A stretch of DNA of 64,000 bases from Deltaproteobacteria bacterium Ga0077539 (GTDB taxonomy: Bacteria; Myxococcota_A; Polyangia; Polyangiales; Ga0077539). Positions within the stretch are counted from its first letter, which is position 1; the number at the start of each line of letters is the position of its first letter. The stretch spans positions 736-64,735 of the forward strand of contig LNEO01000113.1 in the NCBI GenBank assembly GCA_001465015.1. Direction: 5' to 3'. The translations under genes and the position numbers were made by a program. This document shows, one piece after another, positions 1-64,000 of the stretch. The notes beneath the pieces are model-generated. The model searched no databases and was not told the DNA's origin. It was given only the letters and a program-made list of their open reading frames with translations.

Positions 1-1641
1 CTCACGGCCGAGTCCGTCTTTCAGCTCATCCGAGGCAACGCAGGGCGCTCGGTCGCAAGCCTCGATGCGCTCGCGCGGGCAACCCGTCCCCCAGAACTCG
101 AAGTAGCACGCTATCCGCGCACAGGCCGCACGCTGACCCACCGCGTACTGCTCGTGCTCGGCGACGACACGCCAGAGGTGATCGGGCCGTGGGGATCAGT
201 GGCCCCGACACCGCGCGCCGTGTGTGACCCGCTGCTCGAAGCATGGGCTCGAAGCCAGCTCGGCAACCCGGACGACACGAGCTGCGTCGTGCGCTTCGCG
301 AAAGGAGATGCCGACGCAACCTCGCTGCACGTGCGGTTGTCGGACCTTGCGCTCGGAGCGCTGGACGTCGTTGCGCTCGCGGCAACGCAGCCCGAACCGA
401 AACAGGGCAGCGAGATCGACCGTCGCGTGCGGCTGTTCGTGCTTTCTCGGTACCCAGGAGTTTCGATCGAGAGCGTGCGCTACGACGAAGGCGCGTCGTC
501 GAGCGCTCGGACGTTCGAACAAACCCTCGAAGTGGCGCGGGCGATCAGCGCGCTGCTCGGCCGAAGCCGTCCGTTTCGCATCGAAGACCTCGCGCCGAGC
601 GCGCTCGCCAACCCAACCCCTGCCGAGGCCACCTTCTCCGAGCGAGACAAGGAGCGCGCACAGCGTGCTCAACGTGCGCTCGTCACGCTGATTCGCGATC
701 TCGTCCGCGCGCTTCGAACTCCTCCCGCTTCGATCGAGCAAGCAGAAGACCTCCATCGTCAACTCCAACTCGCAGCGCTGTACGGAGTCGTTGGAGCCCT
801 CCCCGATCTCCCGGTGTCGAGCCTCGCAGCCCCGTATGGGTCTTTGACCACGAGCGCGCGCAGCGCTCTTGCCGAGTTGCAATCGCGCCTCGAGAAGGCA
901 GAAGCGGCAACCAATGCGCGCGAAAAAGCCCGCGCGATCTTCGGCGCGGACTTCCTGTTCGTGTCGAGCGTTCACCCGGACGGCGCCGTACGGACCTCAC
1001 TCGAGACAGCGCTCGAGCAAGCGTCTTCTCTCGGGGCGACGACCGATCAAGTTCGTGTGTGGCAGGCACAGGCGACGCGCGTACGAGAGTCGCTCCGCGC
1101 GCTGCGCACGGTGACGACGTACGCACGCGCCACCGGCGCTTCGACAGCACCTGTCTCGATTGTGCAGCTCCCGACGGAGCCCGGCGATTGGTGGGCGGCG
1201 CTCCCGAACCGGACAGCCACAGAAGCAGAACGCCAACGAACGCTGCTGCTCTCGGGGCGCGTGTCCGTTGCGCTCGTCGACTGCGGCGCGCGTGTGCCGG
1301 GAGCCACCGCGTGGAGCGGATTGCTCCTCGACGACTGGGTCGAAACGATCCCGCTGCCCGACGAGACGACCGGCATCGCTGCGCACTACGACGATCCGGG
1401 CGCCGAAGCGCCACAGACGCTTCTGTTGGCGGTTCCAACGAGGCTCGACGGTTGGCGCTTCGATGACCTCGTCGCGACGCTGCACGAGGCGCTCGACAAC
1501 GCGCGCATCCGCGCGACCGAACCGGAGACGCTCGTGCACTTCGCGCAGTTTCTGCCCGCAGCGTACGTGACGGCCAACGTCGCGGGAGATGTCGTCTCGA
1601 CCCTGCTCACCAACGCGATCACCGTCGAACAGCCGAGCTGA
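1..1641 (+). CDS. C-terminal part of a large conserved uncharacterised protein (5' end lies outside the window)
   Basis: Frame is open from base 1 (LTAESVFQLIRGN...PPELEV..PR.G..LTHRV), upstream of the ORF-track start at 154. The C-terminal block GLLLDDWVETIP..ETTGIAAHYDDPGAEAPQTLLLAVP resembles a widespread family of large hypothetical proteins that I recall preceding DPLW-type proteins. Confidence 0.8.
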   Translation, partial: LTAESVFQLIRGNAGRSVASLDALARATRPPELEVARYPRTGRTLTHRVLLVLGDDTPEVIGPWGSVAPTPRAVCDPLLEAWARSQLGNPDDTSCVVRFAKGDADATSLHVRLSDLALGALDVVALAATQPEPKQGSEIDRRVRLFVLSRYPGVSIESVRYDEGASSSARTFEQTLEVARAISALLGRSRPFRIEDLAPSALANPTPAEATFSERDKERAQRAQRALVTLIRDLVRALRTPPASIEQAEDLHRQLQLAALYGVVGALPDLPVSSLAAPYGSLTTSARSALAELQSRLEKAEAATNAREKARAIFGADFLFVSSVHPDGAVRTSLETALEQASSLGATTDQVRVWQAQATRVRESLRALRTVTTYARATGASTAPVSIVQLPTEPGDWWAALPNRTATEAERQRTLLLSGRVSVALVDCGARVPGATAWSGLLLDDWVETIPLPDETTGIAAHYDDPGAEAPQTLLLAVPTRLDGWRFDDLVATLHEALDNARIRATEPETLVHFAQFLPAAYVTANVAGDVVSTLLTNAITVEQPS

Positions 1642-1643
1642 CC

Positions 1644-3392
1644 ATGGCGTCCATCACGTACTGGAATCGACTCGAACCCATCGTGCGCTCCGACGCAATC
1701 GTTCGTTCGTTGCGCGCGGAAATTCGCGATCCGCTCTGGCTCCTTACGCGGCAGTGGCAACTCGGCGAGTTCCAGGGCGAAGACGCGGCGAGCCCTGCGT
1801 GGATCGAAGTGCACACGAGCGAGACGCCCATCGACGAGTGGTCTGCTCGCGGCGGCGCGTCGCACGCGCTCGACGCAGATTCTCCTCTCGAAGCTTTGTT
1901 CGCAGGCGCGTCTGCGCTCGACGACGGGCTCGAAACGCGCGCCGAGCTCGGGGGCCTCTTCGAAGACGAACTCCTCGCAGCGGGCGGCTCTCGCGCCTTG
2001 ATCGAGAGCATCCGCCAGAGGTACGGGATCGCAGCGCGCGCTCCTCGTGAAGACGCGGCGTCGATCCGGTTCGAGCAGGTATGCGCAGATAGGCTCACCG
2101 ATGGGCTCGCACTGCTCGAGCTCGACCGCGGCTGGAAAGCGATTTCGGAGACGATCGCCGCCGACGCCGAAGCAGAGGCCTCGCTTCAGCGAGCGTACGC
2201 GGCGCTCGAACAATTCGCGCGGAGTGTTTTCGGACAACTGCCATCGGACCGCCCAGCCGCTTGGCAGTCCGAGCGGCTTCGCGCCGAGGGCACGCTCTCG
2301 CTGAGCACGCCGGAGAGCCGGCTGTCTCTGCGCGTCGAGCCATCACGCGAGGGAGACGTGGACTGGTATTCGTGCGACGTTGCTACGAGGAGCCGCGGCG
2401 GATCGAGTGCGCGTACGAGCAAGCGCGTCGTCATGCCAGCACATGTTCGATTCCGCGGAATGCCCGAGCATCGCTTCTGGGACTTCGAGCACGGAGGCGC
2501 AGACTTCGGCGCCGTGGTCGCTGACAGTCGCGACGTTGCTCGGCTCGTGGTCATCGACTTCGCGCTCACGGCATCGAACGACTGGTTCATGGTGCCGTGC
2601 GTCCAACGCGTCGGCACCGCGCTTCGCGTCGAACAGGTCCGTGTTCGTGATGTGTTCGGGGGCACGACGCTCGTCGAGCGTGGCGATCAAGTGGATCCAG
2701 CACGCCGCACGGAGCGTTGGACGATGTGGTCGATCACCGACCGCGAGAGCGGCGGCGTCGAGCCCTCTCTCCTGCTGCCCGCTGGCTACCCGAGCCGCAT
2801 GGCGGGCGCCGCGATCGAAGAGGTGCGCTTTCTTCGCGACGAGATGGCCAACATGTCGTGGGCCATCGAGCACACGATTCCCAACGCGCTCGGCGAACCG
2901 TGGCTCTCGCACGAACGAGCGACGGCTCGCCTTCCTGCTGGCGTTCCCCCACCACCTGCGCCGCCTGCCACTGGCCCACAAATCAAGTACGTGTTGCAGA
3001 CCGACGTGCCCGCGTATTGGTTCCCCCTCGTTCCCGCACGAATCGAAGGCGCGGCGGGGCAAATCGAATACGCGCTCGGCTCGATGCTCGACAGTGTCAC
3101 CGGTGCCAGGCGAACGCTTGCCCCGGACGGCCGCATCCTTCGCGCTCCCAGCGGCCACCGACTGCGTGTTCGCGAAGAAGAGCTGCCCCGCGTCGGCGTG
3201 ACGGTCCAGCGTGTGCCCGTGCGCACGCGGACGCCGAGCGGAGCGACGCGACTGTGGGTCGAGTGGCGCCGACGCCCAGGCGCAGGCGAGGGCTCTTCGG
3301 GGCTGAAGTTCGACAGCGTGGAGTTCATTCGCGCTCCTCAGACGAGCGCATCTGACGAAATCGTCCCAGCAGCAACGGAGGAATCGCCATGA
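1644..3392 (+). CDS. Conserved uncharacterised protein, 582 aa (W.RLEP...DPLWLLTRQWQLGEFQGEDA type)
   Basis: ATG 2 nt after the upstream stop. Conserved-looking blocks DPLWLLTRQWQLGEFQGEDAASP, FRGMP..RFWDFE, NDWFMVP, IEEVRFLRDEMANMSWAIE, VPAYWFP, EEELPR.G, GEGSSGLKFD. Confidence 0.85.
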   Translation: MASITYWNRLEPIVRSDAIVRSLRAEIRDPLWLLTRQWQLGEFQGEDAASPAWIEVHTSETPIDEWSARGGASHALDADSPLEALFAGASALDDGLETRAELGGLFEDELLAAGGSRALIESIRQRYGIAARAPREDAASIRFEQVCADRLTDGLALLELDRGWKAISETIAADAEAEASLQRAYAALEQFARSVFGQLPSDRPAAWQSERLRAEGTLSLSTPESRLSLRVEPSREGDVDWYSCDVATRSRGGSSARTSKRVVMPAHVRFRGMPEHRFWDFEHGGADFGAVVADSRDVARLVVIDFALTASNDWFMVPCVQRVGTALRVEQVRVRDVFGGTTLVERGDQVDPARRTERWTMWSITDRESGGVEPSLLLPAGYPSRMAGAAIEEVRFLRDEMANMSWAIEHTIPNALGEPWLSHERATARLPAGVPPPPAPPATGPQIKYVLQTDVPAYWFPLVPARIEGAAGQIEYALGSMLDSVTGARRTLAPDGRILRAPSGHRLRVREEELPRVGVTVQRVPVRTRTPSGATRLWVEWRRRPGAGEGSSGLKFDSVEFIRAPQTSASDEIVPAATEESP

Positions 3393-4135
3393 CGTTTCAT
3401 CTCGCATCGTTCGTAGGGCTGCAGGGCCCGGGGACGCTCGCTCGCGTGTCCCCGACAACCGACACCCAGTTGTATTCGGTCGACGATCGGATCGTGCTTC
3501 CCTGCCCCATGGACCTCGTGTGCGCGTTCGGGATGGGAAGCTCGCTGCAAACGGCCAAGGTGACGTCTCCGATTCTGAGAGGCGTAAACCCGATCAACGT
3601 GAGTCCGCTCGTGATTGGGGCGTCTATTCCATCGACGCCCAACGTCGCATACTTCGGCCACGACGCGATCCACTTGCAACGCGACGAACCGATCACGTTC
3701 GAGGCGTCGGGCGTCGGGCAGAGCTTGGCGCGTGGCTTGGTGTGGCTCGAAGAGAAGTTCGAACCCGTTCCATCAGGCGATCGGTTCTGGGTGCGAATGA
3801 CGAGCTCGGCGTTCGTTCCTGTGAGCGACGTGTGGTGGCCGATGCAACTCACCTCGGTCGACGAACTCGCCGCAGGAACGTACGCGGTGATCGGAATGCA
3901 GTACGCGAGTCCAACGGGGATCGCCGCTCGCCTCACGTTCGACCATCAATATTGGAAGCCTGGAGTGCTTGCGACGCAGTCTCCCTCCGCTCGATCATTT
4001 CAGCAGAGCTACGACGGATCGTTCGGGTTGTGGGGCACCTTCCGCACCTCGTCGCTGCCGCGACTCGAGGTTCTCTTGAGCAGCTCAGACAACACGCACG
4101 AGGTGAGGCTGCTCGTCGTGCGTGTGGGAGGGTAG
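3389..4135 (+). CDS. Putative double-jelly-roll capsid-like protein, 248 aa (resembles small 'Odin-group'-type DJR major capsid proteins)
   Basis: GGAGG RBS at 3377-3381 and ATGA overlap with the upstream stop. Beta-strand-like sequence in two ~120-aa halves joined at EPVPSG. Motifs TSPILR..NP, GLVWL, L.AG.YAVIGM, IAARL.F...W.PGV and G.WG.F match my recollection of that family. The CDS is secure; the fold call is inference. Confidence 0.6.
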   Translation: MTFHLASFVGLQGPGTLARVSPTTDTQLYSVDDRIVLPCPMDLVCAFGMGSSLQTAKVTSPILRGVNPINVSPLVIGASIPSTPNVAYFGHDAIHLQRDEPITFEASGVGQSLARGLVWLEEKFEPVPSGDRFWVRMTSSAFVPVSDVWWPMQLTSVDELAAGTYAVIGMQYASPTGIAARLTFDHQYWKPGVLATQSPSARSFQQSYDGSFGLWGTFRTSSLPRLEVLLSSSDNTHEVRLLVVRVGG

Positions 4136-4206
4136 CTCCGCGCATGTGTACGCGATGTCCGATCCCCATTCCGAGGTGACGGCGCGATCTCGGAGACGCT
4201 CGTGGC

Positions 4207-4279
4207 ATGACGCAAACGAGCAAACGCAGGTCGCGGCGTAGTCCGCAGCAATGGAAGTCCATCCTCGAAGCGCTACAAC
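4207..4279 (+). pseudogene. N-terminal fragment of an IS66-type TnpA-like gene, interrupted at 4280
   Basis: MTQTSKRRSRRSPQQWKSILEALQR resembles TnpA N-termini (RR.R...W..I....SG). Similarity stops exactly where GTAAGCG begins. Confidence 0.45.
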
Positions 4280-4334
4280 GTAAGCGCTGCGTGAGGAGGC
4301 GTGGTTGTGGACGAGGAACAAAGGCCCGAGTGTC

Positions 4335-4607
4335 ATGCGCGTGCGAGCAGCCGATCCAGAAATTGAAGCGAAGTGGCGTCAGCGCGTGGATGCGTGGCGA
4401 CGAAGCGGACGAACCGCCAAGCAATTTGCAGCGCAGAATGGTTTCTCGATCTCGTCTCTGACGGGGTGGGCTTCGCGATTGCCCGGCGAGGCCAGCCGCG
4501 CGTCTTCGCAGGCACCGAAGATCGTTCCTCTCGTGCGCGTCGCCCAGCCCGTTGCTCAGAGCGAGCTGGCTGTCGATCCCGGAAGCGCTCGGGTGCGCGT
4601 TCAGAGC
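4335..4607 (+). pseudogene. tnpA: IS66 accessory protein TnpA (HTH), C-terminally truncated
   Basis: KWRQRVDAWRRSGRTAKQFAAQNGFSISSLTGWASRL...VPLVRV...ARVRV is the TnpA pattern. The usual final helix is replaced by read-through into the terminal repeat (ORF runs on to 4679). Confidence 0.7.
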
Positions 4608-4631
4608 GTAACCGCTGCATGCAACGGTTAC
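4608..4631. repeat. 24-bp near-perfect palindrome GTAACCGCTGCATGCAACGGTTAC
   Basis: Self-complementary except one mismatched pair. Each arm looks like an IS66 terminus. Confidence 0.9.
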
Positions 4632-4729
4632 GTTCCATCGATGAACTGGTGGGCGACGCCGTGCGCGCCACGCCGGTGATGTGGCTCGCTATCGGGGCGC
4701 TGCGCGCGGACTCGCTCGCCCCTGCGCGC

Positions 4730-6334
4730 TCACCGTCGCAAGTACTCTGTCCCCTGCGCCGCGAGAAACTCGTCGTAGGTCCCGTTGAAAAGCTGTGCGC
4801 CGCTCGGCGACAGCTCGAGCACCCTCGTCCCGAGGCGGCCGACGAAGTGACGATCGTGGCTCGTGACGATGACCGTTCCGGGATAGGCGATCAGCGCCTC
4901 GAGCAGCGCGTCGATGCTCTCGACGTCCAGGTGGTTGGTCGGCTCGTCGAGGAGCATCACGTTGTGCTTCTGCAACATGAGCTTCGCCAGCACGAGCCTC
5001 GCGGCCTCGCCGCCCGAGAGCGTCTCGGTCTTCTTCAGCCCGGCCTCGCCGCTGAAGAGCAGCTTTCCGAGCACCGAGCGAACCTGCTCGATCGTCGCGT
5101 TCTCGTCGAAGCGGCGAAGCCAGTCGTACGCAGTGAAGCCTGGCTCGAGCGCCTCGTGGTGGTCCTGCGCAAAGTAGCCAACGGACGTCTCGTGTCCCCA
5201 CACGACCTCGCCCGTGTCGGGCTTGTGCTCGCCGACGAGGCACTTGAGCAGCGTGGACTTTCCAATGCCGCTCGGACCGATGACGGCGAGGCGCTCGCCG
5301 CGCATGAGCGCGAGGTCGAGCCCGCGCAGCACCTTCTTGTCGCCAAACGACTTGCTCAGCCCGTTCACGCGCACGACGTCGCGCCCGGACGGACGAGTGA
5401 TCTCGAACTTCACGTACGGCCGAACGACGTTCGAGCGACGCACGACCATCGAGGCCTCGAGCTTCTCGATCTCTTTCACGCGAGACTGCGCCTGGCTCGA
5501 GCGGTTGGCGCTGGCGCCGAAGCGGGCCACGAAGTCCTTGAGCTCCGCGATCCGGCGCTTCTTCTGGGCGATGTCTTGATCGTTTTGCAGCTTTCCCGTG
5601 GTCTTTTGCTGGACGAAATCCGAATAGTCGCCGGTGAAGACCGTCACCGTCTGAAAGTCGACGTCCGCGACGTGCGTCGCGATCGCGTTCATGAAGTGCC
5701 GGTCGTGGCTGACCACGACGAGCGTTCCTCGGAAGCCGCCGGTGAGATAGCCCTCGAGCCAGCGGATCGAGTCCAGGTCCAGGTGGTTCGTCGGCTCGTC
5801 GAGCAGCAGCACGTCCGCCCCCGCGAACAGCGTCTGCGCGAGCAGCACCCGAAGCTTGTATCCGCCAGCCAACGACCGAAGCGGGTCGAGGTGTCGATCC
5901 GTGGGAATTCCGAGCCCCTCGAGCAGCTCCGCCGCGCGCGCCTCCGCCGTGTAGCCGTCCTCTTCGGCGACGACGCCCTCGAGCTCGGCCAGGCGCATGC
6001 CGACCTCGTCGGTCATCTCCTGCAGAAAGAGCCGCTCTTTCTCCTGCATGGCGTCCCAGAGCGCGCGGTTTCCCATCAGCACCACGTCGAGGATCCGCAC
6101 GCCGTCGTAGTGAAAGTGGTCCTGCTTGAGCACGCCCACCTTGAGCTTCTCGGGAATGCTCACGGTGCCCTTGTCGGACTCTTCTTCGCCCGTGATCACC
6201 TTCAAGAGCGTGGATTTTCCCGCGCCGTTCGCCCCGACCAGGACGTATCGCTTGCCTGGGTCGAAGTGCATCGTGACGTCTTCGAAGAGGATCTTGGGCC
6301 CGAAGCGCTTGGTGACGTTCTCGAGGGTGATCAT
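4730..6334 (-). CDS. ABC-F family ATPase (YbiT-like, ribosome-associated), 534 aa
   Basis: Two ABC cassettes (GANGAGKS / LLLDEPTNHLD; GPSGIGKS / LSGGE / LLDEPTNHLD), an inter-domain helical linker and no TM segments. KQDHF..ILDVVLMGN..LW block is typical of the YbiT group. Confidence 0.92.
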   Translation of the reverse strand: MITLENVTKRFGPKILFEDVTMHFDPGKRYVLVGANGAGKSTLLKVITGEEESDKGTVSIPEKLKVGVLKQDHFHYDGVRILDVVLMGNRALWDAMQEKERLFLQEMTDEVGMRLAELEGVVAEEDGYTAEARAAELLEGLGIPTDRHLDPLRSLAGGYKLRVLLAQTLFAGADVLLLDEPTNHLDLDSIRWLEGYLTGGFRGTLVVVSHDRHFMNAIATHVADVDFQTVTVFTGDYSDFVQQKTTGKLQNDQDIAQKKRRIAELKDFVARFGASANRSSQAQSRVKEIEKLEASMVVRRSNVVRPYVKFEITRPSGRDVVRVNGLSKSFGDKKVLRGLDLALMRGERLAVIGPSGIGKSTLLKCLVGEHKPDTGEVVWGHETSVGYFAQDHHEALEPGFTAYDWLRRFDENATIEQVRSVLGKLLFSGEAGLKKTETLSGGEAARLVLAKLMLQKHNVMLLDEPTNHLDVESIDALLEALIAYPGTVIVTSHDRHFVGRLGTRVLELSPSGAQLFNGTYDEFLAAQGTEYLRR

Positions 6335-6405
6335 GAGCGGAGACGCCTCCTGTCACCAATCGCGGCGCGACGCAACCGCGTCTTTTCTAAGCGCGGTACA
6401 CTCCC

Positions 6406-7587
6406 ATGGTGGCGAAGACGCCTCGAGTCACACACACAATCAAGCCCCCGTCGCCGCGGGTCTTCGTCCTCGGCAACCGCCGCGAGGGAACGAGCGAAGT
6501 CATCGCAGCCCTTCGCTCGCTCGCGACCCCCGACAAGCTCGAGTCCTGGCCCGCGCGCGTGTTCGCCCCGCCGCCCCGCGAGGACGGCGTCGTCATGCTC
6601 ATCAACGACTTCGGCCCGTCGGGCCAGTCCGCCAGAGTGCTCCAGCTCGAGACGCCCAAGCGCACGTTTTCCTTGTACGAGTGCGTCGATCAGCCCCAGG
6701 CGCTCATGATCGGCGCGAGCAATCGCTGCGACGCCGCGCTCTGGGTGCGCTCTGCCGAGGTCGACTGTGATCTCGACCCGGCGAGCGCGATGCTCGAGGC
6801 CGCCCGGTATCTCGGCGCCGAGCGCGCGCTCGTGTTCGTGATCGACGCCGAGCGGGTCGCACAGCCGCGCCGTGATCGCGTCGAACGCGAGGCGCGCGAG
6901 CTGCTCTCTCTCTCGGGATTCGCCGCCGACGAGTGTCCCGTCATCTGCAGCACCGGCGTCATCGAGCCGGGGTCGCACCAGTGGCGCGCGGGGGTCTCGG
7001 CCTTGCGCGACCTGCTCGAAGAGCACGTCCCCTACGTCGACGAAGACCCATACGTCGCGCTCGTGGTCGACGATGTCTTCGCGATCAAGAACCGCGGAAC
7101 CGTCGTCACCGGCCAAATCACCGCGGGAAAGCTCGCGGTCGGCGATCGCCTCGAGCTCGTCCGTCCAACGGGCCGACGGCCCATCACCATCCTGGGCATC
7201 GAGATGTTTCGCCGGCTGCTCGAGACCGCGCGTCGCCCGGATTACGTCGGGCTCCTCATCGATGTCGCGCGAGACGAAGTCGCGCGAGGCGACCTGATCG
7301 TGAGCCCGGGCGAGGGCGTCGTCGCGCGCCGCGCCAACGTCCGCGGCTACTGTTGGCGCCCTCCCGAAGTGTGGCCTCCCACCGAACGACTGCGTTGTGT
7401 CGGGTCGCTGGCCGACCAGCGGGTGCGCGTATCGATGACCACGCCTTCGCCGCTCGTGCTGGGGCCGTTCGAGGCACAAATCGAGTTCGATGCGCCCACC
7501 ATGCAGTTTCCAGGGCGCTCGCTCCTTTGGCGACAGGGGGAGGACTCGATCTTCGCGTCGGTGCTCTTCGAGTCCTCGCTCGATTGA
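6406..7587 (+). CDS. EF-Tu-like protein with degenerate GTPase motifs, 393 aa
   Basis: Colinear with EF-Tu: ETPKR, VEREARELLS..GF..DE.PVI, VDDVFAIKNRGTVVTG, GIEMFRRLLE, VGLL, EVARGDLI. G1 reads GNRREGTS, G3 ECVD, G4 VIDA. Confidence 0.85.
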   Translation: MVAKTPRVTHTIKPPSPRVFVLGNRREGTSEVIAALRSLATPDKLESWPARVFAPPPREDGVVMLINDFGPSGQSARVLQLETPKRTFSLYECVDQPQALMIGASNRCDAALWVRSAEVDCDLDPASAMLEAARYLGAERALVFVIDAERVAQPRRDRVEREARELLSLSGFAADECPVICSTGVIEPGSHQWRAGVSALRDLLEEHVPYVDEDPYVALVVDDVFAIKNRGTVVTGQITAGKLAVGDRLELVRPTGRRPITILGIEMFRRLLETARRPDYVGLLIDVARDEVARGDLIVSPGEGVVARRANVRGYCWRPPEVWPPTERLRCVGSLADQRVRVSMTTPSPLVLGPFEAQIEFDAPTMQFPGRSLLWRQGEDSIFASVLFESSLD

Positions 7588-7758
7588 GTGCCGCCTTCGA
7601 TCCCCCGTCACCGGCTCGCCGACGAAACCACGGTCGCCTCGCGAACCCCTTTGCGCCCGAGCTGGCTCCCATCGATCAGCAGTCTCGGGGACCCACGTCG
7701 CGGCGCAGGCGCGCTGCCGCGTCGGTGACCCCGCGTGCGCAGAAAGGCTGAAGTCACC

Positions 7759-8655
<897 letters not shown>

Positions 8656-8755
8656 GTACGGCCTCCCGCGAGCCTCGACGAGGCCCGGCTCGCGCACCGC
8701 GACGGTCCTCACGAAAAGATGGTCGAGCCTCCGCTGACCACATTATCGTCGGGGC

Positions 8756-10030
8756 ATGCGGCTCGTTCTTGCGGTCTCCGCGCTCTCGCTCGCGGTCTTC
8801 GCCCAGCCAATCGCAGTACGCGCTCAGTGTACGCTCGCGTCCCAGCCCACGATCGTCGGTCGCCGCGCTTCGCTCGAAGCGCCGCTCGTGCTCACTGCTC
8901 ACGGCGATCGAACAGCAGTTGGCTGGGTCGTTCCTGCGGACACCGCGGGGCGCTACGATGACTCTGCGTCGGTGGTCCTCGACGCGAGCTCCAGGGTCGC
9001 CTCGACGCTCGACCGTGAGGAGCCCCAGCCCGGCGGCGGGCAGTTCTTGCATCCCATCTTTCGCGTGAGCCCCGTCGTTCGCGCGGGAGCGCTCGCGGTC
9101 AACGTCGATTCTCGCGAGGACGGAGAGCCCGATAACAGCGAGGTCGTTTGCGGCGCCCACCGGTCGCTGCTCACGGAGACCCGCGCGACGCGCGCTGGGT
9201 TGATTGCTAGCTACCACATCGACGCCACGTACCACTGCCGGCTCGTCGCTCCCGAACGGCCGTTCGTCTTCGGCGCGCGCGCCGAACTCGACGCTCGAGG
9301 ACGGATGTCCGGCGTGATCCGGCTGCTCGCTGCAAGCGACGGCGCGAGCGCGATGCAGCCGCTCTCCTGGCAGCTCGCTCTCCGCGGCGATCGCAACGCG
9401 ACGAGCTTCACCGCGCTCGACGTGCTCACGCAGCGCAACGCGCTCGAAGGGCTCAGCGCGGTGCGCGTCGGAGACGTCGGTTGGTTCGTCGTGTTTCGCT
9501 TCGGCGACGCGCTGTACGGCGGTTGGCTCGGCCCGTCGCTCGCCCCGCTCTCGGCGCTCTCGCGGCTCACCGCACCGCCGCTGTTCGTGGGAATTCCGTC
9601 GCTCGCGACCAACGGCCGCGAGGTGCTCATCGTGCACGCCGCGCGCCGCGCCGAGCGCGATCCGTGGACGCTCGTGGCCGAGCGCGTTCAGCCGCGCGCC
9701 GCCCCGTCCGCACCGCAGCCGATCGCAGTCACCGCCCCCCGCGGAGCGCACGTGTTCGCGCCGTCCGTCGCGCCGCTCAGCAGCGGCTGGGCGCTCAGCT
9801 ACACGATCGGGCCGCTTCGGGGCGTCGTGCGCGGTCGCGACAAGCAGCACCTGTGGCTGGCTTCGCTCGACGCGCAGCTCGCGCCGAGATCGGCGCCCGT
9901 GCGAGTCACCGACGCCGCTGGAGGCAGCGACGGGCGCGTGCTCTCGTTTGGCACACGAATTCAAGTCGCCTACATGGGCGGCCAAGACAGCTACCGCTCG
10001 GTTCGCGTCGCGAGCGCGAGCTGCAACTGA
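8756..10030 (+). CDS. Secreted hypothetical protein, 424 aa
   Basis: Signal peptide MRLVLAVSALSLAVFAQPIAVRA; host-like codon usage; beta-rich C-terminal half. Confidence 0.7.
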   Translation: MRLVLAVSALSLAVFAQPIAVRAQCTLASQPTIVGRRASLEAPLVLTAHGDRTAVGWVVPADTAGRYDDSASVVLDASSRVASTLDREEPQPGGGQFLHPIFRVSPVVRAGALAVNVDSREDGEPDNSEVVCGAHRSLLTETRATRAGLIASYHIDATYHCRLVAPERPFVFGARAELDARGRMSGVIRLLAASDGASAMQPLSWQLALRGDRNATSFTALDVLTQRNALEGLSAVRVGDVGWFVVFRFGDALYGGWLGPSLAPLSALSRLTAPPLFVGIPSLATNGREVLIVHAARRAERDPWTLVAERVQPRAAPSAPQPIAVTAPRGAHVFAPSVAPLSSGWALSYTIGPLRGVVRGRDKQHLWLASLDAQLAPRSAPVRVTDAAGGSDGRVLSFGTRIQVAYMGGQDSYRSVRVASASCN

Positions 10031-10228
10031 TCCGCTCGTCGCTCGAAAGGCAGCGCTCCCAACGCAGCGCGCTTCTGTCGCGCGGCGACTCTTTCGTCGC
10101 CCGTCTCCTGTGGTTCGCTCGTGCGCTGGAAGCAGCTCCGCTCGGTGGTGCTCGAGGTGCGCGCGAAGCGCCGCGGACAGCGCTGAGCGCGCGAGGGACG
10201 GCGCCGTCGGGTGCGCGTGCTTATGGGT

Positions 10229-10873
10229 TCACTGAATGTCGTCGACGCGCCAATCGCTGCCCTCGCGAATGAGGATCAGCGATCGCCCGTCGGGCAAGCG
10301 CAGCCCGACCGCCTCTGCCCCTGCCGGACCCCCGCTGGCGGGGCGCACTTCGAGCGACGACGGGTCTTGCAGCGCGTCGAGCAGCATCACGAGCTCGCTC
10401 TGAACCGCGCCACGCGCGCGCGACGAGAGCGCCGCGAGGATGGCGGTCAGGCTCCTTCGCGCGATCGCTTCTCGCAGCGCGCGCGCCGCGTCTTGGGGCG
10501 TCGGCGCTGGACCCGACCCCGTCGCCGATCGACCCATGCGCCAGCCCTCGGCCGCGTCGACCACCGTCGCTGCTCCTCCGGTGCGAGAAGAAAGCGCCAC
10601 CCACGGGTCGCGCCGGCCCTCGAGCGCGCGTCGAACCTCGTTCGAGACCGAGCGGAGCTCCGCGCCTTCGCCCTGAATCCTCGCGCGAAATCGCTCGAAC
10701 GACTCGTCGCGCCGCGCGCTCGCCGGCAGCAGTTGATAGAGCGCCGCCACGTCGTTGCGCTCGACCGCGCGGTGAAAGGCCACCAGCGTCGCGCGCGGAG
10801 AGCCGCGTCCCGCCGCTTGGGCGCAGCCGTTGAGCGCCGCGAGCGCAAAGAGCGCTGTCGTCCACGCTCGCAT
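10229..10873 (-). CDS. Hypothetical lipoprotein with two repeated NTF2-like units
   Basis: Lipobox MRAWTTALFALAALNGC. Internal repeat SPRATLVAFHRAVERNDV...GWRM / TPQDAARALREAIARRSL...DWRVDD. Confidence 0.7.
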   Translation of the reverse strand: MRAWTTALFALAALNGCAQAAGRGSPRATLVAFHRAVERNDVAALYQLLPASARRDESFERFRARIQGEGAELRSVSNEVRRALEGRRDPWVALSSRTGGAATVVDAAEGWRMGRSATGSGPAPTPQDAARALREAIARRSLTAILAALSSRARGAVQSELVMLLDALQDPSSLEVRPASGGPAGAEAVGLRLPDGRSLILIREGSDWRVDDIQ

Positions 10874-11236
10874 GGGGCCCCCGCTACGGCTTCGTCGATG
10901 CATCGAACGGTCGCGACGTTACCTGCCCTCGAACGCGCTGACCATCACTCCCGTGCTCGACGGTCAGTCCGTGCTCCGACCGTTGGCGGGTCCGCTGCGC
11001 GCGGTACCCGCGTCGACCGTGGTCCGCACCCCGCCGTGAAGCGCCGTTCACAACTGGCGACGGTGCGGCAGTTCTCGGGCACCCCCTCGCGCTCGAACCA
11101 CCGCGTGTCGAAACCAAGGAATCCCGCGCCGAGACGCGCTATCGTGGGTCGAACTTCGCGCTGGCACGATTCGTTCATGATCCAGGGTTGCCGCCGGGTG
11201 CTCTCGTTCCTGGCGTCGTTGGAGGCACAGACCGCC

Positions 11237-12286
11237 GTGAACACTGAACTCTTCAATCGCCTTCGCCGCTTCGTGGTCACTCTCGCTCCAATTGTGGCGC
11301 TCGCCGCGATGGCTTCGACGAGCACCGGGTGCGCAAGCGACTCGTATTTCTGTGACGGGACGGCCTGTTACTACTGCGACGGCACGAGCTGCCGCACCGC
11401 CACGCCGCCCACGCCGCGCACCTGTTCGCGCGACGGCGAATGCGCTGCGGGGCAGGTTTGCACCAGCGCCGGCTGCACCACCCGTGGCTGCACCAGCGAT
11501 CGCGAGTGCGGCAACGGTCTGGCGTGCGTGACCGGCGCCGGAGGCGTTCGCTACTGTGCGCGCCCAGGCACAACGCCCACCCCCGTGACGCCGTCGTGCA
11601 GCTCCAACGCGCAGTGCCAGACCAACGAGGTATGCCTCGACGGAACGTGCCGCGTGAGCACCAGCCCTGGCTGCACGCAGGACTCTCAGTGCGGCGCCAA
11701 CCGCGTGTGCGTCTCGGGCCGCTGCACCGATCGCACGAACACCTGCCAGTTCGACAACCAGTGCGGAGCTGGGCGCGTCTGCGTCAACAGCGAGTGCCGC
11801 GACGGTTGCGGCGCTGGCGGGATGTGCCCTGCCGGACAAGAGTGCGCGACGGTCGGCTCGGTGATGTTCTGCCGCGATCGCGCTGCGAGCGGCTGCACCT
11901 CGAGCGCGCAGTGCGCGGCGAACGAGTCGTGCCTCAGCGGCCGCTGCCTCCCGCGCTGCACGCCGGGACCGACGTCGTCCTGCGGGGCGGGTCTGTTCTG
12001 CAGCGATGACGGCGTGTGCGTTCCCGATACGCGACCGCGTCCCTTGTGCGACGCGAGCCGTCCTTGCGCGGCTGGATCCGAGTGCGTCGGCGGCATCTGC
12101 CGCGTGGCGTGCACGACCAGCGCGATGTGCCAGGCCGTCGCCGTGACCTACCGCAACTGCGGCGCCATCCCGTACATCCAGGGCTCGAGCAACTACTGCC
12201 TCACTGACAGCGAGGCTCGCCCGACGTGCTCGCGTCAGGCCGACTGCTCGGCGGGGCAGGTGTGCTCCGACGGCAACTGCCGCTAG
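11237..12286 (+). CDS. Cysteine-rich repeat lipoprotein (C-x4-C-x5-C-x4-C units)
   Basis: GGAGG at 11221 then GTG at 11237. Hydrophobic stretch ending STGC, followed by tandem units such as CTQDSQCGANRVCVSGRC. The longer ORF-track extension overlaps the antisense gene. Confidence 0.85.
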   Translation: MNTELFNRLRRFVVTLAPIVALAAMASTSTGCASDSYFCDGTACYYCDGTSCRTATPPTPRTCSRDGECAAGQVCTSAGCTTRGCTSDRECGNGLACVTGAGGVRYCARPGTTPTPVTPSCSSNAQCQTNEVCLDGTCRVSTSPGCTQDSQCGANRVCVSGRCTDRTNTCQFDNQCGAGRVCVNSECRDGCGAGGMCPAGQECATVGSVMFCRDRAASGCTSSAQCAANESCLSGRCLPRCTPGPTSSCGAGLFCSDDGVCVPDTRPRPLCDASRPCAAGSECVGGICRVACTTSAMCQAVAVTYRNCGAIPYIQGSSNYCLTDSEARPTCSRQADCSAGQVCSDGNCR

Positions 12287-12479
12287 CTCGAGCTCCGCGC
12301 TTCTCGCGCGATTTGCCGGACAGAGTCGCAGGTCTTGCCGAGGGGACAACGGGGGAACAAACGGGGGGATTGAATTCAGCGGACGCTGTGGACTTCGCGG
12401 CCGCTGACCGTAGTAGTCTCCGCCGCCTCGATCGGCGCCCTGAGTAGGTTTCGCGCGCCACGAGCGGACAAAACAGAAC

Positions 12480-14483
12480 ATGAGCAAGGCAGATCCCTCC
12501 CTCGTTCGACGAGCCCTCGACGCGGCCCGCCAGCAGCGCAGCCAGATCGTTCGTGGCGCTCCACTCCCCATCGACACGGCGCACGTCGTCGGCGCTTGCG
12601 TGAGCTGCGGCCGCATCGCCGCCACCGTGCTCGGGTTTCCTGACTCGCCGTACGCGGGACAGCCAGGACAGCCCAGGTTTCGCACCGCGCGCGAGCTCGA
12701 GCGCTTCTTGAAGGAGCTGACCGTCAAGCCGCCGCAGATGCCGATGCAGACCGATCGCGACGACGGACGCACGTGCGTCTGCGGCGCGCCCGCGGACCCT
12801 CGCGAAGTGCAAGGTCTTCGGTTCATCCACGCGATGCCTGGCTCGGGCGCAGAGATCATCGTCGAGGGCGTTCGCGGAGGCGGGTCGTTGCTCGTGTCCT
12901 CGTCGGGCGATCCGCTCGGCGGCTCGGGCGGCGAGTTCACGTGGAAGGTGCTTCGCGCGCCGAGCGACGGCGCCGAGTCCGACGTGTCCGACGCGTTCGA
13001 CGACAACGCGATCAAGAAGTCCTTCGGCCGCGGGCTCACGCTCGCGTCGCTGTGGCTCGAGCTGCTCGCCGCCGCCAAGGACGGCAAAGAGACGCTCGAA
13101 AAAGTGGAGCCCGGATACTGGATCTACGCCGGCCCGAAGACCGACGCGGGCCTGCAGGCGAAGCTCGACGCGCTGTCCAAGGACAACGCAGAGGTGCTCG
13201 CTCGTGACCTCGTGAAGCTCGGCGAGAAGGACCCGCTCCCGGCGGGACCGCACTGGGGCTTCTGGGCGTACGAGCACGCCGAGGCGATTCAGAAGGGCGA
13301 GCTCCGCGCGGGCGTCGTGATCGATCAATCGATCGTTCGCAAGTCGCTCGTCGATCGCTTGACGGCGCTCAACGTCGGCGTGCGCGAGCAAAACGACGGC
13401 AAGATCCTGCAAGCGTTCTTCATGCCGACGCCCGACTGGAAGGGCGACGTCGCAGGCTGGCCCATCGAGGTCCTCATCGTTTCGCTCGGCGCCGGACACC
13501 TCGGATGGACGATGGCCGAGACCGTCGGCGCGGCCGTCGGCGAGGCCGGCGGACGCGCGGGAGCGCTCGCGGACTTCTTCATGGTCGCCAAGCAAGTGCG
13601 CCCCGAAATCGAATGGAAGTTCGAGGGAATGCGCGCGGTTCCGGTGCGAAAGAACGGGACGAACGGTCGCCCTGTGGACCTGCTCAACGCGCCGTTTCGC
13701 TTCGACCCACGAAATCAACAAGCGCTGCCGCTGCTCGAGCGCGAGATCAAGTTCTCGACCGACGAGCTGCCCAAGGGCCAGGACCCGACGCGGCACTGCC
13801 CGTGCGGCGCCAAGGCCTTCGTCGCTGCGCGGCTCTTTCCGTGGAACGTCGTCGACGGCTTCAACAAGGCCACCGGCGGCAAGAACCCCTTCGTGATCGA
13901 GACGTACACCGGCGCGGACAACAAGCCGCGCGCGGCGCTGCTCGCGGTCGTCTCCGACGACATGCACGTGCAGATCCTCGGCGAAGAAGAGTTCAAGTCG
14001 CACCACGTCAACGACGAGACGATCGGCAAGCGCCTCGCGCAAGACCTCCACAACTCGCTCTTCGCCGTGGACGTCTCGCTCCACGAAGACAAAGACAAGA
14101 AGCGCGCGCTGCTCGCGTACGGCCCGCTCGTGGCGTCGGTGGCCATCAACGATCATTTGATCGCGGCCCTCCACGAAGCCTGCGGAAAGCCGCTGCGCGG
14201 CGACGCCGTCAGCGCCCAGGCGACCACGCCCAACTCGATCGTCCTCTACGAGACCGGCTTCGACGAAGACCAGCTCGACAAGGTCCTCGAGATGGCGCAG
14301 CAGGCCGACGGAATCCCCCCGGACATGGCGACGCCCTTCTCGCTCGAGTGGGACGACGTCACGCTCACCGCGCAGCCCGTGGGCAAATTCACGAACCTCA
14401 CGCCCAACCCGCAGGACCAGCAGCAGCAGCAGCAAGGCGCGCCGCCCGCTGGCGCAGGCCGGGCGCCGCCCCGCGCTCGCTGA
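12480..14483 (+). CDS. Hypothetical cytoplasmic protein, 667 aa, with Cys pairs (CVSC, CVCG, CPCG)
   Basis: Long ORF with strong GC3 codon bias and Lys/Asp/Glu-rich composition; no family recognised; poly-Gln near the C-terminus. Confidence 0.85.
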   Translation: MSKADPSLVRRALDAARQQRSQIVRGAPLPIDTAHVVGACVSCGRIAATVLGFPDSPYAGQPGQPRFRTARELERFLKELTVKPPQMPMQTDRDDGRTCVCGAPADPREVQGLRFIHAMPGSGAEIIVEGVRGGGSLLVSSSGDPLGGSGGEFTWKVLRAPSDGAESDVSDAFDDNAIKKSFGRGLTLASLWLELLAAAKDGKETLEKVEPGYWIYAGPKTDAGLQAKLDALSKDNAEVLARDLVKLGEKDPLPAGPHWGFWAYEHAEAIQKGELRAGVVIDQSIVRKSLVDRLTALNVGVREQNDGKILQAFFMPTPDWKGDVAGWPIEVLIVSLGAGHLGWTMAETVGAAVGEAGGRAGALADFFMVAKQVRPEIEWKFEGMRAVPVRKNGTNGRPVDLLNAPFRFDPRNQQALPLLEREIKFSTDELPKGQDPTRHCPCGAKAFVAARLFPWNVVDGFNKATGGKNPFVIETYTGADNKPRAALLAVVSDDMHVQILGEEEFKSHHVNDETIGKRLAQDLHNSLFAVDVSLHEDKDKKRALLAYGPLVASVAINDHLIAALHEACGKPLRGDAVSAQATTPNSIVLYETGFDEDQLDKVLEMAQQADGIPPDMATPFSLEWDDVTLTAQPVGKFTNLTPNPQDQQQQQQGAPPAGAGRAPPRAR

Positions 14484-14640
14484 GCTCGGCGCACGCCGCA
14501 AAGGGCGACCGCGCGAGTCTGGCCGAGATTACAGACGCTTACAGCATGGACCGTGACCACGTTGTCCGCTGAGCGCGCGCTCCGCTGAAGCGTCTTCGGG
14601 CGATTGAGCTTCTGCCAGAATTTGGCTACGCTCCAAAGCT

Positions 14641-16311
14641 ATGTCCGAGGCTGCTTCCGAGGCTGCTCCCGAAGAGACGAACGTCGGTGAAGACGTTCTT
14701 CCGGTCGGTTCGAAGTTTGGCCGCTACACGATCGTCAGGTTGATCGGGATGGGCGGCATGGGCGCGGTCTACGAGGCCACGCACGCGGAGCTGAAGAAGC
14801 GCGTCGCGCTCAAGACGCTGCATCCTTCGTTCTCGAAAAATCCTGAGATTCGTCAGCGATTTCTTCGAGAAGGCGAGCTGGCTTCGCGCATCCATCACCC
14901 CAACGTCGTCGACGTCACGGACTTCGGAACGCAGGACGACGTCTCGTTTCTCGTCATGGAGTTTCTCGAAGGCATGAGCCTCGAGGAGCGCATCGAGAAA
15001 GAGGGCCGCCTCGAGCCTTCGATCGCCGCCGACGTGATGCTCGGCGCGTGCGCTGGCGTCTCGGCCGCGCACGACGAGGGCGTGATCCACCGCGACCTCA
15101 AGCCCGCGAACATCTTTTTGCTCCGCCAGCGCGGCGGCGAATACCGCGTCAAGATCGTCGACTTCGGCATCTCGAAGGCGTCCGAGCGCTCGCTCGAAGG
15201 CAACCTCACCTCGACCGGGCACGTCGTCGGTACGCCGTACTACATGGCGCCCGAGCAGATGCGCAGCTCGCGCGAGGTCGACGCGCGCGCCGATCAGTAC
15301 TCGCTCGGCGTGACGTTCTACGAGGCGCTTTGCGGGCGTAAGCCGTTCGAGGCCGACAGCCTGTTCGAGGTCGTTCGCAAGGTCGCCCAGGGCGACTACG
15401 CGCTGCCTCGCGACGTGGTGCCGGAGATCCCCGAGGGACTCGAGGCGATCGTCTTGAAGATGATCGCCGTCGACGCGGCGTCGCGCTTCGACACCCTGCG
15501 AGATTGCGGGCGCGCAGTCATGCCGTTCGCGACCGAGCGCGGTCGCGTGCTGTTCTCCACGGAGTTCGGCGACGGGCCAGCGCCAGAGGTCGTCGCGCCG
15601 CCGCGGCCGGACTCGACGATGGGCGTTCGCGCGCTGACCGCTGAAAAGGCGACCGTGGTCGCGCGCGGACCGAGGACGGATCCCGGTCAAGTGACAGGGA
15701 CCGGGCAGATCTTCGAGGTATCGACGGTCCCCGCTGCGCCGGCGAAGAAGCAGTCCAAGGTCCTTCCGCTCATCGGCGTCGGCGTGGCGCTCTCGATCGG
15801 CGTCGCGTTCTGGGCCGGCAAACAGCGCGAAAGCGTCGGAGCTCCAGCCAACACTCCGCGCAGCGTCAACGGGCAGAGCACCACGCCGACGCCCCTGCCC
15901 GAGTACTCCGTGTCGATCACCGCAGTGCCCTCGGATGCGTGGATCGTCGTGGACAACCAGTTCACCGTCCCCGGCGAGTTCACGCACTCGTTCGCGCGCG
16001 ATCGTCGCCCGCATCGAGTGATGGTGCGCGCCCCGGGCTTTCTGTCGCAGACCTTCGAGTTCGATGGGCCCATCGTTCGTCGAGTGACGCTCGAGCGAGA
16101 TCCCGCCGCGGTCGCGCCGATCCTTCCTGGGACCGTCGCGGACGCGGGTGCGACCGCGTTGACCCACAATGTTGGTCGCCCGAACGGTCGGCCGAACGGC
16201 ACGGCTCGACCCAACAATTCAACGGCGACTTCGACCGGAACTCGCCCCAACGGGCCCGCGACTGGCAGCCCGAACAACGCCGGCACCAACGGCGCGCTCA
16301 TCATCAACTGA
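14641..16311 (+). CDS. Hanks-type Ser/Thr protein kinase with one TM helix and a C-terminal PEGA-like domain
   Basis: GMGGMGAVY, VALK, HRDLKPANIF, DFGISK, GTPYYMAPEQ, DQYSLGV; TM VLPLIGVGVALSIGVAFW; VSITAVPSDAWIVVD...HRVMVRAPGF. Confidence 0.95.
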   Translation: MSEAASEAAPEETNVGEDVLPVGSKFGRYTIVRLIGMGGMGAVYEATHAELKKRVALKTLHPSFSKNPEIRQRFLREGELASRIHHPNVVDVTDFGTQDDVSFLVMEFLEGMSLEERIEKEGRLEPSIAADVMLGACAGVSAAHDEGVIHRDLKPANIFLLRQRGGEYRVKIVDFGISKASERSLEGNLTSTGHVVGTPYYMAPEQMRSSREVDARADQYSLGVTFYEALCGRKPFEADSLFEVVRKVAQGDYALPRDVVPEIPEGLEAIVLKMIAVDAASRFDTLRDCGRAVMPFATERGRVLFSTEFGDGPAPEVVAPPRPDSTMGVRALTAEKATVVARGPRTDPGQVTGTGQIFEVSTVPAAPAKKQSKVLPLIGVGVALSIGVAFWAGKQRESVGAPANTPRSVNGQSTTPTPLPEYSVSITAVPSDAWIVVDNQFTVPGEFTHSFARDRRPHRVMVRAPGFLSQTFEFDGPIVRRVTLERDPAAVAPILPGTVADAGATALTHNVGRPNGRPNGTARPNNSTATSTGTRPNGPATGSPNNAGTNGALIIN

Positions 16312-16317
16312 GCGCCT

Positions 16318-16335
16318 GGCGCGGGGGGCCGCGCC
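16318..16335. terminator. GC hairpin between convergent genes (possible terminator)
   Basis: GGCGCGG-GGGG-CCGCGCC just after the kinase stop; no U-tract. Confidence 0.3.
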
Positions 16336-16363
16336 GAGAGACGCTTCGTCGAGCGTTGCGCTC

Positions 16364-18085
16364 TCAGCGCACGATCACAACAGCGATCGTCCGGAGCTCG
16401 AGCGGGGACGGCACCGTGCAGCTCGCGCCCGGCGCGTGGTTCCATCGGATCGCGTAGCGCCCGGGCGCCATCGGCGCGTTGAAGCCGAGCGACGGCACGG
16501 TCGCTGCGCGAAACGTCTCGTTACGAACGTCGTTGACCCAGTGGCAAAGCAGCTGCGCTCGGGTCGGCGTCTCGAGAAAGACGAGGATCTGGCGGTTGCC
16601 CACGCCGATCGGCGTGAATTGACGCAGCCTGAACCCCAGCTCGACGCGCGCGCCTGGGTCGACGACGATCACGGCGCCCGCCGTCACGGCGCCGCTCGTG
16701 AGCGTCAGCTCGTCCATCGCGGTGACGTCGTATGGGCTCACCGAACGGTTTTCAACTCGAACGATGTTCTGCAGCACGGGGTCGAAGCACACCGTTCGCT
16801 GGTGCGTCTCGAGCTCGCGCCCGAGCGGCGCGCCGTAGTCCGCGTACCACCGAACGCGCGTGCAGTCAGGCATTCCCCCGCTGTTGATACCGACGTTGTT
16901 CAACACCACAAAGCGCCCCGTACCGGCACGAGTGTTCATCGCGCCCGGCGACGGGTTGCTGCCGTCGAGCGTGTAGTAGAAGGTCGCGGTTTGCGGAGCG
17001 CTCAACCGTAGGTTTACTGGGGCCGCGACGGAGAACGCTCGATCGTCGATCGCCGTCGCCAGGTAGCTCGCAGGCGGGGGCGCGTAGGCGCAGGTCCCCG
17101 AGATGCATTGCTCGAAGGCGCCGCAGCGTGTTCCTGCGTTGGCTCCGAGACAGTCTCCGCGAGCCCCGCAGTTGAGCGCGTTGGACTGCGGATCGACACA
17201 CGAGTCGCCGCACCGAATCGTGCCAGTCGCGCAGCCGCCCGCCCTGCACACACGATTGACGCAGACCTCGCCGGTCATGCAAGCGCGTCCGACGTTGGGG
17301 CCCATGCAGTTGCCGCTCGCGCCGCAGAACATTCGGCTCGACAGCGGATCGACGCAGCTGCCGCCGCAGTCGATGGTGCCCATGGGGCAGACGCCGAGAC
17401 ACGCCCCGCCCGAGCACACCTGCGCTCCCGTGCACATCGAGCCTGCGTTGGGGCCCATGCAGTTGCCGCTCGCGCCGCAGAACTGGGGGTTGTTCGACGG
17501 GTCGACGCAGCGCCCGCCGCAGAAGATGCTGCCGCTCGCGCAGTTGGTCGTGCATGTCCCGTTGACGCAGCTCTGGCCGGTCATGCAGGGGGTGAAGGTC
17601 GTGCAACTGTCGTTGGCGTTGCAGAACTCGGGGTTGGAGGTCGGATCGATGCAGGCGGTTCCGCAGCGAACGGTGCCCGGAGAGCAGCGGAGGTTGCAGC
17701 TGCCCGCGACGCAATCGGTGCCGAGGCCGCAGCTGTTGTCGCAGCGACCGCAGTGGTTCGTGCTCGTCGCCGTGTTGACGCACTCGGCTCCGCAGACTTG
17801 AAAACTGGCGCCTGCGTCAGGCGGGCACAGAACGACGTCCGAGCTGCCGCCCTCTGCGTTGGCGTCTCCGACGTCGAGCGAGCCGTCGGGCATCGTCCTG
17901 TCGACGGTCACGTCTGCGCCCGTATCCGATTGCGCGTCGAGCGCGCCGGTGTCGACGACGGTCGCGTCGAACTGCCCGACGTCGTCTCGCGAGCCATCGT
18001 TGGGAAAAGCGCAAGCCTCGAGCGCAGCAGCGATCGAGATCGCGCACATGAATTCGAGTCGTCCTCTGCCTTTGGGGGTCATCAT
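16364..18085 (-). CDS. Cys-rich repeat lipoprotein (MXAN_6577-like repeats) with C-terminal Fn3-associated/Ig-like domains
   Basis: GAGGAG RBS, lipobox ALEAC, Asp-rich linker, ~51-aa repeats CGG.CVDP....FCGASGNC...NAG..C, then ATFYYTLDGSNP and APMAPGRYAIRW. Confidence 0.85.
   Translation of the reverse strand: MMTPKGRGRLEFMCAISIAAALEACAFPNDGSRDDVGQFDATVVDTGALDAQSDTGADVTVDRTMPDGSLDVGDANAEGGSSDVVLCPPDAGASFQVCGAECVNTATSTNHCGRCDNSCGLGTDCVAGSCNLRCSPGTVRCGTACIDPTSNPEFCNANDSCTTFTPCMTGQSCVNGTCTTNCASGSIFCGGRCVDPSNNPQFCGASGNCMGPNAGSMCTGAQVCSGGACLGVCPMGTIDCGGSCVDPLSSRMFCGASGNCMGPNVGRACMTGEVCVNRVCRAGGCATGTIRCGDSCVDPQSNALNCGARGDCLGANAGTRCGAFEQCISGTCAYAPPPASYLATAIDDRAFSVAAPVNLRLSAPQTATFYYTLDGSNPSPGAMNTRAGTGRFVVLNNVGINSGGMPDCTRVRWYADYGAPLGRELETHQRTVCFDPVLQNIVRVENRSVSPYDVTAMDELTLTSGAVTAGAVIVVDPGARVELGFRLRQFTPIGVGNRQILVFLETPTRAQLLCHWVNDVRNETFRAATVPSLGFNAPMAPGRYAIRWNHAPGASCTVPSPLELRTIAVVIVR
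17293..17483. repeat. Exact 38-bp direct repeat (17293-17330, 17446-17483), 153-nt period
   Basis: CGTTGGGGCCCATGCAGTTGCCGCTCGCGCCGCAGAAC occurs twice, encoding FCGASGNCMGPN. Confidence 0.85.
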
Positions 18086-18096
18086 GGCGCTGCTCC

Positions 18097-19764
18097 TCAC
18101 TGGACGTCGATGAACCCAACCGCGTTGCCGCCGGGTCGCGCGAGGACGCCGCCGAGACAGCCGTTCTCCCAGGACCATCGCTCTCGGATGTAGTAGCGGC
18201 CAGGGCGCATCGGGGCGGTCAGCATGCGGGTGCGAGCTGCGAATCGCCCTGGAAAATTCGTGCCGAACGCGTAGTTCTCACAGACCAACGACTCGTAGTT
18301 CTGGGCGTTGTCCGACTCGATCGACACGTTCGCTTGGACGATGCAGCCTGGACACGCGCCGCTGAAATCCGAGGTCCACCACTGGTGGTTGTAGTTGAGC
18401 GTGTATCGATCGCCGGGACGAAGCCTGGCGACGGGGCCGCGGCTGTTGATGCTCACGCGATCGACGATCGTTCCGACGTCGCGGATCGGTGACGGTGGAA
18501 GCACGACGTTAACCCGACGGGAGTGCACCACTCGCTCGCGTCCGAGCGGCATGCCGTAGTCCGCGATCCATCGAAGGATCGGACACCCGACAGACCCGAC
18601 GGTGACGAACGCCGCGTTGATGGCAGACATTGTCCCGTTGACGCCTGGAGTCGAGGGGACCTGGCCGTTGCACGTGAACAGGATCGTCGCAGGAATCACG
18701 GCTCCGATGCTCACGTCGATCGCGCGGTAGGCGTTGATCGTTCGCTCGAACGGCTCGTCGATGCCGAGCGAAGCGTAGCTCCTCGGCGGCTCGAAGTACG
18801 TGCAGGTGCCGCTGACGCACAGCTCTGTCGATGTGCACGCGCGGCCCGCGTTGGCGGCCATACAGTCTATTCGTGCGCCGCAGAACTGGCGATTGGTGTT
18901 GGGGTCGATGCAGTTGCCGCCGCAGAGGACGGCGCCCGTTCCGCAGGTCGTTCCGCAGGTGCCGCCGACGCAGATTTCTCCCATTGGGCACGACTGTCCG
19001 GCGTTGGCAGTCATGCAATCCATCCGCGCGCCGCAAAACTGGCGATTGGTGTTGGGGTCGATACAAGTGCCGCCGCAGAGGATGAAGCCCGTCGGACAGC
19101 GGCAGGTGCCCGCGGTGCAAACCTGTCCGGACGCACACGCCCTGCCGCGGGTCATCGCCGTCGCCGAGCACATCCCCGAGGCGCCGCAGAACGCAGGGCT
19201 GGTCTGGGGGTCGATGCAGTTGCCGTCACACGCGATCTGCCCGGGCGGACACACGAACGCGCACGATCCCATGACGCAGCTCTCGCCCCCCATGCACGCG
19301 CGGCCGGCGTTTGCGCCAGAGCAGTTTCCGCTCGCGCCGCAGAAGTCCGGGTTGGTGTTGGGGTCGATGCAGCGGTTTCTGCACGCGACGAGTCCCACGG
19401 AGCAGGTGAACACGCACGAGCCGGCCTGGCACGTCTCGTCCGGCGCGCACTCGCGATCGCAGCGGCCGCAGCGCAGTCGATCCGTGAGGATGTTGACGCA
19501 TTGGCCGTCACAGAGCCGCATCGCTGAGCCGGCGCCCACCTCGCACTGGTTGACGTCGGTGACAGAGACGTCCACGACGTCGGGCACCTCGGGGACGTCC
19601 GGCGTCACGTTGGTGTCCATGGTCTCCGCGTCCGACGAGCGAACGTCGAGCAGGGCGAGGTCTTCGGTACGCGGCCGCGAGCAGGCGCTCGCGACAAGAA
19701 CCGCACACAGAATCAAGAGCGCTCGCGGCGGGCTCGCGATCGCAGCTCGGGGCCGAAACGTCAT
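18097..19764 (-). CDS. Paralogous Cys-rich repeat lipoprotein
   Basis: Lipobox VLVASAC; same repeats (CIDPNTNRQFCGAR twice); shares RW.ADYG.PLGRE and APM.PGRY.IR with the neighbour. Confidence 0.85.
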   Translation of the reverse strand: MTFRPRAAIASPPRALLILCAVLVASACSRPRTEDLALLDVRSSDAETMDTNVTPDVPEVPDVVDVSVTDVNQCEVGAGSAMRLCDGQCVNILTDRLRCGRCDRECAPDETCQAGSCVFTCSVGLVACRNRCIDPNTNPDFCGASGNCSGANAGRACMGGESCVMGSCAFVCPPGQIACDGNCIDPQTSPAFCGASGMCSATAMTRGRACASGQVCTAGTCRCPTGFILCGGTCIDPNTNRQFCGARMDCMTANAGQSCPMGEICVGGTCGTTCGTGAVLCGGNCIDPNTNRQFCGARIDCMAANAGRACTSTELCVSGTCTYFEPPRSYASLGIDEPFERTINAYRAIDVSIGAVIPATILFTCNGQVPSTPGVNGTMSAINAAFVTVGSVGCPILRWIADYGMPLGRERVVHSRRVNVVLPPSPIRDVGTIVDRVSINSRGPVARLRPGDRYTLNYNHQWWTSDFSGACPGCIVQANVSIESDNAQNYESLVCENYAFGTNFPGRFAARTRMLTAPMRPGRYYIRERWSWENGCLGGVLARPGGNAVGFIDVQ

Positions 19765-19823
19765 GCGTTGCCTCGTCGAATCGAAGGGTATGAAAGGAGA
19801 AGGTTTCGAGCTCGAGCGGACTC

Positions 19824-20933
19824 TCAAAAAGTGCCGAAGCATTGCGCTCCAACGAGCCCGAGAGAAGGCGTGCAGCTGAGGGTCGCGGTGGCGGGCGCCT
19901 GCGGGGCGCTCTGCTCGGCGCGCGGCGCGCGATGGGTGAATCGGATGACGAGACCCGAGGCCACGCCCGCGACGCCGAGGGCGTATCCCGTGACGGCGAG
20001 GCCGAAGCCCGCCCACGACTCGCTGAGCACCGCGCCGCAGCGATCGCTTCGGCGCGGGTACGTCGCGGTCGAGAAGAAGCATCCCTCCTCGAAGCCGCCG
20101 TCGGCGCGGGGGATCACGTTGCTGTTGTAGAGCGCGACCCGGTTCTGCCAGTAGCCGTGGCCTATCGCGCCGACCACGAGCATTCCCGCGCCCGCGCCGA
20201 TGAGCGCCCAGCTCGACGCTGGCGCTGGCGGATCGGGAGGCGTCACGGGACCGACGGGACCCTGTCGACGGCCGTTGCCGCGCGCCGTGATGGTGGGTTC
20301 GGGGTCCTCTACGGTGATCTCGACCAGCGTGAACGACTCGCGATAGCTGCGGCCGCCTTCGACGTCGATCGCTCGGCGCGCGGTGCGGTAGCCCTCGCGA
20401 CGCACTTCAATGGCGACCGTGCCTGCTTCGACGCGCAACGGCTGGGCGAGGGGAAACGCGCCCACTTCGCGGCCATTGGCGAAGAGCCGCGCGCCCGCGG
20501 TCGAGCACGTGAGCTCGATCGTCGCGATGCGCGCGGCGATGGCGTTGAGGGCGGCCTCGAGCGCCCCTGTGTTGCGCTGAATCCAGGTGTCATCTCGGGC
20601 CGACAACGCGGCGCGAAGGTCTCGATCCGCGTCGACCCACTGGCCGAGCGCCTGCTCGGCGAGCGCGATCTGCGCCTGAATTCTGGGCGACGGCGCGATC
20701 TCGAACGCGCGGCGAAAGCTCTCGAGCGCCGGTTGATCCTGCCCCGCGCGCCGCTGGGCGACTCCTTGCTGGACGAGCGCCTCCGCTTCCTGCGAGCGAT
20801 CGGGCGGCGGCGAAACCGGAGCTTGCGGCGCAGACTGCGCATGCGCGCTCGGGGCCTGAAGCAAGGCAGCTGCTGCGCACAGCGCGAAGGGAAGGGTTGC
20901 TGACGATGAAATGACGCGCACGGCGTGGGTCAT
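19824..20933 (-). CDS. Secreted TPR + PEGA domain protein with C-terminal hydrophobic segments
   Basis: Signal peptide ending AHA-Q; TPR-like AEALVQQG...ALESFRRAFEI; PEGA GARLFANGREVG.FPL..PLRVEAG.VAIEVRREGY; two C-terminal hydrophobic helices. Confidence 0.85.
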   Translation of the reverse strand: MTHAVRVISSSATLPFALCAAAALLQAPSAHAQSAPQAPVSPPPDRSQEAEALVQQGVAQRRAGQDQPALESFRRAFEIAPSPRIQAQIALAEQALGQWVDADRDLRAALSARDDTWIQRNTGALEAALNAIAARIATIELTCSTAGARLFANGREVGAFPLAQPLRVEAGTVAIEVRREGYRTARRAIDVEGGRSYRESFTLVEITVEDPEPTITARGNGRRQGPVGPVTPPDPPAPASSWALIGAGAGMLVVGAIGHGYWQNRVALYNSNVIPRADGGFEEGCFFSTATYPRRSDRCGAVLSESWAGFGLAVTGYALGVAGVASGLVIRFTHRAPRAEQSAPQAPATATLSCTPSLGLVGAQCFGTF

Positions 20934-21022
20934 TAGGACAGAAAACATAGAAAAAAGCCAACGGATCGACCCAACAGCCGATCGGCCCGCGCATGACCCT
21001 AACGTCGCGACCCTTCGGTCAA

Positions 21023-22624
21023 TCAGCGCAGACGCGCGTCGACGCCGCGCTTGATCACCGTGTCCCGCGATTGCGCCGCGTCGGTGTCTGGGTAGTCGAG
21101 GGTGTAGTGAATTCCACGCGACTCTCGGCGCGCCAGCGCGCAGTCGACCATGAGTCGGGCGACCGTGACGATGTTGCGCAGCTCGAGCAGGTCGGCGGTG
21201 ACGAAATACTTCCAGTAGTAGTCGCGGATCTCTTCGTCGAGCAGCGCGAGCCGCCGCCGAGCCCGCTCGAGGCGCTTGTTGCTGCGGACGATGCCGACGT
21301 AGTTCCACATCAACCGGCGGATTTCGTCCCAGTTTTGCGAGACGACGACGGCCTCGTCCGAGGGGACCGCGTCGCCGGTCTGCCACTCGGGGATGTCCGG
21401 CCAGCTCTCGCTTCGATCGACGCTCTCGAGCGCGTGCGCAGCGCGATGTCCGTACACGACTCCCTCGAGCAGCGAGTTGCTCGCGAGCCGGTTTGCGCCG
21501 TGCAATCCCGTGCACGCGACTTCTCCGATCGCCCACAGGCCCGGCAACGACGTGCGCCCGTCGAGGTCCGTCGTCACTCCGCCGCACTGGTAGTGCGCCG
21601 CCGGAACGACCGGGATCGGCCCCGTCGTCATGTCGATCCCCCACCGCAAGCACTCTGCGTAGATGTTCGGAAACCGTGACCGAAGGTAGTCCGGCGAGCG
21701 CTCGGACATGTCGAGCCACACGCAGTCTTCACCGCTGCGCTTCATCTCGAAGTCGATCGCGCGGGCGACGATGTCGCGCGGGGCGAGGTCCGCTTGCGGG
21801 TGGTGGTTCTTCATGAATGCCGTCCCGTCGGCGAGGCGGAGCACGCCGCCCTCGCCGCGAAGCGCCTCGGAGATCAAGAAGTTCTTCGCCTGCGGGTGAT
21901 AGAGCGCAGTCGGGTGAAACTGCGTGAACTCCATGTTCGAGACCTCGGCGCCCGCGCGGTAGGCCATCGCGACGCCGTCGCCCGTCGCGACGTCCGGGTT
22001 GGATGTGTACAGGTAGACCTTTCCCGAGCCTCCCGTAGCGAGGACCGTCGCGCGCGCCAGGACCGTGTGGACCTTGCCCGCGCGCTTGTCGAGCACGTAC
22101 GCGCCGCCGCACACATCGGGGCCTCCGAAGCGCGAAAGCACGAGCAGGTCGATGGCCATGTGGTGCTCGAGGATCGTGATCCTCGGGTTCTTCTCAGCCG
22201 CTTCGAGCAGACCTCGTTCGACCTCGCGCCCGGTGATGTCTCCCGCGTGAATCACGCGCCGAGCCGAGTGTCCGCCCTCGCGCGTCAGGTCGAACGGCAG
22301 CCCGTTGTCCTCTTTGCTCTTGCTGAATTTCACGCCCACCGCGACGAGCTCGCGAATGCGCTCGGGCGCGTCGCGCACGACCATGTCGACGACCGTGGGG
22401 TGCGACAGATCTGCGCCGGCCACCATCGTGTCCTTCGCGTGCGCCTCGAACGTGTCGTTCGGGTCGAACACCGCCGAGATTCCACCCTGCGCCCATGTCG
22501 TGGCGGCGTCCGAGCGGGTTCGCTTGGTCACGATCAGCACGTCTCCGTGCTGCGCGGCCTTGAGCGCGAACGTCAGCCCGGCAATTCCGCTGCCGAGCAC
22601 CAGAAAGTCAGTGGTGTAACGCAT
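21023..22624 (-). CDS. nadB: L-aspartate oxidase
   Basis: DFLVLGSGIAGL, WAQGGI, REGGHSARR, TGDGVAMAYRAG, QFHPT, LISEALRGEG, AHYQCGG, GLHGANRLASNSLLE, ESRGIHY. Confidence 0.97.
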   Translation of the reverse strand: MRYTTDFLVLGSGIAGLTFALKAAQHGDVLIVTKRTRSDAATTWAQGGISAVFDPNDTFEAHAKDTMVAGADLSHPTVVDMVVRDAPERIRELVAVGVKFSKSKEDNGLPFDLTREGGHSARRVIHAGDITGREVERGLLEAAEKNPRITILEHHMAIDLLVLSRFGGPDVCGGAYVLDKRAGKVHTVLARATVLATGGSGKVYLYTSNPDVATGDGVAMAYRAGAEVSNMEFTQFHPTALYHPQAKNFLISEALRGEGGVLRLADGTAFMKNHHPQADLAPRDIVARAIDFEMKRSGEDCVWLDMSERSPDYLRSRFPNIYAECLRWGIDMTTGPIPVVPAAHYQCGGVTTDLDGRTSLPGLWAIGEVACTGLHGANRLASNSLLEGVVYGHRAAHALESVDRSESWPDIPEWQTGDAVPSDEAVVVSQNWDEIRRLMWNYVGIVRSNKRLERARRRLALLDEEIRDYYWKYFVTADLLELRNIVTVARLMVDCALARRESRGIHYTLDYPDTDAAQSRDTVIKRGVDARLR

Positions 22625-22719
22625 GGGCTTCGTGGACGCTGAGCCTACCTCTGTCCGAGGCAAGCCCGCCGTGGGAAGTTTGGCGCTCTGGCCCACGTTC
22701 ACTAAGATACGACTCGTTC

Positions 22720-23532
22720 ATGAAGCGTCCGTCCGTTCGAACTGCGTGGGTCCTGCTCGCCGCGGCCGTGGTCGCGTCGGCGTCCACCCGCGCAGGCGCG
22801 GACATTTTCGTAACGCGAAGGGCCGACGGGACGATTCACCTGTCCAACGTTCCGTCGCAGCGGTCCCCGGCGAGCGCGGTGGTCATTCGATCGCGAGAGG
22901 CTTCTGCGTCCCGTCGTTCGGCCTCGCCGGTCATCGCCTATGACGGAAGCAACACTCCGGTTGCTCAAGTGACGGCCCTCGGCGACGCCCAGGTCCGCTC
23001 GCTCTACCTCGCGACCGCGCGGGATTCGGGCCGGTATGCCCGCTACGACGCGCACATCCGCGAGGCCGCGCAGCTCTACCAGCTGCCCGAGGCGTTCATC
23101 CGCGCGGTGATCAAGCAAGAGAGCGATTTCAACCCGTACTCGGTGTCGAGCTCGGGCGCCTCGGGGCTCATGCAGCTCATGCCGCAGACCGCGCAGAGCA
23201 TGAGCGTTCGCGACGTGTTCGAACCGCGCCAGAATATCCTCGGCGGAACGCGGTTCCTCCGCGTCCTGGCCAACATGTTCAACGGCGACCTCGTGCTTAC
23301 GATCGCCGCGTACAACGCCGGCCCCAACGCGGTGATTCGGCACGCGGGCGTCCCGCCGTACGAGCAGACGCAGCACTACGTCCGCCAGGTGCTTCGGTAC
23401 TATTACCTCTTTCGCGCCGGGCAAATGCCTGGGCAATCGCAGCCCGATCCGGCAGCCGCCACGGGAGCGGCCCCACCGGCCGGCGGAGCGGCCGCCGCTT
23501 CGACCCCGGCGAACGCCGCGACCGTTCGGTGA
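22720..23532 (+). CDS. Lytic transglycosylase (SLT domain) with N-terminal DUF4124-like segment
   Basis: Signal peptide; ADIFV..ADGTIHLSNVP; AVIKQESDFNP, GASGLMQLMP, AYNAGPNAV. Confidence 0.92.
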   Translation: MKRPSVRTAWVLLAAAVVASASTRAGADIFVTRRADGTIHLSNVPSQRSPASAVVIRSREASASRRSASPVIAYDGSNTPVAQVTALGDAQVRSLYLATARDSGRYARYDAHIREAAQLYQLPEAFIRAVIKQESDFNPYSVSSSGASGLMQLMPQTAQSMSVRDVFEPRQNILGGTRFLRVLANMFNGDLVLTIAAYNAGPNAVIRHAGVPPYEQTQHYVRQVLRYYYLFRAGQMPGQSQPDPAAATGAAPPAGGAAAASTPANAATVR

Positions 23533-23541
23533 CCAGCGACG

Positions 23542-24237
23542 GTGTTTTCGGGGCGTTCTTCGCGGCGTGCGTTTGATGTACGCTCCTTCGCCGTGAAGGC
23601 CGCACGCAGCACACACGCCGCATGGTTCACTGCTTGTCTCGCGCTCGTCGCGGCGAGCATTTCGAACGTCTCCCCGTCTTTCGCTCAGGCGCGACCGCCG
23701 GCCAACGCTGGCGCCGACGCCGGCGCTCGCTCGGGCACGCGCACCGCGACGCCCGGACAACAATCGCTCATGCGTGGAATGACTGCGTACGCCTCCCGAG
23801 ACTGGGCCGCAGCGCTCAGCGCATTTCGCGAGGCTCAGCAGCACGCTGAGCAGCGCGTGCAGGCGCTCCTCGGCGCCGCGCACTGTCTGGCGCAGCAGGG
23901 CAACGCCGACGGCGCGCTCGCCGGCTTTCGAGAGGCGGCGACAGCCAGCACTCAGCCACAGGCGCAGCCCGCAGATCGCGCTCGCGCGCTGCAGTCGGTG
24001 GCCACGCAGCTCGAGGCGATGTCGCGCTGGCAAGAGGCGCTCGCGGCCTGGCAAGAGTGGGCGACGTACGCCGACGCGCATCCGACCGTGGCCAACCCGG
24101 CGATCGGTCGCCAGCGCGTGACGGCGATCCAAGCGCGCGACGAGCGCGAGCGGACCGAGTCGCAAGTGCGCACGCGAATCGAAGAGCGTCGCCGTCGCAA
24201 CGCGCAAAACCCGCAGCAGGGTGGCGCTCGCCCGTAG
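23542..24237 (+). CDS. Secreted TPR-like helical protein (start uncertain, possibly ~23593)
   Basis: Signal-like stretch ending SFA-Q; helical repeats GMTAYASRDWAAALSAFREA, AHCLAQQGNADGALAGFREA. Confidence 0.7.
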   Translation: MFSGRSSRRAFDVRSFAVKAARSTHAAWFTACLALVAASISNVSPSFAQARPPANAGADAGARSGTRTATPGQQSLMRGMTAYASRDWAAALSAFREAQQHAEQRVQALLGAAHCLAQQGNADGALAGFREAATASTQPQAQPADRARALQSVATQLEAMSRWQEALAAWQEWATYADAHPTVANPAIGRQRVTAIQARDERERTESQVRTRIEERRRRNAQNPQQGGARP

Positions 24238-24300
24238 CAGAGCGTCTCGCTCGCAACGCGCATCGAGCCCGCTCGCGACACGAGTCGCGCTCGGCGGCCG

Positions 24301-25347
24301 TCAGTTCAACTGTTCGGCCGGAAGCTGCACGTGCAGCGTCCATCCACGATCGCCGCGCTCGACTTCTGCGGTCCCGCCGAGCTGCGTGACGCGCCCCTTC
24401 ACCGGCCCAGCGGCCTTCTTGTGTCGCGCGCCGTCGTCGCTCGATCCGGGGTCGATGAGCTCGATGTGGACGCCGCCTCGACCGCGAAAGAGATTGACCT
24501 CGATCGCCCGCGGCTCTGCGTGCCGAATCGTCTGCTGCGCGGCCTCGAGGATGATCTTCACGAGGTTGCTGCGGAGCTTCTGCGAAGGCGGAGCGAGGCC
24601 CGTGACGTTGACGGTGACCGTCGCGCTGACGCCGCTCGTCTCGCTCACCGAAGACACCGTCTGGCGGACGCGCTCTGCGATGGCGTCCCAGCTCGTGGGC
24701 TCGTCGTCCTCCGATGCACGACGGGGCGATCGCGGCGGAGGTGGAAGAGAGTTGCGACGCTCGCGGCGCGGCGCGGGCTGCGCTTGCTGCGCGACGCGGG
24801 CGATCTCGTTGAGCACAGCGTCGCGCTCGGCGACGGCGCGCGCGGCGCGGCGCGAGAGGCCGACCACCATCACGAACGCGAGCATCGCGACGGACGCCAC
24901 GATTGCGACGGGCGCCACGGGGCCATTGTGGCTCATCGCCGCGCGAACGAGCGGGGCGAGGGCCGCGCTCGCGCCCGCGACGACCATCAGCGCGTCCGAC
25001 GGATCTCGCGCTGCGAGCACGAGCAGCCCCGCTGCGTGAATGGCGCTCTGCAACCCGAGCGGCGCGCTCGCGCCGCCCGACGCCGCAGCGCTCGCGACGA
25101 GAAACGATCCCCACGACAGCTCATCGATGAGTCCCCACGCGGCTCCGCGTCGCGCCCGAAAGAACGCGAGCGACGCGAGCGCGAACGAGACGATCACCAG
25201 CGCCGCCACGGGCCCGCGCGGGGGGCCGAGCCATGGCTCGCTCCGTGGGACGAGCCTCGCTACGACCACAGCCGCGAGCGATGCGAGGCTGAGGTCGACG
25301 AGCGGGGCGCGTGCGAGTCGTTGGCGTCGGAGGTCGTCTTCGGACAT
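24301..25347 (-). CDS. Membrane protein with a degenerate HATPase_c domain (histidine-kinase-like)
   Basis: About 5-6 TM helices; C-terminal LVKIILEAAQQTIRHA...IEVNL...IELIDPG...RVTQLGGTAEVERG.RGWTLHVQLP follows the NarX/DesK-type ATP-binding fold but lacks the N-box Asn and the G2 box. Confidence 0.7.
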   Translation of the reverse strand: MSEDDLRRQRLARAPLVDLSLASLAAVVVARLVPRSEPWLGPPRGPVAALVIVSFALASLAFFRARRGAAWGLIDELSWGSFLVASAAASGGASAPLGLQSAIHAAGLLVLAARDPSDALMVVAGASAALAPLVRAAMSHNGPVAPVAIVASVAMLAFVMVVGLSRRAARAVAERDAVLNEIARVAQQAQPAPRRERRNSLPPPPRSPRRASEDDEPTSWDAIAERVRQTVSSVSETSGVSATVTVNVTGLAPPSQKLRSNLVKIILEAAQQTIRHAEPRAIEVNLFRGRGGVHIELIDPGSSDDGARHKKAAGPVKGRVTQLGGTAEVERGDRGWTLHVQLPAEQLN

Positions 25348-25465
25348 CGGCCGGACCGTCGAAGGATGCGAGGCATGCTACCGCGAACGCGCGAATGGTC
25401 CAGCGTAGCCCGCGCGAACGGAGCCGTTCGCCGCGCCCGCTTCGGACGCCGTCCGCGCCGCGCGG

Positions 25466-26977
25466 TCAATCCGGCTGAAAATACCGGTTCTGCGTGTAGT
25501 CATTGTCGTAGAAGGTCACGCGCTGTCCGCGCAGGACGATTTGCCGCTCGAAGGTCCACGCCCCGAAGGTGTTGACCGCAACGGCGATCGCAAACGCGGC
25601 CAACCACAGGCGATTGATCCTGACGCCGTTGAGCGCGAGCAGCACGATCGCGAAGGCGGCTACGTCGTTGCTGAAGCGAAAGCCGAACTGAACCCAACCC
25701 GAGTTTTGGTAGAAGAGCAGCACGGTCAACACGGCGCCGGCGCTGGCTGCCAGAAAGAGCGTGTATCCGTGCGTTCCCCTTACGCGTAGCCGGACGAGCT
25801 CGAGGAAGTGCGGCGTGGTCACCCATACGGCGAGGCCGTGCAGTGACACGACGACGTAGGGAAAATCCCTGGTAAACCAAGGCGTCGACGCGAGGAAGAT
25901 GCCCAGGTTGCGGCCCAGGTAGTGGTAGTTGAACAGGCCCCAACGCTCGATGCGGCCTCGCCAGCCGATCTGGAGGTAGCGGTAGCCCGTCTCGTTCCAG
26001 TCGTCGAAGCGGAGGAAGTTGAGGTAGCGCGAGATGAAGACCGCGATCGCGACGGGGATCGCGAACTCGACGCACGCGCGGATGGCTTTGCTCTTGTCCG
26101 CGCCGGTCCAGAGCTCGATGAGCGACTGCGCCGGCTTGCCGTTGCTGCGATGGACGCGGAGCGCCTCGATCGCGAAGAACGGCGCCGCGAACGCCATGTT
26201 CGCGCGCGTGTGAATCGCCAGGCCGAGCAGCACGCCCGCGGCGATGGGGCTTCGCGCGTCGAGCGCGTACCAGAGGTAGCCGATCACCAGCGACGCGTTG
26301 ATGACGTGCGCGACGAACCAGACAGAGCCCTGGATGCTCGAGAAGAAGAACACCGTCCCGAACGCGAACAAGAGCGAGAAGAGGACGTTCTCCTTCCACG
26401 TGCGCTCGCTCTTCTTCTCCCGCGATAGCCGCGCGAGCAAGAGATAGAGCAGCGCCGGAGCGAGCGCTCCGAGCGCGATGTCCAGCCTGCGGTTCGCGAA
26501 GTCCCGCCCGAACAGGGCGACGGCGGGCATGTAGACCACCGCGGGAAAGCTCGGAAACGCGACGAACCACTTGTCGTTGTAGAACGCCCAGTCGTTGCCG
26601 CCCGCTCCCGGAGGACAGGTCCGCGCCCGAAGCGCTTCTGGCTGACAGCGCACGCTCAGCGTCCCGTGCAGATACGAGTCCGCGAGGTAGCTGAAGTGGT
26701 TGTCTGGTGAGTGCGTCGTGAGCCGTTCGGCCGCGAAAATGCCGTACACAACAAGGGCCAGCGCGAAGATCGCGAGCGCGACCTTCCACGGCAGGGGCTC
26801 GCCCGTCGGCGTCTTTGCGGGAGCCTTGTCGCGCTCTTCGCCAGCGTCGCTCGCCTTGGGAACTTCGCGCTCCGTTGCTTTCGCCGCGCCATCGGACGAG
26901 CGCTCGTCCGCGCCGCCCGCGTCAGCGCTCGTCGCGTCGCGCGCTGCAGGTTTCTCAGTTGATTCGCTCTCGGCCAT
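25466..26977 (-). CDS. Polytopic membrane protein, probable GT-C-fold glycosyltransferase
   Basis: About 10 TM segments; DNHFSYLADSYLHG, DWAFYNDKWFVAFP, GTVFFF, WFVAHV, GWVQFGFRFSND. Confidence 0.65.
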   Translation of the reverse strand: MAESESTEKPAARDATSADAGGADERSSDGAAKATEREVPKASDAGEERDKAPAKTPTGEPLPWKVALAIFALALVVYGIFAAERLTTHSPDNHFSYLADSYLHGTLSVRCQPEALRARTCPPGAGGNDWAFYNDKWFVAFPSFPAVVYMPAVALFGRDFANRRLDIALGALAPALLYLLLARLSREKKSERTWKENVLFSLLFAFGTVFFFSSIQGSVWFVAHVINASLVIGYLWYALDARSPIAAGVLLGLAIHTRANMAFAAPFFAIEALRVHRSNGKPAQSLIELWTGADKSKAIRACVEFAIPVAIAVFISRYLNFLRFDDWNETGYRYLQIGWRGRIERWGLFNYHYLGRNLGIFLASTPWFTRDFPYVVVSLHGLAVWVTTPHFLELVRLRVRGTHGYTLFLAASAGAVLTVLLFYQNSGWVQFGFRFSNDVAAFAIVLLALNGVRINRLWLAAFAIAVAVNTFGAWTFERQIVLRGQRVTFYDNDYTQNRYFQPD

Positions 26978-27114
26978 CCCGATCGATCCTGCGCGCTGTA
27001 TACCCGAAACTCTGCGATGGGCAGAGCGGCAACGGATTTACGGTTCGACCCCTCGGGCCAAAAATCGCCGCCACCCTCGACGCCATCGCGGACTTGCGGC
27101 ATCTCTCCGGCGAA

Positions 27115-28212
27115 ATGGCACTGTCCAACGAGATCGCGCGATCGGCGCTCGAGTCCCTGGTTGATCCCCTGTCGAACAAGACCCTCGGCGAGCTCCGCGC
27201 GGTCAAACGCGCGGACGTCGCCGGCTCGACGGTCCACGCCGAGGTCGAGCTGTTCTCCCACGCGTCGAGCGCTCGATCGGTGATCGAGCAGGGTGCGAAA
27301 GAGAAGCTCGGCTCGCTCGGCGCAGAGTCCGTCGAGATCACGTTTACGGCCAACGTGCGTACGCGGCAGGTGTCCGGCGAAGACCCGTGCCCCGAGGTCA
27401 AGAACATCATTCTGGTGATGTCCGGCAAGGGAGGCGTGGGCAAGAGCACCGTCGCGGCCAACCTCACGCTCGCGCTTCATCGCGCCGGGGCGCGCGTCGG
27501 GTTGCTCGACGCAGACATCTATGGCCCCAGCGTTCCCACGATGCTCGGGGTGCAAGGACGCCCGGTCAGCGCCGACGGAAAGATGATCGAGCCGCTCGAG
27601 CGCTTCGGCGTCAAGATCATGTCCATCGGGTTTTTGCTGGACGATCCGAAGACCGCGGTCGTTTGGCGCGGCCCGATGCTGCACGGCGCGCTTCAGCAGT
27701 TTTTGCGTGACGTCAACTGGGGCAAGCTCGACTACCTCGTTTTGGACCTTCCTCCGGGCACCGGAGACGTCGCGCTCACACTGTCACAGCAGGTGAAGGT
27801 CACAGGCGCGGTCATCGTGACGACGCCGCAAGAGGTCGCGCTCATCGACGTCTACAAGTCCATTTCGATGTGCCAGAAGCTCAGCATCCCGGTGTTGGGC
27901 GTGGTCGAGAACATGAGCTGGTTCATCGATCCTGCCGGCAACAAGCACGAGATCTTCGGCCGCGGGGGAGGGCAGAAGGCCGCAGAGCACGCCAAGGCTC
28001 CGTTGCTCGCGCAGATCCCGATGGACTCGCTCGTGCGCGAGTGGGGCGACAACGGAACGCCCGTCGTTCAAGCGCAGCCGAACTCGCCGATCGCCAAGGC
28101 CTTCAAGGACCTCGCCGAGACGCTCAGCGACAAGATCACGATGGAGCTCAACGCGGCCTACGGCGGAACCGCGCCGGCCGACGGCCCCAAGCGCCTGAAG
28201 ATTCTGCGGTGA
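27115..28212 (+). CDS. mrp: Mrp/NBP35 family Fe-S cluster carrier ATPase (ApbC)
   Basis: SGKGGVGKST, DADIYGPS, SIGFL, WRGPMLH, DLPPGTGD, VTTPQEVAL, GVVENMS. Confidence 0.95.
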   Translation: MALSNEIARSALESLVDPLSNKTLGELRAVKRADVAGSTVHAEVELFSHASSARSVIEQGAKEKLGSLGAESVEITFTANVRTRQVSGEDPCPEVKNIILVMSGKGGVGKSTVAANLTLALHRAGARVGLLDADIYGPSVPTMLGVQGRPVSADGKMIEPLERFGVKIMSIGFLLDDPKTAVVWRGPMLHGALQQFLRDVNWGKLDYLVLDLPPGTGDVALTLSQQVKVTGAVIVTTPQEVALIDVYKSISMCQKLSIPVLGVVENMSWFIDPAGNKHEIFGRGGGQKAAEHAKAPLLAQIPMDSLVREWGDNGTPVVQAQPNSPIAKAFKDLAETLSDKITMELNAAYGGTAPADGPKRLKILR

Positions 28213-28231
28213 TTCGCGGGATCGCGATCGC

Positions 28232-28723
28232 TCACGCCGCGGCGACGACGGGGCGTCCGCCCCAGCCTGTGCGCAGGTCGAGCTGACGGTTCCATCCGAC
28301 GCCGAGGGCGAGGGCGAGGGGGGTTTTGCTCGGCGTTCCGTCGAACGCGATGCCCATCTGGTTGTGCTCGCACCACGCGACACGGCAGGGAAAAGCGAAC
28401 TCGTATCCGAGCGCGGGCGCGATCACGCGCACGATCGTGGCGGTCCCTGCTCGCACCGGGTGCGCGAGCCTGAGCCGCATGCCGTCGCGCGACACCGCGA
28501 CGAGCCGCGCCGTCTCGAAGCCGCCTGGCGCAGTGAGCTGCACCGGGACGCCGTCGTCCTCGTCGGTGTCGTCTGGGCCCGGCGCTGATCCATCGCCAGG
28601 GATCATCTTGCTGAGCGCGAGGAGCTGCGCGCGCTCTTTCGCGTTGAGGGCAGTGCCGTTTCGACCGGTCGCCTTCGCTTGGAGCTGTACGAAGTCGAAG
28701 AGCATGTCGATGACGTCATCCAT
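28232..28723 (-). CDS. PilZ-like domain protein (c-di-GMP motifs degenerate)
   Basis: GGAGGA RBS; ARLVAVSRDGMRL..FPCRVAW...MGIAFDG gives the PilZ barrel pattern; no RxxxR. Confidence 0.7.
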   Translation of the reverse strand: MDDVIDMLFDFVQLQAKATGRNGTALNAKERAQLLALSKMIPGDGSAPGPDDTDEDDGVPVQLTAPGGFETARLVAVSRDGMRLRLAHPVRAGTATIVRVIAPALGYEFAFPCRVAWCEHNQMGIAFDGTPSKTPLALALGVGWNRQLDLRTGWGGRPVVAAA

Positions 28724-28780
28724 GGCGTCCTCCGCGGGAGAGCTGTGTTTGAAGTTCTGTCGTCGTGTCGCCAACAAGAG

Positions 28781-28796
28781 TGCGAGCCTCGTGCCA
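28781..28796 (-). promoter_or_regulatory. Sigma-54 (-24/-12) promoter for the PilZ-like gene
   Basis: Minus strand TGGCACGAGGCTCGCA: GG-N10-GC with a perfect TGGCACG, ~58 nt upstream of the ATG. Confidence 0.65.
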
Positions 28797-28865
28797 GCGG
28801 CCTGACAGACATTGGACGCACGGTCCCTCGCTAAGGTTTGATCCCTGTGACAACAGGAAGTACGC

Positions 28866-30305
28866 GTGGATCTATTCGACCGATTGAAGAAGCCAGTGGC
28901 TAGCGCAGGCGCCGCCGCGATCCCCGCAGACGTCGACGATCCCGGTGGCCACCATGACCTAAACGTCACAGGTGCCCGCGCTGAACCTCGCCAACCCGAC
29001 GAGCACGCAGCGCTTCGAGGCCCCCTCGCGGACCGGATGCGACCGAGGACGCTCGAAGAGCTCGCGGGTCACACGGCGCGCATCGGTCCGAACACCCCTC
29101 TCGGCCGCGCCATCCTCGCCGATCGCTGCCCGTCGCTCGTGCTCTGGGGGCCGCCGGGCTGTGGAAAGACCTCCCTCGCTCGCATCGTCGCGGCTCACTC
29201 GAAGGCACGATTCGAGGCGCTGTCGGCCGTGCTCTCGGGCGTCGCCGAGCTGCGAAAGAGCGTCGAGCGCGCAGAGCTCGAGCGCCGCGCCGGTCGCAGG
29301 ACGATCTTGTTCGTCGACGAGATTCATCGCTTCAACAAGGGGCAGCAGGACGCCCTGTTGCCGCACGTCGAGGCGGGCACGGTCACGCTCCTCGGCGCCA
29401 CGACGGAGAATCCGTCCTTCGCGTTGAACAGCGCGGTGTTGTCGCGAGCGCAGGTCGTTCGCTTCGAGCCGCTCGATGACGACGCGCTCGTCGTGCTGCT
29501 CGCTCGCGCGCTCGCCGACGAATCGCGCGGCCTCGGTCGCTCGGGCGTGACCGCCGCGCTCGACGTCCTCGCGTTGATCGCGCGCTGGGCCGACGGCGAC
29601 GCGCGACGCGCGCTCGGGCTGCTCGAGCACGTGGTCGAAGAAGTGCTCGCCCGAGGCGCGACGAGCGTGTCGAACGAGGACGTCGAGGCCTCGGCCAGAG
29701 ATCAGACGCTCCGCTACGATCGAGACGGCGAAGAGCACTACAACCTCGCGAGCGCGCTCATCAAATCCCTTCGGGGCAGCGACCCCGACGCGGGCCTGTA
29801 TTGGGCGGTACGAATCATCGAAGCGGGCGAAGACCCGCTCTTCGTCCTGCGGCGGCTGTTGATCTTCGCGGCCGAAGACGTGGGCATGGCGGATCCGCGC
29901 GCGATCGAGGTTGTGGCCGCTTGTGATCACGCGTTTCAACGCGTGGGCTTGCCAGAGGGAATGATCCCGCTCGCTCACGCCGTGACGTATCTGGCGCTCG
30001 CGCCCAAGAGCAAGAGCGCTTACCGAGCGCTGCGCGCGGTGCAAGCGGCGATTCAAAAGAGCGGAGCCCTGCCCGTTCCGATGAACCTTCGCAACGCCCC
30101 CACCCAGCTGATGAAGGCGATGGGATACGGCGTCAATTATCGCGATCCCCACGACAGCGCCGAGGGATGGGTGCCCGAGCACTATCTTCCTGACGCGCTC
30201 GAGGGCAACGAGTTCTACGAGCCGACGACGCACGGGCTCGAGGCGAAGGCGGCCGAGACGCTCGCGCGACGACGACGGGCGCGTCGCGAACGTGACCGAG
30301 GTTGA
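28866..30305 (+). CDS. rarA: Replication-associated recombination protein A (RarA/MgsA)
   Basis: PLADRMRP, WGPPGCGKT, FVDEIHRFNKGQQDALLP, GATTENPSF, GDARRAL, IKSLRGSDPDA, EDVGMADP, LRNAPT.LMK.MGYG. Confidence 0.96.
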   Translation: MDLFDRLKKPVASAGAAAIPADVDDPGGHHDLNVTGARAEPRQPDEHAALRGPLADRMRPRTLEELAGHTARIGPNTPLGRAILADRCPSLVLWGPPGCGKTSLARIVAAHSKARFEALSAVLSGVAELRKSVERAELERRAGRRTILFVDEIHRFNKGQQDALLPHVEAGTVTLLGATTENPSFALNSAVLSRAQVVRFEPLDDDALVVLLARALADESRGLGRSGVTAALDVLALIARWADGDARRALGLLEHVVEEVLARGATSVSNEDVEASARDQTLRYDRDGEEHYNLASALIKSLRGSDPDAGLYWAVRIIEAGEDPLFVLRRLLIFAAEDVGMADPRAIEVVAACDHAFQRVGLPEGMIPLAHAVTYLALAPKSKSAYRALRAVQAAIQKSGALPVPMNLRNAPTQLMKAMGYGVNYRDPHDSAEGWVPEHYLPDALEGNEFYEPTTHGLEAKAAETLARRRRARRERDRG

Positions 30306-30309
30306 CCTG

Positions 30310-32448
30310 ATGAAATCCCCGCGCGTCGCGCTCTACACGATCACGATCTTCGCCAGCGCCATGCTGCTGTTCATGGTGCAGCCGCTCGCCGGGCGCGAGC
30401 TGTTGCCGAGGCTCGGCGGCGTTCCCGCTGCGTGGACCGCGTGCCTGCTGTTCTTTCAGGCCGCGCTGCTTACGGGCTACGGCTACGTGTGGCTGTCGTC
30501 CAAGTGGCCCGAGCGCGTGCGCGCGATCGTCCACGTCGGGTTGCTCGTCGCCGTCGCCTTGGCGTTTCCCGCGTTTGCGCGGCGAGAGATCGCGTTGTCT
30601 CCCACCGCCGCGCCCGTTCGATACGCGCTCTCGTTTCTCGCGCTTGCGGTGGGAGCCCCTTTCGTCCTGCTCAGCACGACCTCGCCGCTCTTGCAGCACT
30701 GGCTCGCGCGCGAGGGTCAACGTCCGTATGCGCTGTATGCAGCGAGCAACGTCGGGAGCCTCGCGTCGCTCTTGCTCTATCCGTTCGCGATCGAGCCGCT
30801 CTTCGCGCTGAGCGCGCAGGAGTCGCTCTTTCGCGCGCTGTTTGTGGCAGTGGCCGTCCTCGTGGCGCTCTGCGCGCTGCCAGCGCTCCGCGCGGGAGGG
30901 CGAGCAGAACAGGTCGCGCCGAGCGGCGAGCCGCCCACGGCGATGCGCCGCGCGTGGTGGGTGTTCTTCGCGCTCGTCCCGACGATGCTCTTGTCGGGTG
31001 CGACGACGCACATCACGCTCGAGCTGGCGCCGTTGCCGCTGTTGTGGGTCGTTCCGCTGGCGATCTACCTCTTGAGCTTCGTGCTCGCCTTCTCGACGCG
31101 CGTCGCAGCGCCGCCGTCGTGGCTGGCCCGAGCGTCGGCGCTCGTCGCCGTGGTGCTCGTGTTCGCGACGGTCGTGCACGCCAACAACCCCGTCTGGGTG
31201 CTGGTCGTGTTCAACCTCGGCTACCTGTGGGTCGCGAGCTGGATCTCGCATCGCAGGCTCGCGGATGACGCTCCAGACCCAGCGTATTTGCCGGAGTTCT
31301 ACGCGTGGCTCGCGGTCGGCGGCGTGCTGGGAACGCTCGTCACCGCGGTCCTCGCGCCGGTCGCGCTCCCCGACTTGTGGGAGTACCCGATCGCGATCGC
31401 GCTCGCGACCGCGACGCGACCGCTCGGCGGAATCGTCCGCGAGGACGGCAAGTGGCGCGACGACCTCGCGTACGTCGCCGCGGTGCTCGCCGCGACGGTG
31501 GCGCTCGGATTCCTGCTGAAATCCACGCGGATTGGGCTCGTTCGCGTCCCGCTCACCTTCGCGCCAGCGCTGTTGCTGGTCTACCGCGTGATGGGTCGAC
31601 GCCGTCGCTTCGTGCTCGGGCTGCTCGCGATCATCGCGGCCGGCGCGTTCGTAGGCGATACCGGCGACCGCCGGCTCGTCACGCGGAGCTTCTTCGGCGT
31701 GCTTCGCGTGGTCGACGAGGGCAACGCGCGCAGGCTCATGCACGGAACGACGCTGCACGGAGCGCAGCGCTTTCGCGAGCGAGAGCAGTGCAATCCGCTC
31801 ACGTACTACGCGCGTCGCGGGCCGCTGGGACAGTATTTCGCCTCGGAGACCGCGCGCGGCTCGCGCGGTCGCACCGTGGCGATCGGCCTCGGGACGGGCG
31901 CGGTGCTCTGCTACGCGAGCCCGGCAGAGCCGTGGCGCGTGCTCGAGATCAACGCCGACGTGCTGCGCATCGCGCGCGACCCGCAGTGGTTTACGTTTAT
32001 TCGCAACGCCGGGACGCGGGACCTCGCGCTCGACCTCGACGACGGGAGGCTCGGCGTCGAGCGCGAGCGCGACGGGAGCTTGCGTCGGATCATCGTCGAC
32101 GCGTTCAACTCGGACTCGGTGCCGGCGCACCTGCTCACGCGCGAGGCGCTGCGGATCTACCTAAGAAAGCTCGAGCCAGGCGGCCGTCTCGTGATGCACT
32201 TGTCCAACCGTGTGCTCGACCTCGAGCGGGTGCTCGCAGCGGTCGTCGTCGCCGAGGGCGTTCGCGCCAGAACGAGCGCGCCGAACGAGGTCGCGACGTG
32301 GGCGATCGTCGCGAAGACCGACGCCGACCTGGCAGATCTGGACGCTCGAGCGTGGCCGAGGCTCGACGCTGCGCGTGCGGGTACGCAGCGTGCGTGGACC
32401 GATGAGTACTCGAGCCTTCTGTCCGCGGTTCGAACCAGCGCTGAATGA
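30310..32448 (+). CDS. Fused membrane/spermidine-synthase-like SAM-binding protein
   Basis: N-terminal multi-TM region (FMVQP, YALYAASNVGS, LWVVPLAIYLLSF); HGTTLHG, GLGTG, LEINADV, VDAFNSDSVPAHLLTREA, WTDEYS. Alternative GTG start at 30292. Confidence 0.88.
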   Translation: MKSPRVALYTITIFASAMLLFMVQPLAGRELLPRLGGVPAAWTACLLFFQAALLTGYGYVWLSSKWPERVRAIVHVGLLVAVALAFPAFARREIALSPTAAPVRYALSFLALAVGAPFVLLSTTSPLLQHWLAREGQRPYALYAASNVGSLASLLLYPFAIEPLFALSAQESLFRALFVAVAVLVALCALPALRAGGRAEQVAPSGEPPTAMRRAWWVFFALVPTMLLSGATTHITLELAPLPLLWVVPLAIYLLSFVLAFSTRVAAPPSWLARASALVAVVLVFATVVHANNPVWVLVVFNLGYLWVASWISHRRLADDAPDPAYLPEFYAWLAVGGVLGTLVTAVLAPVALPDLWEYPIAIALATATRPLGGIVREDGKWRDDLAYVAAVLAATVALGFLLKSTRIGLVRVPLTFAPALLLVYRVMGRRRRFVLGLLAIIAAGAFVGDTGDRRLVTRSFFGVLRVVDEGNARRLMHGTTLHGAQRFREREQCNPLTYYARRGPLGQYFASETARGSRGRTVAIGLGTGAVLCYASPAEPWRVLEINADVLRIARDPQWFTFIRNAGTRDLALDLDDGRLGVERERDGSLRRIIVDAFNSDSVPAHLLTREALRIYLRKLEPGGRLVMHLSNRVLDLERVLAAVVVAEGVRARTSAPNEVATWAIVAKTDADLADLDARAWPRLDAARAGTQRAWTDEYSSLLSAVRTSAE

Positions 32449-32499
32449 CCGCGCGTCGAGCTGATTGCCGCGGATCGAGTCGTGCGTCGCGGTCGCGAG

Positions 32500-33390
32500 T
32501 CAGAGCGCGGGTCGGAGCTTGTAGACGATCGCGATCACGGTGACGGCGTACAGCACGAGCGTGAGCATGAACGGGACGTTCTTCAGGATCTCGTCCGTCG
32601 GCGAGTCGAGCCGCGAATCGTCTCGGGCGATCTGAAGGAACATTCCGATCCCGGCGACCACAAAGGGCGTCGTCGCCCAGAGGTAGCTCGTATGAAAGAA
32701 CGCCACCGTCGCAGGATCGAGCGTGTACGCGACGTACGACGCGATGCAGAGCGCGGCGAGCACGAACAAAAGCCGGTCGAGCGTCTTGGGATCGTAGTCG
32801 TCGAGCGCGGCGCGAGCCTTCGATGCGTGAACCTTCAGCTCGTGGCGGCGCTTGCCGAAGCCCATGAACATCGCGAGGAGCGCCGTGCAAGCGATCAAAT
32901 AAAACGACGGGCGCACGGGGTTGCCCTCGGTCGAGACCGCGTAGCAACCGGCGACGACGCGAAGCACGAATCCCGCGGCGATCGACGCTACGTCGACGTA
33001 CGGGACGTGCTTGATTCGAAACGTATAAGCGATGTTGTTGAACAGGTACGCAAGCGCGGCGAGAAACACCCCGAGACCCAGGCCGAGCGCGCCGCTCAGC
33101 GACAGGAGCACCAGCAGGACGCCGAAGATCGTCGCCTCGCGCTCCGAAACGACGCCCGCGGCGATCGGACGCTTGCATTTGGTGGGGTGGTTGCGGTCCG
33201 CTTCGACGTCGACCACGTCATTGAGCGTGTAGATCGCGCCCGCAAGAAACGAGAACACGACGAACGCGGCGAGCGCGCGCAGGAGCACCTCGGCATGAAA
33301 CAAGTTCTTCGCGAAGACGATCGGCGCCAGAACGAAGACGTTCTTGAACCACTGCTTGGGGCGCATCGTCTTGAGCAGACCGGCCAGCAC
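32500..33390 (-). CDS. UbiA family polyprenyl-phosphate phosphoribosyltransferase (DPPR synthase-like)
   Basis: MRPKQWFKN, YTLNDVVDVEADRNHPTKCKRPIAAG, DV..IAAGFVLR, KRRHE, SPTDEILK. Confidence 0.9.
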   Translation of the reverse strand: MLAGLLKTMRPKQWFKNVFVLAPIVFAKNLFHAEVLLRALAAFVVFSFLAGAIYTLNDVVDVEADRNHPTKCKRPIAAGVVSEREATIFGVLLVLLSLSGALGLGLGVFLAALAYLFNNIAYTFRIKHVPYVDVASIAAGFVLRVVAGCYAVSTEGNPVRPSFYLIACTALLAMFMGFGKRRHELKVHASKARAALDDYDPKTLDRLLFVLAALCIASYVAYTLDPATVAFFHTSYLWATTPFVVAGIGMFLQIARDDSRLDSPTDEILKNVPFMLTLVLYAVTVIAIVYKLRPAL

Positions 33391-33438
33391 AACGGCGGCG
33401 GAGACTACGCGGCGCGCGCCAGTCGAGCAACCGCGAGC

Positions 33439-36400
33439 TTGCGTCGGTTGCCTTCAGTGGCGTTTTCCGTGGCCGCGCTCTGCGTGCTCGCAGGAGAGTC
33501 GCACGCGCAACGCGCGCCCCAGGCCCCGCAAGCGCCTCTCGCGCCCAGCGCGCCGACGGCGGCGACCCGTCGTCCGACGCCCGAGTCCCGCGTCGACGAG
33601 CGCTTCCGCGAGGTGCTCGCGCGCCCCCGCGAGCCGCACGCGGCGGTGTCCATGTTGCGTATCTGGGAGCAGCGAGACTGGGTGCACCCCCTCCGAGTCG
33701 CCGATCGGATGCGCTCGCTCTCCAACACCGCGAGCCTTCTGCCTGAGCATCGCTCGCTCGCTCGGGTGTTCGAAGCGCGTGCGCGCCGTCGCCTGGGGCA
33801 GCTGCGCGAGGCCGAGCAGACGGTGCGCCCGCTCTCGTTCATGACGCGATGGCTGGTCGCTGGCGCCATCGACAACGAAGGCCGCGGCGGCTTCGCGCTC
33901 GAGACCGAGCCCGAGGCGCAGCGATACCGACCGATCGACATGAACGTGTCGTTTCCAGGCAAAGAGCGGCCCGCGCGCTGGAGGGCGATGCCCGAGCTCT
34001 CTGTCCTCGGGCTCAACCCGATCGGCTCCGCCGTGCGTCCAGAGCAAAACGTCTGCGCCCTCGCGCACACGACCGCCACGGTCCGAGGCAGCGCGGCGAT
34101 CGACGCGGTGCTCTGGTTCGGCGCTGGCGGTCAATCGAAGGTGTACGTCAACGGAGCGTCGGTGCTCGTCGACGACGTCGCGCGCGCGCGACCCTTTCCT
34201 GATCGCCACGGCGCGCGGGTCCGACTGCGTCCGGGCGCGAATCGAATCCTCGTAAAGGTGTGCGTCGCGACCGAGCCGCTCGCGTTCTTCGCGCGCTTCG
34301 CGACGCCCGCAGGAGCTCCGCTCGACCTCGCGGTCGACTCCGATCCCGCCGTCGGACCGGCGCTCGATCGACCGACGACCCCCGTCGCGATCCCCACTCC
34401 ATTGGGCCTGATCGCGAGCTGGGCTCCTCGCGTCGAGGGCGACCGCGCGAGCGCCGAGGACCTCGAAGACTACGCGCGATGGCTCTCTGCCACCGGAGCC
34501 GAGCCGGCCTCCGAAGACATCGCGTCGGACCTCTCGCGGCGCGGCGCAGAGCGCGGCCCCACGGTCGCGCGTTGGCTGCTCGTCGCCGAGCTCGCTCGCG
34601 GCCGCAACAACCGTCTTCTCGCGATTCAGCGAGCGATCGACCTGGACCCCACCGATCCGCTGCCGCTCCTCGCGTTGGCGCACGAGCGCCGCACCGGCGT
34701 TCGTCCCGAAGAAGCGATGCCGATCCTCGATCGTGTCCTCGCTGCCAACCCCAGCGACGTCACGGCGCGCATCGAGCGAGCGCTCTTGCTCGACTCTACG
34801 GGCCTCACGCTCGCGGCCAGGGCCGAGCTCGAGCGCGCCGCCAACGTCGCGCCGCACTCCGCCGCGCTGCTCGAGTTGCGCGCGAGCATGGCGGACCGCG
34901 CGAGGCTCAACGACGAAGCGCGCGCGCTTCGCCTGACGCTCAGCGACCTACGCGGCGACGATCCCGCGCTGCATCGGGACCTCGCGAACGATGCGCGCGT
35001 GCGTGGTGATCGTGCGGAGCTCCAGCGCGAGGCGCTGGCCGCGATCGCCCTCGTCCCCTACGACACAGGACTGTACGGAGCGGCTGCCGAGCTGCTCGAG
35101 ACCGCAGGAGAATCCGACCGAGCGCTCGATCTGTTGCACCGCGCGCTCGACATCGCGCCGGACGCCGCCGAGCTGTGGCGGGCGCAGGGAGAGATGCAGA
35201 TTCGCGCGGGTCGGCGCGACGACGCGCGCACCTCGATGCGCCGGGCGCTCGCGCTTCGCCCGCAGGATCGCGCGCTGCGCGCGCACATCGAGGCGCTCGA
35301 GCCTCCTGTGCCGCGACCGGACGAGGCCCTCGCCGAGGCGCCAGCGACGTTTCTCCGCCGACGCAGCGCGCCTTCGTCGAGGCCGGCGGACTACCGCATG
35401 CGCTCTCTTCACGAGCTCACCGTTCGCACGGTGTATCCCAACGGCCTCTCGGGGACCTTTCGTCAGACGGTCTTCGAGGTGATGACCGCCGAGGGCGCGC
35501 AGCAGTTTCGGCAGATCCCGGTGGGATTCGACCAGGATACGCAGCGGTTCGAGCTTCGCGCCGCGCGCGTGTATCACCGCGATGGGTCCGTCGACGAGAG
35601 CACCGGCCTCGAGGAGTACACGGTCTCCGGCGGCGCTTCTCGCATGTACTACGACACGCGCGAGATGGTGGTCTCCTTTCCGCGGCTGCAGATCGGCGAC
35701 GTCGTCGAGGTTCGTTGGCGGGTCGACGACGTCGCGCAGCGCAACGCCTTCGCGGACTACTTCGGCGACCTCGAGATCTTTCAGAGCGACACGCCTCGCG
35801 CGAGCGTCCGGTACGTGCTGAGGGCTCCGTCTGGCAGGACGTTCTACTTTCGTCCGCCGGCGCTGCGAGGGCTCGAGCGCACCGAGCGCGACGAGCCGAA
35901 CAACACACACGTATTCGAGTTCGCGGCGCGCGACATCGCCCCTGTGCCGCCCGAAGAAAACGCCCCCGGCGTCACCGAGCGCGCAGCGTACCTGCACGTG
36001 AGCACCTACCGAACGTGGGAGGACGTCGCGCGTTGGTACTGGGGGCTCATCGCCGAGCAGCTCCGGCCCGACGACCGCGTCCGCGAGATCGTTCAGCGCG
36101 CAACGCGCGGGATGACCTCGCCCCGTGACAAGGTGCGAGCGATCTACAACTGGGTGATCCAGAACACCCGCTACGTGGCGCTCGAGTTCGGCATCCACGG
36201 GTTCAAGCCGTACCGCGTCGCGGACGTGTGCCAGCGTCGCTTCGGCGACTGCAAGGACAAGGCGAGCACCATCGTCACGATGCTGCGCGAGGTGGGGATC
36301 GACGCGTCGATCGTGCTCGTTCGCACCCGTCGCAACGGCGAGATCGACCCGTCGCCCGCGTCGCTGGCGGTCTTCGATCACGCCATCGCGTACGTCCCCC

Positions 36401-37203
36401 CGATGCCCGGAATCCCTGACGGAATCTTCCTCGACGGAACCGCGCAGAACAGCGCGATGGACGAGCTTCCGTCCATGGATCAGGGCGCGATGGCGCTGAT
36501 CGTGAGCCAGCGTGGCGAGGGCCGGCTCGTGCACCTTCCGTTCGTGCAGAGCGCGAACAACCGCGTCGAGCTTCGAACCGAGGTCGACGTCAACGCGTCC
36601 GGCGGCGCGCGGCTCAGGGCGTCGCACGAGCTTCGCGGGCCCGATGCGGGTTCGCTCCGCGCCGCGATGGAAGCAGAGGCCACGCGCACCGAGCGCATCG
36701 AGCGCTGGCTCGCCGGCGCGTACCCCGGCTCGCGCGTCTCCAACGTCCGCACCGGGCCGCTCAACGACGTCGACCAACCGGCGCGCCTCGACTACGAGGC
36801 CGAAATTCCCTCGATCGGAACGAATCAGGGCAACGTCCTTCGCCTCTCGCCCACGCCCAGCCCCGAGCTGACGAGCGAGTACGCAGAGCGCTCGTCGCGG
36901 ACCAGCGACGTCATGTTGCCTGGGCCTCTCAGCGTGCACGACCGAAGGACCATTCGTCTGCCGGCCGGCTCGACAGTGAGCGAGGTCCCGGGCGCCGCAT
37001 CGGTGCGAACCGCGTGGGTGTCGCTCGAGTACACCGTGCAGCACTCCGGCACGACGCTGACAATCGACCGCACGCTCACCTACCATGTCGATCGCGTTCC
37101 CGTAGGCGAATATCAGGCGTTTCGAGACGCCTGCGCGCGAATCGACGAGGCGCTCGGCCGCCGGGTCACCGTGCGCTTGCCGGGCGCAGGGAGGGCACCA
37201 TGA
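33439..37203 (+). CDS. Secreted TPR + DUF3857 + transglutaminase-like protein, catalytic triad intact (start approximate)
   Basis: Signal peptide ending SHA-Q; beta-sandwich (WLVAG..DNEG, VYVNG, NRILVKV); TPRs; RYVALEFGIHGFKP, FGDCKDKA, FDHAIAY, FLDGT. Confidence 0.9.
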   Translation: MRRLPSVAFSVAALCVLAGESHAQRAPQAPQAPLAPSAPTAATRRPTPESRVDERFREVLARPREPHAAVSMLRIWEQRDWVHPLRVADRMRSLSNTASLLPEHRSLARVFEARARRRLGQLREAEQTVRPLSFMTRWLVAGAIDNEGRGGFALETEPEAQRYRPIDMNVSFPGKERPARWRAMPELSVLGLNPIGSAVRPEQNVCALAHTTATVRGSAAIDAVLWFGAGGQSKVYVNGASVLVDDVARARPFPDRHGARVRLRPGANRILVKVCVATEPLAFFARFATPAGAPLDLAVDSDPAVGPALDRPTTPVAIPTPLGLIASWAPRVEGDRASAEDLEDYARWLSATGAEPASEDIASDLSRRGAERGPTVARWLLVAELARGRNNRLLAIQRAIDLDPTDPLPLLALAHERRTGVRPEEAMPILDRVLAANPSDVTARIERALLLDSTGLTLAARAELERAANVAPHSAALLELRASMADRARLNDEARALRLTLSDLRGDDPALHRDLANDARVRGDRAELQREALAAIALVPYDTGLYGAAAELLETAGESDRALDLLHRALDIAPDAAELWRAQGEMQIRAGRRDDARTSMRRALALRPQDRALRAHIEALEPPVPRPDEALAEAPATFLRRRSAPSSRPADYRMRSLHELTVRTVYPNGLSGTFRQTVFEVMTAEGAQQFRQIPVGFDQDTQRFELRAARVYHRDGSVDESTGLEEYTVSGGASRMYYDTREMVVSFPRLQIGDVVEVRWRVDDVAQRNAFADYFGDLEIFQSDTPRASVRYVLRAPSGRTFYFRPPALRGLERTERDEPNNTHVFEFAARDIAPVPPEENAPGVTERAAYLHVSTYRTWEDVARWYWGLIAEQLRPDDRVREIVQRATRGMTSPRDKVRAIYNWVIQNTRYVALEFGIHGFKPYRVADVCQRRFGDCKDKASTIVTMLREVGIDASIVLVRTRRNGEIDPSPASLAVFDHAIAYVPPMPGIPDGIFLDGTAQNSAMDELPSMDQGAMALIVSQRGEGRLVHLPFVQSANNRVELRTEVDVNASGGARLRASHELRGPDAGSLRAAMEAEATRTERIERWLAGAYPGSRVSNVRTGPLNDVDQPARLDYEAEIPSIGTNQGNVLRLSPTPSPELTSEYAERSSRTSDVMLPGPLSVHDRRTIRLPAGSTVSEVPGAASVRTAWVSLEYTVQHSGTTLTIDRTLTYHVDRVPVGEYQAFRDACARIDEALGRRVTVRLPGAGRAP

Positions 37204-40200
37204 GCACACGAATTCAACAAGCGCATCCAGCAACCATGTCTCGCCCTGCCACTGTGATCGCCGCTCGATGGCTCTGCGCCGCCCTGTCGATGGCCGCGAT
37301 CTCCTGCGCCGGCGTCGCGCGCAACGCCGCGGGAAACGAGCGCACGCTCGCCGCGCTTCGCGCCGGAGCGACCCGCGGTGACGCGGCGCTCAGACGGAGC
37401 GCAGCGCTCGCCGAGCTCGTCGCGCCGGGAGGTGACCCTGCGCGCGCCGAGTCGACCATCAACGAGCTCGCGCGGGCGAGGGATGTTCGCGCTCTCTTCG
37501 TTCGGGCGTCGACCGACGCGCAGCAGGGACGCTTCGCCGAGGCCAGGGACGGCTTCGTCGCGGTGATCGACCGGGCTCGCGAGCAGACGGGCGATCCGCT
37601 CGCGCCGGCGTTGGCCGAGCTTTCGGCGTCCAGGCTCGTGGCGCTCCGCGCAGATGCCGCCGGCTTTCGCGACGCCTACGCGCCGTTGATCGATCGAGTC
37701 GCCAACGACCCGGGCGCCCTCGGTTCGGCGGCGACCTACGAGGTGCTCGAGACCGCCGTGCGCTGGGCGCGCGAAAAGGGGGACCGGGCTGCCGCTGATC
37801 GCTGGACCCGCGCAGCGAACTGCGTGACGCGATGGCGCGTCGCAGGGGCCTTTGGCCCGCACCCGATGGTGCGCTTCGACGAGCGGCTCGATCCCGAGTC
37901 CACCGCGCCGCTGTCTGGCGAGTACGACCTCGGACCCGGCCGCGGGCGACGACCCGTCTACGACGTGTACGCCCGAGGCTGCGCGAGCAACCTCGGCAGC
38001 GGACGCACGCAGGACGGCGTGTTCGTCGCGGCGACCGACCTCGTGCTCGATCGGCAGGGGACCGGCGTCTTGCGCGTCGAGTCGCCCAACCCCTTCGTCG
38101 TGATCGTCGATGGCGAGGAGGTCGGCCGCGTCGACCCGCGCCGCGACCCAGCCGGAACGATCGCCGCCATCCGCCTGCAGCTCGCGCCCGGTCGCCACAC
38201 GCTGAGGGTGAAGCTCGCGTCGCGGTACTTCTCGCCGCTGCTCGTCGCGGCCTTCAGCGACGACGCAGGTCGTCCCCTCGGCGCGTTCGAAACCGCGAAC
38301 GCCGGTGCCTTCGCGGCTCCGCCGACGGTGCTCGAGCCAGAGGTCGTCGCCTCACCCACCGAGCCGTTCGAGCGCTTCGCGCGGGCGCTGCTCTCGTTCA
38401 GCCGACGCGACGCCGTCGCGGCGCGCGAGCTCTTGCGTCCGTTGGCCGCGGACGACGCGCCAGCGATGACGCAGCTCGCCTGGGCCGACGTCGTTTTGTC
38501 CGACCCGTTTACGCCCGCGCAGGTCGCGAGAGACCGCGCGCGCCGCGCCTTCGAGGCAGCGCGGAGGCGCGATCCGCGCGCGTTCTTTCCGATGCTCGCG
38601 CTCGCGCGCCTCGCCGCGGCCGATGATCGACAGGACGCCGCGCTCGAGCTCGCGCGCACCGCGAACCAACGGTTTCCCAACAACCCCGAGATCGTCGCGG
38701 ATCTCGCCGATCGACTGCTCGAGCGCAACTGGGAGGGCGAGTCGCGCGCGCTCGTCGAGGCGATCGCGCCCCGGCTCGGCCCCGACGTGTGCTGGCCCAC
38801 GCGGCTCTTGTACTCCCTCGCGCAACGACGCGGCGACGGGCAGACGGAGCGCTCGCTCGCCGAGCGGCTCCGAGACTGCGACGCGCTCAGCGAATCCTCG
38901 GCGTTCACCGCGATGCGACAGCGCCGCTGGGGCGACGCCGGGCAGGAGTACACACGACTGCTGGAGGGCGACGCCGACGCGCGCGCGCTCCGTCGCGCGG
39001 TCGCGGACATCGCGCGACAATCAGGCTCGTGGGCGGACGCCGAGCGAGGGTACGCGGCGATCCTCCGAGAGCAGCCCGAGGACGCGTCGCTTCGCGTCGA
39101 CCTCGCGGACCTGCGCCTCGCGCTCGGAGACGAGGTCTCCGCTCGATCGTTGCTCGCGCGGGAGTTCACGGCGTCGCCGTCGGAGATGAGCGAGCTGCTC
39201 CGCGCGCACGCGCTGCTCTCCAAGCGAGACGCGCTCGACGCATATCGCCTCGATGGCGCCGAGGTGCTCCGCGGGTACCGACCGCGCGCCAGGCGCTACG
39301 ACGACGGGCAGGTGCTCGTGCTCGACTACACCGTGCGCCGTGTGTTCGAGGACGGATCTGCTCTTGAATTAACGCACAATATTTTGGACCTCCGCACGCA
39401 AGAGGCGGTCGACGACCACGCGACGTTCACGCCTCCCGAGGGGGCGACGCTCACGCTGCTGCGCACGCACAAGGCCGACGGCCGAGTGCTCGAGCCAGAG
39501 GCGATCGCGAGGCTCGACGCGGTCGCCTACCCGGACGTGCATCCAGGGGACGCGATCGAGTACGAATTCGTGAGGGTATTTCCAGCGAATGAAGTGACCG
39601 CTGGAGGGTTCCGAAGCGAGCGATTCTATTTTCAGGGCGACTCGATGCCCTATGACCGCACCGAGTTCGTGCTCGTCTTGCCGAGCGCCATGGAGCGCCG
39701 ACTCGTGGTCTCGCCGCGAGGAGACATGCCCGTCGTCCAGCGGCGCGAGCACGGCGGCGCGCTCGTCGAGCTGCGCTGGGGCCTTCGCGAGAGCCTCCGT
39801 CGCGAGCCCGAGCAGATGAGCGTCAACACGCGTGAGTTTTCGCCCTCGGTCGACTGCGGCGTCGAGCGCACCTGGCCCCGCATGGTCGCCGCGATTCGAG
39901 AGCGCCTCGCCGAGGCATCTCCGCGAGATCCCGCAGCGGTGCGCCTCGTCGGGCAGCTGACAGCGTCCGCTTCACGACGGGCTGACAAGCTCGCGCGCAT
40001 CTACCGCTGGGTGCTCGGCAACATCGATCAGGACGGCGGAGGGACGCCTTTCGCCAGCGCGCCGACGATGCTCACCGCGCGCAGCGGTCATCGCGCGCGC
40101 GTGCTGCAGTACATGCTCGAGCTCGCGGACATCCCCGTGACGATGGCGCTCGCGCGCCCCGGGTTCGCAGACCAGACCGACAGCGAGCTCGCCGACGAGG

Positions 40201-41009
40201 ACGTGTTTCAGTCGATCCTGCTCAAGGTCGAGACCGAAGACGGAACGCGCTGGGTCTCGGCCTCCGATCGTGACGCTCCGCTCGGCTATCTCCCGCCGGC
40301 GGTGTCGGGACAGCCTGCGCTCTTGCTCGACGCGAACGCGACGCGCGTGACGCTCCCCGTGACGCCCGAGGGCACGCACTCGCGCACCGCTGAGGTGCGC
40401 ATGCAGCTCGAGGCCGACGGCGCCGCGACCGCCACCGTCGTCGAGACGCTGCGTGGCTCGTGGGGTGTCTCGTGGCGCGACTCGCTGCGGCGCATCGACG
40501 GCGCCAACCTCGAGCGCGAGTTCGAGGGCTACGTTGGCAGGCAGGTCGCAGCCGCGTCGCTCACGAGCTTGACCATCGATCATCGCGCGGACCTCGATCG
40601 AGATCTCACGATGCGCTACGCGTTTCGCGCGCCGGACGTCGCGTCCGTGGGCGAGGGCGGCGAGCTCGTGTTCGAGGGGGTCTTTCCTGCGGAGCTCGCG
40701 TCCACCTACGCCGCGCGTCAGCGGCGGACCGTGGCCATGTACCACCCCGAGACGGTCGACGCGACGCTCGACCTGCGCGTCTCGCTGCCGTCTGGCGCTC
40801 GCGCAGAGCTCCCGGCGCCGCGCGAAGTCAGCGCGCCTGGCGTTCGCTGGAACATTCGCTACGAGCAGACCGCGGACGGCTTTCGAATGCTGCGTCGCGT
40901 GCTCGTGCCGGGAGGCCGCATCGCAGCGAGCGACTACGCCCAGTTCGCTGAGGCGATCCGCGGGCTCGATCGCGCAGAGCAGCAGCGCGTGACGATCCGC
41001 CTGCGCTGA
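37200..41009 (+). CDS. Paralogous TPR + DUF3857/transglutaminase-like lipoprotein, triad degenerate
   Basis: ATGA overlap with the upstream stop; lipobox AAISC; same domain order; ARSGHRA / FQSILL / WVSAS at the Cys/His/Asp positions. Confidence 0.85.
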   Translation: MSTRIQQAHPATMSRPATVIAARWLCAALSMAAISCAGVARNAAGNERTLAALRAGATRGDAALRRSAALAELVAPGGDPARAESTINELARARDVRALFVRASTDAQQGRFAEARDGFVAVIDRAREQTGDPLAPALAELSASRLVALRADAAGFRDAYAPLIDRVANDPGALGSAATYEVLETAVRWAREKGDRAAADRWTRAANCVTRWRVAGAFGPHPMVRFDERLDPESTAPLSGEYDLGPGRGRRPVYDVYARGCASNLGSGRTQDGVFVAATDLVLDRQGTGVLRVESPNPFVVIVDGEEVGRVDPRRDPAGTIAAIRLQLAPGRHTLRVKLASRYFSPLLVAAFSDDAGRPLGAFETANAGAFAAPPTVLEPEVVASPTEPFERFARALLSFSRRDAVAARELLRPLAADDAPAMTQLAWADVVLSDPFTPAQVARDRARRAFEAARRRDPRAFFPMLALARLAAADDRQDAALELARTANQRFPNNPEIVADLADRLLERNWEGESRALVEAIAPRLGPDVCWPTRLLYSLAQRRGDGQTERSLAERLRDCDALSESSAFTAMRQRRWGDAGQEYTRLLEGDADARALRRAVADIARQSGSWADAERGYAAILREQPEDASLRVDLADLRLALGDEVSARSLLAREFTASPSEMSELLRAHALLSKRDALDAYRLDGAEVLRGYRPRARRYDDGQVLVLDYTVRRVFEDGSALELTHNILDLRTQEAVDDHATFTPPEGATLTLLRTHKADGRVLEPEAIARLDAVAYPDVHPGDAIEYEFVRVFPANEVTAGGFRSERFYFQGDSMPYDRTEFVLVLPSAMERRLVVSPRGDMPVVQRREHGGALVELRWGLRESLRREPEQMSVNTREFSPSVDCGVERTWPRMVAAIRERLAEASPRDPAAVRLVGQLTASASRRADKLARIYRWVLGNIDQDGGGTPFASAPTMLTARSGHRARVLQYMLELADIPVTMALARPGFADQTDSELADEDVFQSILLKVETEDGTRWVSASDRDAPLGYLPPAVSGQPALLLDANATRVTLPVTPEGTHSRTAEVRMQLEADGAATATVVETLRGSWGVSWRDSLRRIDGANLEREFEGYVGRQVAAASLTSLTIDHRADLDRDLTMRYAFRAPDVASVGEGGELVFEGVFPAELASTYAARQRRTVAMYHPETVDATLDLRVSLPSGARAELPAPREVSAPGVRWNIRYEQTADGFRMLRRVLVPGGRIAASDYAQFAEAIRGLDRAEQQRVTIRLR

Positions 41010-41073
41010 CGCGCGTCGGCGCTCAGGGCGCGTTGCCGATCAGCGCGCGCTGACAGGGGCGCGGGGCGGCGCG

Positions 41074-41808
41074 CTATCGATAGTTGAACTGGATCGCGTG
41101 GCCGCACACCAAGAACACATCGCCGTCGTCGATGCGCTTTTGCTGCAGCTTCGCGCCACGAAACTCGACGCCGTTGAGGCTCTGGTTGTCGAGCATCCAC
41201 CACGCGCCGTTGTGCTTCATCACCTTGGCGTGTTGCCTCGACACGTTGGTGTCGCGGATCACGACTTCGCAGACCTTCTGGCCGCGACCGATGAAGAACT
41301 CCTCTTTGTCCACGAGGTACTCTTGCCCCTCGAACGTCGCAAAGAGCTGCTTTTCGCGCGCCGGCATGGGCGGCGGCATTCGCGGCGGCCCTCCGCCGGG
41401 CATCGGGGGCGGCGGCTTCGGCATGGGCGGCATGCCGCCTGGACCTTGCAGCGTGCTGCCGGCCATCGGCGGAAGTGACGGGCGCGGCATCGGCGGCGGC
41501 GCGCCGCCACCGGGCATCGTTGGCAGCTTCGGGATCGCTGGCGCTCCGCCGGGCCGCGGCATCGGCGGCGGCATGCTCGGCGGACCAGCCATCGGGCGCG
41601 GCGCGGGCGCGGGCGCGGGCGGGGCTGTCGGCGCGGCGCGAGGCGCGAACACCGAGCGACCTTGCGCTTGCAGGTACGCGCGAATCGCCTCGTTTACGAG
41701 GTAGTCGACGCTCTGCTCGTTTTCCGCGGCGAGGCTCTCGAGCGACTCCCAGAGGGCGTCGCGACAGTGAAAAGTGCGCGGGCTCTTGCGGTTGGGGTCA
41801 TCCACCAT
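41074..41808 (-). CDS. RHH-like + Pro-rich linker + FHA domain protein
   Basis: RTFHCRDALWESLESLAAENEQSVDYLVNEAIRAY; FHA motifs FIGRG, NVSRQHA, DNQSLNGV. Confidence 0.88.
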   Translation of the reverse strand: MVDDPNRKSPRTFHCRDALWESLESLAAENEQSVDYLVNEAIRAYLQAQGRSVFAPRAAPTAPPAPAPAPRPMAGPPSMPPPMPRPGGAPAIPKLPTMPGGGAPPPMPRPSLPPMAGSTLQGPGGMPPMPKPPPPMPGGGPPRMPPPMPAREKQLFATFEGQEYLVDKEEFFIGRGQKVCEVVIRDTNVSRQHAKVMKHNGAWWMLDNQSLNGVEFRGAKLQQKRIDDGDVFLVCGHAIQFNYR

Positions 41809-41830
41809 CGGAATCGACCTTCTGGCGCGG

Positions 41831-42688
41831 TCAGCGGTACACGAAAGTCACTTCGTAATCGCAGATTTTGAAGACGTCGCCGTGGTCGATTCTCTTTCGA
41901 TCGATTTTGGCGCCCATGAATTCAACACCGTTTGTGCTCTGCTGATCGACCATCCAGTACTGACCGTTGTGCAACACGACGACGGCGTGTCGGCGCGAAA
42001 CGTTGGAGTCTCGGATGCACAGGTCGCTCGTCTTCTGACCGCGCCCGATGATGAACTCTTCTTTGGTCACCGGGTGATCGACGCCCTCGTAGATGGCGAC
42101 GAGCTGCTGCTGCGCTGGCGCTGCGCGATACGCGGCCGCGGGCGGCGCCATGGGTGGCGGCGCCATCGGTGGCGGCGCCATCGGTGGCGGCGCCATCGGC
42201 ATCGGAGGAACCTTCGGCGTGTTGGGCATCGGCGCAGGAGCCGCAGCGGAGGCGCGAGGCGCGCTTGGCGGGGCGCCAGGACCGGATCGCAGCGGGGGAA
42301 TCGCGGGCATTCCGGGACGCGACGTCGGGCCTGCGGGCGTTCCGACGGGCGGGCGCGCGTTGCCAGGGAGCGTCGGCATTTTGGGCGCTCCGCCAACGGA
42401 CGACGGCATCGTCGGGATCGCTGGGGTGCGAGGCGGCGCTCCGCCGACGGACGTCGCTGGAACGGGCGGACGTGCGGTGGGAGCAGGCGTCGAAGGCGCC
42501 GGCGGCGCGGGTGGAACGCTGACGCGTCCGCCCTGCTGTTGCCGCGAGCGCGCGTACTGACGCATCGCCTCGTTGATCAAGTAATCCACCGAGCATTCGA
42601 GCTCACCGCTCAACTGCTCGAACGTCTCCCAGAGATAGTCCCGGCACTGAAAGTGTCGGAGCGTCTTCTTGTTGGGATCGGTGGCCAT
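41831..42688 (-). CDS. RHH-like + Pro-rich linker + FHA domain protein (paralog)
   Basis: RHFQCRDYLWETFEQLSGELECSVDYLINEAMRQY; (MAPPP)n repeats; IIGRG, NVSRRHA, DQQSTNGV. Confidence 0.88.
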   Translation of the reverse strand: MATDPNKKTLRHFQCRDYLWETFEQLSGELECSVDYLINEAMRQYARSRQQQGGRVSVPPAPPAPSTPAPTARPPVPATSVGGAPPRTPAIPTMPSSVGGAPKMPTLPGNARPPVGTPAGPTSRPGMPAIPPLRSGPGAPPSAPRASAAAPAPMPNTPKVPPMPMAPPPMAPPPMAPPPMAPPAAAYRAAPAQQQLVAIYEGVDHPVTKEEFIIGRGQKTSDLCIRDSNVSRRHAVVVLHNGQYWMVDQQSTNGVEFMGAKIDRKRIDHGDVFKICDYEVTFVYR

Positions 42689-42760
42689 CGTTTCTTCCGT
42701 AGTTGTTCTAGCAAATCGTCGCGGGGAGAGCGGTGTCGATCAACGTCAACGAGCGACTCG

Positions 42761-44317
42761 CTACGGTGTGGGGCGCACCCTCGGCGCGGTGGCAGCCGCG
42801 GGTCCTGGGTTGAGCACTCGTCGCAGCGCTTCGCGCGCGCGGCGAGCGACCGGTCCGAGCGTCGTGAGCTGCTCGGCGCTCCAGCCGGGACCGGTGATCG
42901 CGGTCGTGTCGGCTTGCAGGGCCTCGATGCGAGCGGCGTCCGAGGCGTCGCCCTTGCTGCCGAGGAAGAGCAGCGCCATCGCGCGAATGTGCACGTTCGT
43001 GCTGGAAATCTGCTGGCGCATCACTTCGCGTGGTGGCGGCGCGAAGTCTCCGATGGCCACCGCGTAGCCGTTGATTTCACGGAACGTGTAGCCCTCGAAC
43101 GCCGGCTGGCCGCGCGGCACGGCCCGCGTCGCCGCGAGGTGCTGAACGAACGTCGGAATGATCGGCGCTCCGCCGAGCTTCAAGATCGCCTCGCCGACCT
43201 TCCAGCGCAGCACGTACTCGCTGTTGGCCTCTCCGCCGTTGGTCGTGTCGAAGATCTGCCAGAGCTGCGGGAGGATCGTGCTGTTTTGCGTCTCGCCGAT
43301 ACGGTCGACCGCGAGGCCGCGCAGCTCGACGTCCGAGCCGATGGTCGTGCTGGTCGCGATCGCGAGCAACGGCGTCGCGTCTTCTCGCGACACGTGCCCT
43401 TGAATCGCAGACAGCGCGGCCTTTCGTCGCTCGATCGGCGGACCATTGGTGCCAGCGAGGCGAATGAAGTACGCGGTCCCTGCCGGGCGATTCAGCGCGG
43501 CGAGGGCCTGGTGCATGATCGCGAGGAGGCCGTCACGAAGTCGTTCGGTCGCACGATCGATGCGAGGCCCGTCGATCGCGGTCCCCGCGGGAGCGCCTTG
43601 ACGCAACAGTCGCTCCGCCGCCTGGCGCAGCCGCTGCTGCGACGCAGGCCCGCCGATTTCGTCACACACCGTGACCATGCGACGGACGGCGTTGTCCTTG
43701 ACCGGATCGCTGCCGACCGTCTGGATCAACGTCGCGATGTTGTTCATCACGCGGACGGTGTCCTCGTTGCCGTTGATCCCCTGGACGATCATGTCGCCTG
43801 CCTGGGGACCCACTGCCTGAACAAGCTGCTCGGCTGTGTACGACCCGGCCAGCGCGCGCGAGTTGAGGTCGGCCATCACCCACTGAACGAGCTCGCTCGC
43901 CAGCTCTCGACGGTCGGCATCCGCGGCGTGCCTCAGCAGCACGTAGCCCGCGTCCTTCGCGCGAATCATCGTCTCTGTCGGCGCTGGCGCCGACTGCTGT
44001 CCCTGACCGCGCATCTGCTGCTTGAGCGGCTCGAGCAAGTCGTGGATGATCGCCTCGCGGTCCTCCCGCGCCATGACGCCGAGCGCTTGGTTGAGCAGCT
44101 CGAGGCCGTTGGCGTTGGGGTGCTTCATCTCGATCAGAGCCTGCGCGGCGCGAACTCGCAGCGCGCGCGGGTACTTCTGACCGAGGAGGACCGCGGTAAT
44201 CTTGCCCGGCCCGCGCACGGTGCGCTTCCAGTGGTTGATGTCCGCTTCCGAAACTCCGCATCCGGCGGCTGTCAGCAGGATCGCGGCAATTGCCGCGCGC
44301 ATCGCGCTCGTTCGCAT
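42761..44317 (-). CDS. HEAT-repeat-like lipoprotein, 518 aa
   Basis: Lipobox LLTAAGC; helical repeats LRVRAAQAL, RKAALSAI, LRGLAVDRIGE, RWKVGEAIL, IRAMALLFLG. Confidence 0.8.
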   Translation of the reverse strand: MRTSAMRAAIAAILLTAAGCGVSEADINHWKRTVRGPGKITAVLLGQKYPRALRVRAAQALIEMKHPNANGLELLNQALGVMAREDREAIIHDLLEPLKQQMRGQGQQSAPAPTETMIRAKDAGYVLLRHAADADRRELASELVQWVMADLNSRALAGSYTAEQLVQAVGPQAGDMIVQGINGNEDTVRVMNNIATLIQTVGSDPVKDNAVRRMVTVCDEIGGPASQQRLRQAAERLLRQGAPAGTAIDGPRIDRATERLRDGLLAIMHQALAALNRPAGTAYFIRLAGTNGPPIERRKAALSAIQGHVSREDATPLLAIATSTTIGSDVELRGLAVDRIGETQNSTILPQLWQIFDTTNGGEANSEYVLRWKVGEAILKLGGAPIIPTFVQHLAATRAVPRGQPAFEGYTFREINGYAVAIGDFAPPPREVMRQQISSTNVHIRAMALLFLGSKGDASDAARIEALQADTTAITGPGWSAEQLTTLGPVARRAREALRRVLNPGPAAATAPRVRPTP

Positions 44318-44673
44318 CCGTCCCTCGGGCTGTCCGATTCAAATCGAGACCCGCGCCGCCGTGTACCCCACAGGAGTCCCTCGCGGGTTCGTCGGAAACA
44401 GCGGGCTCTTTGCACTCTTCTATCGCGCGACCACGATGATAGAGGATGGCCCCTACGGGTCAACACCATACGCGGCTATGCGAGAGATTGTCGGTGTCGC
44501 CCAGCGCGGCTGCGAAAAAAACGTCCATCCGTTCGCTCCGTAGACCACGCAACGCGCCCGAGCCACCCCCGCCGAGAGGCGCTCGATCGAGCCAACGCGG
44601 GCGGCGGTCCATGGCCTGTCGGTTATTCGCGCCCTTCGGTGACCCTGTGGCATGGCCTCTGGGAGTCGAATCT

Positions 44674-47600
44674 ATGGTGTCCCGCGCTCGCGCCGCTCCC
44701 GAAAGCCCCGCCACCGCAGGACGGGATGACCGCTCGCCTGCTCCGCCCCGAAGCGCTGAAAGGCCCGTCGGTCCGCGAAGAACCGGCCCGTCCAACGGAA
44801 CGACCGGCGCGATCGCTCCCGTCGAGCCCCCACCTGTCGCAGGCAAGCGGCACGAAGTTCTCGGGCTCGTCGCCCTGGCGCTCGCGTCCCTCTCGGGCCT
44901 GGCGCTCGCGAGCTACGACTCGCGCGGCGGGCGGGACTGGGTTGGCCCGGCGGGCGCGACCGTCGCCGAGGCGCTCGTCGCGGTGCTCGGGACGGCTTCG
45001 GTTCTGGTCCCCGTCGCGCTCTTGGTGCAGAGCATCCAGTTTTTTCGCCGCACGACGCAGCCCGTCCGTCCGCTGAGAGTGCTCGGGACGGTCGCGATCG
45101 TCGTGACCATCGCGACCGCGCTTCACCTCACGCTCGGCGAGCGTCCCGTCCTCGGGCACCTCGCTGCTGGAGGCCTCATCGGCGTCTCGACCGGCGAGAC
45201 GCTTCGCGCCGTGCTCGGAACGGCTGGCGCGCATCTCGTCGTGCTCACCGCGCTGCTCGTCGCCCTCGTGGTTCGCACGCGCCTGAGCGTCGTCGCGTTC
45301 GCGAGGGGCGCAGGCCGCGCGGGAGCGAAGACGGGCCACTTCGCCAAAGAGGGCGTCGTGACCGTCGCGCGCGCATGGAACAAAGCGCGCGTCGAGGACG
45401 AGGCGTCCGACGACATCGCTGACGGCCCTCGCGTTGTCCCTGCAGAAGACCGCGTCGAAAAGGCTCTCTCGGACGTGCTCGACACGCACGATGAGGGGCT
45501 GGACTCGTTCGACGCACCTGCAGGCGAGCTGACTTCTTCGCGAGATCCTGCCGGCGCCGAGCTGTTTGCATCCAACGCCGCAGCGAGCCCAGCGGCGCTC
45601 TTCGCGCCCGAGCAGCACGACAGTCCGCCGCGCTCGTCGAACGGACCGCCCGACGTTCTCGCCCTCGACGACGCGTTTTCGCCTCCGACACCAGAGGCAG
45701 CCGCGCCCGTCGAGCTGTCCAACAAGAAGCGACCGAGCAAGAAGAGCGCGCCGCCGCCGGTCGCGCCCGCTCTCGGCGTCGCGATCGCAGCGCCCGAAGT
45801 GAACAACGACGGCGCGCGCGTCGCGCGAGCGCCCGTCTCGACCCCGCCGATGCCGCCGATCGTGATCGCTCCTTCGATGCAACCTCCAGCGCAGCTCGAG
45901 CTCGATCCCGCGCGCATCGCAGAAGCCGACAGCGCGCTGCTCATGGATCTTCCTCGCGCAGATACGAAGGGCCGTCCGACGCCTGTCGAGGCCTTGACCG
46001 CCGCAGACTCGCCCGCGCCAAAGCGCCGCGCTGCCCGCCGCGTCGCGCGCGCTGTCGTCGTCGAGGGTGACCCGCTCCCGCCGGCCGCGGTCGCGCCGAT
46101 CGACGCGGCCCCCGCTGTGATCGTGCCGCCGCCGATCGTCGCCGCACCGAAGCCCGCTCCACGCGTGAGCGTCTCGCCGCCGGCGCAGCCGACTCCACCC
46201 GCGACGCAACCGGCGAAGTCTGTCCCTCCGCCCGCGCCCACGGCGGACGTAGCCGCGCTCGATCCGCTGCCGATCGTGTCGCACGAAGAAGAGATCGCCG
46301 CGGCGCTCGAGACTCCGCCCGAGTCTGCGCCCCCGCCGCGCGTCGCGGTGAGCGCGCCGGTCGACTACCTCTTTCCCTCGGCCGGGCTGCTCACTGCGGC
46401 GCCGCGCGACGGCATCACGGTGGACGAGACGGCGCTGCGCGCCCAGGCCGAACGTCTCGTAAAGACTCTGAAAGATTACCAAATCGAGGGTGAGATCGCC
46501 GAGATTCACCCGGGCCCGGTCGTCACGACGTTCGAGTTTGTTCCGACCGCAGGGACAAAGCTCACGCGCATCGCGGCGCGCTCGGATGACATCGCGATGT
46601 CGCTGGCGGTGAACAAGGTTCGAATCGTCGCTCCGATCCCTGGCAAGGGCCGGGTCGGCTTCGAGATCCCGAACCCGTCGCGCAAGACCGTGTTCTTTCG
46701 AGAGCTCGTCGAGACCGAGGCGTTCAGCAAGCTCGGCGGCGCGTTGCCGGTCGCGCTCGGAAAGGACGTCGTCGGCGCTCCTTTCTTCTCGGACCTCGCG
46801 TCGATGCCGCACCTGATCGTCGCTGGCGCGACCGGACAGGGAAAATCCGTCGGCCTCAACGTGATGCTCTGCTCGCTGCTCTACAAGCGAACGCCTGAGG
46901 ACGTTCGACTGTTGATGATCGACCCGAAGATGGTCGAGCTCGCTGTGTACGACGGCATTCCTCACATGCTGTTGCCGGTCGTCACGGACATGAAGAAGGC
47001 CGCGCTGGCGCTGCGGTGGGTCGTCGACGAGATGGAGCGGCGGTACACGCTCTTCGCGCAGACCGGCTCGCGCAACATCGGCTCGTACAACGAGCGGGTG
47101 GCCAAGGCGATCGAGACGGGCGTTCCTTTGAAGGGCCTCGCGGGGCCGGTTCGAACGAAACAGACGGGAACAACCACAGACGTGTCCAAGTCCCCCGACG
47201 CAGCGCCGGACAGCGCTCCGCCGGACCCCACCCGGCTGCCGTTCATCGTTGTTGTCGTCGACGAGTTCGCGGATCTCATGATGGTCGCAGGAAAAGAGGT
47301 CGAAGCCGCCGTCGCCCGCCTCGCGCAAAAGGCCCGCGCCGCAGGAATTCACGTGATCTTGGCGACGCAGCGCCCGTCGGTCGACGTGATCACTGGCATG
47401 ATCAAGGCCAATTTCCCGTCTCGGGTCGGGTTCAAAGTCACCTCGAAGGTGGACTCGAGGACGATCCTCGACCAGCAAGGCGCGGAGAACCTGCTCGGAA
47501 AGGGCGACATGTTGATCCTTCCTCCGGGTTCGAGCGACCTGCGCCGTGTTCACTGCGCGTTCGTCTCGGAGGACGAGGTTCAAGCGATCGCCGACCACTG

Positions 47601-47880
47601 GAGAAATCAGGGCGTGCCGACGTATGACGACGAGATCCTCCGCCCGCGCGAGGAGGACCAGGAGAACGCTGGTGAAGAGCCCGAGATCAAGGTCCCCGCA
47701 GAGAAGTACGAGAAGGCTGTCGCCCTCGTGCTCTCGTCCCGACGCTGCTCGGTCTCGTGGATCCAGCGGCAGCTCGCCATCGGATACAACGTCGCAGCGC
47801 GAATCGTCGAGCGAATGGAGCGCGACGGCATCGTGTCCGCTCCGCGAGGCCCCGGAAAAGACCGAGAAGTCCTCGGTTGA
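44674..47880 (+). CDS. ftsK: DNA translocase FtsK
   Basis: 4TM N-terminus, long Pro/Ala linker, GPVVTTFE, RIVAPIPGK, MPHLIVAGATGQGKSV, IDPKMVEL, DEFADLMM, LAQKARAAGIH, ATQRPSVDVITG, gamma domain IQRQLAIGYN. Confidence 0.97.
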   Translation: MVSRARAAPESPATAGRDDRSPAPPRSAERPVGPRRTGPSNGTTGAIAPVEPPPVAGKRHEVLGLVALALASLSGLALASYDSRGGRDWVGPAGATVAEALVAVLGTASVLVPVALLVQSIQFFRRTTQPVRPLRVLGTVAIVVTIATALHLTLGERPVLGHLAAGGLIGVSTGETLRAVLGTAGAHLVVLTALLVALVVRTRLSVVAFARGAGRAGAKTGHFAKEGVVTVARAWNKARVEDEASDDIADGPRVVPAEDRVEKALSDVLDTHDEGLDSFDAPAGELTSSRDPAGAELFASNAAASPAALFAPEQHDSPPRSSNGPPDVLALDDAFSPPTPEAAAPVELSNKKRPSKKSAPPPVAPALGVAIAAPEVNNDGARVARAPVSTPPMPPIVIAPSMQPPAQLELDPARIAEADSALLMDLPRADTKGRPTPVEALTAADSPAPKRRAARRVARAVVVEGDPLPPAAVAPIDAAPAVIVPPPIVAAPKPAPRVSVSPPAQPTPPATQPAKSVPPPAPTADVAALDPLPIVSHEEEIAAALETPPESAPPPRVAVSAPVDYLFPSAGLLTAAPRDGITVDETALRAQAERLVKTLKDYQIEGEIAEIHPGPVVTTFEFVPTAGTKLTRIAARSDDIAMSLAVNKVRIVAPIPGKGRVGFEIPNPSRKTVFFRELVETEAFSKLGGALPVALGKDVVGAPFFSDLASMPHLIVAGATGQGKSVGLNVMLCSLLYKRTPEDVRLLMIDPKMVELAVYDGIPHMLLPVVTDMKKAALALRWVVDEMERRYTLFAQTGSRNIGSYNERVAKAIETGVPLKGLAGPVRTKQTGTTTDVSKSPDAAPDSAPPDPTRLPFIVVVVDEFADLMMVAGKEVEAAVARLAQKARAAGIHVILATQRPSVDVITGMIKANFPSRVGFKVTSKVDSRTILDQQGAENLLGKGDMLILPPGSSDLRRVHCAFVSEDEVQAIADHWRNQGVPTYDDEILRPREEDQENAGEEPEIKVPAEKYEKAVALVLSSRRCSVSWIQRQLAIGYNVAARIVERMERDGIVSAPRGPGKDREVLG

Positions 47881-47938
47881 CCTCGAGGCGCGCACATCGG
47901 CTAGTCGAGGCGGGCGGCGAAGCGGTACGGTCCTCCGT

Positions 47939-49075
47939 GTGCGATCGATCGCGGTGAAGCTTGCCCTCGTGCTCTCGGGCGTCGTGACGACTACAGTGCT
48001 CTGGACGCCGAACGCGCAAGCGCAGAGCGCGCAGCTCGTCGTGACGTTTCCGTTCGTCGGAAACGCCACCGAGGAGCTGCTCGATACGTCGTATCTCGCG
48101 GCGCGCGCCGCGCTCGCCGCGCGCGGAGCGACCGTGCCCGAACGGAGCACTGTGCGTGCTGCGCTGCCGGTGGCTCCGCCGACGGACACCGCCGGCATCG
48201 TGGCCTTCGGGCGCTCGATGGGCGGGACGCACGTCCTCACGGGTCGGGTCACGCCGCTCACTGGCCAGTACAACCTCGAGCTGCGCCTCTACGACGTGTC
48301 CAACTCTCGAACCGCGACGGTGAGCGAGAACGTCGGACTCCAGGAGGAGGGCGAGGTCATCGCGCAAATGGTCGCGCGGTTGTTTGTGCCTGGCGCGATG
48401 CAACCCTCGCCCGAAGAGCAAGCGCGCATCGACGCCGAGCGCCGGAGGCAAGAAGAAGAGCGCCGCGCCGCAGAAGAAGCGCGCCAACGCGAAGCAGAAG
48501 CGGCCCGCGAGCGCGAGCGACTCGCGCGCGAAGCAGAGCGACGTCGGCGCGCCGAGGCCGAGCTCGCGCGACAGGTCAACAATCGTTTCGCAGCGGGTGG
48601 GCTCGTGTCGGTGTCCCTCGTCGGTCAGGTCGGCGCGCGCGTGACGGCGCCGACGGGGACCCGTCCGCCCGGAGCGCCCATGCCCACGTCGCTGGCGGCG
48701 GGATTTCGCGCCGAGGGCAGCTACGCGATCGCGCCTCGGTGGGGCATCGAGCTCGGCGGAACGATCGGCGTCACCACGTCGCCGTCCGTCGCGCTGTTGT
48801 TCGCCCCGGTCGCGCGAGTGAACTTTCCCGTGCGTGGACCGCTGCCGTTGCGCGGTTCGGTTGGGCTCGCCGCAGGTCTCTACGCGAGCACGAGCGGCAA
48901 TCAGGTCGCTACGTTCTGGGGCGCGATCGATGGTCGCGTCGAGTACGACATCGTACCTGCGTTTACGCTCGTGGCGGGCGCTGTCGTGGACCTTGCGCCA
49001 GGAGCGCTCGTCAACGTCAGCGGTACGCTTGGTCTGCGGTTGCACTTCGGCGAGCCATCGCCGACGACGCCCTGA
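47939..49075 (+). CDS. Secreted hypothetical protein: alpha/beta N-domain, charged coiled coil, beta-barrel-like C-terminus
   Basis: Signal peptide ending AQA-Q; THVLTGRV...YNLELRLYDV (CsgG/TolB_N-like); E/R-rich helix; alternating amphipathic strands ending LGLRLHF. Confidence 0.72.
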   Translation: MRSIAVKLALVLSGVVTTTVLWTPNAQAQSAQLVVTFPFVGNATEELLDTSYLAARAALAARGATVPERSTVRAALPVAPPTDTAGIVAFGRSMGGTHVLTGRVTPLTGQYNLELRLYDVSNSRTATVSENVGLQEEGEVIAQMVARLFVPGAMQPSPEEQARIDAERRRQEEERRAAEEARQREAEAARERERLAREAERRRRAEAELARQVNNRFAAGGLVSVSLVGQVGARVTAPTGTRPPGAPMPTSLAAGFRAEGSYAIAPRWGIELGGTIGVTTSPSVALLFAPVARVNFPVRGPLPLRGSVGLAAGLYASTSGNQVATFWGAIDGRVEYDIVPAFTLVAGAVVDLAPGALVNVSGTLGLRLHFGEPSPTTP

Positions 49076-49089
49076 TACCGTTCGGAATC

Positions 49090-50307
49090 GTGAGCCGAAC
49101 GTGGGTACTTTGCGCGCTCCTGGTGGCGAGCGCGCCAGCGTGCGAGACCGCTGTTCGCCTGGGAAACACCGGGCCAAACGTCACCGCGTCTTCCGGTGGC
49201 ACCCCATCGCCCGCGCGTTGCGAATACACCGTGCGCGAGCTCCCCGCGGAGACCGAGCGCGTCTCGACGGTGCGACCCGATCAGGCGCGGCGATGGCTGA
49301 CGGACTCGTCCTTCATCGAGCGCGAACAGTGCCCCGCGCAGCTCGCGAGGATCGTGGTCGAGTTCGCAGATGGCGACGTCATTCCCAGTGAAAACGATGT
49401 CCGATCCGCGCTGCGCGCCGTCGTGCGAGCGCCGAACAACGGCCCGGACTCGGTCGCGTGGGACATTCAGCACGACGGTCACCACGTGCGCGCGCACATC
49501 CTCACCACCCTCCTCGCTCGCCGCGGGTGGAACGCGCACAAGCTCTTCGTCATCGGAGAGCTCGCCCCGCGCGACGTCGATCAACGCTATCTCCGCCGCG
49601 GCGGAATGCTCTTCGACGGGCAAACCACGCCGGATCCGCGTCAGGCTCGTCGGTGGCTCTGGCACGTCGCGCCGCTCATCGTCGTGCGCGTCGACGGCCG
49701 CGCGGCTGCGAGCTTCGCGTGCCCCGACGACCGTGAACAGCGCTGCGCGCTGCGCGTGCTCGACCCGAGCATCCGCGCCGGGCGAGCGACGGCGACGACC
49801 GATGATGCGATGGGGCTGTTTCTGTTGAGCGACTGGCTTCGCGCGCTGAGACCGCAAGAGAGCGACGCGCGACAGGGCCTCTCGCTCGAGCTCGCGAGGC
49901 GCTCGCAGATGCTCCCTCGCTCGGTTCACGGCGGATCGAGCGCCACGGTGAGCGAGCTGGTCGTCACCGAGTCCGAGCAGTGCCCCATCGGCGCCGACGC
50001 GCTCGCTTCGCGGCGCAGCGCCCTGCGCGCGAGCCGCCACGGCGACGCGCAGGCCGCCTATCGCGCCGTGCTCTCTGTGCGCCCCGCGAGCGCCGAAGCG
50101 CCAGCGATGGTCGAGCTCGAGGGGATCAACGAGACGCTCATCGTGCGCGATGCTTCGATGCTCGCGAGCCTCGAGCAAGCGCGCTCGAGCGGATCGCTCG
50201 CATCCGTCACGTACGCCGACGCCACGAGCGAGGTGCGCACCGTTCGCGTCGAGAGCAGCACCGCGCCGAGCGCGTGCCTTCGCGCTGCGATTTCGCTCGG
50301 CGATTGA
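49090..50307 (+). CDS. Lipoprotein with a protein-glutaminase-like domain, catalytic Cys replaced by His
   Basis: Lipobox ASAPAC; DGHHVRAH..L, KLFVIGEL, WLWHVAP and VLDPSI align with protein glutaminase DGCYARAH, K.FVYG.L, WSYHVA and IIDPSL. Confidence 0.75.
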   Translation: MSRTWVLCALLVASAPACETAVRLGNTGPNVTASSGGTPSPARCEYTVRELPAETERVSTVRPDQARRWLTDSSFIEREQCPAQLARIVVEFADGDVIPSENDVRSALRAVVRAPNNGPDSVAWDIQHDGHHVRAHILTTLLARRGWNAHKLFVIGELAPRDVDQRYLRRGGMLFDGQTTPDPRQARRWLWHVAPLIVVRVDGRAAASFACPDDREQRCALRVLDPSIRAGRATATTDDAMGLFLLSDWLRALRPQESDARQGLSLELARRSQMLPRSVHGGSSATVSELVVTESEQCPIGADALASRRSALRASRHGDAQAAYRAVLSVRPASAEAPAMVELEGINETLIVRDASMLASLEQARSSGSLASVTYADATSEVRTVRVESSTAPSACLRAAISLGD

Positions 50308-50321
50308 TCGAGCGCTGTCGC

Positions 50322-52478
50322 TTACGGCGCGCCTGCGTCGCCGCTCGGTCTCGCCGCGCTCGGCGCGAGTCGCCGATCGAGGTCCCACGCCACGTGGTAC
50401 TCGTTGTAATAGAGCATGTCCGTTTGAATCGTGCTCCGCAGGTGACCGATCGCGGCGGAGCGATCGTTCGCGATCAGCCCGTGAAGCGCCTCGTAGAAGT
50501 GCGCTTCTGCACGCTGTCCGGCGCTCGTCGCGTGCGACGCGAGCTGCTCGAACGTGAGCACTCCCGCCGCGCGTTGCGCGAGCCTTGCGGTCCACGGCGA
50601 TCGCTCGCCAGCTTGCGTCGCGATGGTGCGAAGCGCCGCGAGCGCGGCCTCGTCCTCCGCGCCCGCGAGCTTCGAGCTTGCCCAGCCCCACAGCGCGAAG
50701 TACGTCTCCCAGTTGCGATCGAGCGTGAGCCTGCCGCGCGCAGCGCGCGCGACGCGCGCGGCGTCTGCCCAACGCTCTCGGCTCATGAAGAACACGACGG
50801 CGCTGGTCGCCACGGCGCGGTCGTCCGGCGCTGCGGCGAGCGCTTGATCCCAGCTCTCCTTGGCGACTTCCGCGCGGCCGAGCCCGTCCGCCGCGAGGGC
50901 GTGCTGCATCAGCGCGCGGGCCTTTCGATCTCCTTCGAGCGAACGCGCGAGGGCAGCGAAGGCGGCTTCGGCCTGCGTGTAGAGCGCGGTCGCCGCGGCG
51001 CCGTTCACCAACTCGAGCGCCTGCGCGCGGCGCAGCTGCAAGAGCGGGAGCACCTCGCTGCTGCTCTCGTCGGACGCCACCGGGAGCCTGCTCGCTTGTT
51101 CGAGGATCGTGTCGGCGCGACGACCATCGCCTCGTCGCCAGGCGATTTCTGCGCGAAGCATCAGCGCGCCCCGCGGAGGTCGGGCGGCGCGCGCGGCGCG
51201 TTCGAGCAGCTCTTCCGCGGCGCTCAAGCGCGCAGCGCCGACTTCGAAGTGGGCCGCAGCGAGGTCGATGTCTGCCTCGTCGAGCGGCGCGGCGCGGCCC
51301 GAGAACCGTCGAGACCATTCGGCGCTGAGCGCGCGTAGCTGCGCGATCGCGGCCCGTCCTGCGTCGGTGTTCTCCGAGCTCACGTCGGTCTCGAGCCAGC
51401 GCGCGGTGGCTGCGATGGCGCGGCCGAGCTGCTCGGGATCGTCGGGGCGCAGTCGCGCGGCCGCCTCGTGGTGCATCGCGCACAGGCCGTGCTCTTCGTC
51501 GCGGTCTGCCGCGACCGCGAGGCACGCCGCGAAGCGCGGGTCGTCACGAAAGAGGCGACGCCCGGCGCGGCACACGCCCGCCATGGCAGTGTTGTCCACG
51601 CGTTCGAGCTGCTGGGCGAGGGCGATGTATCCCTCGGCCGAGCCGTCCGCGATGACCGCGTTGAGCACCGCGGCGAGCCCGCGACTTCCAGAGCCTGTCA
51701 TCTCTTCGGTGTGCTGCGCGGCGCCAGCCACGTCGCCGATTCGGAGATGGAGAATGGTTACGTCGATGATCGGGCGCTCGACGGCGCGCCGAAGTGGAAC
51801 GAGCTCGTCCGGTGTTCGGGGCTCTGGCGTGGGCCGAGTGATTTCGCGAAGCGCTTCGGCGCGGCGCTGCTGCGAGTGCTCGCGCGAGCGATCGACGAGC
51901 GAGCGCTCAGGGAGGATCCTCGCGACTTCGCGGAAGATTTCGGACATCTCCGCGTGAAACACCCATGGAGATCGATATTCGCGTCGGTTGGACTCTCCCC
52001 AGCGGAGGACCTCTTGGAATCGATCCGACGCGTCGCGGTCCGGCGTTCGGAGCAGGGTGAGCACCCGGTTTGCCGCCAGGACGCGGGGCTCGTCGCCGCG
52101 GGGGCTCGCCAGCTCGAGCAGCCCTCGCGCGAGCGGCGCGAGCGCGTCGGGGAGCTGGCCGCTGCGCAGCTCGTCAGGCGTGTAGTGCACGAGGGCGCCG
52201 TGCATCGCGTTGACGGCGCGATCGTAGTCGCCGGCTCCCAAGCGCTCGATGCCTCGCGTCGCCCAGTGACCGGCGATCGCGTCCCGCAACGGACGATTTC
52301 CGGCCGTCGCCTGCTCCTCGTCCATCCTTCGCACGAGCGCGGCGAAATTCGCTCCAGTGACCGCGGTGGGGGCGGCGGTCCGCTCGTTGTCAGGGAGCGT
52401 CGAGCGCCCTTGAACCGGCGGGCGGCACGCCGAAACACTCACCGCCAGCGCGAGTAGCAGTCCAGACTCGAATCGCAT
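50322..52478 (-). CDS. TPR-repeat lipoprotein, 718 aa
   Basis: Lipobox AVSVSAC; helical repeats; NlpI-like C-terminal EAHFYEAL...YNEYHVA. Confidence 0.8.
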   Translation of the reverse strand: MRFESGLLLALAVSVSACRPPVQGRSTLPDNERTAAPTAVTGANFAALVRRMDEEQATAGNRPLRDAIAGHWATRGIERLGAGDYDRAVNAMHGALVHYTPDELRSGQLPDALAPLARGLLELASPRGDEPRVLAANRVLTLLRTPDRDASDRFQEVLRWGESNRREYRSPWVFHAEMSEIFREVARILPERSLVDRSREHSQQRRAEALREITRPTPEPRTPDELVPLRRAVERPIIDVTILHLRIGDVAGAAQHTEEMTGSGSRGLAAVLNAVIADGSAEGYIALAQQLERVDNTAMAGVCRAGRRLFRDDPRFAACLAVAADRDEEHGLCAMHHEAAARLRPDDPEQLGRAIAATARWLETDVSSENTDAGRAAIAQLRALSAEWSRRFSGRAAPLDEADIDLAAAHFEVGAARLSAAEELLERAARAARPPRGALMLRAEIAWRRGDGRRADTILEQASRLPVASDESSSEVLPLLQLRRAQALELVNGAAATALYTQAEAAFAALARSLEGDRKARALMQHALAADGLGRAEVAKESWDQALAAAPDDRAVATSAVVFFMSRERWADAARVARAARGRLTLDRNWETYFALWGWASSKLAGAEDEAALAALRTIATQAGERSPWTARLAQRAAGVLTFEQLASHATSAGQRAEAHFYEALHGLIANDRSAAIGHLRSTIQTDMLYYNEYHVAWDLDRRLAPSAARPSGDAGAP

Positions 52479-52612
52479 CAGCGCCCGAACGCTACCGCAC
52501 GAACTCGCTCTGTGCTCGCCCCATTCGCGCTCGCCCCGAAAGCACGTAACGCTCGGTTGTGGCTCGCAGCGGCACCCCTATTCTCGGTATGCTGCTCTCG
52601 CCTGAGCTTTCG

Positions 52613-55600
52613 ATGACAGAGACGACGCTTCTGTTCGGCAAATACAAGCTGCTCGAGCTTATCGCTCGCGGCGGCATGGCCGAGGTATTCAAGGCGAAGA
52701 GCTTTGGCGCCGACGGCTTCGAGAAGGTCGTCGTCATCAAGCGAATCCTTCCTGAGTTGGCTCAGAACCAGCAGTTCGTCGAGATGGCGATCAACGAGGC
52801 CAAGCTCGCCGTCGCGCTGTCCCACGCGAACATCGTGCAGGTCTTCGACCTCGGCCGCGAGGAGGACACCTACTTCATCGTGATGGAGTACGTGCACGGG
52901 ATGGATTTCGCCGACGCGCTGAGGCGTTCGCGAAAGCGTGGCGAGCGAGCGCCAGTCGAGCTGTGCGTCTACACGTGCTCCGAGACCGCCCGCGCGCTCG
53001 ACTACGCGCACCGACGACGCGACGCGCAGCTCCGTCCGCTCAACATCGTTCACCGGGATATCTCGCCACAGAACCTCCTTCTCTCGTTCGAGGGCGAGGT
53101 GAAGGTCACTGACTTCGGCATCGCCAAGGCGCGAACGTCGATCGAAGAGGCCGGCACCATCAAGGGCAAGTACGCGTACATGGCCCCCGAGCAGGCCAAG
53201 GGGCAGCCCGTCGACGCGCGGGCCGACGTGTTCGCGCTCGGCGTGGTCCTCTACGAATCGCTCATCGGAAAGAACCCGTTTCAAGAGCGCACCGCGTACG
53301 AGACGTTGCGCAGGGTGCAGGCGGGCGAGAAGGTTCCTCTCGCGATCGCGTGGCCCGAGTGCCCCGAAGAGCTGGCGCGCATCGTCGAGAAGGCGATGCA
53401 CCCAGACCGCGAGAAGCGCCACGCTTCTGCCGCAAAGCTCTATGAAGACCTCGCGGGATTTCTCTACTCGTCGCGAAAGCGCGTGACCTCGCACGACATG
53501 GCCGAGTGGCTCGAGCGCCTTCGCGACGACGCCGGCCAGACCAACGAAGCTGATCGCGTGCGAGACGCGCTCGAGGACGCTGGGCGATCGAGCGTTCGAA
53601 CCCCCGTCGAGATCCCGGCGAGCAGCTCGAGACCGGGACCGAGCACCAGCACCGGACGTGGGCGAACGTCGCTCGAGCGCCGAGACGCGACGCTCTTGTG
53701 CGCGGATTTTCCTGCGCACGTTGCGAAGTTGACCGAGCCGCTCGCCGCGATCGCCACGCGGTACGGAGGCGAGGTGGTCGCGCACGACGACGAGCACACC
53801 GTGTGGCTCTTCGGCGCGAGCGCGACCGATGGCCGCGACACCGAGGCCGCCGCGCGCGCCGCTCTCAAGCTGCGGCAAACGCTCGCTCGCGATCCGCGGC
53901 TCGCGGACGTGGGCGTCGGCTTGCACGCGGCGCGCATCCATGTGCGCCTCGACGGAACGATCGAGCGCGACCAGTGGTACACGAGCGCGCTCGCAGTCGT
54001 GCGTGACCTCGCACGCGCCGCGCCGTCGAAGGTGTACGCCAGCGAACCCGTAGGGCGAATCCTCGGCGACACGTTCGTGCTCGACGCCATTCGCACCCGC
54101 GAGCCGGGGCTCGAGCGCGTCGCTGGCACGACGCTGCTGCTCGGCCCAGCTCGCTCGGCGCACGAGGGCGCGAGGCGCAAGTTCGTCGGCCGCAAAGAGC
54201 CCTTTCGAAAGATGGGAGACCTCTTCGCGCGCGCCGGTCGGCACGGCGTGCACGCGATCGCCGTCGTCGCGGAGCCCGGCGTGGGCAAGACGCGCTTTCT
54301 CGGAGAGGTCGAGTATCGGCTCCGCCGCATGAATCACCCGATGAACTGGTATTCGGCGGTGTGTCTTCCGTCAGACCGAGAGGTTCCCGGCGCCGCGGTC
54401 GCGGGCATCTTTCGGGCGATCCTCGCCATCGACGAGACCGACCTCGAGAGCGTCGTCCGCGAGAGGACCGGTCGGCTTCGCGAGCTCGGGCTCAACCCGG
54501 ACGAGATGGCCGCGGTTTCTCGGGTGCTCGGACTGTCGCTCGAGCAAGAGCCGGCCGCTGCCGGTCGCCCGTTGCGCAGCGCGCTCATGCGCGTGGCTGC
54601 GTCGCTCGCTCGCGATCGCCTCACCATCCTCATGTGGGACAGCGCCGAGCACATGGACGACGAGTCCCAGGCGCTCGTGGACGAGCTCGTGCGCAACGCA
54701 GGCAGGGCGCGGCTGGTCGTCGTCGTCGCCTGTCGCGCTGGCTTCGTCTACGCGTGGAAGGACGCGCCGGCGGTCTCCGAAATCGTGCTCGGGCCCCTCA
54801 CCGACGAGGACATGCGCTCGCTGATCGCGCTTCGGCTCGGCGTCGCAGAGAACATCCTGCCCCGTGAGCTCGTCGAGGAAGTCGCCGCCAAGAGCTCGGG
54901 CAATCCGCTGTTCATCGAAGAGCACCTGCGCTCGCTCGTCGACGCGGGCGCCGTCGAAGTGCGGGATCAGACCGTCGCGTTTCGTCGCTCGGTCGCTGAG
55001 GTCGAGGTGCCCAAGACGCTTCGCGGTCTCGTGAGCGCCGAGATCGCCAGGCTCACGCAAGCCCAGCGAACGCTCTTGCAAGTCGCCAGCGTGCTCGGTC
55101 CGCGCTGGTCCGAAGAGCTCCTCGCGGAGACCTCTGCGATTCCCCCGTCCGAGCTCATCGAGACGCTTCGCTCGCTCGTCGCTCGAGGCTCGCTCGCTGT
55201 CTTCGGAGGCGAGTACGCGTTTGCTCACGAGATGCGGCGCGAAGTCGTCTACGAGAGCCTCGCGCTCGAGACGCGCCGAGAGCTGCACGCCACGGTGGCC
55301 GCGGTCGTCGAGCGGCTCTATGCCGATCGGCTCGACGAGATGAGCGAGCGCCTCGCCCTTCACTATCGCGAGTGCAACGACCGCGCGAAGGCGATTCACT
55401 ACCTCGAACGCGCCGGGCGCAAGCGCCACGCAGAGCGAGCGTTCGCCGCGGCTGCGGTGCACTTCGCGCGCGCCGTCGAGCTTGCGCAGGCCGCGCCGCG
55501 ACCGGACACCGACCACGTTCTCGGGTTGTACGCGCAGCTCGCGGAGTCCGCGGTCGAGGGCGGGCACGCCCCTTCGATCGAGCGCCTCAAGCTTGGCCTT

Positions 55601-56539
55601 CAGTACGCTGAAGAGCTCGGCGATCGACTCGCGACCCAGCGGCTGTTGCTCTTGCTCGGGCGACTGCTGTTCGTCGTCAATCGGTTTCGAGACGCCATCG
55701 CGCACCTCGACCGCGCTCGCTCGCTCGTCGATCGCGACCGCGATCGCCAGACCCTCTTCGAAGTCACGAGCACGATCGGTCACGTCTACGCACGCAACGG
55801 CGAGTTTGGTCGAGCGCAGGGGCTGCTCGCAGAGGCCGTCGCGCTCGTCGACGATCGAGGCGACAGCAAGGCGCTCGGCGCGGCGCTGCTCGCGCTGGCT
55901 CGTTGCCAGGGATCCGCTGGAGACACCGACCGCGCGGAGGCGACCCTCGAGCGGGCTCGCGGCGTCGCCGATCGCCTCGGAGACACCGCGCTCAAGACCG
56001 ACGCGCTGAAGACCTCGGCGCTGATCTGGTATCACGCGCGGGATTTCGAGCGCGCCGCGGTCGAGTCCGAGCGCGCGCTCGAGATGGCGCGCGAGTTCGA
56101 TCTTCCCTACGAGATCGCGGTCAACTCCCACAACGCCGGCGACGCGTGGATGCGCCTGGGTGACTACCGCAAGGCGTTTACAAACCTTCGGATCTCGCAG
56201 TCGGTCTCGCTCGAGCACGGCTTCGACAAGATGCTCAACATCAATGACACGGTGTTGGCCTTCGTCGACGCGGTGGGCTTCGGCAGCGAAGAAGCGCGCG
56301 GCCGCATCGAAGCGACACTCGCCTACTCCGATGCGCACGGGTACAAGTGGGACGCGCTCCACGCGCGGTTCTTGCTCGGCGTGCTCGCGCGCGAGCGAGG
56401 CGAGGTCGATACCGCGAGGCAGCAGATCCGCGAGGCGCTCACGCTCGCACAAGAGCTCGACAATCACCTCTACATCGAGGATTGCCAGCGATTGCTGCGG
56501 GAGATGACGAGCGTCCCGCCTCCGCCCCCAAAGCGCTGA
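52613..56539 (+). CDS. Ser/Thr kinase - degenerate nucleotide cyclase - STAND-type ATPase - TPR fusion
   Basis: ARGGMAEVF, HRDISPQN, DFGIAK, GKYAYMAPE; cyclase-like RRDATLLCADF..YGG..LFG; FVGR, EPGVGKT, LMWD, GNPLFIEE, FAHEMRREVVY; C-terminal TPRs. Confidence 0.92.
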   Translation: MTETTLLFGKYKLLELIARGGMAEVFKAKSFGADGFEKVVVIKRILPELAQNQQFVEMAINEAKLAVALSHANIVQVFDLGREEDTYFIVMEYVHGMDFADALRRSRKRGERAPVELCVYTCSETARALDYAHRRRDAQLRPLNIVHRDISPQNLLLSFEGEVKVTDFGIAKARTSIEEAGTIKGKYAYMAPEQAKGQPVDARADVFALGVVLYESLIGKNPFQERTAYETLRRVQAGEKVPLAIAWPECPEELARIVEKAMHPDREKRHASAAKLYEDLAGFLYSSRKRVTSHDMAEWLERLRDDAGQTNEADRVRDALEDAGRSSVRTPVEIPASSSRPGPSTSTGRGRTSLERRDATLLCADFPAHVAKLTEPLAAIATRYGGEVVAHDDEHTVWLFGASATDGRDTEAAARAALKLRQTLARDPRLADVGVGLHAARIHVRLDGTIERDQWYTSALAVVRDLARAAPSKVYASEPVGRILGDTFVLDAIRTREPGLERVAGTTLLLGPARSAHEGARRKFVGRKEPFRKMGDLFARAGRHGVHAIAVVAEPGVGKTRFLGEVEYRLRRMNHPMNWYSAVCLPSDREVPGAAVAGIFRAILAIDETDLESVVRERTGRLRELGLNPDEMAAVSRVLGLSLEQEPAAAGRPLRSALMRVAASLARDRLTILMWDSAEHMDDESQALVDELVRNAGRARLVVVVACRAGFVYAWKDAPAVSEIVLGPLTDEDMRSLIALRLGVAENILPRELVEEVAAKSSGNPLFIEEHLRSLVDAGAVEVRDQTVAFRRSVAEVEVPKTLRGLVSAEIARLTQAQRTLLQVASVLGPRWSEELLAETSAIPPSELIETLRSLVARGSLAVFGGEYAFAHEMRREVVYESLALETRRELHATVAAVVERLYADRLDEMSERLALHYRECNDRAKAIHYLERAGRKRHAERAFAAAAVHFARAVELAQAAPRPDTDHVLGLYAQLAESAVEGGHAPSIERLKLGLQYAEELGDRLATQRLLLLLGRLLFVVNRFRDAIAHLDRARSLVDRDRDRQTLFEVTSTIGHVYARNGEFGRAQGLLAEAVALVDDRGDSKALGAALLALARCQGSAGDTDRAEATLERARGVADRLGDTALKTDALKTSALIWYHARDFERAAVESERALEMAREFDLPYEIAVNSHNAGDAWMRLGDYRKAFTNLRISQSVSLEHGFDKMLNINDTVLAFVDAVGFGSEEARGRIEATLAYSDAHGYKWDALHARFLLGVLARERGEVDTARQQIREALTLAQELDNHLYIEDCQRLLREMTSVPPPPPKR

Positions 56540-56545
56540 GCGCGC

Positions 56546-57016
56546 TCAGCGATCGGCGCCGGACGGCGTTTCAGCGTTGGGCGCTGCCGCTCCGCCTTCG
56601 GCCGACTCGGCCGCCGCGGGTGCTGCGTCCGACGCGGGCTCCGCGGTCGGAGCGCTGCTGCTGGTGTTCGATGCGCTCGCGCTGCCGCTGTCGGCCGCCG
56701 CGCTCGCGTCTGCTGCGCCACCGTCGCTACGGCCGCCGACGGTGACCGTCGTCGACGCCGGGTCGCTCGCGGCCAGGCCGCGGTCGCGGGTCGAGCTGGC
56801 GAGATAGCCGAGCGTCGCGCAGGTGAACATGAACATGAACGCGACGATGCTCGTGAGGTTTTGCAGGAAGTTCCCCGCGCCTCGACCGCCGAACACCTGC
56901 TGCGACGCCGCGCCCGAGAGCACTCCCATTCCGCCCGATCGCCCGCTCTGCAGCAGCACGACGGCGATCAAGAACAGGCAGAGAATGACATGAATAATCG
57001 TGAGGAACGTGGTCAT
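56546..57016 (-). CDS. secG: Preprotein translocase subunit SecG with a low-complexity tail
   Basis: IHVILCLFLIAVVLLQSGRSGGMG...FGGRGAGNFLQNLT; directly downstream of tpiA. Confidence 0.95.
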   Translation of the reverse strand: MTTFLTIIHVILCLFLIAVVLLQSGRSGGMGVLSGAASQQVFGGRGAGNFLQNLTSIVAFMFMFTCATLGYLASSTRDRGLAASDPASTTVTVGGRSDGGAADASAAADSGSASASNTSSSAPTAEPASDAAPAAAESAEGGAAAPNAETPSGADR

Positions 57017-57063
57017 CGCGGAGACGTCACCCGCGCGTCGCGTAGCGGCAGCGCGGTTCCATA

Positions 57064-57119
57064 GGGAGGGATTTGGGGGGTTGAAGGGGGACGGGAGGGT
57101 CGCGGGGTTTCGGGCAGGG
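57064..57119. other. G-tract cluster (C-rich on the transcribed strand) in the tpiA-secG spacer
   Basis: GGGAGGGATTTGGGGGGTTGAAGGGGGACGGGAGGGTCGCGGGGTTTCGGGCAGGG: nine runs of 3 or more G in 56 nt. Confidence 0.8.
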
Positions 57120-57121
57120 AG

Positions 57122-57883
57122 TCAACCCGCGGCGCGAATGATCCTTCCAAATCCTTCAGCGTCAAGCGAGGCGCCACCCACGAGGGCGCCGTCGATGTCG
57201 GGCTGCGCGAGGAGCTCTGCAGCGTTGTCCGCCTTTACAGAGCCGCCGTACAAAATTCGCAGGGTGTCGCCGCCGTCGCCGAGCTTGTTCTTCGCGCGAT
57301 CCCTCAGAAACGCGTGCGCGAGCTGGGCGTCCGAGGCCTTCGCGGTCTTGCCGGTCCCGATCGCCCACACCGGCTCGTACGCCACGACCGTGGTCGCGAG
57401 CGCCTTTTCGTCGAGAACCGCGAGCATCGCGTCGAGCTGACGTCCGATGACGTCGAACGTGATCCCCGCCTCGCGCTCGCTCAACGTCTCACCGACGCAC
57501 ACGATCGGAACGAGCCCCGCTGCCCTCGCGGCGCGCGTCTTCTTCGCGACGCCGTCGTCGGTCTCGCCGAACAGCTGTCGGCGCTCGGAGTGTCCGATGA
57601 TCACGAATCGACAGCCGACGTCGACGAGCATCGCCGCGCTCACCTCGCCGGTGAACGCGCCTTGCGCCTCCCAGTGGAGGTTCTGCGCAGAGAGGGCGAC
57701 GGCCGTTCCCTCGAGCGCGGCGCGCACCGACGAGAGCGCCGTGAAAACGGGGGCCACGACGACGTCGGTCCTCGGTCCGATGCGGGTGTCTGCGATCGCC
57801 CGCGCGAGCGCGACGCTCTCGGACACGGTCTTGTGCATCTTCCAGTTGCCCGCGATGAGCGGTCGACGGTTGGGATGGGTCAC
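57122..57883 (-). CDS. tpiA: Triosephosphate isomerase
   Basis: IAGNWKM, GAFTGEVS, IGHSERR, AYEPVWAIGTG, LYGGSVK, DGALVGGASL. Confidence 0.98.
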   Translation of the reverse strand: MTHPNRRPLIAGNWKMHKTVSESVALARAIADTRIGPRTDVVVAPVFTALSSVRAALEGTAVALSAQNLHWEAQGAFTGEVSAAMLVDVGCRFVIIGHSERRQLFGETDDGVAKKTRAARAAGLVPIVCVGETLSEREAGITFDVIGRQLDAMLAVLDEKALATTVVAYEPVWAIGTGKTAKASDAQLAHAFLRDRAKNKLGDGGDTLRILYGGSVKADNAAELLAQPDIDGALVGGASLDAEGFGRIIRAAG

Positions 57884-59073
57884 GTTCGTAGGGCCTCCAC
57901 GCCGGGGAGAGTGCGGCCTTCGATGAGCTCGATCGCCGCGGGGCCGCCTCGCGACACGTGCGACAGTCGCACGCCGAGGCCGCTCTTGTACGCTGCCGCC
58001 GCGGTGTCGTCACCGACGGCGAGCGAGTAGCCTGCGGCCTCGACGATCGCTCTGCCGATCACCGCTGTTCCCGCGAAGAATACGGGGTTTTCTGCGAAGC
58101 CCATCGGACCGTCCCACAGCACGGTCTTCGAGCGCATGAGCCGCTGTCGATACGCCTCGAGCGTGTCGGGGCCGACGTCGAGCGCCATGGCGTCGCTGGC
58201 AAACCCATCGACCGACGAGACGCGCCCCTCTTTTGCGTCCGTCGCGGGCGCCGCGACCAGGTCGACCGGGAGGTGCACGTCGACGCCGCGCTCCTTCGCG
58301 CGCGCGAACCAATCGCGCGCCGCGGCGAGCTTGTTGGGGTCGATCGAGCTCTTGCCGAGCTTTTTTCCGAGCGCGACGAGCACGGTGTTCGCGACGGCGC
58401 CGCCGAGCAGCACCTCGTCGACGCGGCCGAGCAGCGACTCGAGGAGCAGGAGCTTCGACTCCACGCGACCTCCGCCGATCACCGCGACCGACGGGCGCTC
58501 TGCGCGGTCGATCCATCGATCCATCGCCTCGAGCTCTCGTCGCAGGCACGCGCCTGCCGCTCTCGTGACGATCACCTTGGCCAACGTGTGCACCGACGCG
58601 CTCTTCTGCAGCGACGCGCGCAGCGAGTCGTTGACGTACACGTCGACGAACTTCGCGATGTCCCTGGCGAACACCTCGTCGTCGGCGTCTTCGCCCTCGT
58701 GCATCCTGAGGTTCTCGAGCATCGCCACGCGTCCGTCGCGCAGGTCGTGGACGACCTTTCGAACGCCGTCTCCCACGCACTCGTCCGCGAGGACGACGTC
58801 TTGGGACAGCAGCGCTGCGAGCTGCGCGGCGACGGGCTCGATCGACGTCGAGGACTTCTTGCTGTCCTTCTTTTGCTTTCCGATGTGGCCCGCGACGATG
58901 ACCCGCGCGCCAGCGGCGAGCAGGTGTTTGAGCGTCGGCAAGCTCTCGCGCAGCTTACTGTCGTCGCTCACTCGGCCGTCGGCGAGCGGAACGTCCGCGT
59001 CGATGCGAACGAACACGCGCCGCGAGGCCACGTCGAGCTTCTCGAAGGATTCGATGCGATCGAGCAGGGGCAT
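57880..59073 (-). CDS. pgk: Phosphoglycerate-kinase-like protein, divergent at many conserved sites
   Basis: Full-length PGK alignment (RVFVRID, SLPT, ENLR, DVYVND, LPVD, LDVGP, GPMG, EGRTLPGVEAL); GTGA overlap with tpiA; see findings for the substitutions. Confidence 0.85.
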   Translation of the reverse strand: MPLLDRIESFEKLDVASRRVFVRIDADVPLADGRVSDDSKLRESLPTLKHLLAAGARVIVAGHIGKQKKDSKKSSTSIEPVAAQLAALLSQDVVLADECVGDGVRKVVHDLRDGRVAMLENLRMHEGEDADDEVFARDIAKFVDVYVNDSLRASLQKSASVHTLAKVIVTRAAGACLRRELEAMDRWIDRAERPSVAVIGGGRVESKLLLLESLLGRVDEVLLGGAVANTVLVALGKKLGKSSIDPNKLAAARDWFARAKERGVDVHLPVDLVAAPATDAKEGRVSSVDGFASDAMALDVGPDTLEAYRQRLMRSKTVLWDGPMGFAENPVFFAGTAVIGRAIVEAAGYSLAVGDDTAAAAYKSGLGVRLSHVSRGGPAAIELIEGRTLPGVEALRT

Positions 59074-59144
59074 AGAGATTGGTCAGGCAATACACGAGGG
59101 ATGTGCGCGCCAACGAGCGCGCAGGGCCGAATCGATGATCGCGG

Positions 59145-59360
59145 TCACTCGATGACGAGGATGACCGCGTCTTCTTCGATCGGCGAGTTGGGGGCCACTT
59201 TGATCTCCGTCACCGTGCCGCTCACCGGGGCTTCGACGGGCATCTCCATCTTCATGGACTCGAGGATCACGACGGTGTCGCCCTCGTTGACCTTGTCGCC
59301 AACGGCGACCTCGACCTTCCAAACCGTTCCCGTGATGTGAGCCTTCACCTCGGTAGCCAT
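59145..59360 (-). CDS. Stand-alone biotin carboxyl carrier protein, 71 aa
   Basis: MATEVKAHITGTVWK...VILESMKMEMPVEAPVSG with the MKM biotinylation motif. Confidence 0.92.
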   Translation of the reverse strand: MATEVKAHITGTVWKVEVAVGDKVNEGDTVVILESMKMEMPVEAPVSGTVTEIKVAPNSPIEEDAVILVIE

Positions 59361-59520
59361 GTCGGGTTCTTCGCCTTCGTCGCCGCTCCACCGGTCAGAA
59401 GTCCGTCCGTTCGTGGGAATCACTGAACGGATGAACAGCCATTTGGGCGGATTCCGTTGGGACCGTACCGCCCGCGAAAACTTTCGTTCAAGCAGAACAA
59501 ATCTTTTTCGGGTGCCGCCC

Positions 59521-59543
59521 GTCAGATGTGCTGACAGTATAAT
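59521..59543 (+). promoter_or_regulatory. Perfect TATAAT -10 element with adjacent inverted repeat GTCAG-N5-CTGAC
   Basis: GTCAGATGTGCTGAC (59521-59535) then TATAAT (59538-59543), ~55 nt upstream of ATG 59598, in an AT-enriched divergent spacer; no clear -35. Confidence 0.55.
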
Positions 59544-59597
59544 CGTACAGTCTGGCTGATACGCCTGACGTAGCTGTCTCCGATGGAGGCTCCCGCC

Positions 59598-60311
59598 ATG
59601 ACCCGCGACGACTCGACCATGACCTCGCTCCGCGAACTGCTCGCCCTCGAAACCGCGCGCATCGAAGCCGACCGTCAGGAGCAAGCCGCCCGTGTTCTCG
59701 CCCGCGTCGCAGAAGAGAAGCAGGCGCGCGACGAGGCCGAGAAGGCCGCCCGCGACGCCGAGGCGTCCCGCGTGGCGCAGGCCGAGGCGCGCATCGCCGC
59801 AGAGTCGCGCATCGAGGCCGAGCGCTCTGCGCGTGACTTGCAGGCGAAGCTCTCTGTCGAGCACCAGAACAAGCTCGCTGCTCTGGACGAACGGCTCGCT
59901 CAGGAGCGCGCCGCCATCGCTGCCATCCATGCCCGCTCCGCTGCCGCTCGGTCGCGCAAGACCAAGATCGTCGCAGCGGTCGTGTGCGCTGCGGTCGCCG
60001 TCGCCGGCGTCTTGGGAACGAGCGTGTCGGCGAAGATCGACGCGTCCATCCGAGCCTCGCAAGAGCGCTCCGCCGCCGCTCGCGCTGCCGAGTCGAGGGC
60101 GCTCGCGGACACGGTCTCGCCTGTCGTCGCGCCGGCGCCGATCGTGACGCCAGCGCCGACGCCCATCGCGGTGACGCCTGCTGTTCGCCCGGCCATGCGC
60201 CCGCGGCCCGCGGTGCGTCCGCGGCCGATCACGACCCCCACCAACGACCCGTTCGCGCGCCTGTCGAACATCGACCACGGCGCGAACCCCATCAACGGCA
60301 TCGATCGCTGA
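59598..60311 (+). CDS. Coiled-coil single-TM protein (divergent paralog 1)
   Basis: GGAGG RBS; DSTMTSLRELLALE; E/R/A helix; EH...LA; one TM; Pro-rich tail. Confidence 0.85.
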   Translation: MTRDDSTMTSLRELLALETARIEADRQEQAARVLARVAEEKQARDEAEKAARDAEASRVAQAEARIAAESRIEAERSARDLQAKLSVEHQNKLAALDERLAQERAAIAAIHARSAAARSRKTKIVAAVVCAAVAVAGVLGTSVSAKIDASIRASQERSAAARAAESRALADTVSPVVAPAPIVTPAPTPIAVTPAVRPAMRPRPAVRPRPITTPTNDPFARLSNIDHGANPINGIDR

Positions 60312-60347
60312 GCTTTTTTGCTCGAAATTCACTCGGAGGAATCAGTC

Positions 60348-61094
60348 ATGGCCGAACCCAGAGAAAACAGCGTCCTGTTCTCGCTCAAAGAGCTCATGAG
60401 CATGGAGGAGGACCGCGTTCGCCAAGAAGAAGAGCAGAAGAAGCGCGAGATCGAAGAGACGCGCGCCCGCAAAGAAGCGGAAGTCCTCCGCGCGAAGCAG
60501 GAAGAAGAGGCTCGCATTCGCGCGGCCGAAGACGCGCGACGCGCTGAAGAGCAACGGCGTCAGCAAGAAGAAGAGCGCAAGCGCCGCGAGAAAGAAGAAG
60601 GCGAGCTCCGGATTCGCCTCGAGGCCGAGCAGCGAGCGAAGGCTGAAGAGCAGCACCGCGCGCTCGAGCACGAGCGAAAGCTCGCTGAAATCGCAGCGAC
60701 GCAGAAGAAGGGCGCGCCCGTGGGACTGGTCCTCGGGATCGTGGGCGTCGTGCTCCTCGGCGGCGGCGGCGGCGGCTTTTACTTCCTCAAGAAGTCACAG
60801 GAAGACGCGCGCGCTCGCCAGGAGGCCTCCGATCGCGAGGCTGCGACCGCTCGCGCCGAGGCGAGTCGTCGCGAGGCTGCGACGCAGGCCGAGCTCGCCG
60901 CGGAGCGCGCCCGGGCGGACATCGCGTCGCGAGAAGCGCGCGAGGCTGCGGAGCGGGCCAGCGAGGCGCTTCGCAACTCGCAACGGCAGCCCACCCCGCA
61001 GGTCACGCACACTGTGCGACATCGTACTCGTCAGACAAATTCCACGCGGACCAACCAGAACAACTCGATCGAGCGCTTCGAGGGCCTCGACTGA
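60348..61094 (+). CDS. Coiled-coil single-TM protein (paralog 2, ENSVLFSLKEL motif)
   Basis: GGAGGA RBS; MAEPRENSVLFSLKELM; charged helix; TM VGLVLGIVGVVLLGGGGGGFYF. Confidence 0.9.
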   Translation: MAEPRENSVLFSLKELMSMEEDRVRQEEEQKKREIEETRARKEAEVLRAKQEEEARIRAAEDARRAEEQRRQQEEERKRREKEEGELRIRLEAEQRAKAEEQHRALEHERKLAEIAATQKKGAPVGLVLGIVGVVLLGGGGGGFYFLKKSQEDARARQEASDREAATARAEASRREAATQAELAAERARADIASREAREAAERASEALRNSQRQPTPQVTHTVRHRTRQTNSTRTNQNNSIERFEGLD

Positions 61095-61738
61095 GCAAAC
61101 ATGGATTGACCGTAGAAAATCTCGCTGCTATTAAAACCCCGTCACTCACAGTTACAGCCTGTGTGGAGGATTCGGATGGCCGATCAGAAGGAGAACAGCG
61201 TCCTCTTCTCGCTCAAGGAGCTCATGAACATCGAGGAAGAGCGCCTCAAGCAAGAAGAAGATGATCGCCGCCGCAAGGAGCAGGAGGAGGTTGCCCGCAA
61301 GGAAGCCGAAGTCCTCCGCGCCAAGCAGGAAGAAGAAGCTCGCATTCGCGCGGCCGAAGATGCTCGGCGCGCCGAAGAGCAGCGGCGGCTTCAAGAAGAA
61401 GAGCGCAAGCGCCGCGAGAAAGAAGAAGGCGAGCTCCGGATTCGCCTCGAGGCCGAGCAGCGAGCGAAGTCTGAAGAGCAACATCGCGCGCTCGAGCACG
61501 AGCGAAAGCTCGCTGAAATCGCAGCGACGCAGAAGAAGGGCGCGCCCGTGGGCCTGGTCCTCGGGATCGTCGGCGTCGTGCTCCTCGGCGGCGGCGGCGG
61601 CGGATACTACTTCTACAAGAAGTCGCAGGACGACGCGCGCGCTCGCCAAGAGGCTGCCGATCGCGAGGCTGCGACCGCTCGTGCTGAAGCGGCTCGTCGC
61701 GAGGCTGCGACGCAAGCCGAGCTCGCCGCGCAGCGCGC
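60465..61738. repeat. Colinear 446-bp near-identical direct repeat (60465-60910 and 61293-61738)
   Basis: Same length; includes a 78-bp perfectly identical run (60564-60641 = 61392-61469). Confidence 0.9.
61106..61134 (+). promoter_or_regulatory. Sigma70-type promoter upstream of paralog 3
   Basis: TTGACC-17 nt-TATTAA with TGn immediately before the -10, in an AT-rich spacer. Confidence 0.5.
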
Positions 61739-61928
61739 TCGCACTGAAGCGGTGCAACGTGAGGCGGCGAACGCGGCGCAAGCTGCGGCTGCGGCTGCGG
61801 CAGCGGCAGCAGCGCGACCGACGACCACGACCTCTGCGCCGACTCGCCGTCCACGCGGCGGTGGAACGCGGCGTTCTGGCGGCGGCGGCAGCGGAAGCCC
61901 CGACGATTTCGGCAACCTCGGCTTCTGA
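61176..61928 (+). CDS. Coiled-coil single-TM protein (paralog 3, ENSVLFSLKEL motif)
   Basis: GGAGGA RBS; MADQKENSVLFSLKELM; central part nearly identical to paralog 2. Confidence 0.9.
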   Translation: MADQKENSVLFSLKELMNIEEERLKQEEDDRRRKEQEEVARKEAEVLRAKQEEEARIRAAEDARRAEEQRRLQEEERKRREKEEGELRIRLEAEQRAKSEEQHRALEHERKLAEIAATQKKGAPVGLVLGIVGVVLLGGGGGGYYFYKKSQDDARARQEAADREAATARAEAARREAATQAELAAQRARTEAVQREAANAAQAAAAAAAAAAARPTTTTSAPTRRPRGGGTRRSGGGGSGSPDDFGNLGF

Positions 61929-61946
61929 GAACATCGAGGCGTCCAA

Positions 61947-62678
61947 GTGCAGGTACCGCCGCTGTCTGTTGTGGCGACCTCGCCGAAGGATCGTCTTGCG
62001 TTCGCGTTGGATGTCGACGATCTGGACCAGGCGAAGGCGTGGGTCACTCGGCTCGCTCCTTCGATTGGAGTGTTCAAGGTCGGACTCGAGCTGTTCGTGC
62101 GGTTCGGGCCGCGCGCGGTCGAGGTCGTGCGCGAGGCGGGCGGGCGATGCTTCCTCGACCTGAAGTTGCACGATATTCCCGAGACCGTCGGGCGCGCTGT
62201 GCGATCGGCGGTCGACACGGGCGCGGAGTTTCTGACGATCCACGCGAGCGGCGGGCGCTCGATGCTCGAGCGTGCGGCGATCGAGGGCGGCGGGAAGATC
62301 AAGCTCCTCGCGGTGACCGCGCTAACGTCCCTCGATGATCGCGCGCTCGCGGGCCTCGGCTTTCAAGGAACGGCCGAGGACTGCGTACGTCGCTGGAGCA
62401 CCATCGCGATGGCGTCGTCGGTGCGCGGCGTCGTGTGCAGCGCGCGCGAGGCCCAGGGGCTGCGCGCGATGTTTCCCGATGTGTTCATCGTGACGCCGGG
62501 CATTCGTCCGGCGGGCTCGGATGCGGGGGATCAAGCGCGCATCGCCAGCGCGTTCGACGCAGTTCGTGCCGGGGCAGATCTGTTGGTGGTGGGGCGTCCC
62601 ATTCGCGACGCGAGCGATCCCGAGGCGGTGGTTTCGGCGCTCGTCAAAGAGATCGAATCCGCGCTCGCGATGCGGTAG
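61947..62678 (+). CDS. pyrF: Orotidine-5'-phosphate decarboxylase
   Basis: FALD, KVGLELF, FLDLKLHDIPETV, TIHASGG, VTALTS, VTPGIRP, VVGRPI. Confidence 0.97.
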   Translation: MQVPPLSVVATSPKDRLAFALDVDDLDQAKAWVTRLAPSIGVFKVGLELFVRFGPRAVEVVREAGGRCFLDLKLHDIPETVGRAVRSAVDTGAEFLTIHASGGRSMLERAAIEGGGKIKLLAVTALTSLDDRALAGLGFQGTAEDCVRRWSTIAMASSVRGVVCSAREAQGLRAMFPDVFIVTPGIRPAGSDAGDQARIASAFDAVRAGADLLVVGRPIRDASDPEAVVSALVKEIESALAMR

Positions 62679-62691
62679 AACCGCGGTCGCT

Positions 62692-63810
62692 GTGAGCAAT
62701 TCGAAGTCTGCTGTGCGACGTATCGCGGTGCTGACCGGAGGCGGTGACGCCCCTGGTCTCAACGCTGTTCTCTTCGGGCTCGTGACGCGAGCCGAGGCGT
62801 TGGGCATCGAGTGCCTGGCGAGCGAGGACGGCTACGAAGGGTTGATCAAAGGGTGCCTCGTGCCGCTCGACGCGGCGAAGGTGCGCGGGATCTCGTCGCA
62901 GGGCGGCAGCGTGATCGGCTGCAGCAATCGCGCGAATCCGTACGCGTATCCTCGCCGCAATCCCGACGGCACGCTCGTCACCGAAGACGTGTCTGCGCGC
63001 GTCGCCGAGACGGTGAAGCGCGAGAACGTCGACGTCGTCGTCGCGCTCGGCGGCGATGGAACGATGGCGATGACCTCGCGCCTGGCGCTCTTGGGCGTGC
63101 GGTCGGTGGGCGTTCCGAAGACGATCGACAACGACCTCGCTGCGACCGACGTGACCTTCGGTTTTCAGAGCGCGGTGGACTTTGCGACGATGGCCGTCGA
63201 TCGGATTCACACGACGGCCTCCGCGCACGACCGCGTGATGATCATCGAGGTGATGGGGCGATACGCCGGTTGGATCGCGCTCGAAGCGGGGCTCGCCGGC
63301 GGCGCGCACGTGATCGTGCTGCCCGAGTTCGAGTACGACGCGCAGCGCATCGCCGACGCGATTCATCGCCGCGCGTCGCAGGGCGTCAACTACTCGATCA
63401 TCGTGATCAGCGAGGGCGCAAAGCCCATCGGCGGAACGCACGCGATCACCAAGGACATGCCCGCCGGGCACCTCCCGAAGCTCGGCGGCGCCGGCGATCG
63501 ATTGGGCAAGGCGCTCGAGCCTCTCGTCCCCGATCACGAGATCCGCGTGACCGTCCTCGGTCACGTGCAGCGCGGCGGCTCTCCGGTGCCGTTCGATCGG
63601 GTGCTGGGCATTCGTATGGGCGTCGCCGCGGCAGAGGCGGTCGCCGCGGGCCTCGAAGGCGTGATGGTCTCGCTCAAGGCGGGCAGGATCGTGACCGTCC
63701 CCATGAGCGACGCGGTGGGACGAACGCGCAACGTGACGGCCGAGGACGAGCGCGTGCTCGCGGCGCGAGCCGTCGGCGTCGAGTTCGGCGTCGACTTCGA
63801 TCGGCGATGA
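62692..63810 (+). CDS. pfkA: 6-phosphofructokinase (PfkA family, group III type; GGDGT suggests ATP donor)
   Basis: LTGGGDAPGLN, GGDGT, PKTIDND, EVMGRYAGWIAL, VISEG, LGHVQRGG. Confidence 0.95.
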   Translation: MSNSKSAVRRIAVLTGGGDAPGLNAVLFGLVTRAEALGIECLASEDGYEGLIKGCLVPLDAAKVRGISSQGGSVIGCSNRANPYAYPRRNPDGTLVTEDVSARVAETVKRENVDVVVALGGDGTMAMTSRLALLGVRSVGVPKTIDNDLAATDVTFGFQSAVDFATMAVDRIHTTASAHDRVMIIEVMGRYAGWIALEAGLAGGAHVIVLPEFEYDAQRIADAIHRRASQGVNYSIIVISEGAKPIGGTHAITKDMPAGHLPKLGGAGDRLGKALEPLVPDHEIRVTVLGHVQRGGSPVPFDRVLGIRMGVAAAEAVAAGLEGVMVSLKAGRIVTVPMSDAVGRTRNVTAEDERVLAARAVGVEFGVDFDRR

Positions 63811-63845
63811 CCTCTCGATGACGATCGCGCGGTAAGCTCGGGCGT

Positions 63846-64000
63846 ATGTCTTCGTCTCCGAGTGCGCGATTCGCGCGGCGCAGCGCTGCGTTCTTGATCG
63901 CTGCCGCGGCCGCGATCGACGCGAGCGCGTGCGTCCGCGCCAGCCCTCAGCCAGACACCGGGGTCGCGCAGGACGGCGGCGCTGACGACTCGTCCTCCAC
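63846..64000 (+). CDS. Start of a probable lipoprotein (runs off the window end)
   Basis: MSSSPSARFARRSAAFLIAAAAAIDASAC.. open to the end, followed by an Asp-rich linker like the other lipoproteins here. Confidence 0.5.
   Translation, partial: MSSSPSARFARRSAAFLIAAAAAIDASACVRASPQPDTGVAQDGGADDSSS

Follow-up and report, generated by a model that had tools for sequence, protein, structure and literature searches.

EF-Tu is one of the best-conserved and most-studied proteins, and to our knowledge the known bacterial EF-Tu paralogues (SelB, CysN and resistant EF-Tu copies) are all still GTPases. A 64,000-nucleotide stretch of contig LNEO01000113.1 from Deltaproteobacteria bacterium Ga0077539 (hereafter the window) carries a gene for an EF-Tu-like protein in which all five G motifs are replaced. 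This locus raises the question of whether such a protein, which we call pseudo-EF-Tu, is maintained by selection and what it could do. If true, a full-length bacterial EF-Tu derivative that has lost all G motifs and conserved new ones would be a clear case of a bacterial translation factor turned pseudo-enzyme, and a natural experiment on an EF-Tu body without its nucleotide switch.

An intact gene outside the str operon

The initial annotation of this DNA described an unbroken 393-residue ORF with host-like codon use, and we found a single frame running from ATG to TGA (Table 1), with GC contents of 0.72, 0.49 and 0.85 at the three codon positions, the last similar to that of the neighbouring genes (0.83-0.89). 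The gene site (6300-7647) showed no differences from contigs from four sequencing runs of one independent study, and these identical contigs exclude an assembly artefact as the source of the gene. It lies outside the str operon; the same genome also has three EF-Tu genes whose G motifs are intact, and its canonical tuf follows fusA on a different contig. Scanning around the gene returned no promoter-like sites and one terminator-like site, upstream of the start, with shuffled sequence yielding as many of the latter.

Table 1 Features of the pseudo-EF-Tu locus (positions in the window)
Feature	Position	Strand	Remarks
YbiT-like ABC-F ATPase gene	4730..6334	-	Divergent, 71 bp upstream; PRK15064 624.6 bits, below the cut-off of 762
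pseudo-EF-Tu gene (P0001)	6406..7587	+	Complete ORF, 393 aa, ATG start, TGA stop
G-like domain, residues 1-210	6406..7035	+	Ras-like fold kept (predicted), five G motifs all replaced
Pseudo-P-loop and next helix GNRREGTSEVIAALRS, residues 23-38	6472..6519	+	Core-member alignment
NDFGP loop in place of switch I, residues 67-71	6604..6618	+	Family alignment
ECVD in place of DCPGH, residues 92-95	6679..6690	+	Family alignment, PDB EF-Tu match
RCDAALWVRSA, residues 107-117	6724..6756	+	Family motif in place of MDGAILVVSA; alignment
VFVIDAE, residues 143-149	6832..6852	+	In place of guanine-specificity NKxD; alignment
Domain II beta-barrel, residues 211-304	7036..7317	+	Sole part recognised by Pfam (PF03144)
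Domain II motif DDVFAIKNRGTVVTG, residues 222-236	7069-7113	+	Translation, alignment
Domain II motif IEMFRRLL, residues 265-272	7198-7221	+	Translation, alignment
Domain III, residues 305-393 and stop codon	7318..7587	+	Predicted beta-barrel, sequence strongly diverged
Metallo-beta-lactamase-fold gene, persulfide dioxygenase-like	7735..8655	+	148 bp downstream; not conserved beside homologues

A predicted EF-Tu fold over the full length

PDB EF-Tu chains matched pseudo-EF-Tu over residues 79-303 (E 3e-27), and the EF-Tu model TIGR00485 scored 99.5 bits, below its family cut-off of 522.4; the likeness to EF-Tu is far above chance. In Pfam, GTP_EFTU_D2 (PF03144) was the only match (E 3.7e-8, residues 231-298); searches for PF00009 and PF03143 at E<=1 detected neither, and no Pfam nucleotide-binding family model matched the G-like region. 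An overlay of a predicted structure on EF-Tu had been proposed as a check. The AlphaFold2 model (pLDDT 84.8, pTM 0.82) aligned with EF-Tu structures over residues ~12-393 (Foldseek E 7e-30), recovering the three-domain fold; VIA structural comparison gave a Z of ~30 across ~360 residues, and the top PDB structural matches were all EF-Tu. The beta1-loop-helix and the Ras-like order of strands and helices were modelled at pLDDT 80-96, except at residues 1-12 and 61-73, and the nearest language-model neighbours of residues 13-212 were tr-type G domains. The domain arrangement of the predicted model best fitted that of eEF1A in complex with its exchange factor (2b7c, 1ije and 1g7c; rmsd 3.2 Å over 341-342 residues). 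EF-Tu (TIGR00485; PDB 1efc, 1ttt), which has the same architecture and length, was the best match by both sequence and structure. Pseudo-EF-Tu is therefore predicted to retain the three-domain architecture of a G domain and two beta-barrels, in agreement with the initial view of it as a full-length EF-Tu derivative without canonical G motifs.

The same annotation had set the protein apart from SelB and CysN, and the family models concur: TIGR00475 (SelB) scored 47.7 bits against a cut-off of 242.25 and NF004035 (CysN) 13.5 bits against 715, both below the 99.5 bits of the EF-Tu model. Pfam searches did not find the SelB winged-helix domains PF09106 and PF09107, there being no room for these C-terminal domains in a protein of only 393 residues.

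Conserved replacements of the G motifs

Each of the five substituted motifs that had been quoted at the outset is present in the translated ORF: GHVDHGKT (G1) is replaced by GNRREGTS (residues 23-30), RGITI (G2) by DGVVM (60-64), DCPGH (G3) by ECVDQ (92-96), NKxD (G4) by VIDA within the VFVIDAE segment, and GSAL (G5) by STGV (182-185), SAL becoming TGV. The NKxD position itself reads IDAE, with TDAE as the family consensus. Among the core members of the family (E. coli numbering), Lys24 is Thr in 11/11 (across the whole family in 18 of 19, the other having Pro), Thr25 is Ser, Asp80 is Glu and Lys136 is Asp in all 11, Asn135 is Ile or Thr, and Asp138 is Glu or His; Pro82-Gly83-His84, which includes the catalytic His, is deleted in 11/11. 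All classes of residue required for GTP binding and hydrolysis by EF-Tu (the P-loop Lys/Thr, DxxGH with its catalytic His, and NKxD) are thus altered. With a predicted G-domain fold from which the canonical residues for nucleotide binding and catalysis have been lost, pseudo-EF-Tu would classify as a pseudoGTPase.

Other positions in this domain do not vary. Two glycines of the P-loop, G18 and G23 in E. coli numbering, are retained, Arg25 and GTSEVIAAL show no variation in 10/10 core members, Glu92 and Asp147 are likewise invariant among core members, and Cys93 (Cys81 in E. coli) is found in all 19 family members, as are Asp68 and Gly70 of NDFGP, a loop in a region modelled at low confidence (residues 61-73). 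Across the family, 61 positions are invariant: the G-like domain has 45 of these, domain II has 15 and domain III has one, Trp317. Of the 61, 35 carry a residue other than that of EF-Tu, in GTSEVIAAL, NDFGP, ECVD, LWVxSA and VFxxDAE. The initial summary, that the G motifs were erased and domain II preserved, is right in both of its parts, but the tightest constraint lies on the G domain and not on domain II: the remodelled G domain is the best-conserved part of the family. Domain III was also rightly described as strongly diverged, as it gave no match at the sequence level (PF03143 included) and takes the form of the EF-Tu beta-barrel in the AlphaFold2 model only.

Purifying selection on a small myxobacterial family

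Compared with the nearest orthologue, 73% identical and at locus L008, the gene has a dN/dS (Nei-Gojobori) of 0.27 overall (dS 0.67), and of 0.29, 0.20 and 0.31 in the G-like domain, domain II and domain III. Pairs at 42-52% identity gave ratios of 0.5-1.07, which we set aside as uninterpretable because synonymous sites are near saturation and GC3 bias is strong. Frames are intact in all six translated copies from five genomes and in 16 further homologous proteins. The gene is under purifying selection. A per-domain dN/dS had been named as a check, with a lack of intact homologues and a ratio near 1 as the signature of decay; instead, intact homologues exist at 42-98% identity and the claim of a selected gene holds.

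The family includes nine close homologues and more distant members, and the host genome itself encodes a second paralogue. Among 301 genomes of the host order, five gave strong matches, and the remainder of a phylum sample of 401 genomes gave none; when JGI metagenome contigs were scanned with the family alignment, no locus was confirmed among 61 pattern matches. Sources that name family members annotate them only as 'hypothetical protein'. The family is small and uncharacterised, and all members placed so far come from a handful of related myxobacterial genomes. In a tree, its 19 rows form one clade (SH-aLRT 98), apart from 11 EF-Tu rows that take in the three EF-Tu genes of the host genome, and the sister group of this clade is EF-Tu rather than SelB. 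That it branches beside the whole of EF-Tu instead of from within may be due to long-branch attraction, and so we make no inference on the age of the family. The family is EF-Tu-derived, lineage-restricted and of single origin.

Variable gene neighbourhoods

We compared the gene context in the window with that at four loci of relatives (L008-L011), leaving out homologues known only from Logan/ENA (P0004-P0006, P0009-P0011, P0080-P0085, P0097 and P0098). A conserved adjacency to the ABC-F gene was rejected, as it is missing at all four of these loci. At L008, the pseudo-EF-Tu gene begins 43 bp past pnkp, with a tandem copy behind it, and at L010 it lies ~490 bp past hen1-pnkp; the link to hen1-pnkp is therefore seen in two of five genomes, and a third fits by downstream synteny only. 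In the host genome, hen1-pnkp is on another contig and the pseudo-EF-Tu gene is absent there. The site between pnkp and ftsH is variable among relatives, in which a gene for a PARG-type ADP-ribose glycohydrolase is also found beside the pseudo-EF-Tu gene. The context at L011, an alcohol dehydrogenase and an esterase, is unrelated, as is that in the window, with its ABC-F and metallo-beta-lactamase-fold genes. An RNase T-like exonuclease gene lies 90 bp past the second paralogue of the host genome; as a conserved partner it was rejected, being retained in the closest relative only (one of three other genomes, within ~1.5 kb).

The ORFs scanned across the window included no polyketide, non-ribosomal peptide or thiopeptide genes, and we recognised no toxin, immunity, phage or biosynthetic genes beside any copy examined. 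The PADLOC models of known anti-phage defence components (E<=0.001) assigned no family to pseudo-EF-Tu, to the paralogue or to 11 of 12 neighbouring ORFs, the ABC-F protein having generic ATPase matches only.

The domain II pocket and a putative binding function

Both motifs that the initial annotation reported as preserved in domain II, DDVFAIKNRGTVVTG and IEMFRRLL, are present. In EF-Tu, the domain II pocket holds the aminoacyl-A76 end of tRNA. We scored the 11 core members at aa-tRNA contacts of EF-Tu (E. coli numbering), namely D216, F218, G257, E259, R262 and G275 for the 3'-end pocket, together with His66, Lys89/Asn90 and the T-stem sites of domain III. D216, F218, G257 and G275 are kept in 11/11, position 259 is Glu or Asp in 11/11, and R262 is kept in 10/11; His66, Lys89/Asn90 and the T-stem positions are not conserved. 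Pseudo-EF-Tu thus shares with EF-Tu the motifs of domain II and the residues of the acceptor-end pocket, whereas it has lost the tRNA 5'-end and T-stem contacts, as well as G1-G5 and the catalytic His. As only the 3'-end pocket contacts are kept, it is doubtful that the protein grips an entire aa-tRNA as EF-Tu does, and the conserved residues of domain II may have a purely structural role. Among the more remote members of the family, the motif of domain II degenerates, and NDFGP and the pseudo-P-loop persist; a function common to all members may therefore depend on the G-like domain and not on the pocket.

Pseudo-EF-Tu is very probably a selected pseudo-GTPase and not a translation GTPase, and the family probably consists of binding proteins rather than enzymes. 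As the best explanation overall, we tentatively favour a locked, nucleotide-independent binding module derived from EF-Tu, perhaps for RNA or a tRNA 3' end. Such a protein would be incapable of elongation-factor work and would be permanently locked, with no need of a nucleotide. Its domain II pocket would bind the 3' end of an RNA or tRNA, or a molecule that mimics such an end, and the remodelled G-domain face (the GTSEVIAAL helix, the NDFGP loop and ECVD) would bind a lineage-specific partner. The position after hen1-pnkp in relatives is the one hint that the protein may act in RNA damage or translation stress; if this link were functional, pseudo-EF-Tu would be an extra, hitherto unknown component of bacterial RNA repair. 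That the ligand is RNA or a tRNA acceptor end is possible, if somewhat doubtful.

Alternative readings

It is also conceivable, but unlikely, that the protein is a decoy or sponge, whose mimicry of the EF-Tu surface soaks up an interbacterial toxin with EF-Tu as its cofactor or target, a phage protein or an EF-Tu-binding antibiotic and so protects the real factor; if true, this would be a new type of translation-machinery protection. The domain II surface, to which GE2270A-type thiopeptides also bind in EF-Tu, is retained, including G257 and G275 in every core member. A decoy would also fit the lineage-specific family with its variable pnkp-ftsH site and tandem pair at L008; the second, faster-diverging paralogue in the same genomes (69, 49 and 38% identity within one genus); the identity of the L008 orthologue, just under that of flanking genes (75-95%); and the nearby hen1-pnkp and PARG-type glycohydrolase genes in relatives, both with damage-reversal functions. 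However, the neighbourhoods and PADLOC offer no toxin, immunity, phage or biosynthetic gene, and as EF-Tu is very abundant, a stoichiometric decoy would need high expression. Moreover, dN/dS is below 1 in every domain, with diversifying selection not seen at present resolution, and the best-conserved part is a G-domain face that does not resemble EF-Tu and would be superfluous for a mimic.

We regard as decidedly unlikely a rebuilt pocket (G23..G28, Arg25, Thr29-Ser30, Glu92 and Asp147) for a different phosphate-bearing ligand, be it an alarmone, an RNA end or some other nucleotide, in a protein that still switches conformation and would then be no true pseudo-GTPase. The segments lining this pocket are the most conserved, with GTSEVIAAL, Arg25, Glu92, Cys93 and Asp147 all invariant, which argues against a simple loss of function, since loss would permit drift; two P-loop glycines are retained, and confidence in the predicted beta1-loop-helix topology is high. 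A phosphate-bearing ligand could still be bound, given the conserved pseudo-P-loop. Against such a ligand, the P-loop Lys, which is essential in known P-loop NTPases, has been replaced throughout the family, switch II has lost its Gly and His to deletion, the three guanine-specificity residues are all changed, and the region matches no nucleotide-binding family model.

It is very unlikely, in our estimate, that pseudo-EF-Tu acts as an RNA-damage or anti-ribotoxin factor, a dead EF-Tu that would sense tRNA acceptor ends or EF-Tu-dependent tRNase toxins without a nucleotide and pass damaged tRNAs to Pnkp/Hen1 or titrate the toxins, with the NDFGP loop and GTSEVIAAL helix as the partner interface.

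There is a slim chance that pseudo-EF-Tu is a regulator, a non-hydrolysing competitor at the EF-Ts site or the ribosomal factor-binding site that tunes the canonical EF-Tu cycle. The preserved general shape and the fit to exchange-factor-bound eEF1A, both from the predicted model, are consistent with this, as are the three intact EF-Tu genes in the same genome and the adjoining ABC-F translation ATPase gene in the window. Yet His84 and His118, which in EF-Tu frame the insertion site of EF-Ts Phe81, are deleted or replaced, the ABC-F adjacency is missing at the related loci, and domain III, which contributes to the EF-Ts interface, shows the least conservation. We give almost no credence to a decaying, functionless tuf duplicate: the loss of all catalytic motifs, the diverged domain III and the narrow distribution would suit it, but the frames are intact in every copy translated, 35 of the invariant positions are new relative to EF-Tu, dN/dS is 0.27 and codon composition is host-like.

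Relation to other EF-Tu offshoots and pseudoGTPases

SelB, CysN/NodQ and Streptomyces EF-Tu3 are EF-Tu paralogues that have retained GTPase activity. An EF-Tu that confers self-resistance on an antibiotic producer is functional, with intact G motifs, and is usually encoded near a biosynthetic cluster; such a replacement EF-Tu was rejected here, as the G motifs are absent and the window ORFs scanned contain no biosynthetic domains. PseudoGTPases, for which most examples are eukaryotic, use the G-domain fold as an interaction module without the canonical nucleotide motifs. According to PMC4329189, the GTP form of MM1309, an archaeal protein resembling SelB, EF-Tu and aIF2-gamma, binds Cys-tRNA(Cys). 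Like pseudo-EF-Tu, MM1309, SelB, CysN/NodQ and EF-Tu3 are lineage-specific offshoots of EF-Tu/EF1A with new roles, but they keep the G motifs and bind GTP, whereas the pseudo-EF-Tu family is without those motifs.

Two papers on pseudoGTPases served for comparison (PMC12490416, PMC10731463). As proposed here for pseudo-EF-Tu, pseudoGTPases have a G fold without canonical motifs and a proposed role as protein or ligand interaction modules; unlike the others, pseudo-EF-Tu keeps the entire three-domain body of a translation factor. A literature search, with subscription journals outside it, found no description of a bacterial EF-Tu-derived pseudoGTPase, and a term search within PMC4342817 gave none either. 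Pbp11 (NF041207), annotated as tRNA-binding and containing domain II without PF00009, matched weakly (E 0.17; 11.9 bits against a cut-off of 100). Archaeal hypothetical proteins in ESM Atlas clusters (score up to 0.91) also have EF-Tu domain 2 and no recognisable G domain or PF00009, but they are shorter (278-364 residues) and resemble pseudo-EF-Tu by language-model features and the common domain only.

An EF-Tu derivative with a rebuilt G domain

The pseudo-EF-Tu gene has codon-position GC contents of 0.72/0.49/0.85, which is the coding signature of the window (68% GC; GC3 of neighbouring genes, 0.83-0.89). Contigs from the runs of an independent study are identical to the window over 6300-7647, which rules out an assembly artefact as the source of the frame. 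The initial annotation had described an uninterrupted, host-like frame with all five G motifs replaced and two domain II motifs kept, and we found each of these features at its position. Pfam recognized EF-Tu domain 2 alone (PF03144, E = 3.7e-8), with the G-domain and domain 3 models absent even at E ≤ 1. The NCBIfam EF-Tu equivalog reached 99.5 bits, far short of its 522.4-bit cut-off, and the SelB and CysN models scored 47.7 and 13.5 bits. EF-Tu chains from the PDB aligned to residues 79-303 (E = 3e-27).

Coordinates of features in the window, in other loci (L numbers) and, as residues, in the pseudo-EF-Tu protein
Feature	Location	Strand	Details
Pseudo-EF-Tu gene	6406-7587	+	one open frame, 393 codons, ATG to TGA
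G1 (GHVDHGKT in EF-Tu)	residues 23-30		GNRREGTS
G2 (RGITI)	residues 60-64		DGVVM
G3 (DCPGH)	residues 92-96		ECVDQ
G4 (NKxD)	residues 143-149		VIDA, within VFVIDAE
G5 (GSAL)	residues 182-185		STGV
Domain II motif	residues 222-236		DDVFAIKNRGTVVTG
Domain II motif	residues 265-272		IEMFRRLL
G-like domain	residues 1-210		210 residues, 45 invariant
Domain II	residues 211-304		94 residues, 15 invariant
Domain III	residues 305-393		89 residues, 1 invariant
YbiT-like ABC-F ATPase	71 bp from pseudo-EF-Tu	divergent	PRK15064, 625 bits
Persulfide-dioxygenase-like metallo-beta-lactamase-fold gene	148 bp downstream of pseudo-EF-Tu
Tandem pseudo-EF-Tu pair, nearest orthologue	L008 8001-9182, 9201-10376
pnkp-ftsH variable site	also L042 10258-14124
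Intermediate members, genome G051, contig C58	L043 about 5442-6374, 9969-11174		3.6 kb apart
Canonical tuf, own genome	L003 1210-2406	-	downstream of fusA
Further EF-Tu gene, own genome	L002 501-1805	-	G motifs intact
Further EF-Tu gene, own genome	L005 1285-2484	+	G motifs intact
Second pseudo-EF-Tu, own genome	L004 1297-2592 = L045 1412-2707	-	far more diverged; separate contig
Three consecutive ORFs	243-4135	+	407, 582, 248 aa; upstream of ABC-F gene
Large Pfam-less ORFs	8756-10030, 12480-14483, 16364-18178		around cysteine-rich genes
Large cysteine-rich protein	10211-12286	+	eukaryote-type repeats DUF7107, Dickkopf_N
Ser/Thr protein kinase	14641-16311	+
Large cysteine-rich protein	18097-20082	-	eukaryote-type repeat Stig1
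1573-aa ORF	32482-37203	+	DUF3857, transglutaminase-like core, TPR
1331-aa ORF	37014-41009	+	no family match
1326-aa Ser/Thr protein kinase	52559-56539	+	AAA_16, TPR (STAND-like)

Ten core members of the family share 61 invariant positions, 35 of which differ from both EF-Tu sequences in the same alignment; the new invariants include Arg25, Thr29-Ser30-Glu31-Val32-Ile33, Asp68, Gly70, Glu92, Val94, Trp113 and Asp147. When nine distant members were added, the invariants left were Asp68, Gly70, Cys93, Leu130, Glu160, Arg164, Leu167, Asp175 and Gly241, and the domain II motif degenerated in several of these proteins. As judged from these alignments, what marks the family out is not domain II but its rebuilt G domain, with the motifs G-x-R-x-x-G-T-S-E-V, N-D-F-G-P, E-C-V-D-G, L-W-V-x-S and V-F-x-T-D-A-E. 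The proposed preservation of domain II therefore stands for its two motifs in this protein but not as the main site of constraint, whereas the strong divergence of domain III was borne out.

Nei-Gojobori dN/dS, calculated with the nearest orthologue (73% identity, dS 0.67), was 0.27, and the per-domain analysis suggested in the initial annotation gave 0.29 for the G-like domain, 0.20 for domain II and 0.31 for domain III, none near 1. A second pair, at 59% identity, gave 0.35; more distant pairs were saturated. Together with intact homologues at 44-98% identity, these values support the earlier view that the gene is selected, not decaying. The gene is among the fastest-evolving of its neighbourhood: its 73% identity compares with 75-95% for seven flanking housekeeping genes between the same two genomes.

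Functional sites and predicted fold

Through the EF-Tu of the same genome we mapped the family onto E. coli numbering and compared the functional sites of EF-Tu (the aminoacyl-A76 pocket, Lys89/Asn90 at the 5' end, His118 at the site for EF-Ts and the T-stem positions of domain III). All 11 core members carry Lys24 to Thr, Thr25 to Ser, Asp80 to Glu, Asn135 to Thr/Ile, Lys136 to Asp and Asp138 to Glu/His, and have Pro82-Gly83-His84 deleted. In the A76 pocket, Asp216, Phe218, Gly257 and Gly275 are kept in 11/11, Glu259 is Glu or Asp in 11/11, and Arg262 is kept in ten, Thr228 and Arg288 in eight and Asn273 in just four of the 11. His66, Lys89/Asn90, His118 and the T-stem positions are lost. Canonical GTP binding and hydrolysis, and EF-Tu-type clamping of a whole aminoacyl-tRNA, are therefore both unlikely. 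What may remain is a candidate pocket for a 3'-terminal adenosine-type ligand. The pseudo-GTPase half of the original proposal agrees with these changes; its aminoacyl-tRNA-binding half is doubtful for a whole aminoacyl-tRNA bound as by EF-Tu, given the loss of the 5'-end and T-stem sites.

An AlphaFold2 model built from a 12-row alignment (pLDDT 84.8, pTM 0.82) predicts an alpha/beta domain with a Ras-like fold and then two beta-barrels, with low confidence confined to residues 1-12 and 61-73. In the structural overlay proposed earlier, the leading Foldseek matches were all EF-Tu (from E = 7e-30), and VIA-align gave Z of about 30 with an rmsd of 5-6 Å to GDP-form EF-Tu; the minimum rmsd, 3.2 Å over 341-342 residues (Z 27.5-27.7), was to yeast eEF1A in exchange-factor complexes. 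In the model, therefore, domain III still looks like an EF-Tu barrel despite its unrecognizable sequence.

Origin and distribution of the family

A word-indexed search of 5.8 billion proteins returned nine close homologues (44-98% identity, 87-100% coverage), annotated at source solely as 'hypothetical protein', below which the matches were genuine EF-Tu proteins, about 27% identical. When 1.84 billion representatives were searched with a profile, 38 proteins reached E ≤ 1e-30. Among 11 of the 150 listed proteins examined by sequence, eight (P0080-P0085, P0097 and P0098) have the family motifs and lack G motifs, and P0086-P0088 are other EF-Tu-like proteins. A tree with 34 rows contained 19 family members and 11 EF-Tu sequences and was rooted on four SelB N-terminal parts. 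Every family row falls in a single clade (SH-aLRT 98), whose exact branching point is unreliable because of long branches, separate from an EF-Tu clade (SH-aLRT 96) that includes the three EF-Tu genes of the same genome; a single loss of the G motifs is therefore the simplest explanation. P0086 (483 aa; G1 GRNPQNKT, no DCPGH, DNVD for NKxD) has an additional C-terminal domain II copy and no family motifs, and may be an independent instance of G-motif decay.

At order level, 5/301 genomes had matches at E ≤ 1e-130 (EF-Tu background, 1e-41 to 1e-48): all four of the genus, including the window's own, and the sole genome of another genus in the same family, which has two additional intermediate copies (E = 1e-62 to the core profile). 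Near the intermediate copies in G051 lie genes for a DUF2786/DUF7168/SprT-like protein and alanine dehydrogenase. In a phylum sample of 401 genomes, which contained no other genome of the two positive genera, the window's genome alone exceeded background (1e-169 and 1e-115; elsewhere at best 4e-57). These are samples of incomplete genomes, in which absence means not found in those searched.

Gene context

Neither window neighbour, ABC-F or metallo-beta-lactamase-fold, is conserved beside the homologues. In two relatives (L008 and L010), the gene follows hen1-pnkp, a bacterial RNA-repair pair, with tgt, queA and a PPIase gene upstream and ftsH and rlmN downstream, where L010 additionally has a PARG-type glycohydrolase. 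L008 has a 43-bp gap after pnkp and a second copy (51-53% identity) 16 bp further on. L009 matches in downstream synteny, its contig stopping before the pnkp position, and L011 has alcohol dehydrogenase and esterase genes in place of hen1-pnkp. In the window's genome, the tgt...hen1-pnkp...ftsH block lies on another contig, with unrelated ORFs without family match between pnkp and ftsH. Across one genus, this variable stretch thus holds a tandem pair, one copy plus the glycohydrolase, or unrelated ORFs. A link to RNA repair is accordingly a lead that does not hold as a rule.

Interpretation

PseudoGTPases and specialized EF-Tu paralogues are both established kinds of protein. The gene described here encodes an EF-Tu derivative that is under selection, has a single origin and is restricted to one lineage, with a full predicted fold and no canonical nucleotide site, and we infer that it is a binding module independent of GTP. 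Our favoured reading, held tentatively, is that it would bind the 3' end of an RNA or tRNA and the rebuilt G domain would present a new partner interface. A decoy for toxins or antibiotics directed at EF-Tu would suit loci that are variable, duplicated and fast-evolving, but it is unlikely, no toxin or cluster adjoining them; known defence models, toxin domains and biosynthetic clusters were found near none of the copies examined. A non-canonical phosphate ligand would account for the pseudo-P-loop being the most conserved block, and is a slightly less likely reading than the decoy. That a protein lacking the EF-Ts-site histidine competes for EF-Ts or the ribosome is very unlikely, and decay, set against the dN/dS values, is scarcely credible.

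In the literature searched, with most subscription journals outside its coverage, a bacterial full-length EF-Tu without any G motif, conserved as a family, is undescribed. Known from a handful of uncultured genomes, the family would be surprising to translation-factor specialists.

Other genes in the window and genome

No model of Pfam, NCBIfam or PADLOC matched the three consecutive ORFs upstream of ABC-F. Because the 1573-aa and 1331-aa ORFs overlap as called, one or both of their starts must be wrong.

In the rest of the genome (9.7 Mb, 486 contigs), TIGR00485 gives one of the two extra EF-Tu genes 560 bits and the other, a divergent gene, 367 bits, under the 522-bit cut-off; the latter has GHIGHGKT at G1 and domain II pocket changes E215W, D216N, F218Y and T228V. 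The second pseudo-EF-Tu carries EREHGTRKL, INDFGP, HCGDG and FIMDAEH. This paralogue occurs in all four genomes of the genus (69, 49 and 38% identity) and in 0/27 other genomes of the family searched. In its own genome and the closest relative, it is followed by an RNase T/DEDD-type exonuclease gene (PF00929).
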